Below are positions 1-44,303 of a DNA stretch of 44,303 nt, one piece after another. Source of the stretch: an uncultured Dehalococcoidales bacterium (GTDB lineage: Bacteria > Chloroflexota > Dehalococcoidia > GIF9 > AB-539-J10). The notes beneath the pieces are model-generated. The model did no database searches and was not told the origin of the DNA. It was given only the letters and a program-made list of their open reading frames with translations. Within the stretch, counting starts at the first letter, position 1. Each line of letters begins with the position of its first letter. The stretch spans positions 1 through 44,303 of the forward strand of contig CAYYUO010000002.1 of the NCBI GenBank assembly GCA_964474965.1, read 5' to 3'. Made by a program: the position numbers and the translations under genes.

Positions 1-1
1 C

Positions 2-787
2 CGGCATGAAGCGATGCCCTTCCACATTTTTGAGTATGCCACCCTCTCCCCTGACTGCTTCAGAGATGAGGAAGGGGGCTACTCCGGGCAAGCGAAGAAC
101 AGTGGGATGAAACTGGAAAAATTCTATATCGCTTATTTCGGCACCGGCTTCAAAAGCCAGAGCTATCCCGTCGCCAGTAACCACATCGGAGTTAGTGGTA
201 TATTTAAACAACTTCCCGGCACCACCAGTAGCCAGGATGAGAAACTGGCAGCCATACTCTTCCGCAGAGCCAGTTCGGCAATCAAGAGACCTTACACCAG
301 TTACCTTTCCGTTCTGGACTAAAATTTCGCTAGCCAGGCAATTTTCCAGGATTTTGGTGGGAGTGGAGCGCACACGGCGACTTAAGGTAACCTCGATATG
401 CTCCCCGGTGGCATCTCCGCCGGCATGCATAATGCGCGGCACGCTATGAGCTGCCTCTCTGGTCAGGGTAATTTCGCCGTCCAAAGTGTCGAAGGGCACT
501 CCGGATTTGATTAAATCAGCAATGCAATCGGCAGCCTCATCGGTCAAAATACGCACTGCGTCGGCATCACACAGGCCATCCCCAGCAGCCATAGTGTCTT
601 TGAAGTGGAGTTCGGGAGAATCATCCTTGCTCATGGCAACAGCAATGCCGCCTTGAGCATATTTGGTGTTGCAGTCATCTATGCTCCCCTTAGTCAGGAT
701 AAGTACGCTGCCCCGTTCTATAGCAAGCAAGGCAATATAGAGCCCGGCAATGCCACTGCCAACTATAATATAGTCGTAGTGATTCAT
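2..787 (-). CDS. nadB: L-aspartate oxidase, N-terminal ~262 aa; the gene continues past the left edge
   Basis: My own minus-strand translation from the ATG at 787-785 gives MNHYDYIIVGSGIAGLYIALLA (FAD GxGxxG), then RIMHAGGDATGEHI and FFQFHPT blocks typical of NadB and fumarate-reductase flavoproteins. The frame stays open to position 2. It is absent from the ORF track because no stop lies in the window. Confidence 0.8.
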   Translation of the reverse strand, partial: MNHYDYIIVGSGIAGLYIALLAIERGSVLILTKGSIDDCNTKYAQGGIAVAMSKDDSPELHFKDTMAAGDGLCDADAVRILTDEAADCIADLIKSGVPFDTLDGEITLTREAAHSVPRIMHAGGDATGEHIEVTLSRRVRSTPTKILENCLASEILVQNGKVTGVRSLDCRTGSAEEYGCQFLILATGGAGKLFKYTTNSDVVTGDGIALAFEAGAEISDIEFFQFHPTVLRLPGVAPFLISEAVRGEGGILKNVEGHRFMP

Positions 788-917
788 TTACTTTACCTTC
801 CCTTCGTCAAGAGGGAAACACAGGTGCAGAGTCACATAAAGATTGAACAGGTTTCAAAAACGCATCACGTTCCCAACTTGTCTGACGGTGACTACCTGAT
901 GCTTCTGGCTCCTGATG

Positions 918-1202
918 TCAGAATACTCCCCCACCACTTTCCTCAACTTCTTGTTTGCCAAGTATGCTGCCTCTAGCAACTTTCATTGTTGCTCCCGACT
1001 CTATCCTCAGAATTGCAGTATCTTCACCCAGACTTTCAATTTGTCCATAAATCCCGCCAGCTATAATCACCTTTTCTCCCACTCTCAGTTCCTTCATCAT
1101 TTCTTCGTGTTCCTTTTGTTGCTTCTGCCTCGGTCTGATCATCAAGAAATACATGATGGCAAAAATTGCTACCAAAAAGATAATCATTCCCCATGTTTCC
1201 AT
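918..1202 (-). CDS. yajC: preprotein translocase subunit YajC
   Basis: 94 aa with one N-terminal TM helix followed by RPRQKQQKEHEEMMKELRVGEKVIIAGGIYG, the canonical YajC core. Confidence 0.85.
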   Translation of the reverse strand: METWGMIIFLVAIFAIMYFLMIRPRQKQQKEHEEMMKELRVGEKVIIAGGIYGQIESLGEDTAILRIESGATMKVARGSILGKQEVEESGGGVF

Positions 1203-1223
1203 CGTGTACCCTCCTTTAATTAA

Positions 1224-2537
1224 TTATTTTTTAACCTCGCCTCTCAGCGACCAGGGACTTGTTTTCTCGATCTGGATTCTTGCCAATTGGCCCAGCCAGT
1301 CGCCAGTATTTTCGAAGAATACCAGCTTATTGCTCCGGGTGCGCCCAAACCATTTCTCCTTCTTCTTGCCTTCTACCAGCACTTCCACCTCCCTGCCTTG
1401 AAGTTGCGAGTTAAGCTCGCTGGCTATAGCCTCTTGTAACTCTTCAATCTTATGGAGCCTTTCCCTCTTCACCTCCGGAGGAATATTATCCTGATATTCC
1501 TGCCAGGCAATTGTGCCAGGGCGAGGAGAGTAAGCCGCCACATGAACGACATCAAACCTCATTTCCTTGAGCAAAGACAAGCTGTGCTCAAATTGCCCCT
1601 CCGTTTCTCCGGGAAAGCCAACGATTATATCTGTGCTCAGAGATATTCGAGGGATCTTACGGCGAATGGTATGGGCAAGTTCTCTATATTTTTCCACAGT
1701 ATATCCTCGCCTCATAGCCCTCAGTATATCATCATCACCAGCTTGAACAGGCAGCTCCAGATGCTCACAAACTTTGTTCAGAGAAGCTATAGTGTCAATG
1801 AGCTTCAGGCTTATATCCTTGGGATGATTTGTCAGAAAGCGAATCCTGACAAGGTCATCTATGCTATTTAATTCGTTCAGCAAATCAGCAAGGTCGGGAT
1901 GCCCGGGCAAATCGTGTCCGTAAGAATCAACATTCTGCCCCAGCAAAGTTACCTCTTTTATGCCTCGTCCTACTAGCTCCTCCACTTCGCAGACTATTTC
2001 CTCCAGAGGGCGGCTCACCTCCCTTCCCCTCCGGTAGGGAACAATGCAATATGAGCAAAAATTATCACAGCCCTGGATGATGGGGATAAAAGCACATGGC
2101 GAAGGAGCCCTGCGATTGTCATTGCTATAAGCCGGAGCCCTGAGCGAAGCGAAGGGGTAGCAAAGTAATCTCTGCTCAATAGGTATGCCTTGCTTTTGCT
2201 CCCAGGCAATTAGCTCCCGGTAATCACCGGGCTTAAATAGTAGGTCAACATGAGGAAATCGTCTCTCCAATTCCTGGGTGTCGGAATCGACAAAACATCC
2301 GGTAACAAGTATCTGGAGATTGGGATTTTTATTTTTTAGGCCTTTCAATAAACCCAGGGTGCCTAAAACCTTATTCTCAGCGCTCTGTCTTACCACGCAT
2401 GTATTGAGAATCACTAAATCGGCATTGAAGAAAGAAGTCGCTGCCTGACAGCCAGCGGAATCTAGGTAGTCAGCTATTTGCCGGGATTCTGCCTTGTTCA
2501 TCTGGCAGCCTATGGTCCAGATAAAATAGCGCGGCAT
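1224..2537 (-). CDS. miaB: tRNA (N6-isopentenyl-A37) methylthiotransferase, radical SAM
   Basis: It has the N-terminal YFIWTIGCQMN block, the radical-SAM motif CDNFCSYC, and a C-terminal TRAM-like end. I prefer the ATG at 2537 (MPRYFIW, with AAGGAAGG upstream). The track ORF extends to a TTG at 2621, and an ATG at 2606 is also possible. Confidence 0.9.
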   Translation of the reverse strand: MPRYFIWTIGCQMNKAESRQIADYLDSAGCQAATSFFNADLVILNTCVVRQSAENKVLGTLGLLKGLKNKNPNLQILVTGCFVDSDTQELERRFPHVDLLFKPGDYRELIAWEQKQGIPIEQRLLCYPFASLRAPAYSNDNRRAPSPCAFIPIIQGCDNFCSYCIVPYRRGREVSRPLEEIVCEVEELVGRGIKEVTLLGQNVDSYGHDLPGHPDLADLLNELNSIDDLVRIRFLTNHPKDISLKLIDTIASLNKVCEHLELPVQAGDDDILRAMRRGYTVEKYRELAHTIRRKIPRISLSTDIIVGFPGETEGQFEHSLSLLKEMRFDVVHVAAYSPRPGTIAWQEYQDNIPPEVKRERLHKIEELQEAIASELNSQLQGREVEVLVEGKKKEKWFGRTRSNKLVFFENTGDWLGQLARIQIEKTSPWSLRGEVKK

Positions 2538-2857
2538 AACGCTATTGCCTTCCTTCCTATTTTGGTTGCAAGGCTCGATTTTGGTTTCTTGTTCAACTTT
2601 TGGCATTTCGGTTTCCACCAATTATAATTGAAAATACCTGATTTAGGAAAACCAGAGCCTTTTCCAATATGAGCTGGGCTTGGGGAGTATTGATTTCTAA
2701 CACAAGGTGAGCCTGAGATATTAAGGTAACTCGTTTATGGTCAGGACATATAACTAATTAGGGACGACAGACAATTACATTTGAAACTACTAAATTTCTA
2801 AAGCTGAATTTTAAACACCCCCTGGTTTAGCCAAGAATTTAGCTTGCCGAGTAACTT

Positions 2858-4216
2858 CTAAATTATCCCCTTCTGTTTAAGCTCCTTTAGCTTGGACGGT
2901 CCCCACCCTAGATACTTGAGATAGATATGCTCATTATCATAGCCAACCGGCCGGCATACCCACTTCGTTCTTATTGGATTTTCTGTCATCTTATGTTGTG
3001 CCTGAGCTACGATAAGCTCTCCATAGACAGGATCTTGAACTGGGGTGAACATGCCTCTATCCAACCAGTTGGCATCTTTCATGGCCTCCTCCGGGGAACA
3101 CACTGGGGCCACCACTGGAGTAACAGGCGCCAGGCGCCCTTTCTTGCCATATTCGATGGACATACTTACAAGTTCTTCGTTGGTATACTTCTGCGTCTCC
3201 TCAAACATCAAAGGTGCCCATTTCAATTGCTCCTCTTTCTGTGTAAAAGGTGAAATGCTGATCCAGCTGGCGGCACCCCATTCATCCCATTTTCCCAGCA
3301 TGTCAGCAAAGGCTTGCCACATCTCCAACCTCAAGCCACCCAGGAAAACGGCGCCATCCTTGGTTGGTGCGAAGCAATATAGCCAGCCGGCAAGGTCCAG
3401 GCTGCCAAAGCGCTCACTAACAACACCAGCTCCCTGATACCATAGCGCTGCATAATCATCAAAACGGGCGTAAGCCTCAGCACTAGCTACATCTAAAGCT
3501 TGCCCCTCTCCAGTTATTCCTCTCCAATATAAAGCAGCCAGAATACCGACCGCCATGAATGTTCCTGCTGCAGACCAAGCTATCCAAGGGCCGGCCTTGG
3601 TAGGAACCGCCCAAGGACATTCATCATAGCTCTTTCCCTCAGGCAGCATTTCTCCCGTAGCCGACTGTATTCCTGACCTGGCCTGAGCCATGTTATCGTA
3701 GTCTGGCATTCGACTCTGGCTCATAGCTCCAAATTGCCCATAACCTGTTATGGAAGCAAATATCAGCCTTGGGTTGATCTCCTTCAGTTGTTCATAACCA
3801 ATACCCCAGTCATCCATAGTACCTGGTCGATATGTCTCTATGAGCACATCGGCATGCGTCACTAGTCCTTTGAATATCTCCCTACCCTCGGGTTTATTAA
3901 GATCGAGGGTTATATGAAATTTGTTCCTGCCCTCGGTCAAATAGTTAAGCCCCTCGCCCTTATACAGTATGCCATATGGTGTGCAGGTTCTGAGGAAATC
4001 GCCTCGAGGGGGTTCTATTCTCAGAACTTCGGCCCCAAACTCGGCTAAAAGTGAAGAACAGAGACAGCCGGCGAAACTCTTGGAGCTTAAGTCCAACACG
4101 GTTATATCATCCAAAGCATCCGGCTTTGTATGAGCAATTCGGGGGTCGTCTCTTTCCCTTACCCAGTCTGACCAACTCTGCTGTTTTGTCTTGGATGTTC
4201 TTGCTGCCTTTTTCAT
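2858..4216 (-). CDS. family III (CaiB/BaiF-type) CoA-transferase, paralog A
   Basis: 452 aa. The N-terminal LDDITVLDLSS...GAEVLRIEPP block and the DYDNMAQARSG block, which contains the catalytic-type Asp, are typical of family III CoA-transferases. Confidence 0.85.
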   Translation of the reverse strand: MKKAARTSKTKQQSWSDWVRERDDPRIAHTKPDALDDITVLDLSSKSFAGCLCSSLLAEFGAEVLRIEPPRGDFLRTCTPYGILYKGEGLNYLTEGRNKFHITLDLNKPEGREIFKGLVTHADVLIETYRPGTMDDWGIGYEQLKEINPRLIFASITGYGQFGAMSQSRMPDYDNMAQARSGIQSATGEMLPEGKSYDECPWAVPTKAGPWIAWSAAGTFMAVGILAALYWRGITGEGQALDVASAEAYARFDDYAALWYQGAGVVSERFGSLDLAGWLYCFAPTKDGAVFLGGLRLEMWQAFADMLGKWDEWGAASWISISPFTQKEEQLKWAPLMFEETQKYTNEELVSMSIEYGKKGRLAPVTPVVAPVCSPEEAMKDANWLDRGMFTPVQDPVYGELIVAQAQHKMTENPIRTKWVCRPVGYDNEHIYLKYLGWGPSKLKELKQKGII

Positions 4217-4236
4217 TGTTGTTAGCGAAATAAAGC

Positions 4237-5571
4237 TCAGTCCTCAGCCGTAATTACTCCAGCCTTGCCGTCCCACTCAGGTGGCGGTCGGCAGCCCTGC
4301 ATATCCGCCCATTTGCCCAGGGCGCCGCACCGATACAACTCCTCGATTTCGTCTTCACTCTTGCCCAGAATGCGCTTCATTATGTATTCGTTGTCAAAGC
4401 CGACTGCTCTCAGAGACCGCTTGACTTTGGGAGTGCTCTTGGACATCGTCACGGGAAATTCATATTCGGTAAAAGGACCAACAAAAGGATCGTCGATGTC
4501 AATTATGAAGCCCCGCTCCCGGAAATGAGCATCCTCCACGACATCCTTGTTACTATAGACGCGCGATGCAGCGAATCCATATTGCTCAGCCAGTTCCTCG
4601 ACCTCATCAGGTTTCTTGGTTCTGACCCAAGTAGCAATAATCTTGAGGATGGCAGCTGCGTTTTCTTCCTCTAGCCGAGTCAAGTGGTCTTTAAATCTGG
4701 GGTCTTCAGCCAGTTCTGGTTTGCCCATAGCGGTACACAGTCCCTTAAACTCCTCTGGAGCCGGTGCTGCAATAGCCAGGAAAGTATCATCAGTGCAGCG
4801 GAATGTATCGGCAGGACATATGGATACGTCCCTGTTTCCTGCGGGCATAGCTCCTGTGCCGGTAATTTGTTGGTAAGGCCACACCCACGACATCGCGCGC
4901 ATGATATTCTCACTTTGTGAGAGTTCGATGTATTGTCCTTTGCCTGTCCTGCTTCGATGATGAAGGGCTGCTAGCACTGCCACTTCCCCCATTAAAGCAC
5001 CAAAAGTGTCACAGACGTACAATCTACTCTTTAGAGGTGGCTGGCCGAGAAAACTCGACATCCAGGCATAGCCAGAAAGTGCTTGGGCAGCACCATCGTT
5101 GGAGGGCCTGTTCTCCTCAGCATATTGCCCCCATTGACCAAAGCCCGTCTTTGCGATATAAATAATATTTGGCTTAATCTCCTTGAGTTGCCGGTAACCT
5201 ACGCCCCATCTTTCCAGCACGCCCGGTCTAAAATTGTCCTCTACAATGTCGGATCTGGTTGCCAGGTCTCGGAAGATTTGCTGTCCTTCCTTTTTGTGCA
5301 AATCCAAGCCCAGCCAGTATTTGTCGGTATTGCTGTGCATCATGGGTGGGGACTGCCCCCTAAAAAAGTAGCCGAAGGGAGTCATTTGACGCATTGTATC
5401 TCCCTTGGGTGGTAATTCGCACTTAATAACCTCAGCGCCCATCGCCCCCAGAAAGCCTGGCCCGGCTGGGCCAAGTATGATAGTACAAATCTCAAGCACG
5501 CGTATACCCTTTAGCGGCGATGGTTTGAAATGCTTATTTTGCCGGTAGTTTTCCCACGTCTGTTGTGCCAT
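4237..5571 (-). CDS. family III (CaiB/BaiF-type) CoA-transferase, paralog B
   Basis: 444 aa with LKGIRVLEICT...GAEVIKCELPP and SNDGAAQALSG blocks. It lies 20 nt upstream of paralog A on the same strand. Confidence 0.85.
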   Translation of the reverse strand: MAQQTWENYRQNKHFKPSPLKGIRVLEICTIILGPAGPGFLGAMGAEVIKCELPPKGDTMRQMTPFGYFFRGQSPPMMHSNTDKYWLGLDLHKKEGQQIFRDLATRSDIVEDNFRPGVLERWGVGYRQLKEIKPNIIYIAKTGFGQWGQYAEENRPSNDGAAQALSGYAWMSSFLGQPPLKSRLYVCDTFGALMGEVAVLAALHHRSRTGKGQYIELSQSENIMRAMSWVWPYQQITGTGAMPAGNRDVSICPADTFRCTDDTFLAIAAPAPEEFKGLCTAMGKPELAEDPRFKDHLTRLEEENAAAILKIIATWVRTKKPDEVEELAEQYGFAASRVYSNKDVVEDAHFRERGFIIDIDDPFVGPFTEYEFPVTMSKSTPKVKRSLRAVGFDNEYIMKRILGKSEDEIEELYRCGALGKWADMQGCRPPPEWDGKAGVITAED

Positions 5572-5711
5572 AAATGTCCGCTCTCCTACTTTACCTTCAC
5601 TCTGCGTCCCTGCACAGCAGAACTCAAATTACTGGAGTTGAGACTACTGTATAGAAATCTCTGTGCCTCTGCACGGCATCGCGTTCAATGTACCAAAATT
5701 GCAATCTGTAT

Positions 5712-5739
5712 ATTTTACCGCCTTGGCAGTATTTGTCAA
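5712..5739 (-). promoter_or_regulatory. candidate sigma70-type promoter for the CoA-transferase pair
   Basis: Minus strand reads TTGACA (5739-5734), a 16-nt spacer, then TAAAAT (5717-5712). It sits about 140 nt upstream of the ATG at 5571. Confidence 0.4.
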
Positions 5740-5808
5740 TAAGCCCCGTTCGGCAATGTGCTGAAATCAGCTAGGATTATTCACTCTCATTTTCGAAAGG
5801 TTTATTAG

Positions 5809-6582
5809 TTACTCGAGCCTCCAACCGAGTCTTGTGTATAACACTGTGCCGACAAGGAGAAGTGCGAAAGAAAGAGCTATAGTCAGAGCTATTTGACCGG
5901 AAGTTAAGGGATTATATGCAATCATATCTGGTCCGGCCAGTAAGTGTACGATCGATGCCTGTGCCGACGAAATGGGATAGACTCGAGCAAATGTCTGCAG
6001 TGGCACCGGCAGACCCTCGTACGGAAAGAATAGGCCTGATATGGCAGATGTTATTACTGCAATGCCGACCCCTGTCATAATTGCGCCCTGAAGGTTCTTA
6101 ATCAATGTGCCGGCCATAAGCCCCACTCCAGCAGAGGCACAGATTACCAGAAAGACGAAGCCAATCGCCTGTAGAATCTCGACTCCAGCTCCTGTGAAAC
6201 GTGCGCCGACTGCGGTACCAATTACTATAACCAGAGCTGCTGCCAGTAAAGAAAGGGTAATAACAGCAGAGATTCTACCAATGAAATCCTTGTAAGGTTT
6301 TATGGGCATTGATATGAGTTTGGAAAGTAAACCGTTCGCTCTATCGCCGGCGATACTGGCGGGAAGGTTGGACATGCCGGCTATCATCAGCGCAAAAACC
6401 ATCATTGAAATGGCAATAGAACCCTTGATATAGGGAACCACTTGTTGAGGGGCGCTACCTGTAAATGAGAAGCTTCCAATGAGTACCCAGATTATCGGCC
6501 AGGCTATGGTCCAAAACAGTGCCGCCTTCTCCCTGAGCAGCTCCTTGACTGCCTTGTTATAGGCTGCAGATATCTGCCTCAA
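5809..6582 (-). CDS. ABC-2 type transporter permease
   Basis: 257 aa with about six hydrophobic helices. It uses a TTG start immediately after the stop of the ATPase gene. Confidence 0.8.
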   Translation of the reverse strand: MRQISAAYNKAVKELLREKAALFWTIAWPIIWVLIGSFSFTGSAPQQVVPYIKGSIAISMMVFALMIAGMSNLPASIAGDRANGLLSKLISMPIKPYKDFIGRISAVITLSLLAAALVIVIGTAVGARFTGAGVEILQAIGFVFLVICASAGVGLMAGTLIKNLQGAIMTGVGIAVITSAISGLFFPYEGLPVPLQTFARVYPISSAQASIVHLLAGPDMIAYNPLTSGQIALTIALSFALLLVGTVLYTRLGWRLE

Positions 6583-7512
6583 TTATCCGGTTGCCTCCTG
6601 TAAGTTCCTTTCGGTCAGTCTGAAGAAGACGTCTTCGAGGGTGGGCCTCGCCATTTCGATACGCATCACCTTATGCCCGGCTTGGTCAAGGCTTCTTACC
6701 ACATCGGCCAGTACCCTGTCGCCATTGCTTGAGTAAATCTTGTAGCCGGTCTCCGATTCCGCCACCCTCCCGTCGATGCTGAAGCCCTTCAATACTGAAA
6801 GCACGCTATCGTTCTTCACAGCCGTCTCCACGGTTATCACATCCTCGACGGCATGTTTCCTCTTGAGCTCATCAGGTGTACCTTCAGCTATCATTTTGCC
6901 ATTGTCAATTAAACCCACTCTTGAGGCTAGCTCGGCGTCGCTACCAATATGAGTAATCAGGATAATACTGGTTTTCTTATCCATAATTTCTTGAATCATA
7001 CTGAAAAAGGCTCTTCTGGCAGCAGGGTCGAGTCCAGTCGTCGGTTCATCCAGGATAAGGACCTTTATACCAGGGAAAATCGCTGTGGCAACTTCTAATT
7101 TCTTTCTCATCCCGCCAGAGTACTTGTCCACTCTCTTATCTGCTTCTTCAGAAAGCCCGATATTTTTTAGCATTTCAGCCACCAGCTGATTTGCCTGGCT
7201 CCGGGAGTATCCCAAGAGATTAGCGAAATACACCAGGTTTTCTTTTCCTGAAAGCTTGGGCGAGGAGAAATTCTCCTGGGGTACATAGCCTATGAATTCC
7301 TTAGCCTGTGCCGGCTTATTTCCATAGACTTCAACAATACCGCTATCTTGCGTTTTCACCGCAGCAATTATTGAAGCAAGTGTAGTCTTGCCAGAACCAT
7401 TTGGCCCCATCAGAGCATAGAACTCGCCTTCTGGCACATCAAGGTTAACTCCATCAAGCACACGTCGGCTATCATATTTCTTGACTAGATTCTCTACGTG
7501 TATTGCAAGCAC
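6583..7512 (-). CDS. ABC transporter ATP-binding protein (DrrA/ABC-2 subfamily)
   Basis: Walker A GPNGSGKTT, signature YSGGMRKKL and Walker B LILDEPTTGLD are present. A C-terminal extension is typical of ABC-2 ATPases. Confidence 0.9.
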   Translation of the reverse strand: MLAIHVENLVKKYDSRRVLDGVNLDVPEGEFYALMGPNGSGKTTLASIIAAVKTQDSGIVEVYGNKPAQAKEFIGYVPQENFSSPKLSGKENLVYFANLLGYSRSQANQLVAEMLKNIGLSEEADKRVDKYSGGMRKKLEVATAIFPGIKVLILDEPTTGLDPAARRAFFSMIQEIMDKKTSIILITHIGSDAELASRVGLIDNGKMIAEGTPDELKRKHAVEDVITVETAVKNDSVLSVLKGFSIDGRVAESETGYKIYSSNGDRVLADVVRSLDQAGHKVMRIEMARPTLEDVFFRLTERNLQEATG

Positions 7513-7688
7513 TTAGAAATGCCTCGATTCTGTAATCGAATTCGGTGGAATGTTCATGGAATCTTCACTGACACAGCTAAGAAGTATTATACCCTATGAG
7601 TCGACTTATTTATATAGACTCTATTTGATTCAAAGATATCATTTTCCACGACGGTGCCTTTAGGTTCACAACCTCGCCCATAATAACT

Positions 7689-8813
7689 TCAAGCAAAAAG
7701 CTCTTTTACCATCCTGCCCACGTATCTGGCAATGGCAAGGGAGGCGGTGAGCCCTGGTGATTCTATCCCGATTAGGTTTATTAAGCCCGGAAAGCCGGTC
7801 TTCTCCTCGTGGGCAATGACAAAATCCTGGAAGGCCTCGCCTGGCCCTTGCAGCTTAGGCCTTATGCCAGCAAATTCGGGGTCTAAATCTTCAAGTTCGA
7901 TATGGGGAAGAAATCTTTGGACCGAGTTATAAAAGGCTTCCCTCTGGGTCTCATCGACCCCATAATCTATTGCTTCAACATAGCGGGCGTTGGGGCCAAG
8001 CCGCACTCTACCATCGAGCCCCACGGTCACATGAATTCCATGTCCAGCTTGCTCTGGGGTGGGGTAGATGAGCCTGTTTACAACATTTCTATATTTTGAA
8101 CTTAGACTAAAATATTCGCCTTTACAGTAATGGAGCTTGTAACCTGCTTTAGCTACGTCTATCCCAGCAAGCTGGGCTATCCTGTCAGAGTTTAAGCCAG
8201 CAGCGTTTATCACAACTCGGCTGATAAAGGCAGAGATTCCTTCCCGATCCCTTATTTCGACTCTGTACTTTGCCCTCATCCTCTCTATTCCTACTACCTC
8301 AGTACCAAACACAAACTCAGCTCCTTTTTCCCTCGCCTGGCTGTAAAGAAACTTAAGCAGGTTGTAGGAATCCAAAATTCCGCTGGAAAGGGATAATAAC
8401 CCGGCTCTAGCTTCAACATTTGGCTCGAGCTTTTTGAGTTCTGTTCGGGAAAGAAGCATCAAATCTTCGACGCCATTTCTTCTTCCTTGCTCGTAAAGTT
8501 TCTCAAGCTGGGTAGTCTCATTTTCGCTTGTCGCCACAATAATCTTCCCTAGCTTTTTATAGGCGATATCATGACTGTCACAAAGCTCGTAAAGCAAGCT
8601 TTTCCCTTCGACACAAAGCCTTGTCTTTAAGGAATCCTCGGGATAGTAGATGCCGGCGTGAATGACTTCACTATTTCTACTGCTGGTCTCAAGCCCGAAA
8701 CTATGGTTTTTCTCAAAGACGAACACTTCTTTTTTTCGTTGCGCGATTTCACCAGCCGTAGCTAGGCCGATTACTCCGGCACCGATGATTGCTACATCAA
8801 TTTCAGCAAGCAT
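7689..8813 (-). CDS. FAD-dependent oxidoreductase, L-2-hydroxyglutarate oxidase (LhgO/YgaF)-like
   Basis: N-terminal DVAIIGAGVIGLA, then SSRNSEVIHAGIYYPEDSLK and CKGEYF...LIYPTP...GPNA blocks, which parallel E. coli LhgO as I recall it. Confidence 0.7.
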   Translation of the reverse strand: MLAEIDVAIIGAGVIGLATAGEIAQRKKEVFVFEKNHSFGLETSSRNSEVIHAGIYYPEDSLKTRLCVEGKSLLYELCDSHDIAYKKLGKIIVATSENETTQLEKLYEQGRRNGVEDLMLLSRTELKKLEPNVEARAGLLSLSSGILDSYNLLKFLYSQAREKGAEFVFGTEVVGIERMRAKYRVEIRDREGISAFISRVVINAAGLNSDRIAQLAGIDVAKAGYKLHYCKGEYFSLSSKYRNVVNRLIYPTPEQAGHGIHVTVGLDGRVRLGPNARYVEAIDYGVDETQREAFYNSVQRFLPHIELEDLDPEFAGIRPKLQGPGEAFQDFVIAHEEKTGFPGLINLIGIESPGLTASLAIARYVGRMVKELFA

Positions 8814-9025
8814 TTTTAGCCAGCCTTGGGTCTAGTCTATTTTGACGAAAGCCGATGTCTTCCGGTGGTATAGAGATGCTTAGTACCAGAGTTTCACCCT
8901 CGGTTCGGAGACTGTGGAGGATGTCTAGTGCACTCTTCAGGATTTAGTGAGGCTCGAGTACTACTGATTTACCATCCATTGTAGCTCTGCCAGTCCCTTC
9001 TAAGATGAACAGGTATCCCCTCTCT

Positions 9026-10615
9026 TTATCCTAGAATCTTCTCTGCCTCTTCCCTATAAGCATCCATTAGATATGGTATTCCGGTGACTTTGGTGCATTC
9101 TTCGGTCAAGGACATCAACTGATGCCGTGTAATAGCTGGCACGCTGAAACACCTTGCCCCAGCCATTAATTGCTGTAAACCTACTCTAATCTTTTCGCTG
9201 AAACTGTATATTCCTACGGCACCCAGCGGGATATTCTTCATTTCACCAGCACCTACTATACCCTTGACGTCTTCGTAGCAGACGAAAATCTCTTCAGGGG
9301 TTGAACCGAATTGACCAACTGTATTTGGTAACTTGCCATCCTTAAGCCACTGCTCAATATTCTTACCTACCATACCCGGAATCATCAAAGCCCGTCCCAT
9401 GCAGACTGCTTTAGTAAAGGGTGCACCAAGTGCAAGAGCCTTGAATACTCCATCTTCACTACTGAATCCACCAGCGAAGGCGATATCGGGTACTCGTTCG
9501 CCTCTATCGGCCAGCTTCTGGCAAAACTCGTAAGCAGCAGCATGTAGGTAGAGACTTGGCATGCCCCACTCTTCCATCATTCGCCAAGGGCTCATACCGG
9601 TACCACCACCAGCGCCATCTAGTGTAAGCAAATCAATCTTGGCATTCGCCCCCCACCTGATGGCCATGGCCAGTTCTCGCAACCCGTAGGCACCAGTTTT
9701 CAAAGTAATACGTTTGAATCCCAAGTCCCTGAGCCTTTTAACTTCAGTATAAAAACCTTCTTCATCGATAAAACCAAGGCGGCTGTGGCGTTCAAATTCC
9801 TTGAGAGAGCCGTCCTTAAAGGCTGCCTGGGATAACGGATTTGAAGGGTCAGGCGTGATAATATAGCCACGCTTTTGAAGCTCTAGTGCTCGTTCTAAAC
9901 TGTTGACCTTGATTTCGCCGCCGATACATTTCGCACCCTGTCCCCATTTTAGTTCAATGGTGTTCAAACCGTGTTTTTTGCTAACGTATTCAGCAACACC
10001 CAATCTAGTATCCTCTACATTCAGTTGGACCAGGATTTCGCCATATCCTTGATGATAACGTCGGTAGACCTCGATTCGACGGTCCATATCCGGTGCTGAA
10101 ATAACCTTGCCATTGGAATCAAGCTTAAGCTGAGGGTCGATGCCGCAAACATTCTCACCACAGACCAATGTAACCCCGCTGATAGCAGCGCCAATAGCGA
10201 AATGGTCCCAGTTCTTACGGGCTATCTCTGTGGAACCCAAAGCCCCGGTAAAGATAGGAACCTTCATCTTGACTTTAATGTCCCAGCCGTATTCAGTCTC
10301 AGTATTTACACTTGGGAAAATAGCCGTATCAGGGTCACCGATTACCCCAGGTGGTAACCCTTCGGCCCCTAAAGCATATCCTTGGATATTCAGATGCGAG
10401 TAATCAACCGGATAATCCTTGTCACCTCCGGCAGTAACTTCACCGTAGGGTCCGGGATAGATTAGTTCCCTACCACGGAAGGTTGCCTTGAAGACCTCGC
10501 AGTTCCCGGTGCAACCGTCAAGGCAGCGGGAGCAGAGACCACTCATAGGCACTACACTTCTGGAACGATTGGCGGTTCTAGTGGCTTCATTGGCGTTTGG
10601 TCGTTGCAGATTCAT
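9026..10615 (-). CDS. glutamate synthase FMN-domain family protein with N-terminal Cys cluster, function unassigned
   Basis: 529 aa. It has an N-terminal CSRCLDGCTGNC motif, then KWGQGAKCIGGEIK and LDGAGGGTGMSP blocks characteristic of the GltS FMN-binding domain. A strong AAGGAG lies 7 nt upstream of the ATG. Confidence 0.8.
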   Translation of the reverse strand: MNLQRPNANEATRTANRSRSVVPMSGLCSRCLDGCTGNCEVFKATFRGRELIYPGPYGEVTAGGDKDYPVDYSHLNIQGYALGAEGLPPGVIGDPDTAIFPSVNTETEYGWDIKVKMKVPIFTGALGSTEIARKNWDHFAIGAAISGVTLVCGENVCGIDPQLKLDSNGKVISAPDMDRRIEVYRRYHQGYGEILVQLNVEDTRLGVAEYVSKKHGLNTIELKWGQGAKCIGGEIKVNSLERALELQKRGYIITPDPSNPLSQAAFKDGSLKEFERHSRLGFIDEEGFYTEVKRLRDLGFKRITLKTGAYGLRELAMAIRWGANAKIDLLTLDGAGGGTGMSPWRMMEEWGMPSLYLHAAAYEFCQKLADRGERVPDIAFAGGFSSEDGVFKALALGAPFTKAVCMGRALMIPGMVGKNIEQWLKDGKLPNTVGQFGSTPEEIFVCYEDVKGIVGAGEMKNIPLGAVGIYSFSEKIRVGLQQLMAGARCFSVPAITRHQLMSLTEECTKVTGIPYLMDAYREEAEKILG

Positions 10616-10636
10616 TCTCTAACACTCCTTAATCTA

Positions 10637-11407
10637 TTATTTCTTGACGGGTATCCCCTTTTTTTGCAAAAAGCTCTTAGCTTGAGATATTGAAATTTCT
10701 CCAAAATGGAAGATTGATGCCGCCAGTAATGCTGAAGCCTTCCCGGTTACCACAGCCTCATAAAAATGCCCCAATTTACCCGCACCACCCGAGGCAATGA
10801 CCGGGATGCTGACGGCTTCAGCTACAGCTCTGGTCATCTCCAAATCATAGCCTTCTTTTGTGCCATCGGCATCTTTGCTGGTGAGCAAAATCTCCCCAGC
10901 CCCTAGCTTCTCCACCCTCTTTGCCCACTCGACGATGTCTATCCCTGTAGCCTCGCTACCACTTTTGACTACCACCTCTAATCGTGGAAGACCAGTTCCA
11001 GAGGGGTTTTTTCGTCCATCGATGGCAACAACGAGCTTTTCCTTGCCAAACTTGTTCGAGGATGCTTTTATCAACTCAGGATTTCTAACCGCAGCCGTAT
11101 TTATCGAAACCTTGCTCACCCCAAGGTCAAACAAGGTCTGCATGTCCTCAAGGCTAGCGATACCGCCTCCCACGGCAAAGGGAACCGTAACCACCTCACA
11201 GACCCTTTTTACCCATTCAAAACGCGTCTTTCTACTCTCCACGGTGGCGAAGATATCAAGAAACACCAGTTCGTCAGCGCCTTCTCGGCAATAAGCCTCC
11301 GCTGCCTCTACAGGATCTCGAGCATCCCTCAGATTCACGAAATTTATTCCCTTGACTACCCTGCCATCCTTAACGTCTAAGCAGGGGATGATTCTCACTA
11401 TATTCAT
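10637..11407 (-). CDS. hisF: imidazole glycerol phosphate synthase cyclase subunit, paralog 1
   Basis: 256 aa: [63 protein letters not shown]. Both catalytic Asp positions are retained. Confidence 0.85.
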   Translation of the reverse strand: MNIVRIIPCLDVKDGRVVKGINFVNLRDARDPVEAAEAYCREGADELVFLDIFATVESRKTRFEWVKRVCEVVTVPFAVGGGIASLEDMQTLFDLGVSKVSINTAAVRNPELIKASSNKFGKEKLVVAIDGRKNPSGTGLPRLEVVVKSGSEATGIDIVEWAKRVEKLGAGEILLTSKDADGTKEGYDLEMTRAVAEAVSIPVIASGGAGKLGHFYEAVVTGKASALLAASIFHFGEISISQAKSFLQKKGIPVKK

Positions 11408-11408
11408 T

Positions 11409-12446
11409 TCATAACTCCCAGAACTTAACTAGGTCTTGGTATTCCATTACAGTACTCATAGCATGATTTTCCACTTCTATGCCAGATTCAACAGCAGTAG
11501 CTATGGGATTAAGCCCCCCTGTGAGTATCATGCCTACCTTATTCAATTCTACAGGAACTTCACACAATGACTTGCTCACCTCGCCCATCATAAACAATCC
11601 ACCTAGATTAGCTTCTTTTAATCCAGCAACGACCTTTTCTGCTTCGGGTTGGCATATGGCCGGTATTTCTCGGAAGTTGGCTAAAATCCTCCCCTCCCCT
11701 TTTCTAGCCACTTGACCAACGCTAGTCATCTTACTGGTAATGTATATCTCTGAGGGGTCTAAGGATGAGCCTGAATATTGGATAAGCTCCACAAATCGCA
11801 AAGGTTTGTGGTTCTTAATTTGCAAAATACCGCCGAATTTGGAATCCATAGGAATGCCCGCTTTAAGCAAAGCACCATTAATTATAACGCTACAAACAGT
11901 GGCCAGACCTATTTTGCCCTGGGGCACAATTATCCCACCCAATTTTTCACCCTGGCGAGCCACAGCCACAAGGTCACTGACGCAGATCCCGGCCTGAAAA
12001 ACGCTTTTCATGATTTCGATCGCCTTCTTAAATTGCTTCTCAGAAAAAAAGGAGACATTAACAGGAACTTTGCCCTGACGCTTATCTAGGTCGAAGTCTG
12101 TTTGATAGGCCAGAAGCTCAATCTTAAAAGCAACAAACCCAACCTTGTCGCTAACTAAAGCACTTTCTAATTCTTCAAGGCCTAGCTGTGTAATCAACCT
12201 CCCATCCCTTCCCACACTCTGTGTAAACCCGCGCGCATCCATTAGCTTAAGGTGATACCGCACCGCCCTTTCGCCTAGCTCAACCCCGTGGTCCTTCAAA
12301 CTCTGCGCAATAACCCTGGCTCCAAGAGGCTCCGGCGAGTCCCTCAGAATTCTCATGATGGCGATTGTCTTTCTTTCTACGTCCTGTGCTTCGAAACCCA
12401 CGGTAAAACTCGGGTATTCTGGGTAATAGGAAACCGTTTTCCACAA
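11409..12446 (-). CDS. nrpR: NrpR-type nitrogen regulator (winged HTH plus one DUF128/NRD domain)
   Basis: The HTH region reads ERKTIAIMRILRDSPEPLGARVIAQSL...GERAVRYHLKLMD. DUF128-type blocks follow: TVCSVIINGALLKAGIPMDSKFGG, SLDPSEIYITSKMTSV, ILANFREIP, GGLNPIA. The start is uncertain because the track's TTG at 12446 lies inside a candidate -10 hexamer. A GTG at 12401 or an ATG at 12356 are alternatives. Confidence 0.75.
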   Translation of the reverse strand: MWKTVSYYPEYPSFTVGFEAQDVERKTIAIMRILRDSPEPLGARVIAQSLKDHGVELGERAVRYHLKLMDARGFTQSVGRDGRLITQLGLEELESALVSDKVGFVAFKIELLAYQTDFDLDKRQGKVPVNVSFFSEKQFKKAIEIMKSVFQAGICVSDLVAVARQGEKLGGIIVPQGKIGLATVCSVIINGALLKAGIPMDSKFGGILQIKNHKPLRFVELIQYSGSSLDPSEIYITSKMTSVGQVARKGEGRILANFREIPAICQPEAEKVVAGLKEANLGGLFMMGEVSKSLCEVPVELNKVGMILTGGLNPIATAVESGIEVENHAMSTVMEYQDLVKFWEL

Positions 12447-12472
12447 TACCAGAGCGAAGCCATGCTTGTCAA
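12429..12472 (-). promoter_or_regulatory. candidate nrpR promoter with abutting GGAA-N6-TTCC palindrome
   Basis: Minus strand reads TTGACA (12472-12467), an 18-nt spacer, TATTGT (12448-12443), then immediately GGAAAACGGTTTCC (12442-12429). Confidence 0.4.
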
Positions 12473-12516
12473 CTACAATCCGTTCCTATTATTTTTTCAG
12501 TATACCGATTAAACGC

Positions 12517-12545
12517 TTGCTTAGTTCCGGCGCTTGGTGTATTAT
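12517..12545 (+). promoter_or_regulatory. candidate promoter for pdxT-purL-purQ
   Basis: TTGCTT (12517-12522), a 17-nt spacer, then TATTAT (12540-12545), 26 nt upstream of the pdxT ATG. Confidence 0.4.
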
Positions 12546-12570
12546 GAGCCTTTCAGGAAATCGACAAGAT

Positions 12571-13197
12571 ATGAAGGTGGGGGTTCTCGCTCTACAGGGA
12601 ACGTTCATAGAGCATATTGGCATTCTGCGACAATTGGGTGTGGAAGCCCCTCCAATTCGCCTGCCCCATGAGCTCAATACACTGGATGGGCTTATTATCC
12701 CCGGCGGGGAAAGCACTACCATGCTGAGGCTCATGGAGAGTTTTGGGTTGATTCAGCCCATAAGGGAGATGGCTCGAGATGGTTTACCTATTTGGGGGAC
12801 CTGTGCCGGGATGGTCTTGCTTGCCAAGAGTATCTCCAACTATGAAATGGAGACTCTAGGCCTCATGGATATGGAGATCAGGCGCAACGCCTTTGGCAGC
12901 CAGATTGATAGCTTTGAGGTGGATCTGGAGATACCGATTGTAGGCGAAGAGCCATTTCATGCCATTTTCATTCGAGCCCCGATAATCAAAGAGGCTGAGC
13001 CGGGTGTAAAAATTCTGTCCCGTCTCCCTGATGGCACCATCGTCGCCGCTAGGCAAAATAGGCTGCTGGCCTGTGCTTTCCACCCGGAGTTCACCGATGA
13101 CTTAAGATTCCATAGCTATTTCTTAAGTATGATCAGCCAAAAACTGTCCCACAACTCCGAGGATATAATCCTTCACGGGAGCCAGCTTGGGCATTGA
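12571..13197 (+). CDS. pdxT: pyridoxal 5'-phosphate synthase glutaminase subunit
   Basis: MKVGVLALQG, IIPGGESTT, GTCAGMVLL (catalytic Cys) and AFHPEFT blocks. I prefer the internal ATG at 12571 over the track start at 12466. Confidence 0.9.
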   Translation: MKVGVLALQGTFIEHIGILRQLGVEAPPIRLPHELNTLDGLIIPGGESTTMLRLMESFGLIQPIREMARDGLPIWGTCAGMVLLAKSISNYEMETLGLMDMEIRRNAFGSQIDSFEVDLEIPIVGEEPFHAIFIRAPIIKEAEPGVKILSRLPDGTIVAARQNRLLACAFHPEFTDDLRFHSYFLSMISQKLSHNSEDIILHGSQLGH

Positions 13198-13237
13198 AAG
13201 ATGTTGAGCTCCTGGAAATTGTAGAAAGGTAAGTCTC

Positions 13238-16099
13238 TTGTTTCGAATCGAGGTCTCAGTAAAGGCTGGGTTCCCTGACCCCAAGGGAGACAGGCTGGAG
13301 ATAGACATCCGTGACATCGGCATCACGACTGTAAAAGAGGCCAGGGTCAGCGACGTATATCTTCTGGGGGGAAAACTGGATGAGGCGGAGGTGAGAAGGA
13401 TCGGGCAGGAGCTACTGGCTGACCCTGTGGTTGAGGACTTTTCTTGGGGTGAGGGGCCTTTATCTCGTATCGAGGGTGAGGATTTCCACGTTATTGAGGT
13501 AGCCTACAATCCTGGCGTGACGGATCCCGTGGAGGAGAGCGTCGGCAAGGCAATCCGAGACCTCGGTATAACTACGGTTACATCAGTGAAAACCGCCCGT
13601 AAATATTCCTTACGGGGCGAACTTTCAGAGGAGACCCTTCAATCTATCTGCGATAAGCTGTTGGTCAATAGCCTGATCCAGCATGTGGTCACGAAGCGGG
13701 AGGCGGTTGCTCTTCCCTCCACAACCTACAAATTTGCCTTAACTACTGTAGATTTGCTTAACATGGACGATGACGGTCTGATGGAGGTGAGCAAGGATAG
13801 GCTCTGGTTGAATCTAAACGAGATGAGGCACATCAAAGATTACTTCTCAGAGCTGGGCCGCAATCCCACCGATGTGGAGCTTGAGACTCTGGCACAAACC
13901 TGGTCTGAGCACTGCATCCACAAGACCTTCAAGAGCAGAATCAGGCTAGGTCAGCTTGTTGTCGACAACTTGCTTAAGAGCACCGTGATGAAGGTCACCG
14001 AGGAATTAAAAAAGCCCTGGTGTCTTTCGGTTTTTCGGGATAATGCCGGCGTAATAGATTTCGATGGCCGTTATGCTGTCTGTTTTAAGGTAGAAACGCA
14101 TAATCATCCCTCGGCTGTGGAGCCCTATGGAGGAGCAGCTACGGGGATAGGCGGTGTCATTCGCGATATCCTGGGGACGGGACTGGGGGCCAAGCCCATC
14201 CTGGATACCGATGTATTCTGCTTTGCTCCTCCGGATTTCCCCGATGATAAACTCCCCCCTGGTGTGTTGCATCCCCGCCGTATTTTCAAAGGCGTCCGCG
14301 CCGGTGTGGCTGACTACGGGAACCGACTCGGCGTACCCACGCTAAACGGTGCTATCCTTTTTGACGAGCGATATATAGGAAATCCCTTGGTCTTCTGTGG
14401 GACAGTGGGTCTATTGCCTGCTAGCATGAGCCAGAGGGGCCAGCAGCAGACTGGAGACTTGGTGGTTCTGGTGGGGGGCAAGACCGGACGTGATGGCATC
14501 CATGGCGTTACCTTCGCCTCGGGAGAACTTACCAAGGAATCGGAGGCTATCTCTGCCAGCTCAGTTCAAATTGGCGATCCCATTACGGAGAAGAAGCTGA
14601 TCGATGTCCTCCTCAAGGCGAGGGACCGGCAACTATACCGGCGGATCACCGATTGTGGAGGGGGTGGACTTTCATCGGCGGTGGGGGAGATGGCTGAGGA
14701 AACGGGCGTGCGTGTTTACCTGGAGCGGGTCCCTCTGAAGTATTCGGGGCTCTCCTACACCGAGATATGGATATCTGAATCTCAGGAACGGATGGTGCTG
14801 GCTGTGCCGCCAAACACGGCCGACCAGTTGATTTCTCTTTTCCAGGGCGAGGGGGTGGAAGCTACCATCATCGGAGAGTTCACCGATACTCGACGGCTTG
14901 AGCTTTTATACGAAGGCAATCTGGTTGGCGACCTTGATATGGAGTTCCTGCACAAAGGGCTGCCTCAACTGGAGAAAGAGGCTGTCTGGGAGCTGCCACA
15001 ACATGCAGAGCCGGACTTTCCTCAGCCAACTGACCTGCGTGAAGACCTGTTGCGTATTCTGGCCTCGTGGAATGTTTGCAGTAAAGAATGGGTGATACGC
15101 CAGTACGACCACGAGGTACAGGGTGGTAGCGTTCTCAAGCCCCTCACGGGGGTAAACAATGATGGCCCCAGTGACGCCGCCATCGTCAGACCGATACTCG
15201 ATTCAGATATGGGCATCGTCGTCGCCAACGGCATCAATCCCAAGTATGGGGACATCGACCCGTACTGGATGGCCGCCTCTGCTATAGATGAGGCGTTGCG
15301 GCAGGTTGTGGCTGTTGGGGGCAGCCTCCAGAGGGTGGCACTGCTGGATAACTTCTGTTGGGGCAATCCAGATAAGCCGGACAGATTGGGGGGTCTGGTG
15401 CGAGCGGCACAAGCCTGCTACGATGTTGCTCTCGACTACGAGACTCCCTTCATCTCCGGAAAGGATAGTCTCTATAATGAGTTTGAGACCGAAAAAAAGA
15501 GCATCTCCATTCCGCCCACGCTGCTCATCTCTGCGGTGGCAGTGATGGATAATGTGGAGAAGGCAGTTACAATGGATTGCAAGCGAGAGGGCGACCTGGT
15601 CTATATCATCGGCACCACGTGGAACGAACTTGGCGGCTCACAATACTATGGCATTCATGGTTATGTGGGGAACAGGGTACCCAGGGTTGACTCCAAGGAA
15701 GGAAAGAAGCTCATGGATGCTCTCAGCGTCGTCATGGAGAAGGGTCTGGTCAAGGCCTGCCATGACCTGAGTGAAGGGGGCATCGGGGTGGCTGCCGCCG
15801 AAATGGCCCTCGCCGGAGGTTTAGGGATGGTAATTCATCTAGGGCAGGTGCCGCTGGGCGAAGCAATGAATCGAGACGATTATGTGCTCTTCTCCGAATC
15901 GAATACCAGGTTCTTGGTAGAGGTAGCCCCGGAGGACAGGCAGCAGTTCGAGGTTATGATGACTGGGATTGATTTTGCCGTCATCGGTCAGGTTACGAGC
16001 AAAGGAAGGCTTGAGGTCTACGGTCTTAATAAGGAAATAGTGCTTTCGGCTCTCATTACTGAACTCAAGGAGGCTTGGCAGAGACCTCTTCGCTGGTAG
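13238..16099 (+). CDS. purL: FGAM synthase II with two N-terminal PurS-like repeats (PurS-PurS-PurL fusion)
   Basis: 953 aa with a TTG start. Residues ~1-70 and ~84-150 each resemble PurS (xVxVxxKxGxxDPxG...LLxNxxIxxx). The remainder carries PurL blocks: WSEHCxHKTF, VETHNHPSAVEPYGGAATG, ITDCGGGGLSSA. Confidence 0.9.
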   Translation: MFRIEVSVKAGFPDPKGDRLEIDIRDIGITTVKEARVSDVYLLGGKLDEAEVRRIGQELLADPVVEDFSWGEGPLSRIEGEDFHVIEVAYNPGVTDPVEESVGKAIRDLGITTVTSVKTARKYSLRGELSEETLQSICDKLLVNSLIQHVVTKREAVALPSTTYKFALTTVDLLNMDDDGLMEVSKDRLWLNLNEMRHIKDYFSELGRNPTDVELETLAQTWSEHCIHKTFKSRIRLGQLVVDNLLKSTVMKVTEELKKPWCLSVFRDNAGVIDFDGRYAVCFKVETHNHPSAVEPYGGAATGIGGVIRDILGTGLGAKPILDTDVFCFAPPDFPDDKLPPGVLHPRRIFKGVRAGVADYGNRLGVPTLNGAILFDERYIGNPLVFCGTVGLLPASMSQRGQQQTGDLVVLVGGKTGRDGIHGVTFASGELTKESEAISASSVQIGDPITEKKLIDVLLKARDRQLYRRITDCGGGGLSSAVGEMAEETGVRVYLERVPLKYSGLSYTEIWISESQERMVLAVPPNTADQLISLFQGEGVEATIIGEFTDTRRLELLYEGNLVGDLDMEFLHKGLPQLEKEAVWELPQHAEPDFPQPTDLREDLLRILASWNVCSKEWVIRQYDHEVQGGSVLKPLTGVNNDGPSDAAIVRPILDSDMGIVVANGINPKYGDIDPYWMAASAIDEALRQVVAVGGSLQRVALLDNFCWGNPDKPDRLGGLVRAAQACYDVALDYETPFISGKDSLYNEFETEKKSISIPPTLLISAVAVMDNVEKAVTMDCKREGDLVYIIGTTWNELGGSQYYGIHGYVGNRVPRVDSKEGKKLMDALSVVMEKGLVKACHDLSEGGIGVAAAEMALAGGLGMVIHLGQVPLGEAMNRDDYVLFSESNTRFLVEVAPEDRQQFEVMMTGIDFAVIGQVTSKGRLEVYGLNKEIVLSALITELKEAWQRPLRW

Positions 16100-16107
16100 G
16101 ACTTGAC

Positions 16108-16881
16108 ATGACAATTAAGGTAAGGACACTGATACTTCGGGCTCCTGGGACAAACTGTGATGTGGAAGCTGCCTTTGCCTTCGAACAAGCCGGGGCACAG
16201 GTGGACTTGACCCATGTGGATGAGCTTATCCATCGGCAGAAGTCTCTCTCCCATTACCAGATAATGGTTATCCCCGGCGGTTTTACTTATGGGGATGATA
16301 TCTCGGCCGGGAAAATTCTGGCCAACGAACTAAGACTCAAGCTAGGGGACGAAATTCAAAAGTTTGTTGACGATGGCAGGCTCATTCTGGGGATCTGTAA
16401 TGGTTTTCAGGTCCTGGTGAAAGCTGGCATGTTACCTAAGTCGGGGAGTGAAAACTCGCAATCGCTGACTCTAGCTGGCAACGATTCCGGCAGGTTTGAA
16501 TGTCGCTGGGTCTACCTCCGCGCCAATAAAACAAGCCCATGCATTTTTACACAGGGAATAGACCTTATGTATCTCCCGGTTGCCCATGGAGGGGGCAAGG
16601 TGGTAATTGAACCGGGGGCGCTAGAAGAGCTAAATGTGGCACTTTACTATGCTGATGAGACAAGAGACATTCGGGCTGGCTACCCTCACAATCCCAATGG
16701 TTCAGTGAACAATATAGCTGGCATCTGCGATGCTACCGGTCGCATTTTTGGGCTGATGCCACACCCGGAGCGATTCATCCGTTGGACGCAGCATCCAAGG
16801 TGGACCAGAGAGCCCTGGCGGGATTATGGGGATGGCTTCCGCGTTTTTCTGAACGCTGTGGAGTGGGCCAAGAGCATCTGA
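16108..16881 (+). CDS. purQ: FGAM synthase I (glutaminase subunit)
   Basis: Class I GATase with GICNGFQ (catalytic Cys) and MPHPER blocks. I prefer the ATG at 16108 (MTIKVRTLIL) over the track start at 16075, which overlaps the purL end. Confidence 0.9.
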   Translation: MTIKVRTLILRAPGTNCDVEAAFAFEQAGAQVDLTHVDELIHRQKSLSHYQIMVIPGGFTYGDDISAGKILANELRLKLGDEIQKFVDDGRLILGICNGFQVLVKAGMLPKSGSENSQSLTLAGNDSGRFECRWVYLRANKTSPCIFTQGIDLMYLPVAHGGGKVVIEPGALEELNVALYYADETRDIRAGYPHNPNGSVNNIAGICDATGRIFGLMPHPERFIRWTQHPRWTREPWRDYGDGFRVFLNAVEWAKSI

Positions 16882-16974
16882 ATAAAAGGCTGGTCTATCC
16901 TGCGTTAGCCTCTGTATACTACGGAAAATACTTATTAATGTTTGCTATACTATTTGTCGCTATAAGGAGGCAGA

Positions 16975-18705
16975 GTGCTAAGAGTTGGCATAGCTCAGAT
17001 TAATTCCACTGTAGGCGACCTCGGTGGTAATACTAGGAAAATAATGGAGTCCATTGACCAGGCGAAGTCGCTTGGAGTTGACTTGCTCACCTTCCCTGAG
17101 TTGGCTATAACCGGCTACCCTCCTGAAGATTTGCTGTTTAAACCACAGTTCATTAAACAAAACAAAGAAAACCTTAACAAAATAATCGAGCACAGTTCAG
17201 ATATAGCGGTAGTGGTGGGCTTCGTTGATAGTGATGGCGATATATACAATGCTGCCGCGGTGCTCTATAACAAAAAATTGGTTGGTGTTTACCATAAATT
17301 TTATCTGCCGAACTATGGTGTGTTTGATGAGGATAGATATTTCCAGGTAGGAAGGGAATATCCCGTTTTCATCATTTATGGCATCGGCATGGGCATAACC
17401 ATTTGTGAAGATATGTGGTACGAAGCCGGGCCGGCAATTGTTCAAGCCTATGCTGGAGCCACGGTGCTTATTAATATAAGCGCCTCCCCATATCATGCCG
17501 GAAAAGGGCTCTTTAGAGAGAGGATGCTTGCTACCAGAGCATCGGACAGTTTAGCTATTGTTGTCCATAATAATTTGGTGGGAGGGCAAGATGAGCTTGT
17601 ATTTGACGGCAATAGTTTGATTATCAATGAAAGAGGAGAGGTCATTGCTCGTGGGAAGCAGTTTGAGGAAGACTTTATAGTAGTTGATTTGGATGTAGAG
17701 TCGGTATTTCGCTCTCAGTTGCATGATTCTCGAAGAAGGAAAGAAACGCCATGGGTTAAGGAGAAACTAAAAGAAGCTACCAAGATAGAGGTTTCAAGTG
17801 AGTATCCGGCAATTGCCAAACCTCCTTTGTCGCTAAGGCGAGTCGGCAGACTGGATGAGCTTGCTGAGATTTACCAGGCCCTTGTTCTCGGCACCAGAGA
17901 CTATGTGCGCAAAAATGGCTTTGAGAAAGTAGTCATCGGTTTATCCGGTGGGGTTGATTCAAGTCTGGTAGCTGCCATAGCAACAGATGCTCTTGGTGCT
18001 GACAATGTCATAGGTATTTCCATGCCCTCTCGCTACTCATCACCGGGCAGCAAGTCGGATGCCGAAACTTTAGCAAGAAATCTAGGAATAGAGTTCAAGA
18101 TGATATCTATTGAAAAAACGTTTAGTTCCTATTTGGAAACACTGGCGGAGCCTTTCCAGAATACTCAACCGGATGTCACCGAAGAGAACATTCAGGCAAG
18201 AATCAGGGGCAACATTCTCTTTGCCTTATCCAATAAGTTCGGCTGGTTGGTGCTTGCTTGCAGCAATAAAAGCGAGACAGCTACAGGCTATACTACTCTT
18301 TCCGGAGACATGGCTGGGGGGTTTATTCCTCTGAAGGATGTGCCTAAGACATTGGTCCTCGAATTAGCCAGATATAATAATCGCCAGGCCGGTAAAGAGG
18401 TGATACCATCTTCTGTCTTAACCAAAGCACCATCGGCTGAACTAAGACCCGACCAAAAAGATATCGACACCTTGCCTCCATATGAAGTGTTGGACCCTAT
18501 TTTAAAGGCTTATGTGGAAGATGACGTGACGATTGACCAGATTATAGCCATGGGTTTTGACCGTGACATAGTTACAAAGGTGGCTCGCTTGGTAGACAGG
18601 AGTGAATATAAGCGCCGCCAAGCTGCCCCCGGTATAAAGATAACTCCCAGAGATTTTGGCCGGGATAGGAGATTGCCAATCACTAATCAATTCGGGGAGG
18701 AATAG
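16975..18705 (+). CDS. nadE: glutamine-dependent NAD+ synthetase (CN-hydrolase domain plus NAD synthetase domain)
   Basis: GTG start preceded by AAGGAGG. The N-terminal nitrilase-type domain has ICEDMW with the catalytic Cys. The C-terminal domain has the PP-loop SGGVDSS. Confidence 0.9.
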   Translation: MLRVGIAQINSTVGDLGGNTRKIMESIDQAKSLGVDLLTFPELAITGYPPEDLLFKPQFIKQNKENLNKIIEHSSDIAVVVGFVDSDGDIYNAAAVLYNKKLVGVYHKFYLPNYGVFDEDRYFQVGREYPVFIIYGIGMGITICEDMWYEAGPAIVQAYAGATVLINISASPYHAGKGLFRERMLATRASDSLAIVVHNNLVGGQDELVFDGNSLIINERGEVIARGKQFEEDFIVVDLDVESVFRSQLHDSRRRKETPWVKEKLKEATKIEVSSEYPAIAKPPLSLRRVGRLDELAEIYQALVLGTRDYVRKNGFEKVVIGLSGGVDSSLVAAIATDALGADNVIGISMPSRYSSPGSKSDAETLARNLGIEFKMISIEKTFSSYLETLAEPFQNTQPDVTEENIQARIRGNILFALSNKFGWLVLACSNKSETATGYTTLSGDMAGGFIPLKDVPKTLVLELARYNNRQAGKEVIPSSVLTKAPSAELRPDQKDIDTLPPYEVLDPILKAYVEDDVTIDQIIAMGFDRDIVTKVARLVDRSEYKRRQAAPGIKITPRDFGRDRRLPITNQFGEE

Positions 18706-18706
18706 C

Positions 18707-18931
18707 TTGAGGAAAATCGGTGGTATCTTGCTGGCAGTCGGCCTGGGCATTTTGATAGGCTGGGGGCTTTACTGGTTCTTTCGTCTGGCTTTCTTATCAT
18801 TGCCCTTGCCGGTTAAGATTGCTATTGCCGCGATAGCTGTAGGGCTTATTATTCTTCTGGCATCGCTAGGTTGGGAGAGGTATCGAGCATCCAAGGAGGA
18901 AAAGGAAAAATTCAAGGAGGTAGAAAAATGA
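18707..18931 (+). CDS. small membrane protein, two predicted TM helices, K/E-rich tail
   Basis: TTG at 18707 preceded by GGGGAGG. Sequence reads LRKIGGILLAVGLGILIGWGLYWFF...IAIAAIAVGLIILLASL...KEEKEKFKEVEK. An ATGA overlap joins it to the next gene. Confidence 0.5.
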   Translation: MRKIGGILLAVGLGILIGWGLYWFFRLAFLSLPLPVKIAIAAIAVGLIILLASLGWERYRASKEEKEKFKEVEK

Positions 18932-19242
18932 TTGTGGTTACCACAGAGCAAATAGAGGGCAAAAGGATAACAGAAACCCTGGGTTTGGTCAGAGGCAGCA
19001 CTATCAGGGCCAGGCATATGGGGCGTGATATTATGGCTGGCTTGCGCAACATTGTTGGTGGTGAAGTCAAAGAGTACACCTTAATGCTGGCACAGGCTCG
19101 GGAAGAAGCACTGCAAAGGATGATTGAACAAGCTGAGAAGATGGGTGCTAATGCCATAATATGTACCAGGTTTGTAACCTCAATGGTGATGTCTGGAGCT
19201 GCTGAAATGGTAGCCTATGGAACAGCGGTGAAAGTGGCGTAA
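18928..19242 (+). CDS. YbjQ/UPF0145 family protein
   Basis: MIVVTTEQIEGKRITETLGLVRG...GGEVKEYT...REEALQRM...AEKMGANAIIC...AYGTAVKV, the typical YbjQ pattern. I prefer the ATG at 18928. Confidence 0.8.
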   Translation: MIVVTTEQIEGKRITETLGLVRGSTIRARHMGRDIMAGLRNIVGGEVKEYTLMLAQAREEALQRMIEQAEKMGANAIICTRFVTSMVMSGAAEMVAYGTAVKVA

Positions 19243-19443
19243 GTTTGAGTTGGCTATGCTCAATGCTCAGAGCAAAGTTAGCTTCTTCATATTAGTGCAT
19301 ATCCCCCTTTTTATAGCCTGATTTAACCTTCTTCAGGATAGCAGTAACCGGGCTATATTCTAGAAATTTCAGGTTAGATTTTAGACGATTCAAATTGATA
19401 ATTGGACAGGGGGTGGATTTTATGATATCATACCCTAGCTTAT

Positions 19444-19525
19444 GACAGGAAAGGAGGGTGAAAATCTCACAAGGAGGGTAGTAGATGCTGTGAGCTGAGC
19501 AGGATGAGATTAACCTGGGGCTGTC
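19444..19525 (+). other. candidate structured leader element within a 509-nt gene-free region
   Basis: AAGGAGGGT occurs twice (19451-19459 and 19471-19479). The nested stem GACAG/CTGTC (19444-48 / 19521-25) encloses two mutually exclusive hairpins: CTCACA/TGTGAG (19466-71 / 19489-94) and AATCTCA/TGAGATT (19463-69 / 19505-11). The second SD-like motif precedes ATG-CTG-TGA (19484-19492). Confidence 0.3.
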
Positions 19526-19751
19526 TATCTACTTTCTTCTCACAATAACTGGATCACCCTGTGCATAATGCAAAGTTAATTTTGTTTACATCCTAGTTTT
19601 AGTTTTTTAAAGGTTTCCAAATTACCAAGAATTAGTTTTCGCTACGCTCGAAGTTGCCCTCGGCTGAATGTTCGTTACTCCCATATTTTGTCCTATACGA
19701 GGCAAAAACGTTAACGCGCAGCATGCCGGATGAAAGGAAGGTTATAGTAGT

Positions 19752-20435
19752 ATGATTGTCACTAACGATAGAGTCGATGTCGATATTGAAATCGACAAAA
19801 AGCAACTGTGCCACTACATAGGGTACAATGATGGACATAAGCTGTCAGCACGTATTTCTTCTCTAATTGATGACTATGCAGAGCACGCTCACTACCTTAT
19901 TAACCCTTTGCATTCGTATGTCATCAAGGATGTGGAATGGGCTCGAGGCTCCATCTCCTTGATTGAAGGTTCGGTTATCTTCAAAAGCCGAATTATCGCC
20001 CGGTTGCTGGAGCGTTGTTCCCAGGTGGCGATATTCGTGGTGACAATAGGCAAATACCTGGAGGAGACAACAGCTCAACTAGCCAAAGACGGGCTAATAC
20101 TCCAAGCGACTGTTTTGGATGCAATAGGGTCAGGTGCTGTGGAGAAGGTGGCGGACTTTGTCCAAGACAGAATAAAGGATATAGCCGAGGCTCAGGGACT
20201 TGTCACCAGCCAGCGCTTTAGTCCCGGCTATTGCGACTGGAACGTAGGTCAGCAACGGATGCTCTTCTATGCCCTAACTGGTAATACGTTAGGGATTCGC
20301 TTGACCGGGGAGTGTCTAATGGTTCCCCAGAAGTCAATTTCGGGCATTATCGGTATCGGATCCTCAATCAATGATGTAGAGAACTACAACCCTTGCAAGA
20401 CCTGTACTAAACAAGATTGTCCAGGAAGGAGGTAA
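19752..20435 (+). CDS. stand-alone MetH activation-domain-like protein (B12-dependent methionine synthase activation region family)
   Basis: 227 aa with the core RFSPGYCDWNVGQQRMLF and KSISGIIGIG, typical of the MetH reactivation (SAM-binding) domain. The C-terminal tail is Cys-rich: CKTCTKQDCPGRR. Confidence 0.75.
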   Translation: MIVTNDRVDVDIEIDKKQLCHYIGYNDGHKLSARISSLIDDYAEHAHYLINPLHSYVIKDVEWARGSISLIEGSVIFKSRIIARLLERCSQVAIFVVTIGKYLEETTAQLAKDGLILQATVLDAIGSGAVEKVADFVQDRIKDIAEAQGLVTSQRFSPGYCDWNVGQQRMLFYALTGNTLGIRLTGECLMVPQKSISGIIGIGSSINDVENYNPCKTCTKQDCPGRR

Positions 20436-20446
20436 ACTCGAGGATA

Positions 20447-21886
20447 ATGACCCGCAAAGGACTGGAGGGAGGCAGTTTTAAAGTTCTAACTGAAGATTCC
20501 ATATTGAAGGTGCACCAGACTGTGATGCAAGTGATTGAAGAGGTAGGCTTTGAGGTGCAGTCGGAAATGGCACTGGAGCTTTTCGAGGGAGCTGGAGCCA
20601 AGGTAGATTGGGGAAAGCACTTGGTGTGGCTGAAGGAAAGCAAAGTCAAGGAGCTTATTGAAGCGGCACCATCGGAAATTAGACTCTGTGGACAGGATGA
20701 AGCACATGATATTATTTTGGGCGGCCGGCGAGTGTATGCTGGAACGGGTGGCACGGCACTTTATGTCTATCAGCCTGATGTTAACCAGAAAAGACTGGCA
20801 AGCATGGAAGACCTGCGATGCATCGCCAGATTGGTTGATAAGCTGGATAACATCCACTTTTTTCTGCTGCCGACATATCCCAATGAACTGCCTTTGGAAC
20901 AGGTAGATGTGAACCGGTTTTTCGCCGGACTGGACAATACCACCAAGCATGTTATGGGGGGTGTTTATACGCTTGATGGTGCGGAACAGGTGATACGGAT
21001 GGCACAAATCGTTGCCGGCTCTGCTGAAAATCTTCGCCAGCGCCCCCTGATATCCATGATAGCATGCATCATAAGCCCGCTAAGGATAGACAAGACATAT
21101 GGCGATATGATCGTGACCATTGCTAGAAATGGCATGCCTGTAGCTTGCCCCTCCGAACCATTGTGCGGTGCCACTTCACCGGTTACGCTCGCTGGAACCC
21201 TGGTAGTCCAAACCGTAGATTCGCTATTGGGTGTAATGCTTACTCAGATTGTAAACCCGGGGACACCGGTCCTCTTCGGTTCGGTCGCTACAAATACTGA
21301 CTTGAGGGACCTAAAGTACCTGGCAGGTTCAGTTGAAATGGGTTTGCTCAACGCAGCTGGCGCACAGATGGCGCAGTTCTATCAACTTCCTTTCTATGCT
21401 ACTGGTGGCATGACCGATTCTAAAGTTCTCGATGCTCAGAGTGGCTATGAGTCTGCTTTGACCAACTTGCTCTGTGCACTTTCAGGAGCTAACTTCATTC
21501 ATGATGCTGCTGGGCTTATGGAGTTCGCAATGACCGTGTGTTATGAAAAGTATGTCATGGATAACGAGATACTGGGCATGGTGATGAGAGCCGTGGATGG
21601 AATCAAAGTGGATGATGATACTCTGGCCTTTGACCTCATAAAGCAGGTAGGACCGGGAGGTGATTTCGTAGCTGCCCGACATACAAGGCACTTCATGCGC
21701 AGCGAGCACTACCAGCCGTCTCTGAGCGACAGAAATAGCCAGGAGGAATGGCTAGCCAAAGGCGGAAAAGTGACATGGGAAAGAGCTTCAGAAATTGTAA
21801 ATGAGCTTCTGGCTAAGCCTAAATACAGCCTCCCCTCACCGATAAGACAGCAGGTATTATCACAAATCAAGGGGATAATTGCTTAA
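20447..21886 (+). CDS. MttB-superfamily methyltransferase 1, non-pyrrolysine
   Basis: 479 aa, uninterrupted, with no in-frame TAG. The N-terminus reads LTEDSILKVHQTVMQVIEEVGFEV. Length and internal blocks (GGTALYV, FYATGGMTDSK, GPGGDF) fit the trimethylamine methyltransferase MttB family. Confidence 0.85.
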   Translation: MTRKGLEGGSFKVLTEDSILKVHQTVMQVIEEVGFEVQSEMALELFEGAGAKVDWGKHLVWLKESKVKELIEAAPSEIRLCGQDEAHDIILGGRRVYAGTGGTALYVYQPDVNQKRLASMEDLRCIARLVDKLDNIHFFLLPTYPNELPLEQVDVNRFFAGLDNTTKHVMGGVYTLDGAEQVIRMAQIVAGSAENLRQRPLISMIACIISPLRIDKTYGDMIVTIARNGMPVACPSEPLCGATSPVTLAGTLVVQTVDSLLGVMLTQIVNPGTPVLFGSVATNTDLRDLKYLAGSVEMGLLNAAGAQMAQFYQLPFYATGGMTDSKVLDAQSGYESALTNLLCALSGANFIHDAAGLMEFAMTVCYEKYVMDNEILGMVMRAVDGIKVDDDTLAFDLIKQVGPGGDFVAARHTRHFMRSEHYQPSLSDRNSQEEWLAKGGKVTWERASEIVNELLAKPKYSLPSPIRQQVLSQIKGIIA

Positions 21887-22042
21887 AATATGCTTATAAT
21901 CGGAGAAAACATAAGTGCGACAGATTTCAAAAGTACCGATAGAAACCGTAAGATCCAATATAAATTCAAGTGAACATGTACAATGCTCTAACTGATGTCC
22001 AACAAGTCATGCAGCTTAATAGATTAAAACTGGAGGATGATA

Positions 22043-22735
22043 ATGCCAGAGGACATAATTAGCTTAATCCAGGAAAATGTTATCCAGGGAAGGGTGACCA
22101 AGGATGACGAAGGTATGGATGAAGGGATGGTAGGTCAGCCCGGCGTTACCGAGCTTGTTGAGAAGGCCCTTGCCTCTGGCTTGAGTATTAAGGACATAAT
22201 CACTAAGGGGCTCTCTGGTGGTATGAACATTGTGGGGCAAAAATTTGAAGCGGGGAAATACTTTATTCCTGATATGCTAGCTTCGGCACAGGCAGTTGGA
22301 GCAGCCATGGAAATACTTGAGCCATACCTTGCTGGGAGTGGTATCAATGCCAAGGGCAAGATAATTGTGGCTACGCTAAAAGATGACCTTCACGATATTG
22401 GCAAGAACATAGTATCCATTCTGCTTCGTGGGGCAGGATACACTGTCAAAGACCTGGGAAACAATGTTGACATTCAGGTCATTGTAGACGCAGTAAGGGA
22501 GGAAAAACCACAGTTCCTGGGTTTGTCCGCCCTGCTCACCAGCACCATGGCCCGCATGGCGGATGTGATACAAATGCTTGAGGAAAATGGGCTTAGGGAT
22601 CAGGTTAAGGTTGTAGTCGGCGGAGCACCTGTCTCAGAGGAGTTTGCTAAAAGCATCGGCGCTGATGGATATGGCGCGGATGGCTTTCAGGCTATAGCTG
22701 TGGTGGAAGCTCTCAATTCCGACACGGAGAACTAG
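22043..22735 (+). CDS. corrinoid (B12-binding) protein 1
   Basis: It has an N-terminal helical cap domain and a B12-binding Rossmann domain with the DxHxxG motif DDLHDIGKN and SALLTSTM. GGAGG lies 6 nt upstream of the ATG at 22043. Confidence 0.85.
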   Translation: MPEDIISLIQENVIQGRVTKDDEGMDEGMVGQPGVTELVEKALASGLSIKDIITKGLSGGMNIVGQKFEAGKYFIPDMLASAQAVGAAMEILEPYLAGSGINAKGKIIVATLKDDLHDIGKNIVSILLRGAGYTVKDLGNNVDIQVIVDAVREEKPQFLGLSALLTSTMARMADVIQMLEENGLRDQVKVVVGGAPVSEEFAKSIGADGYGADGFQAIAVVEALNSDTEN

Positions 22736-22782
22736 AATAGCAATCATTCTATTGCAGACTTATTATCTGAAGGAAGGAGCTG

Positions 22783-24321
22783 GTGCCAAGAAAAGGAATA
22801 CTTGTCGATAAGCCATACGAGAGGTTGACGAGGGAGCAGGTGGAGCTAATTCACCAGGCTTCCATGCAGATACTGACTGACCCCGGGCTAATAAGCTTCA
22901 ACCGGGAAGCAGTGGATATACTCCATAGTCATGGCGCAGCGGTTGAGTCCATCCCCGGTGACCATCAGAGCTGGCAGGTAAAGATACCAGAGCAGGTGGT
23001 ATTAAGTGCGATGAACTCAGCTCCCAAGACTGTGAAATTGGGGGCTCGGAATCCAGATAATACCCTCATCATGCACGGCGACGAGCCAAGAGTGTACTTA
23101 ATCACCGGCTCGGAGACCAACATCTGGCTGGATGTCGATTTCCCTACCTATGTGAGTAAGACTGACTCTACCAAAGAGATTAGAGTGCCTGAGTTCAAGC
23201 CCAGGCGGGGCACAGTTGATGACCTATGCCAGTCAGCCCATGTCTGTGAGCACCTGGAGATGGTAGATGGCTACATTCGCACCGTGAATATCCAGGACCG
23301 CGACATAACCGAGGATAATAAAGACGTCAATAAATTTTTCGCCTCGCTCAATAACAATACGAAGCACTTCATGAGCGGGTTGACCAGTTTAAAACAGCTT
23401 GACAACGTGGTGAGGATGGCAGAGCTCATCGCTGGAGGCAAAAAGGCGCTTGAAGATAACCCCATCATCTCGTTTATCACCTGCCTGGTTAAGAGCCCGC
23501 TCCAGTTTGTAGACGATACAACAGGTACTTTCATTGAAGTATGTCGCCGAGGATTGCCGATCGTTGTGTCATCATCACCACAAGCGGGCACCACTGCACC
23601 TATCAAGGAAGCCGGTATCATGGCTCAGATAAACGCGGAGGTATTGGCAGGCATAACGCTGGGGCAACTGGTAAAACCGGGAACCCCGGTACTCTACGGC
23701 AGCGTACCGGTCAGAGCCAGGATGGATACCTTGGGTGATTCTTATGGCTCTGTCGAGACCAGTCAGTACAACATCGACTGTGTTCAGATGGCACGTTTCT
23801 ACAGGCTCCCCAACTACTCTACTTCCGGCGTCTGTGACTCGAAGATACCTGGCCAGCAATCATCGATAGAGAGGCTTTTTTCGGATATAGTGGTCACCAT
23901 GTCAGGACCTCAGTTCTTGCACTGTGCCTTTGGTTTGCTGGATTGTAATTCTGTCTTCTGTCTGCTTCAGGCGGTCTTGGACGATGCCCATTTCAAGATG
24001 ATAGAGTTTTTCTTGCGGCAGCCACGGATTGCCCAGCCGGAGCTGGAAGCAATGCTGAAACAGATACGTGAGGCAGTGGCTACGCCGCAAAAACTATACA
24101 TAGGCTATATTCGGCCCCTGTTGCGCAGTGGTGAAATATCTGGGCTATATCCCTTTGAGGGAAATGGTGAGGCTGATGATGTTTTCGAGTTCGCCTATGA
24201 ACGGATGAAGAAATTGCTGGCAAGACCGGTGGAACACATTGATCAGGAGACAACTGCCAGAATATTCGAAGAAATTCCCGGTATATTACCACGACTTAAC
24301 ATTTATGAAAGAGAGCGTTAG
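22783..24321 (+). CDS. MttB-superfamily methyltransferase 2, non-pyrrolysine
   Basis: 512 aa with a GTG start after AGGAAGGAG, uninterrupted. LTREQVELIHQASMQILTDPG at the N-terminus. It is a paralog of the 20447-21886 product. Confidence 0.85.
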   Translation: MPRKGILVDKPYERLTREQVELIHQASMQILTDPGLISFNREAVDILHSHGAAVESIPGDHQSWQVKIPEQVVLSAMNSAPKTVKLGARNPDNTLIMHGDEPRVYLITGSETNIWLDVDFPTYVSKTDSTKEIRVPEFKPRRGTVDDLCQSAHVCEHLEMVDGYIRTVNIQDRDITEDNKDVNKFFASLNNNTKHFMSGLTSLKQLDNVVRMAELIAGGKKALEDNPIISFITCLVKSPLQFVDDTTGTFIEVCRRGLPIVVSSSPQAGTTAPIKEAGIMAQINAEVLAGITLGQLVKPGTPVLYGSVPVRARMDTLGDSYGSVETSQYNIDCVQMARFYRLPNYSTSGVCDSKIPGQQSSIERLFSDIVVTMSGPQFLHCAFGLLDCNSVFCLLQAVLDDAHFKMIEFFLRQPRIAQPELEAMLKQIREAVATPQKLYIGYIRPLLRSGEISGLYPFEGNGEADDVFEFAYERMKKLLARPVEHIDQETTARIFEEIPGILPRLNIYERER

Positions 24322-24322
24322 C

Positions 24323-25012
24323 ATGAACAAGGATATAATTGCGACAATTAAGAAGAATGTGATACAGGGAAGAAAGACGCAGGAGGATGTGGGGATAGAT
24401 GATAATCTCGCCAGAACACCAGGCGTGGTAGAACTCGTGCAACAAGCTCTTGAGAGTAATATTTCGCCGCAAGTGATAATAACAGAGGGCTTGACTGCTG
24501 GGATGCAGGTGGTCGGTGAGAAGTTTTCTACCAAAGAGTACTTTATTCCGGATATGCTTGCCTCGGCTGAAGCGGTAGGAGCGGCGATGGATATTATGAG
24601 GCCAGTGCTGGAGTCAGCGAACGTGGAGACCAAGGGGAAATTCGCCATCGCTACAGTGAAGGGAGATATCCACGATATCGGCAAAAACATCGTTGCTATC
24701 CTGTTGAAAGGCGCTGGTTACGAGGTGCATGACCTGGGAGTAGATGTGCCTACGGAAAAGGTTGTGGAGATTATCAGGAAAGAAACCCCCGATTTTCTGG
24801 GGCTTTCTGCATTGCTGACTACTACAATGGTGGTCATGGGAGAGGTAATTGAGGCGCTGAAGGAGAATGGTCTTAGAGATAAGGTCAAGGTCCTGATTGG
24901 AGGAGCAGCGGTCTCCGACGAATATGCCCAGGAGATAGGAGCTGATGCCTATTGTGTGGATGGCTTCCACGCTATTAAGGTGCTTGATGCTTTCCAGGAA
25001 GCGAAGGCATAG
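24323..25012 (+). CDS. corrinoid (B12-binding) protein 2
   Basis: DxHxxG motif GDIHDIGKN and SALLTTTM. By eye it is roughly 55-60% identical to corrinoid protein 1. The ATG at 24323 lies 1 nt after the mttB-2 stop. Confidence 0.85.
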   Translation: MNKDIIATIKKNVIQGRKTQEDVGIDDNLARTPGVVELVQQALESNISPQVIITEGLTAGMQVVGEKFSTKEYFIPDMLASAEAVGAAMDIMRPVLESANVETKGKFAIATVKGDIHDIGKNIVAILLKGAGYEVHDLGVDVPTEKVVEIIRKETPDFLGLSALLTTTMVVMGEVIEALKENGLRDKVKVLIGGAAVSDEYAQEIGADAYCVDGFHAIKVLDAFQEAKA

Positions 25013-25048
25013 TGCAAATGAAGCCATTTTGAGAAAAGGAGAGCAATT

Positions 25049-26533
25049 ATGGCCGGAATTGCGGGAATTCAAGGCGCTGACAATGGCGAACTGAATAATA
25101 TGCTTGAGAGGATCAAGCATAGAGGTCCGCACGAGACCTGGATAAACCGGGAACAAGGAATCAACATGGGGTGCTGCGAGCTGAATGTGGGAGGAAATTC
25201 GAAACCCGGGGCACATCATGCGTCTGATGGGCAAAGGGCAATTGTGCTTGATGGACGTATATATAATCAAGAAAAGGCAGACATGACTGATGCCGGGGCG
25301 GTGCTCTACTTATACGACATGTTTGGCACCAATTTTGCTCAGAAATTGCATGGGAACTTTGCCTGTGCTATTTCTGACGGAGACAAGTTGATACTGGCTC
25401 GCGATACTCTAGGCATAAAACCCCTTTACTACGGGCACAGCGATGGAAAACTAATCTTTGCCTCAGAGTTGAAGAGCCTGGTGGGCATATCCGATGATAT
25501 CAAGGAATTCCCACCTGGTTATGTATACTCCCATGAGCTAGGATTTCAGCAATATACCTGCAGGGCCGTAGAAACCCCCGAGTTTCAGAGTTTTGAACAG
25601 GCCAGGAAGGTGCTAGCCAACCTGCTGGCAGTAGCCACGGAGAGACGGATGAGGGACAACTCTATTGGCGGGGTCTTTCTAAGCGGAGGCCTAGATAGCA
25701 GCCTCATAATGCTTCTGGCCAAAGAGGTTAAGCCGGATATCGAAGCCTTTACCGTAAGTATGGAGGGTGGAACAGACCTTCCCCTAGCTCAAGAGGTGAC
25801 CAAATACCTGGGTGTTAAGCATCATGTCTTGATGTTCAGCGAGAAGGAGATAATGGAGATATTGCCTCAGGCCATACACCACATAGAGATGTTCGAGGAA
25901 AGCTGTGTGCATGGAGCAATTGCCAATTTCCTGGCAGCGCGATTTGTCAGCCCTTATACTGATTGTGTTCTCACCGGAGAAGGGGCTGACGAGTTTCTCG
26001 CCGGATACGATGGTCAGTTCAGGCGAGGAGAGACACCTGAGGAGGTTGCCTGCATAGTTGACCTGCTTAGCTATGTAGCTCATAACACCGCATTACAGAG
26101 GCTGGACAGATTGATGGCGGCACACTCCATGGAAGCCCGCACGCCTTTTGTTGATGCCAAAGTAGTTGACTTTTCTATCAAGATACCCTTGAGTTGCAAG
26201 ATCCATGGCGAAAAGCAGATAGGAAAATGGATCCTGCGCAAGGCATTTGAGGGTCGTCTGCCCGACAGCATCATCTTCCAGACAAAACGTTTTTTCGCCC
26301 AGGGTTCGGGAGTAGCCAGCATCATGCGCTCGCTGGCTGAGAAGCATGTTTCTGAAAGCGAACTGGCGGAACATAACAGTAAAGAGGAGAATCCATATTT
26401 GTCTTCTACAGAGGAGCTGTACTACTATCGGATATTCAAGGAGACATTCCCCCAGCCAGTGTTCGACCGTCTAGTGGGTAGGTGGGATCCCACCAGAACA
26501 GATTTCTTTAGACGCTACGTAAGGAGAGTTTAA
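25049..26533 (+). CDS. asparagine synthetase B-like protein with degenerate glutaminase site
   Basis: The N-terminus is MAGIAGI where AsnB has MCGI. The NGE glutamine-binding block is replaced by DGR (LDGRIYN). The synthetase PP-loop SGGLDSS is intact. AAAGGAGAG precedes the ATG. Confidence 0.8.
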   Translation: MAGIAGIQGADNGELNNMLERIKHRGPHETWINREQGINMGCCELNVGGNSKPGAHHASDGQRAIVLDGRIYNQEKADMTDAGAVLYLYDMFGTNFAQKLHGNFACAISDGDKLILARDTLGIKPLYYGHSDGKLIFASELKSLVGISDDIKEFPPGYVYSHELGFQQYTCRAVETPEFQSFEQARKVLANLLAVATERRMRDNSIGGVFLSGGLDSSLIMLLAKEVKPDIEAFTVSMEGGTDLPLAQEVTKYLGVKHHVLMFSEKEIMEILPQAIHHIEMFEESCVHGAIANFLAARFVSPYTDCVLTGEGADEFLAGYDGQFRRGETPEEVACIVDLLSYVAHNTALQRLDRLMAAHSMEARTPFVDAKVVDFSIKIPLSCKIHGEKQIGKWILRKAFEGRLPDSIIFQTKRFFAQGSGVASIMRSLAEKHVSESELAEHNSKEENPYLSSTEELYYYRIFKETFPQPVFDRLVGRWDPTRTDFFRRYVRRV

Positions 26534-26581
26534 TGTCAGCTAGAAGAAGGCTGAAGCTTTAAATGAAAGAAGGTAATAGAT

Positions 26582-28171
26582 ATGTGTGGTATAGCAGGAT
26601 GTTTTGGAATACAAGATACAAAGACCATAAATCGCATGTTGGATGCACTGCCTCACCGTGGTCCAAATGACCGTGGACTCCACACTTTCGATAGCACCGT
26701 TTTTGGTCACACCAGGCTGTCTATTGTCGACGTGGTCGGAGGTCATCAGCCAATTTTAGCCAATGGTGGTAGAACAGGAATCATCTGCAACGGGGAAATC
26801 TATAATTTTTGGGATCTAAGACAGAAGCTCATACCCAAATACCAGTTTAAGACATTGTCCGATACGGAGACCATTCTTCATCTCTACCGGGAAAAAGGGC
26901 CGGAGTGTGTGAAAGAGTTGGACGGGATGTTCGCCTTTGCTCTCTTTGATGGTGACGATTTCATGCTGGCCCGCGACCCAATTGGGATAAAACCGCTCTA
27001 TTATGGCTATGTCGGAGATAAGCTTTACTTCACCTCAGAACTGGGAGCTATGACCCTGGCCGGTGTGGAGGAAGTTCACGAATTCCCCGCCGGGTACTAC
27101 TACACTCCCAAAGACGGTTTCGTGCAATACTACGAAATCCCGCCGATTGAGGACCACCTGCTGACAGAAATAGAGGAGACCTGTAAGCTGATCCGAGAGA
27201 CCTTTATCCATGCAGTTAAGAAAAGGCTACTGGCAGACAAGGAAGTCCATGTAGGCTCCTTCTGCAGTGGCGGCGTAGACAGCAGTCTGGTGGCTGCCAT
27301 CGCCGCTGATGAAATCCCCCATCTCCACACCTTCGTAGTAGGTATGAGGGATGAATCTGGGGACGAGAGTGATGACCTCAAGGCCTCTCGCATTGCAGCA
27401 GCGCACATCGGTTCAACGCACCACGAGTTGATCTTCACCGAGGAGGAGTATTATGAAGCGCTGCCAATCGTCATCAAGAAGCTGGAAAGCTACGATCCCT
27501 CCCTTGTACGCTGTGCCGTTCCCTGCTACTTCACCTGCAAGTGTGCTGCAGAGTATGTGACAGTAGTACTCACCGGAGAGGGGGCTGATGAGCTCTTCAC
27601 TGGCTATCACTACATGAAGCATTATCCTATGGATATGCTCAATAAGGAGGCCAGGCGTTGCATCGGAAACCTCCATAACATTAACCTGCAGCGCGCCGAC
27701 CGGATGGGGATGTATTTTAGTCTGGAGTTGAGGGTGCCTTTCCTGGATGTGTCTATGATTGACCTTTCCATGCAGATTCCCCCCGAGCTCAAGATTCGCG
27801 AGTCCGAAAAGGTAGGGGATAGAATCGAAAAGTGGATCCTACGCAAGGCTTTTGAGGACACGAATTATCTCCCCGACGAGATACTGTGGCGTTACAAAGT
27901 CCAATACACTCAAGGAGCGGGCTGCGAGGACCTGGGAGAAAAGCTGGCTGAGAGTGAGATAAGCGAAGACGAGTTTCAACGCATCAAGGCGGAGAATCCC
28001 AAGGCGACTATCAATAGCAGGGAGGCGGCCTATTACTTCAAAATCTTTCGTCAGTTTCACCCCCAGGACTCGATACTCGGTTCTATTGGAATCTGGACTG
28101 GGTTTGATTTTGCTGAGGAGAGAGAACGAGTTCGTGGCACCATGGATGGTGACCTGAAGCATACACGCTAA
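26582..28171 (+). CDS. asnB: asparagine synthetase (glutamine-hydrolysing)
   Basis: N-terminal MCGIAGC with the Ntn nucleophile Cys2, HRGPND, CNGEIYN, and PP-loop SGGVDSS. Confidence 0.85.
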   Translation: MCGIAGCFGIQDTKTINRMLDALPHRGPNDRGLHTFDSTVFGHTRLSIVDVVGGHQPILANGGRTGIICNGEIYNFWDLRQKLIPKYQFKTLSDTETILHLYREKGPECVKELDGMFAFALFDGDDFMLARDPIGIKPLYYGYVGDKLYFTSELGAMTLAGVEEVHEFPAGYYYTPKDGFVQYYEIPPIEDHLLTEIEETCKLIRETFIHAVKKRLLADKEVHVGSFCSGGVDSSLVAAIAADEIPHLHTFVVGMRDESGDESDDLKASRIAAAHIGSTHHELIFTEEEYYEALPIVIKKLESYDPSLVRCAVPCYFTCKCAAEYVTVVLTGEGADELFTGYHYMKHYPMDMLNKEARRCIGNLHNINLQRADRMGMYFSLELRVPFLDVSMIDLSMQIPPELKIRESEKVGDRIEKWILRKAFEDTNYLPDEILWRYKVQYTQGAGCEDLGEKLAESEISEDEFQRIKAENPKATINSREAAYYFKIFRQFHPQDSILGSIGIWTGFDFAEERERVRGTMDGDLKHTR

Positions 28172-28221
28172 GGAAAGGAGGAATAGGGTAAGGCTACACA
28201 GGGCCTGCTTTCTCGTATCCC

Positions 28222-29064
28222 ATGAAATTGAGCATCTTGGGCTCTGGGGGGTGCATGATTATTCCCAAACCCCTGTGCCAATGTCGCATCTGCCAGGAAG
28301 CCAGGAAGAAGGGTGTTCCCTACGCGAGAACAGGACCTTCTGCTTTCCTTCATGATATCAACCTCCTGATCGACACACCTGCAGAAATTGCAAGCCAGTT
28401 AAATCGTTGTCATATCCGTCGTATCGATTATCTGATATTAACTCATCTGGACCCGGACCATGTGGAAGGATTGCGCGTTGTGGAGCAGATTACGCTTGAT
28501 TTTCGCAGCTGGCGTGCCTATCCAGAAAAACAAATTTGTTTGCTACTCCCTGAACAGCTGGGCGAACGAATAAGGGAGATCCGGTCTCAGTACGGTTCCT
28601 TGGTCGATTTCTACCAGCAGAGCGGTTTTGTCAGGCTCATGCTTTTTCAGGGGGAAGTCCAGATAAATAACGTTCAGATAACTGCCATCCCAGTGGACCG
28701 AGGTTCCCAGTTAGCCTTCGTTTACGTCTTTGAAAAGTCAGGGCGCAAGATCGTCTATGCTCCCTGCGATTTCAAGCCTTTCCCGGAGTATCGAACTGAG
28801 GTTCAACAGCCCGACCTACTTGTCATCCAGCCGGGGATATTCGAGAGTGGTCTGAAACATCACTTCAAATACCCGGCAGATCACATCTCGAGAACTACTC
28901 TGTACACCTTCGAACAAACACTGGAACTGGCGGCACGCATTGAGGCGAGAAAGGTCTTGTTTGTTCATCTTGAGGAGTACTGGAACCGCAGCTACGATGA
29001 CTATTGTGCCCTAGAGTCGGACGGCATCAGGTTTGCCTACGATGGCATGCAGATAAACGTGTAG
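28222..29064 (+). CDS. MBL-fold metallo-hydrolase, PhnP/PqqB-like
   Basis: N-terminal LGSGG...CQCRICQEARKKG Cys motif, followed by LILTHLDPDHVEGL, a variant of HxHxDH. Confidence 0.7.
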   Translation: MKLSILGSGGCMIIPKPLCQCRICQEARKKGVPYARTGPSAFLHDINLLIDTPAEIASQLNRCHIRRIDYLILTHLDPDHVEGLRVVEQITLDFRSWRAYPEKQICLLLPEQLGERIREIRSQYGSLVDFYQQSGFVRLMLFQGEVQINNVQITAIPVDRGSQLAFVYVFEKSGRKIVYAPCDFKPFPEYRTEVQQPDLLVIQPGIFESGLKHHFKYPADHISRTTLYTFEQTLELAARIEARKVLFVHLEEYWNRSYDDYCALESDGIRFAYDGMQINV

Positions 29065-29140
29065 CGGCGCATACGCAGTCACGAACGTTGCTCTCCCACA
29101 TGGTGGCTTTGTCTGCCCCCAACGCTTTACAAATTCCGCC

Positions 29141-30484
29141 TCACAAGATTGGTAAATATTTCTTAAGCTCGTAGTCAGTTACTTGACTTCGGTATTGATC
29201 CCATTCGATCTTCTTATTCTCGATGAAAGCATCAAAAACATGGTCGCCAAGGGATTGTCGCACCAGTTCACTCTTTTCCGTGAGCTGGATTGCCTCCCAA
29301 AGGCTGCCGGGTAGAGTGCCTATCCCTCGTCTCTCTCTCTCCTCCTCGGTCATTTCATAAACATTTTCCTCTACTGGGTCCGGCACTTCATATTCCTTCT
29401 CGATTCCCTCTAATCCAGCAGCCAGCATAACGCTAAAGGCAAGGTAGGGGTTACAAGCAGGATCAGGAGACCTGAACTCTATCCTGGTAGCCTTTTCTTT
29501 GCCCGGCATATATTCTGGAACTCTGATCAGGTCGGCCCGATTTCGCCATGCCCATGAAAGGTACACGGGCGCCTCGTATCCCGGAACCAATCGCTTGTAG
29601 GAATTGATCCACTGATTGTTGACCGCAGTGATTTCGGGGGCGTGCCTTAATACTCCCGCGATGTAGCACTTGGCCAACTTAGAAAGATGGTGTTTATCAT
29701 TTTTATCAAAGAAGGCGTTGGTATCACCTTTGAACAGCGACTGGTGGACATGCATGCCGCTGCCATTGATGCCGGAGACCGGTTTGGGCATAAAGGTAGC
29801 GTAAACTCCCTGCTGTAAAGCTATTTGCTTGACTACCAGGCGGTAGGTCATCACATTGTCAGCCATGGTCAGGGCATCAGTGTACCTCATGTCTATCTCA
29901 TGCTGGCTGGCGGCGACCTCGTGGTGGGAATATTCAACGGATATGCCCATCTCCTCCAGGGTAAGAACTGTTTCTCGCCTTAGGTCAGTAGCGACATCCA
30001 GCGGTGTCATGTCGAAGTAGCCCCCTTCGTCCAATCTCTGAGTTCCCTTTGAATCCTGAAAGTAGAAGTACTCCAACTCCGGGCCTACATAGAAGGTGTA
30101 TCCCATGTCAGATGCTCGCTTCAAATTCCTCTTCAGTACATATCTGGGGTCCCCTTCAAAAGGCTCACCGCCGGGTCTCTGGATGTTGCAGAACATTCTG
30201 GCTACGGCATGGTGCACCCTCGGTCTCCATGGTAGCAGCTGAAAAGTGTCCGGGTCAGGCAAAGCCACCATGTCACTCTCGTCAATCCGGGCAAAGCCCT
30301 CAATAGAGGAACCATCAAAGCCCATTCCTTGTTCCAGAGCACCTTCCAGTTCCTCTACAGTAATGGCAAAGCCTTTCAGAATACCCAGAATATCGGTAAA
30401 CCAAAGCCTGATGAACTTCACATCATGCTCCTTAGCCATCTTGAGAACGTACTCTTTGCTTTCTTCATTGCTTCTATTTTCCAT
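29141..30484 (-). CDS. glnA: glutamine synthetase type I (GSI-alpha-like, no adenylylation motif seen)
   Basis: VKFIRLWFTDILG, GFDGSSIEGF, GPELEYF, SHHEVAASQHEID, NGSGMHVHQS and RIEFRSPDPACNPYL blocks. I prefer the ATG at 30484 (AAGGAGAG upstream) over the track start at 30670. Confidence 0.9.
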   Translation of the reverse strand: MENRSNEESKEYVLKMAKEHDVKFIRLWFTDILGILKGFAITVEELEGALEQGMGFDGSSIEGFARIDESDMVALPDPDTFQLLPWRPRVHHAVARMFCNIQRPGGEPFEGDPRYVLKRNLKRASDMGYTFYVGPELEYFYFQDSKGTQRLDEGGYFDMTPLDVATDLRRETVLTLEEMGISVEYSHHEVAASQHEIDMRYTDALTMADNVMTYRLVVKQIALQQGVYATFMPKPVSGINGSGMHVHQSLFKGDTNAFFDKNDKHHLSKLAKCYIAGVLRHAPEITAVNNQWINSYKRLVPGYEAPVYLSWAWRNRADLIRVPEYMPGKEKATRIEFRSPDPACNPYLAFSVMLAAGLEGIEKEYEVPDPVEENVYEMTEEERERRGIGTLPGSLWEAIQLTEKSELVRQSLGDHVFDAFIENKKIEWDQYRSQVTDYELKKYLPIL

Positions 30485-30518
30485 TCTTGCTCTCCTTTTT
30501 TGGTTTTTAATCTCCTTA

Positions 30519-30857
30519 TTATATAGCGTTGTCGCCATCCTCTCCAGTCCTGATACGCACTGCGTTATCAACAGGATAAACGAATATTTTGCCGTCTCCC
30601 ATCTCGCCGGTTCTGGCACTGCTTGCAATAGCATGCAGAATTTTGGACACATCCTCGTCCAGCACAACAACCTCGATCTTGAGCTTAGGAAGGAAGTCCA
30701 CCCGGTATTCTCCTGCTCGCCATTGCAGCAATAGTCCCTTTTGTCGGCCCCTGCCGCTTACCTCGCTAACTGTCAGGCCGAAATAACCATTTTCCTCGAG
30801 AACCATTTTTACATTTTCCAGTTTTTCTTCCCTAATAATGGCTTCCATTTTTTTCAT
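30519..30857 (-). CDS. glnK: P-II nitrogen regulatory protein
   Basis: MKKMEAIIREEKLENVK...TVSEVSGRGRQKG...AGEYRVDFLPK. 112 aa counted from the ATG at 30857. An ATGA overlap joins it to the amtB stop. Confidence 0.9.
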   Translation of the reverse strand: MKKMEAIIREEKLENVKMVLEENGYFGLTVSEVSGRGRQKGLLLQWRAGEYRVDFLPKLKIEVVVLDEDVSKILHAIASSARTGEMGDGKIFVYPVDNAVRIRTGEDGDNAI

Positions 30858-32089
30858 CGCAACAGCCCTCCATATGCCCTTTCCCCATGCTGCGAGATAT
30901 CTAAACCTACTGTTTCTTCTGTCTTGCTGACTCTTAGCCCTAGAGTAACGTCTACTATTTTGCCCAAAACCCAACTAGCACCGAAGGCAAAAGCCCAGAC
31001 AGCAGCAACTCCGGCGAACTGCCTGGCGAGCTGTAGGGCATTGCCCAGAAGCAAACCATCAGCACCAGCCGAATTAATGGCTGCGCTAGCAAAAATACCG
31101 GTGGCCAGAGCACCCCAGGTGCCTCCCATACCGTGAACCGCCCATACGTCCAGGGACTCGTCTATACCACGCTTCATTCTGAAGAGCATGCAGTAGTAGC
31201 ATATCACTGCTGCCACAATACCTATTGGTATTCCTGCCAGTGGTGGCACGAAGCCGGCTGCGGGGGTTATCGCCACCAGTCCAGCAACCGCTCCGGTGGC
31301 AATGCCAAGGAGACTGGGACGCCGTTGACGCCAGCTGAGTATCATCCAGGTGAAGGCAGCCGCGGCTGCTGAAATGTTAGTGGTGACAAACGCGCTAGCG
31401 GCCAACCCTCCCGAGGTCAGAGCACTGCCAGCATTGAAGCCAAACCAGCCAAACCAGAGCAGCCCGGCGCCAAGCGCTACCATGGGAATGTTATGAGGTT
31501 CCATAGGCTCCTTCCCCAGGAAACCTTTACGAGGACCAAGCAAGCGAGCTAAAGATAAGGCTGAGACGCCGGCAGCAATATGAACTACCGTTCCGCCGGC
31601 AAAGTCAAGTGCCCCCAATTTGGCCAGCCAGCCACCATCACCCCAAACCCAGTGTGCCACGGGGCAATACACAACAGTTAGCCATAGCACGGAAAAGATC
31701 AAGATGGCGCTAAATTTCATTCGCTCGACTACTGCCCCAGTGATTAAGGCTACGGTGATTATGGCAAACATAGCCTGAAATATCATGAAAGCCAGATGGG
31801 GAACAGTGCTGGCATAGACAGCAGATGGCTCCTGTCCTACCTGTCTCAGACCCACCCAGTCAAGCCCACCAATAATGCCTGCTTTGTCAGGACCGAAGCC
31901 CAGACTATAGCCATAGAGCACCCAGATTATGCCCACAACCGCTAAGGCAGCGAAGCTCATCATCATTGTAGAAAGAACACTCTTTCTTCTCACCATGCCG
32001 CCATAGAATAGAGCCACGCCTGGTGTCATTAGCATGACCAGCGCCGATGAAACTAGAAGCCAGGCGGTATCAGCGGCATTGACAGACAT
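30854..32089 (-). CDS. amtB: ammonium transporter
   Basis: About 11 TM helices with AmtB blocks (DTAWLLVSSALVMLMTPG, FAGGTVVHIAAG, WFGWFGFNAGS, VHGMGGTWGAL). I prefer the ATG at 32089, which is preceded by a GGGGGG run. The track start is 32104. Confidence 0.9.
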   Translation of the reverse strand: MSVNAADTAWLLVSSALVMLMTPGVALFYGGMVRRKSVLSTMMMSFAALAVVGIIWVLYGYSLGFGPDKAGIIGGLDWVGLRQVGQEPSAVYASTVPHLAFMIFQAMFAIITVALITGAVVERMKFSAILIFSVLWLTVVYCPVAHWVWGDGGWLAKLGALDFAGGTVVHIAAGVSALSLARLLGPRKGFLGKEPMEPHNIPMVALGAGLLWFGWFGFNAGSALTSGGLAASAFVTTNISAAAAAFTWMILSWRQRRPSLLGIATGAVAGLVAITPAAGFVPPLAGIPIGIVAAVICYYCMLFRMKRGIDESLDVWAVHGMGGTWGALATGIFASAAINSAGADGLLLGNALQLARQFAGVAAVWAFAFGASWVLGKIVDVTLGLRVSKTEETVGLDISQHGERAYGGLLR

Positions 32090-32134
32090 TTGGAATCCCC
32101 CCATATTTCATGTCCACAATTTAAACCCCCTATT

Positions 32135-32172
32135 GTTTCCAGAATATTACAGACAGGTTAAATCTGTGTTAC
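32135..32172 (-). promoter_or_regulatory. four phased pentamer boxes upstream of amtB (candidate response-regulator binding array)
   Basis: Minus strand reads GTAAC-acagat-TTAAC-ctgtct-GTAAT-attctg-GAAAC. These are four 5-nt elements with exact 6-nt spacers, giving an 11-nt register. A TAAATT -10-like hexamer lies 11 nt downstream, and no canonical -35 is present. Confidence 0.5.
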
Positions 32173-32225
32173 AGAGAAAGAAAATGAAAAGTTTGGTGTA
32201 CTTAAGAATGCAAGGGGGAGAATGG

Positions 32226-32894
32226 CTAGAAGTTTTCTCGTAACCTGTAGCCAATATTCCTAACTGTCTCGATGAAGGTATGAGTTGGGTCCTCGATCTT
32301 GCTTCGCAATCTCCTTATGTGAACATCTACTGTTCTATCACCACCGTAATAGTCCCATCCCCAGACCTTATTCAGCAAAGCCTCCCGGGTAAAAACCTTT
32401 CCTTTATTGCTCGCCAGGAATTTGAGTAGCTGGTATTCCCTAAAGGTCAGCATTATTGGCTTGCCATTAAGCGATACCTCGTATTTGTCTAAATCTATAA
32501 CTAAGTCGCCACATCTAATTATATCTTCGCTGTCTATATCCCCTTTTTGCCTCAGAATTCGCTTTATTCTGGCTGTAACCTCATTTACCTCCCAGGGTTT
32601 GACCACAAAATCATCTACGCTGGAATCGAGGCCATTGAGTTTCTCTCCAGACATAAGAGCGATGAGGGGTAAGTTCATGTCTTGCCTTATACTTTGAGCC
32701 AATTCCCACGCTTCTGAACCAATCGGCGCTTCATCCGCGTCTAGCAACATCACCCCAAGGGATTGCCCCACAATTTGTTCGATTGCCTCATCATTATAGG
32801 GAACAATTAGGCAATCAAATCCACTCTGAACAAGTGCCGCCCTCAGTTTCTTTGCTTGTTCGCTTTCGTTAGCTATGATGAACACTCTAGGCAA
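32226..32894 (-). CDS. OmpR/PhoB-family response regulator, orphan, atypical receiver
   Basis: The C-terminal winged helix reads LTFREYQLLKFLASNKGKVFTREALLNKVWGWDYYGGDRTVDVHIRRLRSKIE...VRNIGYRL. In the receiver, the acidic DD pair is replaced by N-E (FIIANESE). The Asp in MLLDAD and the Lys in VVKPW are retained. No histidine kinase gene is in the window. TTG start with AAGGAAG upstream. Confidence 0.85.
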   Translation of the reverse strand: MPRVFIIANESEQAKKLRAALVQSGFDCLIVPYNDEAIEQIVGQSLGVMLLDADEAPIGSEAWELAQSIRQDMNLPLIALMSGEKLNGLDSSVDDFVVKPWEVNEVTARIKRILRQKGDIDSEDIIRCGDLVIDLDKYEVSLNGKPIMLTFREYQLLKFLASNKGKVFTREALLNKVWGWDYYGGDRTVDVHIRRLRSKIEDPTHTFIETVRNIGYRLRENF

Positions 32895-32915
32895 AGCTGG
32901 CTTCCTTATATTAAT

Positions 32916-33662
32916 TTAGTAAGCGTAGAGTCGGCCATAGGGGCGGAGGTAAAGTGGGAAGAGTTTGATAAATTTGTGTTTCAGTATCTCCTCGGCTTGG
33001 TAGTCGAAGTGATGAGCAAATTCACCTACGAGTGCCTTTAGAACCAGGTAATCGTTTTCATCCGGTTCAGCGACACCTACCTCTCTGCCTAGTTGAAATT
33101 CCTCGATATCACCTCTTATATATATAGCGCCGCCGTGCATGCCTGTGCCGATGAAGTTCGCCTTATGTCGCTCTCCCTCTTTGAGATTTAGCCCCAGAAG
33201 AATTAGAACTCCGCCTGCCATATATTCACCCAAAAAATCCTGTGCTGTGCCACCAACAACTACCATTGGCTTTTTGTCTTGGTATTCCTTCATGTGGATA
33301 CCTGCCCGATAGCCAACATCCTCCCTGACGAAAATTTTACCCCCCCTGGCTGATAATCCAAGAATGTCCCCGGCATGACCGTGAATGATTATTTCCCCGT
33401 TGTTCATAGTGTTCCCGCAGCCATCTTGGGCATTGCCGTGAACAATAATTCTGGGACTATTCATGAAAGCACCTAAATCATTACCCGGGGTGCCGAATAT
33501 CTCAATCTCGACTGGCTTGTCTAAGTCCGTGCCGATGTATCTCTGTCCGTAGACGTTTCGCAACTCAATCTTTTGAGTTCCGTTTGATACCGCTTGCCTC
33601 AATTTGGCATTGAGTTCTCGGTAGAAAATGCCCTGGGCATCTATTGTTACAGCTTCTTTCAT
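32916..33662 (-). CDS. gltB: glutamate synthase C-terminal (GXGXG beta-helix) domain protein
   Basis: 248 aa with repeated GxxGxxxG turns: HGNAQDGCGNTMNNGEIIIHGHAGDILGLSARGGKIFVREDVGYRAG. Confidence 0.85.
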   Translation of the reverse strand: MKEAVTIDAQGIFYRELNAKLRQAVSNGTQKIELRNVYGQRYIGTDLDKPVEIEIFGTPGNDLGAFMNSPRIIVHGNAQDGCGNTMNNGEIIIHGHAGDILGLSARGGKIFVREDVGYRAGIHMKEYQDKKPMVVVGGTAQDFLGEYMAGGVLILLGLNLKEGERHKANFIGTGMHGGAIYIRGDIEEFQLGREVGVAEPDENDYLVLKALVGEFAHHFDYQAEEILKHKFIKLFPLYLRPYGRLYAY

Positions 33663-33663
33663 C

Positions 33664-35163
33664 TTAGCGTCCTGCCATCCTTACTCCCAGAATTTCTAAT
33701 TCGGTATCGGTAAGCCCTACGCCTCTCAGATGAAGGCGGTTGCCACGGAGACTTTCTAAGGCGTTGATACCCATGCCACCCAGTATGTCCTTAAGCTCGA
33801 GGCTCCAGCCGCGGAGGAGATTGGACAGCCGCCTAGCTCCGATATCAGGATTGACCCTCTTGGTTAACCAGGGGTCCGTGGTGCAAATGCCCCAGGCACA
33901 TTTTCCGGTGTGGCATTGCTGACAGGTAGTGCACCCCAGAGCGATCAGAGCAGCAGTTCCAATGTAGACGGCATCGGCGCCCAGAGCGATGGCTTTAGCT
34001 ACATCGCCACTGTTTCTGATTCCGCCTGCGATTACTACAGAGGCCTGATTTCGGATACCCTCTTGTCTGAGGCGGTCATCCACGGAAGCGAGAGCTAGTT
34101 CAATGGGAATGCCAACGTTATCACGAATTATCTTAGGTGCAGCGCCCGTAGAGCCTCGCAGCCCATCGAGAACTATAATGTCTGCTCCTGCTCGTACCAT
34201 GCCACTGGCGATAGCTGCTGAATTGTGAACAGCAGCAATTTTTACGGCTACTGGCTTGCTATAATTTGTGGCTTCCTTTAAGGCATAGACAAGCTGTGCC
34301 AGGTCCTCGATGGAATAGATGTCGTGCTGCGGAGCTGGGGATAAGGCATCTGTGCCTTTAGGAATCATTCGGGTGCTTGATACTTCGGCACTCACCTTCT
34401 CGCCGGGGAGATGACCCCCGATGCCGGGCTTAGCCCCTTGACCAATCTTAATTTCCACTACCTTGGCTATATTGAGGTATTCAGGGTGAACGCCAAATCG
34501 CCCCGAAGCTACCTGGACTATAGTGTTGTCTCCATATTTATAAAGCTTGGAGTGGAGCCCACCTTCACCTGTGTTCCACAGGGTTCCCATCTCAGTAGCA
34601 GCTCTGGCTAGGGACTCATGTACATTCAGGCTTACTGCCCCATAAGACATAGCGGAAAACATTACAGGGACCTCGAGTTTGACCTGGGGGGGTAGTTCAG
34701 TCTTAAGACCATGCGAGTCAAACTCTACCCTGTCGGGTTTCCGCCCAAGATAGGTAGTTAATTCCATTGGTTCGCGTAGAGGGTCAATAGAGGGATTGGT
34801 CACCTGGCTGGCATTAAGAACCAGATGGTCCCAGTAAATGCGGTAGCTTTTATCATTCCCCATTCCGGTGAGAAGCACTCCGCCGGTCTCGGATTGCTTG
34901 ATGATATCTTCGATAACCTCAGGGCTCCAGTTGTAGTTCTCTCTGTAATCCAGTGGATTTCTTCTGATAGTCAAAGCCTCAGTGGGACAAAAGACTACGC
35001 AACGGTGGCAGCCAACACAATTCTCCTCGCGGCTCCTTAGTTCATCGTCCTCAGTATCATAAGAATGAACATCAAAGGTGCACTGGTTGACGCACACCTC
35101 GCATCTGATACACCGGGAATCGTCTCTCTCCACTATGAATTTTGGCGGCAAATACGTCTTCAT
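33664..35163 (-). CDS. gltB: glutamate synthase FMN-binding domain protein with N-terminal 2x[4Fe-4S] ferredoxin domain
   Basis: CIRCEVCVNQC and CVGCHRCVVFCP motifs, followed by KIGQGAKPGIGGHLPG and LDGLRGSTGAAP blocks. Confidence 0.9.
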   Translation of the reverse strand: MKTYLPPKFIVERDDSRCIRCEVCVNQCTFDVHSYDTEDDELRSREENCVGCHRCVVFCPTEALTIRRNPLDYRENYNWSPEVIEDIIKQSETGGVLLTGMGNDKSYRIYWDHLVLNASQVTNPSIDPLREPMELTTYLGRKPDRVEFDSHGLKTELPPQVKLEVPVMFSAMSYGAVSLNVHESLARAATEMGTLWNTGEGGLHSKLYKYGDNTIVQVASGRFGVHPEYLNIAKVVEIKIGQGAKPGIGGHLPGEKVSAEVSSTRMIPKGTDALSPAPQHDIYSIEDLAQLVYALKEATNYSKPVAVKIAAVHNSAAIASGMVRAGADIIVLDGLRGSTGAAPKIIRDNVGIPIELALASVDDRLRQEGIRNQASVVIAGGIRNSGDVAKAIALGADAVYIGTAALIALGCTTCQQCHTGKCAWGICTTDPWLTKRVNPDIGARRLSNLLRGWSLELKDILGGMGINALESLRGNRLHLRGVGLTDTELEILGVRMAGR

Positions 35164-35164
35164 C

Positions 35165-35935
35165 TCATCCTTTTCTTACAGGTATGCCTTTTTCCGCTAA
35201 GTAATCTTTCGCCTGACGAATGGAATAAATCTGATAGTGAAAGATGCTAGCGGCGAGAACGGCGTCAGCTTTGCCTATGACTAAAGCCTCATAGAGATGC
35301 TCCAAATTGCCGGCACCACCGCTGGCAATGACCGGCACCATCACTGCCCCACTAATAGCGCGGGTTAATTCCAGGTCATATCCAGTTCGCTGACCATCAG
35401 CGTCCCAGCTGGTGAGGAGCAGTTCTCCAGCACCAAGAGCCACAGCCTGCTTAGCCCATTCAATGGCATCGGTTCCAGTAGGCTTCCGTCCCCCGTGAGT
35501 GCAGATCTCCCACTTAGCAGCAATACTATTGTTTAGTCGCTTAGCATCGATAGCCACGACAATGCACTGACTGCCAAATTTATCCGCCCCTTCAGTGATA
35601 AGCCTGGGATTCTGCACGGCGGCGGTGTTAATGGATACCTTGTCTGCCCCTGCTTTCAGCATGCGACGCGTATCTTCGATGCCACGCAAACCTCCGCCAA
35701 CGGTAAGGGGAATAAAAACCTGCTCGGAGACCCGTTCGACGATGTCAACCATGATGTCACGCCCCTCAGGGGTAGCACCGATATCCAAGAAGACAAGTTC
35801 ATCAGCACCCTCCTTGTAATAGAAAGCAGCTAGCTCTACAGGGTCGCCCGCATCTCGAAGATGAGTAAAGCTGGTGCCTTTAACTACTCGCCCTTGAGTG
35901 ACATCAAGGCAAGGGATAATTCTCTTAGTTAGCAT
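35165..35935 (-). CDS. hisF: imidazole glycerol phosphate synthase cyclase subunit, paralog 2
   Basis: [63 protein letters not shown]. Its start overlaps the GAT gene end by 7 nt. Its stop lies 1 nt before the FMN-domain gene's ATG. Confidence 0.9.
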
Positions 35936-37080
35936 TTGCGTACACCTTCTATTTCCGCAGCTGAAGCTTTCGCAAACTCAAGTGGCTTCTCCAAACTGCC
36001 TACGATAGGCTCCCCGCCCATAGGAATCCAGGCCCGGTCGAGGTCGGGAGAAACCAAGCGAATAGCTGATTCTTCAGAAGAAAGGTAAAGCACCGACCCT
36101 TTCACTCCCACTGTGAGAGGACGTAACCTTATCCTGTCAGTAAGACCAATCATCTCCCCTCGATGGGCAATGATCACAGTGAAAGGTCCATTCAGCAGAA
36201 GACTGCCATAGACTTGGCGCAAGGTTCGAAAGAGTCTTTGCTCCTCTGGGGAACAGCGCTCTATATAACTCCAGAAAGGAGGTGCTAATATCTTGGCTAC
36301 TATCTCCATGGGAAGGCCATGCCTTCGTATTAAAAGGTCAACGGCATAAGCCACCACCTCGGTGTCGGTCTGCATAGTACAGTTGTAGCCAAATTGTTCT
36401 AAATACCGTCGATTTATTCCGTAGGAAGAGATTTCACCATTATGAATCACTGTCCAGTCCAGGATATTGAAGGGATGTGCTCCACCCCACCAACCAGGAG
36501 TGTTGGTGGGAAATCTGCCATGGGCTGTCCAGAGATAACCCTCATATTGCTCCAGACAGAAATATTCTGCTATCTCTTCAGGGTAACCCACTCCTTTGAA
36601 TACTGCCATATTCTTGCCGCTGGAAAAGACGAAGGCTTCCTCCATCTTTGTATTGATTTCCATGACCCTATCCACGACATAGTCGTCCTCTGATTGCCCG
36701 TTGCTCTCGTCGGTTTTCACTTCGAGGAAGTAACGCCATACTAAGGGAGGGTTTACTATACCGGGCGTTGGCTTAGTGGGTACCTCCTTGGCATCAATTA
36801 CATGAAACTTGTGTCTGAGGAAATCCTCCACTTTGGCTTGCCCCTTCCGACTCAGATACATTATGTGGAAAGCATAATAGTCGGCATATTCAGGATATAA
36901 CCCGTAAATAGCAAACCCACCCCCCAGGCCATTACCGCGAACATGCATGTTGGCGATAGCTTCTACGACCGGCTTGCCCGAGAACACTTTCCCTGAGGTA
37001 TCCATCATTCCAAAGATGGAACAGGCATCGATCACCTTATCATCATGATAGGAGTCATTTATCCTGCTTAGTTCTTTCAA
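35929..37080 (-). CDS. gltB: glutamate synthase class II (Ntn) glutamine amidotransferase domain protein
   Basis: 383 aa. The Ntn-type Cys lies in VIDA-CSIFG after a 19-aa leader. [12 protein letters not shown] and [20 protein letters not shown] blocks are typical of the GltB N-terminal domain. Confidence 0.85.
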
Positions 37081-37104
37081 CTTAAATGCTCCAAAGCCAG
37101 ATAG

Positions 37105-38427
37105 CTACTCGCCGGCAAAAGTTTCCTCCCCAGTTTCAATAGGCGGTGTGGGTTGAAGAATTATATCTGGTGACAATGCCAGTCGCTCTTGCCACAATGC
37201 CCGGGGAAAGAATGCCAGGCCAAAATCATCGGCCAAAAGCGACTGCTTAAAGCTCTCTACATTGACCCTGTCCCTCATAAGGCCGAAAATTATACCCGAC
37301 CTTTCGATATTTCCTACAAATATCATTCCCATTATGAGGTCATTTTTCAATATGACCTTTTGATATATATTGTCTTCTTGTTTGCTAATAGTTTCATAGC
37401 TGTCGTCGTTGGGCGCTGCAGGCATACCTGCGGAGGCGATATCAATTCCAAAATAATTAAGCGAATTGATAGCTGTGCTGCCGAGATATTCATCTGTAAC
37501 GCCAGCCATGTTAAGGCCAGCAATCCTGCCTCCAATATAGGCATTAGGCCAGATGGGGGTAAGTCTATTCTCCCCGTACACGAAATCGTAAGCTTCAGCT
37601 ACATCTCCACAGGCATAGACACCTGGGTGGTTTGTGGCCATATGACGGTCTACTACTATGCCTCGGTTTATTTCTAACTTAGCATCTAGTACAAGCTCCG
37701 GGCGCGGTGATACTCCAATAGCCACTACCACTAAATCGCAGGGTATAGCAGCCCCGTTATCCAAAATAACCTCTTCAACTCTCCCTGTTCCATTGACCTT
37801 AACCACAGTCTGCCCCGCAACGATTTCCACGCCGGCCTGCTTAAGAACTTCTTCAGCCATCGAGGATGCCTGTTGGTCGAGTATAGTATTTAATATGCGC
37901 TCTTTCATTTCCACTACTATCACGTCAACCCCTCTTTTTATTAGAGCTTCAGTTACGCTAATTCCGATGAGCCCGCCGCCGATAACTACCGCCTTTCTGG
38001 CGTTATCCAGGAATCTGTCAATCGCCTTAGCATCATCAAGGTTGGTAAATGTGAAAACACCTCTCTTGCTACTCCCTTTCATCCTGGGAAAGATGGGGTT
38101 CCCTCCTACGGCGAGTAGGAGCTTTTCCCACGCAATCTGCTCGCCGTTTTCCAATTGAGCGGTCTGGTGATTTAGCTCTAAGTGGGTCACTTTCTTGCCC
38201 GGGAGAAAAATAATATTGTTCTGGTCGTAGAAGTCGAGGGGACGGAATAATATCTCCTCAAGAGTTCGTTCTCCCGTAAGGTATTTTGAGATAAGAGGGC
38301 GTGAATAGGCAGGATAAGGCTCTTCGGAAACGATGGTCAGAGCGCCTTCCTTATCCACCTGGCGTATGGCTTCAGCAGCTCCAATGCCGCCAGCCGAATT
38401 TCCTATAATCAAGTATCTGGTTTGCAT
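37105..38427 (-). CDS. NAD(P)/FAD-dependent pyridine-nucleotide-disulfide-family oxidoreductase
   Basis: Two Rossmann motifs (YLIIGNSAGGIGAA and AVVIGGGLIGISV) and a GDVA flavin block. It has no N-terminal Fe-S Cys cluster of the kind found in GltD. Confidence 0.8.
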   Translation of the reverse strand: MQTRYLIIGNSAGGIGAAEAIRQVDKEGALTIVSEEPYPAYSRPLISKYLTGERTLEEILFRPLDFYDQNNIIFLPGKKVTHLELNHQTAQLENGEQIAWEKLLLAVGGNPIFPRMKGSSKRGVFTFTNLDDAKAIDRFLDNARKAVVIGGGLIGISVTEALIKRGVDVIVVEMKERILNTILDQQASSMAEEVLKQAGVEIVAGQTVVKVNGTGRVEEVILDNGAAIPCDLVVVAIGVSPRPELVLDAKLEINRGIVVDRHMATNHPGVYACGDVAEAYDFVYGENRLTPIWPNAYIGGRIAGLNMAGVTDEYLGSTAINSLNYFGIDIASAGMPAAPNDDSYETISKQEDNIYQKVILKNDLIMGMIFVGNIERSGIIFGLMRDRVNVESFKQSLLADDFGLAFFPRALWQERLALSPDIILQPTPPIETGEETFAGE

Positions 38428-38433
38428 TTATTT

Positions 38434-39048
38434 CTAGCTCGTGCCCAGTGCTATCTTCAAAAAGTTAGCATACATCTTTAATCCATCCTCACCACTTTTC
38501 TCGGGGTGAAACTGAGTTGCGATCAAGTTATCCTTGATTACCATGCTGCACATAGACACACCATAGTTTGTTGTGCCTGCCACTACTGACATGTCTTCAG
38601 GCTCGGCATAGAAGCTGTGGACAAAGTAAAAATTGGTTTCATCAAGTATGCCCTCAAAAACAGGGTGGGTAAGTCTTTGTTTCACCTGATTCCAACCTAT
38701 ATGAGGGATTTTAAGTCCTTGGGGCAGCCTTCTTACCTTCCCTGGAATTACGCCCAAGCACTCGTGCCAGCCTCCTTCTTCAGTTCCTGAAAGCAGTATC
38801 TGCAGCCCTACGCAAACGGCGAAGAGCGGTCGCCTTCGTTGTATCAGTTGCCGAATAGCATCGGTCATACCTAGTTTCTCTAAGCTATTCATGGTATCGG
38901 CAGCGGCGCCGACACCGGGGAGGATAACTGCAGCAGCATCAAACACTTCACCCGGCTCGCTTGTTACCCTCGGCTGGTAACCTAATTTCTTAACGGCATT
39001 AGCGACACTACGCAAATTTCCTGCACCGTAGTCGATTATAGCAATCAT
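38434..39048 (-). CDS. hisH: imidazole glycerol phosphate synthase glutaminase subunit
   Basis: MIAIIDYGAGNLRSV, ILPGVGA, VCVGLQIL (catalytic Cys), QFHPEKSG. Confidence 0.9.
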   Translation of the reverse strand: MIAIIDYGAGNLRSVANAVKKLGYQPRVTSEPGEVFDAAAVILPGVGAAADTMNSLEKLGMTDAIRQLIQRRRPLFAVCVGLQILLSGTEEGGWHECLGVIPGKVRRLPQGLKIPHIGWNQVKQRLTHPVFEGILDETNFYFVHSFYAEPEDMSVVAGTTNYGVSMCSMVIKDNLIATQFHPEKSGEDGLKMYANFLKIALGTS

Positions 39049-39081
39049 GCAGATTCCTCTCCTTTGTTCGCTTCCCGGAAG

Positions 39082-39450
39082 CTAATTCTCGACAGTGACT
39101 TCCACAATGTTTTGGCGGGCGATGACTTTCGCCTCATCACCTTTTTTGACAAAGACATGCATCAATCCCAGTACTTCATATTGTCCATTTTCTAAACTGG
39201 ATGTTTCCCACCTGACCGGGAAATTCTCACGTCTATCTTCAGACTCCCCTATCTTAATCCAAGTATCTGTATTCTTCTTCCGATAGTACCAGGGATTAGT
39301 CACCCGCATGATAGGTCCCGAGATACCTAGCTCTGCCAACTCCTTACCCAACAGGTCTTCATCAAACTCCTCGCGCAGCCGAACATTGCCAGAGTACTTT
39401 TGCAACGTCTCTGAAGGCATAAGATAATGTGGTCCCCAATTATATGACAT
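39082..39450 (-). CDS. hypothetical 122-aa protein, no family recognised
   Basis: A strong AAAGGAGG lies 7 nt upstream of the ATG. I see no signal peptide or TM helix. The C-terminal WETSSLENGQYEVLGL...VEVTVEN stretch looks beta-sandwich-like. Confidence 0.6.
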   Translation of the reverse strand: MSYNWGPHYLMPSETLQKYSGNVRLREEFDEDLLGKELAELGISGPIMRVTNPWYYRKKNTDTWIKIGESEDRRENFPVRWETSSLENGQYEVLGLMHVFVKKGDEAKVIARQNIVEVTVEN

Positions 39451-39476
39451 GATACACCTCCTTTAGATTGATTAAG

Positions 39477-39501
39477 CCAATGGAACGATAATATCCATTG
39501 G
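39477..39501. repeat. perfect 8-bp inverted repeat between the ferredoxin gene and orf122
   Basis: CCAATGGA-acgataata-TCCATTGG. No U-tract follows on the minus strand. Confidence 0.4.
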
Positions 39502-39523
39502 ATCAAACCAATTGCCTGGCTTT

Positions 39524-39979
39524 CTATGTTAGACTCTCATTTTGTACCTCCACGTAGACTAGTGCCTCATTGGGGCAATTTGTGACACAAACTGGAATAT
39601 CTTCTCCTTGGCAGAGGTCACATTTAAGCACCTTCTTTTGTGCCGTGTCTTGCTTTATCGCCCCGTAAGGGCAGGCTACTATGCACGTCCAGCAGCCAAT
39701 ACACTTTTCCATATCAACGCTGACCATGCCACTTACAGGGTCTTTGTGCATCGCACCGGTAAGACAAGAATAAACACACCAGGGCTCGTCGCAATGGCGA
39801 CATTGAATGGGAAAAGAAATCTCTACATTCCTCTCCACACGCACACGGGGCAAAGGACGTGGAGTCTCTTTTTTAAATGCCTTGATTAGGTCCTTAGACT
39901 GGGATTGCTCTACCTGGCAATAAACTCGACACAGGCCGCAGCCAATGCAGACCTCTTCATTAACATATATTCTTTTCAT
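39524..39979 (-). CDS. 4Fe-4S poly-ferredoxin (four Cys-cluster motifs, CooF/HybA-like)
   Basis: CIGCGLCRVYC, CRHCDEPWCVYSC, CIGCWTCIVACP and CDLCQG...CVTNCP motifs. Confidence 0.85.
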   Translation of the reverse strand: MKRIYVNEEVCIGCGLCRVYCQVEQSQSKDLIKAFKKETPRPLPRVRVERNVEISFPIQCRHCDEPWCVYSCLTGAMHKDPVSGMVSVDMEKCIGCWTCIVACPYGAIKQDTAQKKVLKCDLCQGEDIPVCVTNCPNEALVYVEVQNESLT

Positions 39980-40221
39980 GCTCCAAATACTTTAGGTAAC
40001 ACTGGACTCTGGATCTTAGCGAGTTTCATTTCAGTATAGCTCATATGGGCAAGATAGCCAAGTGGTTGGTGTAGACGATTGAAATTATATTCTATGTCAT
40101 TGTCGGGCCAACTGCGCAATTAACTTCCGAAGTTGAGATTACATTTCGTACAAGTAAGATACATGGTGTAGTATGCCCTATTAGTCACTCAAGAAATTCC
40201 CTGCTATAATTGACAACAGCT

Positions 40222-41742
40222 ATGCTAGCCAAGGTAAAAAGCGCTGCCGTGGTGGGTCTGGAGGGAGCTGTGGTGGAAGTAGAGGTGGATTTATCACCAG
40301 GCTTACCTTCTTTTACCATCGTTGGATTACCAGACAAGGCAGTCCAGGAGGCAAGAGAAAGAGTAAGGTCAGCCATAAGAAACTCCTACTACAAGTTCCC
40401 TAACAGGCGTATTACAGTCAACTTAGCTCCAGCCGACTTAAAAAAGGAAGGCCCCGCTTACGACTTACCCATAGCCATAGGCATACTGATGAGCTCAGGA
40501 CAGCTAAACGCCGACCTCACCCACAGTATCTTTTTAGGGGAACTCTCTTTGGATGGCAAGCTACGCCATACCCATGGGGTATTGCCCATGGTGTCTTTAG
40601 CCCGTGATAAAGGCTTATCTACTGTATTTGTGCCTTGTGATAATGCTAAAGAGGCCTCCCTTATAGACAACATACATATATTTCCTGCGGAATCGTTAGC
40701 GCAACTGGTTGTGCATCTTCAAGGCGAAGTAGACATCCCGGAGTATCAGAGTGAGCTAAATTGGGAGCAGGAATTTCACCCTAGTTATGCCTCCGACCTC
40801 AGTTATATCAAGGGTCAAGAGCATGCCAAGAGGGCTCTGGAGATAGCGGCGGCAGGAAGACACAATATCCTCATGTGTGGCCCACCGGGAAGCGGCAAGA
40901 CCATGCTGGCTCGTTCTTTGCCCTCGATACTTCCCCTGTTGACTATGGAAGAGGCTATCGAGGTAACCAAGATTTACAGCGTTAGTGGATTATTGCCGCA
41001 AGGCACCCCCATCGTTGTAGAGCGCCCTTTTCGCTCCCCGCACTATACTACTTCCCATGCTGGCTTGGTGGGTGGAGGGCAATGGCCAAGGCCCGGGGAG
41101 ATAAGCCTGGGGCACCACGGGGTACTTTTTCTGGATGAATTTCCTGAGTTCGGGCACACCACCCTGGAATCACTGCGCCAACCGATAGAGGACAGGACAA
41201 TTACCGTCAGCCGTGCTCATGGCAGTGTTACCTTCCCTGCTAGCTTTATGATGGTTGCAGCTATGAACCCCTGCCCCTGCGGATATTATGGCGACCCGTT
41301 TAAGGAATGTAAATGCTCGTCAGGAGAAATCTCCCGCTATCATAAAAAGATAAGTGGACCATTACTGGACCGCATTGATATCTTTGTCGATGTTCCCCAT
41401 ATTGATTATGAAAAACTCACTGAAGATAAGCCTGGGGAAAGCTCGGATAAAGTCAGGGCCAGAGTCAAGGCGGCGCATGAAATACAGCTTGGTCGTTTTC
41501 AGGGGACGAAGCTGAAGTGCAATGCCGATATGACGCCCAAGGAGGTGAAGGAATTCTGTACGGTGGAATCGGCAGCTCAGAGCCTGCTTCGCGCCGCCAT
41601 GAAGCAGCTTCATTTCACCGGCCGTGCCTTCCATCGCATCCTTAAGCTTTCCCGCACCATCGCCGATTTAGAGCATAGCGACATCATCAAAACACACCAT
41701 ATGGCGGAAGCTCTCCAGTACCGGCATAAGGAAATAATTTAA
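40222..41742 (+). CDS. comM: YifB/ComM family Mg-chelatase-like AAA+ ATPase
   Basis: MLAKVKSAAVVGLEG N-terminus, Walker A GPPGSGKTM, VLFLDEFPEF, and the C-terminal block FTGRAFHRILKLSRTIADLE. I prefer the ATG at 40222. Confidence 0.9.
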   Translation: MLAKVKSAAVVGLEGAVVEVEVDLSPGLPSFTIVGLPDKAVQEARERVRSAIRNSYYKFPNRRITVNLAPADLKKEGPAYDLPIAIGILMSSGQLNADLTHSIFLGELSLDGKLRHTHGVLPMVSLARDKGLSTVFVPCDNAKEASLIDNIHIFPAESLAQLVVHLQGEVDIPEYQSELNWEQEFHPSYASDLSYIKGQEHAKRALEIAAAGRHNILMCGPPGSGKTMLARSLPSILPLLTMEEAIEVTKIYSVSGLLPQGTPIVVERPFRSPHYTTSHAGLVGGGQWPRPGEISLGHHGVLFLDEFPEFGHTTLESLRQPIEDRTITVSRAHGSVTFPASFMMVAAMNPCPCGYYGDPFKECKCSSGEISRYHKKISGPLLDRIDIFVDVPHIDYEKLTEDKPGESSDKVRARVKAAHEIQLGRFQGTKLKCNADMTPKEVKEFCTVESAAQSLLRAAMKQLHFTGRAFHRILKLSRTIADLEHSDIIKTHHMAEALQYRHKEII

Positions 41743-41782
41743 ACCTAAAACTTGGTCCTGAGGCGTGAAGGAATCCTTTCCT

Positions 41783-42043
41783 TCATGATAATAATTTCAA
41801 AACCCCGCCAATAACCAGCAGTATAATACCAATGATAAGGGAAATCCTGCCTCCTATTTGCCAGGCTTGTAGCCAGAAACGCTCGTGTTCATGGGTTATA
41901 GTCTCCTTAATATCTCTTCGGGTTAGCAAAATAGAATTGTAGTATCTGTTCTTTTCCCTCTTGTTCCAGAGAATAAAAATGATCCCCAGAAGAAGGAAAC
42001 ATCCTCCCAGCACTAAGATAATTTGGTAAGTAGCCAGAGACAT
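41783..42043 (-). CDS. small membrane protein (two TM helices)
   Basis: MSLATYQIILVLGGCFLLLGIIFILW ... GGRISLIIGIILLVIGGVL. The ATG at 42043 has GGAGG 9 nt upstream. Confidence 0.45.
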   Translation of the reverse strand: MSLATYQIILVLGGCFLLLGIIFILWNKREKNRYYNSILLTRRDIKETITHEHERFWLQAWQIGGRISLIIGIILLVIGGVLKLLS

Positions 42044-42089
42044 TTTACTCAACCTCCCCCCTCAAGAATTCAAAAATTCTGAGATGACT

Positions 42090-42731
42090 CTACTTAACCT
42101 CTACAGTCGCTCCAGCAGCTTCTAATTTCTGTTTTGCTGTTTCAGCCTCTTCCTTGGGGACGCCTTCTTTTACTATCTGTGGAGCAGCTTCTACCAAATC
42201 CTTAGCTTGCTTTAATCCCAGAGTGGTTACCTCACGCACCGCCTTGATAACTTCGATTTTCTTCTCGCCGAAGCTCTTTAAGGTGACGGTGAATTCTGTC
42301 TTCTCCTCCTCCGAGGGTGCCTCTGCTGGCTTGCCAGGGGCAGCTGCCGGCGCTGCTGCCGCTACAGGGGCAGCACTAATTCCGAATTCATTTTCCAGTG
42401 TCTTGACCAAATCAGCCAGGTCCAGCACTGTCATAGTCTTAATGGCAGCGATAATTTCTTCCTTGGTCAAACCCTTGGCCTCTTTCTTCGCCCTTGGAGC
42501 TTCCTTGCCCTGTTCTTCCTTAACTTCTTTCTGTGGCTTTGGAACTTCCTTTCCCTTCTCTTCCTTAACTTCCTCCTGTGCAGTTGGAGCTTCTTTTACC
42601 TCCCCTTCCTTAACTTCTTGCTGCGCTGTTGGAACTTCCTTGCTCTCCTCTTCTTTAACTTCTTTCTTTGCTTTTGAAGCTTTCTTTACCTCCCCTTCCT
42701 TAGTTTCTTTCTTTACTTCTTCTGGTGACAT
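42090..42731 (-). CDS. rplL: 50S ribosomal protein bL12 (L7/L12) with 87-aa K/E-rich N-terminal extension
   Basis: The C-terminal 126 aa are canonical bL12: [30 protein letters not shown], an Ala/Pro hinge, then [35 protein letters not shown]...AGATVEVK. The ATG at 42731 has AAGGAGG 6 nt upstream and lies 14 nt after the rplJ stop. The frame is open throughout. Confidence 0.85.
42483..42662 (-). repeat. four tandem 45-nt (15-aa) imperfect repeats inside the rplL 5' region
   Basis: [15 protein letters not shown] / [15 protein letters not shown] / [15 protein letters not shown] / [15 protein letters not shown], residues 24-83. Confidence 0.75.
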
Positions 42732-42745
42732 GATGTCCTCCTTTG

Positions 42746-43264
42746 TTATGCGCTCATGGTTTGAGCCCTGTTTTGTAGCACGTTCAATAGCCCCAGCAGG
42801 GGACGGTTAAGGATATTATGTAAATTTCCTATGGGGGCTTGTATTTGCCCGATTAGTTTGGCGATTAGAACTTCTCTAGGTGGCAAACTAGCCAGGCTTA
42901 CCACTTCCTCCGGAGGCAGCACTTGGTCCTCCAACAATCCTCCTATAATTTGTAAAGGCAATGCCGCAGATTTGATATATTGGTTAAGAGCTTTAGCCGT
43001 ATTAACTATGTCATCGCCGAAGGCCAGGGCCACAGGGCCTTCGATTATATCTCTCAGTTGTGGCTTACCTGCCTGGTCAGCGGCACGATAGACCAGAGTG
43101 TTTTTGACAACATGATACTCGACACCTGCTTTTGCCAGAGCATTACGCAACTCGGCCATTTGTTTAGCAAGCAGGCCTTGATAATTAGTAGCGATAATAA
43201 TATTGCTCCGCGACAAATCGTCGGCTAGATTGCTTACTATCTGCACCTTCTTTTCTTTTAACAT
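42746..43264 (-). CDS. rplJ: 50S ribosomal protein uL10
   Basis: 172 aa: [38 protein letters not shown]...[11 protein letters not shown], the typical uL10 pattern. Confidence 0.9.
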
Positions 43265-43400
43265 ATAGCCCTTTCTTTAATTCCCTCACGTCATGATAGA
43301 GGAAGTCTATAACAAAAACCCCTGTGCCAGTGAACACAGGGTTAACTTAAGCCTCGGCAGGCAAATCATTTAAACCCTCAGGGTACCTGCTGTCACTGGC
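43265..43400 (-). promoter_or_regulatory. rplJ 5' leader (candidate L10-leader autoregulatory RNA)
   Basis: About 135 nt of untranslated leader lie between a strong promoter and the rplJ ATG. It contains a terminator-like hairpin, consistent with known L10(L12)4-controlled leaders. Confidence 0.45.
43311..43340 (-). terminator. intrinsic-terminator-like attenuator hairpin inside the rplJ leader
   Basis: Minus strand reads CCCTGTG-ttcactgg-CACAGGG followed by GTTTTTGTT. Confidence 0.5.
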
Positions 43401-43408
43401 GTCGGGCT

Positions 43409-43436
43409 ATTATAACACAAGGAATCAATTAGTCAA
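43409..43436 (-). promoter_or_regulatory. strong sigma70-type promoter for rplJ-rplL
   Basis: Minus strand reads TTGACT (43436-43431), a 16-nt spacer ending in TGT (extended -10), then TATAAT (43414-43409). Confidence 0.55.
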
Positions 43437-43688
43437 AGAATACATCGACTGCAGAAAGCATAAGAAAAGGTGAACCCCTGTCAGGGGGGCCACCTATCGC
43501 ACCTAATTACGTCACACCCTATAGCTTATACATAACTTTTTTGGGAGTACCTCCTTCTTGTTTTTGCTAACAGAAAGAGTACTCGTTGCCGTTAACTATT
43601 TCCACACTTTTTGAGTATACCCCTTGGGAAAACGCATGGCAAGAGAGAACTTTAGTCAAATGTTGCTATAATTATTATTCACTTTGAC

Positions 43689-43718
43689 TTGACATTGGCT
43701 TCATACGAGTGCAATAAT
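43689..43718 (+). promoter_or_regulatory. candidate promoter for the riboswitch-led molybdoenzyme transcript
   Basis: TTGACA (43689-43694), an 18-nt spacer ending in TGc, then AATAAT (43713-43718). Confidence 0.4.
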
Positions 43719-43734
43719 ATTTCCTACGATTGAA

Positions 43735-43830
43735 CATGGCGTTTCTCCGAGCCAGTCTGTCTAACGGGTAATCCTATGATAGATAGCTGATAGGGCATAG
43801 CCGAAAGCGGAGATGCCTCCCGTGTTTGGG
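43735..43830 (+). promoter_or_regulatory. candidate molybdenum-cofactor (Moco) riboswitch aptamer
   Basis: It contains CTCCGAGCC (43745-43753), the internal hairpin CCTAT...ATAGG (43772-43795), CCGAAAGCGG (43801-43810) and GCCTCCCGT (43815-43823) followed by GGGAAGGAG. The order and wording match my recollection of the Moco RNA motif, for example the 3' part of the E. coli moaA leader. It lies upstream of a molybdopterin-dehydrogenase subunit gene. Confidence 0.5.
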
Positions 43831-43872
43831 AAGGAGAAGTGTCTTAGAGAAGAGAGACACCGGAGTTTTTTT
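43817..43872 (+). terminator. terminator-like hairpin plus U7 downstream of, and overlapping, the aptamer 3' end
   Basis: CTCCCGTGT (43817-43825) can pair with ACACCGGAG (43857-43865), with one mismatch, directly before TTTTTTT (43866-43872). A shorter local stem GTGTCT/AGACAC (43839-44 / 43855-60) is an alternative. Confidence 0.4.
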
Positions 43873-44029
43873 AGGCGTCTTATTTTTTGCTAGTGCCCCC
43901 CTATCACTGACGTGGTGGGAGAGGCAAGGGTGGTCTTGTTAGTCATATGCCATCAGGCGGGAAAGTACCAGCAAGACCAAGCTAAGAATACACGTCGGAC
44001 TCAAAAAGAGATACCAGAAGGGAGTAGCC

Positions 44030-44303
44030 GTGATATTACCAAGATTCAAGTTTATCGAGCCGGAAACTCTGGAAGAAGCGTTTGAAATCATGGAGCAAAA
44101 CAAGGGGGATACTGCATTTCTCGCCGGTGGTACCGACCTGCTGGTCAATCTGAAAAAGAAGGTGGTTCATCACAGTGTAATCGTCTCTCTGGAAAAGCTG
44201 GCTGAACTGAAAAATATAGAGTACTCCAATGAAAAGGGCCTTACTCTAGGAGCCATGACTAGGATCAGTGATATCGAAGAATCCCCGGTGCTTAGAGAGA
44301 AAT
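44030..44303 (+). CDS. FAD-binding subunit of a xanthine dehydrogenase/CO dehydrogenase-family molybdoenzyme, N-terminal 91 aa; the gene continues past the right edge
   Basis: My own translation from the GTG at 44030 (GGGAG upstream) gives (M)ILPRFKFIEPETLEEAFEIMEQNKGDTAFLAGGTDLLVNLKKKVVHHSVIVSLEKLAELKNIEYS..GLTLGAMTRISDIEESPVLRE. This is the canonical start of the CoxM/XdhB-type FAD-binding domain. It is absent from the ORF track because no stop lies in the window. Confidence 0.8.
   Translation, partial: MILPRFKFIEPETLEEAFEIMEQNKGDTAFLAGGTDLLVNLKKKVVHHSVIVSLEKLAELKNIEYSNEKGLTLGAMTRISDIEESPVLREK

Follow-up and report, generated by a model that had tools for sequence, protein, structure and literature searches.

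On the minus strand of the 44,303-nt window (the whole stretch of DNA analyzed here), a split, archaeal-type glutamate synthase operon (39979-32916) is followed, in this order, by a gene for a GlnR-like OmpR/PhoB-type regulator, an array of four short direct repeats, and the genes amtB, glnK, and glnA (Table 1). The regulator gene starts 21 nt past the last glutamate synthase gene and has no array of its own; thus, it is probably co-transcribed with the glutamate synthase operon from an ordinary promoter. The array begins 54 nt past the regulator stop codon. We placed the start of amtB at the ATG at 32089, which lies behind a GGGGGGA ribosome-binding site (32102-32096); the list of open reading frames also offers an in-frame upstream alternative, the ATG at 32104. 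The 4-nt overlap of glnK with amtB is the same in two relatives (contigs L063 and L065), and glnA is the third gene of the operon, 34 nt after glnK. Where glnK ends, close upstream of glnA, the sequence TGGAGA-17-TATAAT (30546-30518, minus strand; 10 of 12 matches) may provide an internal promoter for array-independent glnA expression. The window is rich in genes of nitrogen metabolism, including those for an NrpR homolog, two asparagine synthases, an FGAM synthase, and an NAD synthase. In the species-level genome collection, the relatives of the regulator all belong to Dehalococcoidia or Chloroflexota MAGs, and the DNA runs that contain the locus are salt-marsh metagenomes.

Table 1. Coordinates of the array, its predicted promoter elements, and the associated genes in the window
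Feature	Coordinates	Strand	Predicted promoter position	Basis or remark
NrpR homolog	11409-12446	-		HTH_12 and NRD1_2 domains
glnA, type I glutamine synthetase, 447 aa	29141-30484	-		Pfam and NCBIfam; gene calls in relatives
glnK, P-II, 112 aa	30519-30857	-		Pfam P-II; start overlaps amtB stop by 4 nt
amtB, 411 aa	30854-32089	-		Pfam Ammonium_transp, 442 bits; 411-aa gene called in relatives
Predicted transcription start	32110-32112	-		Inferred only, 6-8 nt after the -10
-10-like hexamer TAAATT	32118-32123	-		11-nt gap after box 4
Box 4, b2-type site GAAAC	32135-32139	-	about -28 to -24	Falls between -35 and -10
Box 3, a2-type site GTAAT	32146-32150	-	about -39 to -35	GTAAT or GTAAC in 21 of 21 aligned promoters
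Box 2, b1-type site TTAAC	32157-32161	-	about -50 to -46	
Box 1, a1-type site GTAAC	32168-32172	-	about -61 to -57	GTAAC in 17 of 21 promoters reached via the protein
GlnR-like OmpR/PhoB-type regulator, 222 aa, degenerate receiver	32226-32894	-		Pfam and PDB searches, family alignment

Read on the minus strand from 32172 to 32135, the array is GTAAC-ACAGAT-TTAAC-CTGTCT-GTAAT-ATTCTG-GAAAC. All of its spacers are exactly 6 nt long and the boxes are thus phased at 11 nt, as the initial annotation of this DNA had read them. When up to three mismatches are allowed, the exact array pattern has a single match in the window and none in 100 shuffles. A generic definition, comprising four boxes with at most one mismatch each from GTAAC at a period of 11, likewise has one match in the window and none in 100 composition-preserving shuffles, and at periods of 8 to 10 and 12 to 14 this generic pattern has no match in the window. 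With a single match in the window and none in the shuffles, the four-box array is real and not a random feature. Two-box arrays, in contrast, occur in the window at chance level (16 observed versus 22 expected), and a two-box match by itself carries no evidential weight. A matrix built from orthologous arrays revealed no second array in the window; the best two-unit matches other than that at amtB reached at most 13 bits, and all of them were intragenic.

The array fits the definition of the GlnR boxes of actinobacteria, which consist of 5-bp sites, either a gTnAc a-site and a GaAAc b-site or GTAAC, separated by exactly 6 nt (PMC10235972). It also fits their usual arrangement, a pair of consecutive boxes with the sites a1-b1-a2-b2 on the coding strand before nitrogen genes, both in the window and in relatives, where it lies upstream of amtB or glnA; actinobacterial GlnR, too, targets amtB-glnK and glnA. 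The initial annotation had further proposed a weaker half-array, TATAC-n6-GAAAC (40038-40023, minus strand), upstream of the ferredoxin/glutamate synthase operon. The sequence is there as described, but as a GlnR-type site it does not rise above chance. Its TATAC differs from GTAAC by three mismatches, and the half-array scores under the threshold with the matrix from orthologous sites. A canonical-looking promoter precedes this operon on the minus strand (TTGGCT at 40061-40056, 17 nt, and TATACT at 40038-40033), and the TATAC of the half-array is the first five bases of its -10 hexamer. Among the relatives, the half-array is absent in L063, and its GAAAC is replaced by GCAAC in L065. These two contigs also carry a second glnA gene divergent from the glutamate synthase operon (L063, 1897-3237; L065, 1705-3045), a position that is occupied in the window by a YifB-family gene. 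Within the operon, the window contains a 122-aa open reading frame without a family match (39082-39450, minus strand), which is absent in L063.

We gathered the corresponding loci of relatives through the regulator protein and not through the motif, which yielded regulators 41-85% identical to that of the window. The genes downstream of these regulators are amtB-glnK-glnA, glnA paralogs, or asnB. Across Dehalococcoidia, the same array is found in amtB and glnA promoters beside regulators that are 48-85% identical to the window's. The alignment of upstream regions that had been suggested as a check on the array therefore finds both its boxes and its phasing conserved. The spacers drift while the boxes and the 11-nt phasing are kept, with CTGTCT, CCAGTT, GCTATT, CCTGCC, ATGTCT, and ACGTTT occurring as spacer sequences. 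In the 21 promoters reached via the protein, information amounts to 1.75 bits per column in the boxes versus 0.96 bits in the spacers, and the phasing is invariant. The TTAAC variant of box 2 is itself conserved at that position in most relatives, and box 4 is GAAAC, GTAAC, GTAAT, or GAAAT across all aligned promoters. The array travels with its target where other genes have been inserted (L006, L022, and L026) and precedes glnA where amtB is missing (L017, L021, and L035). In the most distant clade, with about 42% regulator identity, a perfect GTAAC-n6-GTAAC pair lies before a glnA-like gene.

A metagenome scan with the exact 20 specified bases matched at least 119 contigs, of which we examined 80. 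The first gene downstream of the array is amtB in 71 of these 80, with a median distance of 46 nt to the start codon, and BLAST identified glnA downstream in 2 of the 80. When the open reading frames were read directly, targets were also recognized in 2 of the 4 unclassified contigs, one with a glnA-like gene (L089) and one with a gene for an Amt-family transporter (L123), and the single contig with a GlnK call (L132) turned out to carry glnA. Only 2 contigs of adequate length among the 80 examined, out of at least 119, have no obvious target. The nearest upstream gene is a same-strand regulator homolog (47-96% identity) in 46 of the 69 examined contigs with at least 600 nt of upstream sequence; in the other 23, a regulator homolog is not the immediate upstream neighbor. 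The scan with the four-box pattern, which had been recommended for the whole genome and was run here on metagenomes, thus recovers almost exclusively amtB and glnA promoters, usually beside a homolog of the regulator. Some relatives (L074, L078, L107, L121, L142, L103, L098, L145, L019, L008, L028, and L117) carry a small open reading frame, about 55-75 codons long, in the interval from the array to amtB; it is absent from the window. The motif DIYxxxKLWxxLSPRL is conserved at the N terminus of its product, whose tail is acidic or of low complexity. The gap between array and amtB in these relatives is 190-270 nt and contains no Rfam match.

The distance between the array and the putative -10 element is also fixed. 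A TAnnnT hexamer follows box 4 in 61 of the 71 distinct arrays, at +10 in 52 and at +11 in 9, whereas at any other offset it is found in at most 9 of the 71. In relatives, the -10 hexamer is typically 20-50 nt from the start codon, a stretch that includes the Shine-Dalgarno sequence. This fixed offset from box 4, together with a short leader bearing a Shine-Dalgarno sequence, makes TAnnnT the obvious predicted -10 element. A -35 hexamer is absent; TATTCT stands 17 nt upstream of the -10 and matches TTGACA at 2 of 6 positions, and a promoter scan reported no sigma-70-type site at the amtB promoter. Box 3 overlaps the place where a -35 hexamer would sit. The description of this promoter in the initial annotation, with an 11-nt gap to TAAATT, no -35 element, and the promoter-proximal boxes at -24 to -39, agrees with the sequence. 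Given the conserved TAnnnT at +10/+11, the array likely lies upstream of the transcription start and not in the leader. Among public RNA runs, only three metatranscriptomes contain small shares of the locus; their contigs, from relatives at 90-95% identity, cover the coding regions of amtB and the regulator and not 32034-32205.

The regulator matches Pfam Trans_reg_C with 99 bits, and its receiver scores 21 bits, under the cut-off. A histidine kinase was found neither in any open reading frame of the 44-kb window nor in the 20-kb contexts of relatives, which leaves intact the earlier view of an orphan OmpR-family regulator directly upstream of the array. We compared the window regulator's DNA-binding domain with proteins in the PDB. 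It scored 103-106 bits with full-length chains of GlnR (8HIH and 8HIG) and 104 bits with the GlnR chain that comprises the DNA-binding domain only (8HML), versus 86 bits with full-length RegX3, 88-94 bits with the DNA-binding domains of VicR, YycF, and WalR (VicR, 94 bits), and 70 bits with PhoB. A profile of the 27-member family again had GlnR as its top match. Among full-length chains it scored 172 and 165 bits with GlnR and 155 bits with RegX3, among DNA-binding-domain-only chains 145 bits with GlnR (8HML) and 114 bits with VicR, and with PhoB about 90 bits. Of these structures, 8HIH is the M. tuberculosis GlnR complex and 8HML the S. erythraea GlnR DNA-binding domain with DNA (PMC10235972); 8HIG, which that paper does not mention, aligns identically to 8HML and is taken to be full-length S. 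erythraea GlnR. GlnR outscores VicR in 175 of 177 family members and representatives. Thus, the resemblance to GlnR that had been noticed in the DNA motif extends to the protein, and GlnR structures are the top matches of both the DNA-binding domain and the family profile.

The residues that contact DNA point in the same direction. In the S. erythraea GlnR co-crystal, R186, V190, R193, and R194 read the bases of GTAAC (PMC10235972), and all four are identical in the window regulator. The phosphate contacts are identical to those of S. erythraea GlnR at 11 of 12 positions, the exception being K151, which is replaced by R. Within the family, the residues for base and phosphate contacts are invariant or at least 90% conserved. 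Since they are also found in other OmpR/PhoB proteins, such as PhoB, these residues are consistent with, and not proof of, GlnR-like recognition. Relative to actinobacterial GlnR, the DNA-binding domain is 49-52% identical in the window protein, 48-58% identical across the 27 family members, in which the base-contact residues are identical, and up to 66% identical in wider relatives.

The receiver domain has diverged much further. Actinobacterial GlnR has a conserved, unphosphorylated Asp50 that is held by Arg52 and Thr9 for dimerization (review PMC10704036). In the family alignment, N-E or similar residues stand in for the acidic DD pair, the phospho-acceptor position holds D, A, T, or E, and the conserved Lys varies. 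The window regulator does have an aspartate, D51, but the residue at +2 is D and not R; hence it lacks the Asp50-Arg52 pair of actinobacterial GlnR. It scores 16.1 bits with the Pfam GlnR_1st model (PF21695; E = 0.011), below the cut-off of 27. This model is matched at E ≤ 1 by 22 of the 27 family members (best, 4.1e-9), more than match the generic receiver model, and the alignment of the profile with GlnR starts at about residue 40. An atypical receiver and the absence of an adjacent kinase gene are features that the family shares with actinobacterial GlnR. Because the receiver has no conserved phosphorylation pocket, Asp phosphorylation is probably not the signal route, and a signal input of another kind is expected.

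Automatic labels on this protein family are generic or "PhoP" (JGI). A search with the DNA-binding domain through 1.84 billion representatives uncovered a very large family with degenerate receivers; the best 150 matches score 131-173 bits, all above the 103-106 bits of the GlnR PDB chains. An Armatimonadota-annotated homolog has a clear GlnR_1st domain and is encoded directly after glnA (L187, 547-600 and 2265-2984). The glnA gene is preceded by GCAAC-n6-GTAAC-n6-GAAAT, 10 nt, and TACCCT, which is the same architecture with three boxes. In light of this homolog, the Dehalococcoidia proteins appear to form a branch within a broader GlnR-like family, to which the actinobacterial proteins also belong.

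Based on these observations, we consider it very probable that amtB-glnK-glnA has an activator-dependent promoter and that the array is its activator site, with predicted binding by four protomers of the adjacent GlnR-like regulator. Five lines of evidence support this reading: the array is conserved, its targets are specific, it is linked to the regulator gene, it keeps a fixed distance to the -10, and the DNA-binding domain is GlnR-like. All the sequence-level checks suggested in the initial annotation favored it. We infer that the adjacent regulator is the protein that binds the array, that it acts as an activator, and that it responds to nitrogen limitation. In the M. tuberculosis GlnR-TAC structure, four protomers occupy a1-b1-a2-b2 head to tail, with b2 downstream of the -35 and a2, along with sigma region 4, at a -35 that is non-optimal, and the receiver domains bridge to RNA polymerase (PMC10235972). 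The array fits this geometry on the predicted -10 and transcription start, with its b2 box downstream of the -35 position and its a2 box on a poor or absent -35. By analogy, four regulator protomers would bind the four direct 5-bp sites head to tail, one helical turn apart, on sites centered at about -60/-59, -49/-48, -38/-37, and -27/-26. The third site would overlie the missing -35 element, and the fourth would fall between the -35 and -10 positions. In actinobacteria the a2 site is dispensable, and box 3 may be so as well. The bound regulator would then recruit or stabilize RNA polymerase, as M. tuberculosis GlnR does on its amtB promoter.

We considered whether the same regulator might instead use the array as a repressor, occluding the region from -35 to -10 and keeping amtB-glnK-glnA off when nitrogen is plentiful. 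Boxes 3 and 4 lie at about -39 to -24, where a bound protein can block RNA polymerase, and actinobacterial GlnR is known to repress some genes, such as ald (PMC4140684; review PMC10704036). Nevertheless, repression appears unlikely here. The promoter has no -35 element for activator-independent transcription, and in the GlnR-TAC structure this geometry serves activation. Moreover, the distance of 10-11 nt from array to -10 is rigid even in distant relatives, as expected of an activator that has to contact RNA polymerase; occlusion would not require it.

The array has parallels in the Pho boxes of PhoB and of B. subtilis and Streptomyces PhoP, where activation is class II-like, namely 11-bp-phased direct repeats, predicted head-to-tail binding, and replacement of the -35 element, and the recognition-helix residues of the proteins are the same. 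Another OmpR/PhoB-family protein, for example one of the Pho type, could be imagined to bind the array, its adjacency to the window's regulator being incidental. Many OmpR/PhoB regulators have direct repeats of the GTAAC/TTAAC type with 11-bp phasing in common, the residues that contact DNA are widely shared, the JGI label reads "PhoP," and Streptomyces PhoP binds GlnR-controlled promoters (PMC3561978); the contigs without the regulator as immediate upstream neighbor (23 of 69) would also agree with a different binder. We regard this explanation as very unlikely, however, since the array accompanies the regulator gene even when the target changes between amtB, another Amt gene, and glnA, and since the targets in the 80 examined contigs, of at least 119, are nitrogen-assimilation genes only. 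PhoR phosphorylates the Pho regulators, which control phosphate genes, whereas the regulator described here has a degenerate pocket and neither a kinase partner nor phosphate genes nearby. Its closest characterized relatives are GlnR proteins and not PhoP or PhoB, and the similarity of its DNA-binding domain to PhoB is clearly below that to GlnR (70 versus 106 bits).

It is scarcely credible that the repeats are an RNA element or terminator in the transcribed leader or at the 3' end of the upstream operon, or a functionless chance feature: although the array begins so soon after the regulator stop codon and the transcription start is a prediction only, 32235-32090 folds no more stably than shuffles do (z = -0.05), neither a terminator-like site nor an Rfam family was found at the array, ACAG/CTGT, a small inverted repeat, lacks conservation, conservation is seen in the direct-repeat boxes and the -10 hexamer and not in paired positions, and chance is ruled out by the window and shuffle counts and by the metagenome scan.

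The lineage also encodes NrpR, as had been claimed, with a homolog elsewhere in the window (Table 1). NrpR is a 2-oxoglutarate-sensing repressor of nitrogen genes in methanogens, and its operator in Methanococcus is the inverted repeat GGAA-N6-TTCC, which overlaps the promoter. The array resembles the NrpR system in having nitrogen-assimilation genes as targets, but it consists of direct repeats, unlike the NrpR operator. No canonical NrpR operator was detected near the array in the window, and no GGAA-N5-7-TTCC sequence was present within -150 to +250 of the array in the 80 contigs. In many metagenome contigs, the gene directly upstream of that for the GlnR-like protein is nrpR. A perfect GGAAACCGTTTTCC palindrome is located at 12429-12442, at the 5' end of nrpR in the window, facing a divergent pdxT-like gene (12466, plus strand); it may be an autoregulatory operator of nrpR. 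A second pair of HisF-like and Glu_synthase-like genes adjoins nrpR (9026-11407, minus strand).

Taken as a whole, the system is of a known kind; what is new is the phylum, the more degenerate receiver, and an unusually regular and deeply conserved four-site promoter. The host belongs to the class Dehalococcoidia of the phylum Chloroflexota and not to the actinobacteria. Its array is far more regular than actinobacterial sites, with the TTAAC variant at b1 and the GTAAT variant at a2 themselves conserved. Also unlike the actinobacterial gene, the gene for the regulator is located after the glutamate synthase operon or after nrpR, and an archaeal-type NrpR coexists in the genome. In the literature searched, we found no paper on an OmpR-type GlnR in Chloroflexi or Dehalococcoides, no paper on NrpR in Dehalococcoidia, and nothing published on the regulation of nitrogen assimilation in Dehalococcoidia; the papers found treat OmpR-type GlnR only for actinobacteria. 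From the sequences compared here, GlnR-type nitrogen control seems to work in another phylum beyond actinobacteria. More tentatively, and with somewhat more doubt than conviction, we suggest that GlnR-type control may be an old system of several Terrabacteria phyla (Actinomycetota, Chloroflexota, and Armatimonadota), and that the Dehalococcoidia regulator may have become a true pseudo-receiver protein, lacking a conserved Asp or Lys, that senses nitrogen status by a route other than phosphorylation, alongside an archaeal-type NrpR whose gene is often its neighbor. If such a shared old system exists, the four-site promoter geometry would have been preserved across phyla.

Dehalococcoidia abound in sediments and aquifers, and growing them is difficult or impossible. 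For these bacteria, a candidate master regulator, its DNA site, and a core regulon (amtB-glnK-glnA and glnA) can now be named from sequence alone. The regular four-site promoter would offer a clean model for the four-protomer activation mode of M. tuberculosis GlnR, and the motif could serve to mark nitrogen-limitation promoters in metagenomes and metatranscriptomes.

Three further elements were noticed in the window. The pyrrolysine insertion sequence of mttB (Rfam PYLIS_3) matches with 57 bits at 21410-21509 on the plus strand, inside an uninterrupted MTTB-family open reading frame (20417-21886). Since this frame has no in-frame amber codon, it probably encodes a non-pyrrolysine MttB homolog that keeps the PYLIS_3 sequence. 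A molybdenum/tungsten cofactor riboswitch (54 bits) lies at 43733-43852 on the plus strand, and a ribosomal protein L10 leader (46 bits) lies at 43304-43417 on the minus strand, upstream of rplJ-rplL.

Follow-up and report, generated by a model that had tools for sequence, protein, structure and literature searches.

How the two subunits of imidazole glycerol phosphate (IGP) synthase come to be encoded among the genes of a split glutamate synthase (GOGAT) is the question raised by this locus, which belongs to an uncultured Dehalococcoidales bacterium (GCA_964474965.1, CAYYUO010000002.1, positions 1-44,303; this whole 44-kb stretch is referred to here as the window). Our essential contention is that the locus is very probably a nitrogen and glutamine supra-operon in which an ordinary IGP synthase is embedded, and that the link between hisH/hisF and GOGAT is regulatory and not structural.

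The gene string consists of eight co-directional open reading frames on the minus strand, for which the coordinates and strand given by the sequence-only reading were exact to the base. It begins with a four-cluster [4Fe-4S] ferredoxin (Fd; 39524..39979; Fer4_11, four Cys motifs, HydN/DmsB/PadI-N-like), followed by orf122 (39082..39450), an optional, family-less member of the operon that had zero matches in Pfam and NCBIfam searches, and which occupies the same position in a minority of loci only, being found elsewhere near glnA in others. Next come hisH, the glutaminase subunit of IGP synthase (38434..39048; TIGR01855, 216 bits against a cutoff of 105), and an FAD/NAD(P)H oxidoreductase (FADox; 37105..38427; Pyr_redox_2 and Rubredoxin_C, PadH/NirB-N-like). 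The glutaminase subunit of glutamate synthase (GAT; 35929..37080), a class-II/Ntn GATase with a conserved leader of about 19 residues ahead of its Cys, is then separated from the FMN/synthase subunit (33664..35163; N-terminal 2x[4Fe-4S] plus Glu_synthase, 458 bits) by hisF, the cyclase subunit (HisF2; 35165..35935; TIGR00735, 385 bits, cutoff 294.55), and the string closes with the GXGXG or beta-helix subunit (32916..33662; PF01493, 110 bits). These profile matches confirm the families to which the genes had been assigned. When the junctions are read from the sequence, GAT and hisF overlap by 7 nt with the letters ATGCTAA in common, 1 nt separates hisF from the FMN gene, and 6 nt separate hisH from FADox. 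A sigma-70-like promoter candidate (TTGGCC-16-TATAAT; 40084..40111, minus strand), a match to consensus only, lies upstream of the ferredoxin gene; there are no terminator signals above background within the cluster, and a riboswitch search of the cluster found none.

Together, GAT, FMN/synthase and GXGXG would form an archaeal-type split glutamate synthase, and domain searches of the window proteins show that this enzyme is without a central domain. Its FMN subunit matches the GltB synthase domain of Azospirillum brasilense GltBD (2vdc/6s6s) at 218 bits, and the two enzymes share that homologous domain, the Ntn glutaminase, the GXGXG beta-helix and the same chemistry. However, the Azospirillum GltB is a single chain of 1500 aa whose central domain helps to line the ammonia tunnel, this NADPH-glutamate synthase takes its electrons via GltD, and his genes are not involved. 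Methanothermobacter has a putative F420-dependent enzyme of the split type (Kaster et al. 2011, PMC3087415), which likewise consists of a separate glutaminase, an FMN/synthase with a ferredoxin-like N-terminus, and a GXGXG subunit and has no central domain; NrpR-family regulators in nitrogen control are a further point in common. In the methanogen, the fourth subunit is presumed to be an FrhB-like protein that binds F420; the window has Fd and FADox instead, with hisH and hisF interleaved. Electrons would most likely pass from NAD(P)H through FADox and the four-cluster ferredoxin to the FMN enzyme, with FADox as the probable entry point for NAD(P)H and Fd as the probable wire. That this pair is the electron-input module, as the earlier reading had suggested, is well supported by context, because Fd and FADox accompany GAT, FMN and GXGXG across several shuffled gene orders, Fd is always paired with FADox in related clusters, and the two are fused in one ORF in locus L130. 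Their best NCBIfam matches are PadH and PadI of NADH-dependent phenylglyoxylate dehydrogenase (flavoprotein 315 bits, ferredoxin 85 bits, below the equivalog cut-offs of 475 and 700), a likeness that lies in the combination of an FAD/NAD(P)H reductase with a poly-[4Fe-4S] protein; the partner enzyme of PadH/PadI is a 2-oxoacid oxidoreductase, while that in the window is glutamate synthase.

On the histidine side, HisH has its Cys nucleophile (CVGLQ) and HPEK motif aligned with solved HisH structures. HisF2 scores 272-301 bits against the IGP synthase structures 1gpw and 1ka9, from Thermotoga maritima and Thermus thermophilus, and 367 bits against HisF-LUCA, and has all of the catalytic, gate, phosphate-binding and HisH-coupling residues. 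R5, D11, E46, D98, Q123 and D130 do not vary among 69 orthologs, nor do the two phosphate sites, and K99 and E167 are each kept in 68. Its residues mark HisF2 as a HisH-coupled cyclase subunit of the fully canonical kind, with no sign of neofunctionalisation. What sets the window apart from T. maritima and T. thermophilus is position: hisH and hisF lie outside a his operon and are not beside hisA, and two GOGAT-related genes part one from the other. A similar arrangement can be recognised in the 2010 pan-genome metabolic model of Dehalococcoides mccartyi (Islam et al., PMC2930330), in which GlnA is gene 290, GltS parts are 292/293, HisF is 294, a GAT-type GltS is 295, NADH-GltS is 296/298, HisH is 297 and a second HisF is 273. 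If gene numbers follow genome order, as we assume, this numbering matches the order in the window. HisB/C/D/G are genes 230-233, away from the hisH/hisF cluster, and the IGP synthase reaction is assigned only to genes 294, 273 and 297, its single hisH being within the GOGAT cluster (PMC2930330). The model treats these genes as separate reactions and passes over their interleaving without comment (PMC2930330). The window, which comes from an uncultured relative of D. mccartyi, also encodes MttB-type methyltransferases and orf122, and its hisF1 is immediately followed by a GltS-like gene.

Four further genes, all on the minus strand, follow downstream of the string. An OmpR-type DNA-binding regulator (32226..32894; Trans_reg_C only, with a receiver domain not detected at E<=1e-5) begins 21 nt downstream of GXGXG, a position kept in most loci, and is followed by the ammonium transporter Amt (30854..32104; TIGR00836, 478 bits), the P-II protein GlnK (30519..30974; PF00543, 104 bits; the ORF reaches too far in the 5' direction, and residues 40-145 make up the P-II domain) and a type I glutamine synthetase, glnA (29141..30670; TIGR00653, 546 bits). 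Elsewhere in the window are pdxT, encoding the PLP synthase glutaminase (12466..13197, plus strand; TIGR03800, 228 bits), divergent from the nrpR-hisF1 pair discussed below, and purSL, purQ, a glutamine-dependent nadE and two asnB genes. In all, seven glutamine-dependent amidotransferase genes lie in these 44 kb beside glnA, glnK, amt and nrpR.

We propose that the supra-operon runs from Fd, with or without orf122, through hisH, FADox, GAT, hisF, FMN and GXGXG to the regulator, amt, glnK and glnA, and that hisH and hisF would be the organism's ordinary glutamine-dependent IGP synthase, parted from its other his genes. Since hisH and hisF are embedded in this operon, IGP synthase would be co-transcribed with both the producers and the consumers of glutamine, probably under nitrogen control, and the overlapping stop and start codons may extend this to co-translation. 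The locus would thus be a gathering of glutaminase-bearing amidotransferases (hisH, GAT, pdxT, purQ/purL, nadE, asnB and, in another lineage, carA) adjoining glnA, glnK, amt and nrpR. Co-regulation of glutamine consumers, which the earlier reading had held to be the conservative interpretation, fits all of this context, both the glutamine/nitrogen island itself and the addition of pdxT or carA elsewhere. A common operator was sought and none was found; the palindrome GGAA-N6-TTCC is present at a single site, 12429-12442, which relatives do not conserve.

A counterpoint to the regulatory reading is that both HisF paralogs stand beside a GltS-family FMN enzyme, a recurrence for which the neighbourhood accounts only loosely. 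The second hisF (HisF1; 10637..11407, minus strand; TIGR00735, 333 bits) is 57% identical to HisF2 and lies 1 nt downstream of a gene for an NrpR-family nitrogen repressor (11409..12446, minus strand; PF01995, 291 bits, plus HTH_12); this pair occurs in every locus that holds HisF1. A paralog of the GltS synthase domain (529 aa; 9026..10615, minus strand; weak Glu_synthase match of 52 bits, N-terminal Cys cluster) starts 21 nt after hisF1, shares 25% identity with the FMN subunit, and keeps the GQGAK and DG..GGTG motifs with neither a GAT nor a GXGXG partner. The adjacency pointed out earlier is therefore present behind nrpR, but it is only partly conserved, for in close relatives three electron-transfer genes (NuoE-like, NuoF-like and Fe-S) intervene ahead of the GltS-like gene. 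The catalytic aspartates D11 and D130 occur in both HisF copies, as claimed, and HisF1 keeps its gate and phosphate sites too, but its HisH-coupling residues are not conserved: position D98 varies (S/N/G/D among 9 genome-locus orthologs; S in 101, N in 15 and D in 4 of 120 metagenome homologs), and at Q123 E or D predominates in the two sets alike. One might suppose that the two hisF/GltS pairings are parallel isoenzyme modules used at different nitrogen status, a glutamine set comprising HisH/HisF2 and the GAT-containing GOGAT, and an ammonia set comprising HisF1 and the GAT-less, NuoEF-linked GltS-like enzyme. This would extend the regulatory reading without contradicting it, and is consistent with the residues that HisF1 keeps and those at which it differs, the invariable nrpR-hisF1 pairing and the intact GltS-like motifs; the D98A replacement is cited as having a dramatic effect on PRFAR-induced allostery. 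Yet we consider it unlikely. The GltS-like protein has no NCBIfam match and no PDB relative by sequence, and HisF1 may pair with another glutaminase, such as the divergently encoded PdxT. In methanogens NrpR represses genes under nitrogen sufficiency, which is a poor fit to an operon for an ammonia mode. The divergence of HisF1 at its HisH-coupling positions is a modestly interesting side result.

Among 68 informative species-level Dehalococcoidia genomes, 64 keep the order Fd-hisH-FADox-GAT-hisF-FMN-GXGXG, which is hence not peculiar to one genome and is far above chance expectation. The tight junctions of the window recur in its relatives, GAT and hisF overlapping in 37 of 75 loci and hisF and FMN being no more than 27 nt apart in 65 of 67. 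GAT has 1209 relatives in the representative library. The interleaved order is restricted to one clade in which GAT is at least about 70% identical, as might follow from a single neutral insertion of hisH and hisF in a Dehalococcoidia ancestor, co-expressed with GOGAT to no selective benefit and persisting because compact genomes seldom rearrange tight operons. Genomes in this group are indeed streamlined, and occasional loss of hisH/hisF leaves the flanking genes undisturbed. Such an accident is nevertheless improbable, given that hisH and/or hisF were recruited independently, directly after GXGXG, in 4 of 51 more distant split-GOGAT clusters, as an adjacent pair at the cluster end in three (L089, L102 and L141; followed by carA in L089) and as hisH alone in L130. 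Further glutaminase genes were also recruited, carA in L089 and a pdxT-like gene that separates FADox from GAT in 8 genome loci, and seven amidotransferase genes in 44 kb are hard to obtain without selection for co-localisation.

The pattern of loss speaks to structure. Across the 68 genomes hisH and hisF are both present in 64 and both absent in 3, with hisF only in 1 (Fisher p = 8e-5). Operons without hisF are scattered over the GAT+FMN tree in four lineages (L034, L054, L076 and L078), in all of which GAT-FMN-GXGXG is intact and tightly spaced, and hisH is also gone where its position is readable, which it is not in L054. With 5' remnants of hisH in L034, L057 and L076 and of hisF in L076, the two genes have been deleted jointly in at least three scattered lineages, leaving 5' scars. 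In none of the 51 distant clusters does hisF lie between GAT and FMN, and 47 have neither hisF nor hisH in reach; the natural GAT fusions examined are all GAT-GXGXG, with zero GAT-HisF. The bolder suggestion of the sequence-only reading, that the HisF2 barrel is a structural or ammonia-channelling subunit replacing the central domain, its stoichiometry set by translational coupling, can point to the 7-nt overlap and 1-nt gap and their counterparts in most relatives, to the central domain that with the FMN domain lines the tunnel of bacterial GltS (Vanoni 2021) and is missing here, to a split-GOGAT tunnel without a solved structure, and to two HisF paralogs co-operonic with GltS-family FMN proteins, but is made highly improbable by these losses and absences, by hisH and hisF adjoining each other at the cluster end elsewhere, by the retention in HisF2 of every HisH-coupling and PRFAR-binding residue, and by the location of the sole hisH assigned to IGP synthase in D. 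mccartyi within its GOGAT cluster.

This study has shown that the layout is conserved across the Dehalococcoidia. While hisH and hisF would share their expression with the glutamate synthase genes that surround them, they are very probably not a new part of that enzyme.

The interleaving of histidine and glutamate synthase genes is real and strongly conserved. Our ORF table reproduces exactly the eight minus-strand genes of the sequence-only reading: a Fer4_11 ferredoxin with four motifs by Pfam and NCBIfam (Fd, 39524-39979); a 122-aa ORF without a Pfam or NCBIfam family (orf122, 39082-39450); hisH (38434-39048; TIGR01855, 216.5 bits against a cut-off of 105.4); a Pyr_redox_2/Rubredoxin_C flavoprotein (the FAD oxidoreductase, FADox, 37105-38427), whose top match, PadH, is sub-threshold at 315 bits; a class-II GATase (GAT, 35929-37080); hisF (35165-35935; TIGR00735, 385.4 bits against an equivalog cut-off of 294.55), whose product we call HisF2; an FMN subunit joining a 2x[4Fe-4S] domain to Glu_synthase (33664-35163; 458 bits); and a GXGXG protein (32916-33662). 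The junctions, read from the sequence, are also as described, with ATGCTAA common to GAT and hisF, one base between hisF and the FMN gene, and six bases between hisH and FADox. Homologues of orf122 turn up repeatedly in nitrogen loci, where they sit between Fd and hisH or directly after glnA.

Bacterial GltBD combines a single-chain large subunit containing a central domain with GltD, whereas in the window the domains are carried on three polypeptides. The Ntn glutaminase, the 2x[4Fe-4S]-FMN/synthase protein and the GXGXG protein are separate, clustered genes, as in the archaeal-type split glutamate synthase (GOGAT), and this trio is found clustered, in several different orders, at 160 related loci. 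Pfam detects no separate central domain on any ORF of the cluster, the PF04898 match overlapping the synthase barrel of the FMN subunit, and the ORF table, with Pfam and NCBIfam, contains no GltD-type gene in the window's cluster. The conserved GAT cysteine is residue 20 of its ORF and the leader is kept in relatives; removal of a propeptide would be implied. A sequence search of the PDB found no split GOGAT structure.

The proposal that the ferredoxin and flavoprotein replace GltD is well supported by genomic context. Fd and FADox are mutually adjacent in every cluster that carries them and relocate as a unit among cluster positions; in one related locus (L130, 5516-7315) they are fused into a single 599-aa ORF, which provides gene-fusion evidence for joint function. 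Electrons would pass from NAD(P)H to FAD, along the [4Fe-4S] chain to the 2x[4Fe-4S] domain, and so to FMN. The fourth subunit of the methanogen split GOGAT is thought to be FrhB-like and to bind F420 (PMC3087415), a role that Fd and FADox would take here instead. The likeness to PadH and PadI of phenylglyoxylate dehydrogenase is one of architecture only, the scores lying below the NCBIfam cut-offs (PadH, 315 bits where 475 are required; PadI, 85 where 700 are). In annotation, Fd and FADox should be labelled the reductase module of an NAD(P)H-dependent split GOGAT with five subunits.

A scan with the GAT subunit as query, taking one genome per species, recovered 80 loci, all from Dehalococcoidia/Chloroflexota, with GAT identities of 74-97%. 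When the order was checked by tblastn of the window proteins, Fd-hisH-FADox-GAT-hisF-FMN-GXG was kept in 64 of 68 loci, counting those with information at both positions. GAT and hisF overlap in 37 of 75 loci, and no more than 27 nt separate hisF from the FMN gene in 65 of 67; in one genome these last two genes are parted by an insertion of ~1.3 kb (L009, 11976-13315). A HisF-profile search of 81 related loci found neither hisA nor other his genes within ~10 kb of the cluster.

The same order can be read from the SBML supplement of the Dehalococcoides pan-genome model (PMC2930330), whose gene numbering in D. mccartyi parallels the window: genes 230-233 are HisB, HisC, HisD and HisG; 273, 294 or 297 are IGP synthase; 290 is GlnA; 292, 293 and 295 are parts of NADPH-GltS; and 296 or 298 are NADH-GltS. 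If, as we infer, these numbers follow genome order, the correspondence would give cultivated D. mccartyi this layout too, with one hisH, in the cluster, and two hisF, and would place the layout in public annotation since 2005-2010. The arrangement therefore already exists in published Dehalococcoides genomes and is built from known kinds of enzyme. In the literature we found no paper discussing the interleaved layout, or joining Dehalococcoides, glutamate synthase and hisF, and none mentioning DET1127-DET1132.

By sequence HisF2 resembles a canonical cyclase subunit. It scores 367 bits against reconstructed LUCA HisF, and among 69 orthologs R5, D11, E46, D98, Q123, D130 and both phosphate sites are invariant, while the gate residues K99 and E167 are kept in 68 (T. 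maritima numbering, in which R5/E46/K99/E167 form the ammonia gate and D98 and Q123 couple to HisH). D98 and Q123 lie on the face of the barrel where HisH docks. The retention of the catalytic aspartates in both HisF copies, which the sequence-only reading had pointed out, holds across relatives, D11 and D130 being essentially invariant in the nrpR-linked paralog also. A partner is available, since hisH lies in the same operon and is co-inherited; its product is canonical, with CVGLQ and FHPEKSG motifs that align with 4gud and 1ka9, and the Cys-His-Glu triad and the following Lys are present.

The nrpR-linked paralog, HisF1 (10637-11407, minus strand), is 57% identical to HisF2 and scores 332.8 bits on TIGR00735, above the 294.55 equivalog cut-off; it forms a clade of its own. 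The gene always lies behind nrpR, with a gap of 1 nt in the window, and nrpR-hisF1 (10637-12446, minus strand) is an invariant, translationally coupled pair seen also in L015, L017-L019, L021, L030, L042, L077 and L082-L085. The catalytic, gate and phosphate residues of HisF1 are essentially invariant in nine locus orthologs and 120 metagenome homologs. In contrast to HisF2, the HisH-coupling positions have changed: at position 98 the nine genome-locus orthologs carry S, N, G or D, and the 120 metagenome homologs carry S in 101 cases, N in 15 and D in 4; at position 123 both groups mostly have E or D in place of Q. The D98A exchange is cited as strongly altering PRFAR-induced allostery, and this effect, taken with the changes at D98 and Q123, suggests that HisF1 is probably uncoupled from HisH.

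The companion of HisF1 in the window is a 529-aa GltS-like protein (9026-10615), 25% identical to the FMN subunit and keeping the GQGAK and DG..GGTG motifs, which is probably a GAT-less, NADH-linked enzyme of the GltS synthase domain. Two subtypes of this FMN protein exist, with a mutual identity of ~50%. The recurrence of hisF beside a GltS gene, remarked on in the sequence-only reading, stands as operon membership, which is largely conserved; direct adjacency is one variant of several. Close relatives have nrpR, hisF1, NuoE-like, NuoF-like, Fe-S protein and GltS-like genes in succession; in some others hisF1 and the GltS-like gene are directly adjacent, and in one the latter is absent. A GltS-like gene of the window type is also found where hisF1 is lacking, immediately upstream of the Fd gene. 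In L082 (10815-15456; also L083 and L085, and partially L017, L042 and L084) the run comprises hisF1, NuoE-like, NuoF-like, 2Fe-2S/4Fe-4S and GltS-like genes. It is conceivable, if rather improbable, that HisF1 is a HisH-independent cyclase that relies on ammonia or on a different glutaminase and is partnered by this GltS-like enzyme; a model of two modes, a glutamine-dependent set alongside an ammonia-dependent one, is appealing but speculative.

The position of HisF2 inside the GOGAT genes had suggested a different departure, in which it forms a complex with the split enzyme. Natural losses speak directly to this. Both hisH and hisF are missing from L034, L076 and L078; L054 lacks hisF, its hisH position being off the contig, and L057 lacks hisH only, retaining hisF. 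The GOGAT genes flanking these losses are intact, with a GAT-FMN spacing of 38-117 nt, and the scars can be located (L034, 8383-8659; L076, 8500-8708 and 11120-11218; L057, 478-538). The L076 gap retains the first hisH codons (GTGATTGCCATAATTGAT, encoding VIAIID), of which L034 and L057 hold comparable remnants, and also the hisF start overlapping the GAT stop (AAATGCTAACTAAA). The loss loci are scattered on the GAT+FMN tree, indicating that the losses were independent. Across genomes the two genes occur together in 64, neither occurs in 3, and hisF occurs alone in 1 (Fisher p = 8e-5).

More distant clusters, from a metagenome scan that took remote GAT representatives as its seeds (62 loci, GAT less than 70% identical), include both GAT and FMN in 51 cases and display at least five gene orders: GAT-FMN-GXG, FMN-Fd-FADox-GAT-GXG, Fd-FADox-GAT-FMN-GXG, GAT-FMN-Fd-FADox-GXG and FMN-GAT-GXG. 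Not one of the 51 has hisF between GAT and FMN. Four distant loci have histidine genes immediately after GXGXG, as adjacent hisH/hisF pairs in L089, L102 and L141 and as hisH alone in L130; in L089 (10125-12819) FMN-Fd-FADox-GAT-GXG is followed by hisH, hisF and carA, which make up a further run of glutaminase-type genes. In all, hisH/hisF sit at GOGAT clusters in three different arrangements. No natural GAT-HisF fusion occurs among 150 representatives, and among the longer GAT relatives that we checked, those with a recognisable second domain are fusions of GAT to GXGXG. Two candidate fusions were discarded: P0174, a 169-aa metagenome fragment joining GAT ~158-244 to HisF from about residue 48, is a probable internal deletion or assembly chimera across the GAT/hisF junction, and P0153 is mistranslated high-GC sequence.

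Taken together, the losses, the distant clusters, the fusion survey and the canonical residues of HisF2 indicate that HisH and HisF2 act as a pair, that they are the cell's IGP synthase, and that split GOGAT does not need a HisF encoded in cis and in general lacks one. The central domain of bacterial GltB provides an ammonia path, and we argue that HisF is not the answer to the ammonia tunnel of a split enzyme lacking that domain. A HisF-GOGAT complex is thus unsupported: despite the conserved intercalation, an IGP synthase docked on split GOGAT, with the HisF barrel building or gating the ammonia path, or a looser glutamine metabolon, is very improbable and ranks below the HisH-independent reading of HisF1. 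Any HisF-GOGAT association is unlikely and would be lineage-specific and dispensable.

The conservative alternative, co-regulation of glutamine consumers, is supported by the recruitment of hisH/hisF, pdxT, carA, purQ/purL, nadE and asnB. Beyond GXGXG the array continues on the minus strand with four further genes: an OmpR-type regulator (32226-32894), amt, a P-II gene (30519-30974) and glnA. Elsewhere in the window are pdxT, purSL, purQ, a glutamine-dependent nadE and two asnB, so that at least seven glutamine-amidotransferase genes occur among ~40, beside GS, GOGAT, Amt, P-II and NrpR. A dense run (12466-30670) lies between the nrpR-hisF1 unit and glnA; its nadE carries a CN-hydrolase domain and its pdxT has no adjoining pdxS. 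In eight genomes (L006, L016, L019, L020, L025, L042, L064 and L070) a pdxT-like gene is inserted between FADox and GAT, its product being 52-62% identical to the window PdxT; L154 also has a pdxT-like gene in its GOGAT operon. That glutaminase-bearing genes have been recruited repeatedly to a GS/GOGAT/Amt locus suggests that producers and consumers of glutamine have been selected to be expressed together.

Control signals were sought in the window. The Fd gene is preceded by a promoter-like site, no internal terminator signal in the cluster rises above background, and an Rfam scan found no riboswitches or leaders there. The same window contains a Moco/tungsten riboswitch aptamer (43733-43852, plus strand, 53.6 bits), an L10 leader upstream of rplJ-rplL (43304-43417, minus strand), and two pairs of MttB-family methyltransferase and corrinoid-protein genes (20417-25012, plus strand), with a PYLIS_3 match (pyrrolysine insertion sequence; 21410-21509, 57 bits) within the first, uninterrupted mttB-like ORF. 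NrpR (11409-12446) has the winged helix and NRD1/2 domains (PF08461, 77 bits; PF01995, 291 bits), and NrpR homologs in Dehalococcoides were earlier described as archaeal transfers. At E<=1e-5 the OmpR-type protein gives a match for the DNA-binding domain only; with its atypical receiver domain it recalls orphan GlnR-type nitrogen regulators. GGAA-N6-TTCC occurs at a single window site (12429-12442, where nrpR and pdxT diverge), with no copy upstream of Fd, amt or glnA; it was rejected as an NrpR operator because it is not conserved upstream of nrpR in relatives. A CGGYAA-N4-TTRCCG-like repeat, enriched upstream of Fd in some relatives, was rejected because the window lacks it. The regulatory step of the co-expression model would fall to the NrpR-family and OmpR-type proteins encoded in the locus, its probable controllers.

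Co-expression of an ordinary IGP synthase with other glutamine-using enzymes leaves the understanding of both enzymes unchanged; for annotation, it means that the his operon is not the place to expect hisH and hisF in Dehalococcoidia. If this reading is true, the locus illustrates clearly how a genome can be organised by shared substrate: a streamlined anaerobe gathers those steps of histidine, PLP, purine, NAD and asparagine synthesis that involve a glutaminase beside GS, GOGAT, Amt and P-II, under archaeal-type regulators.
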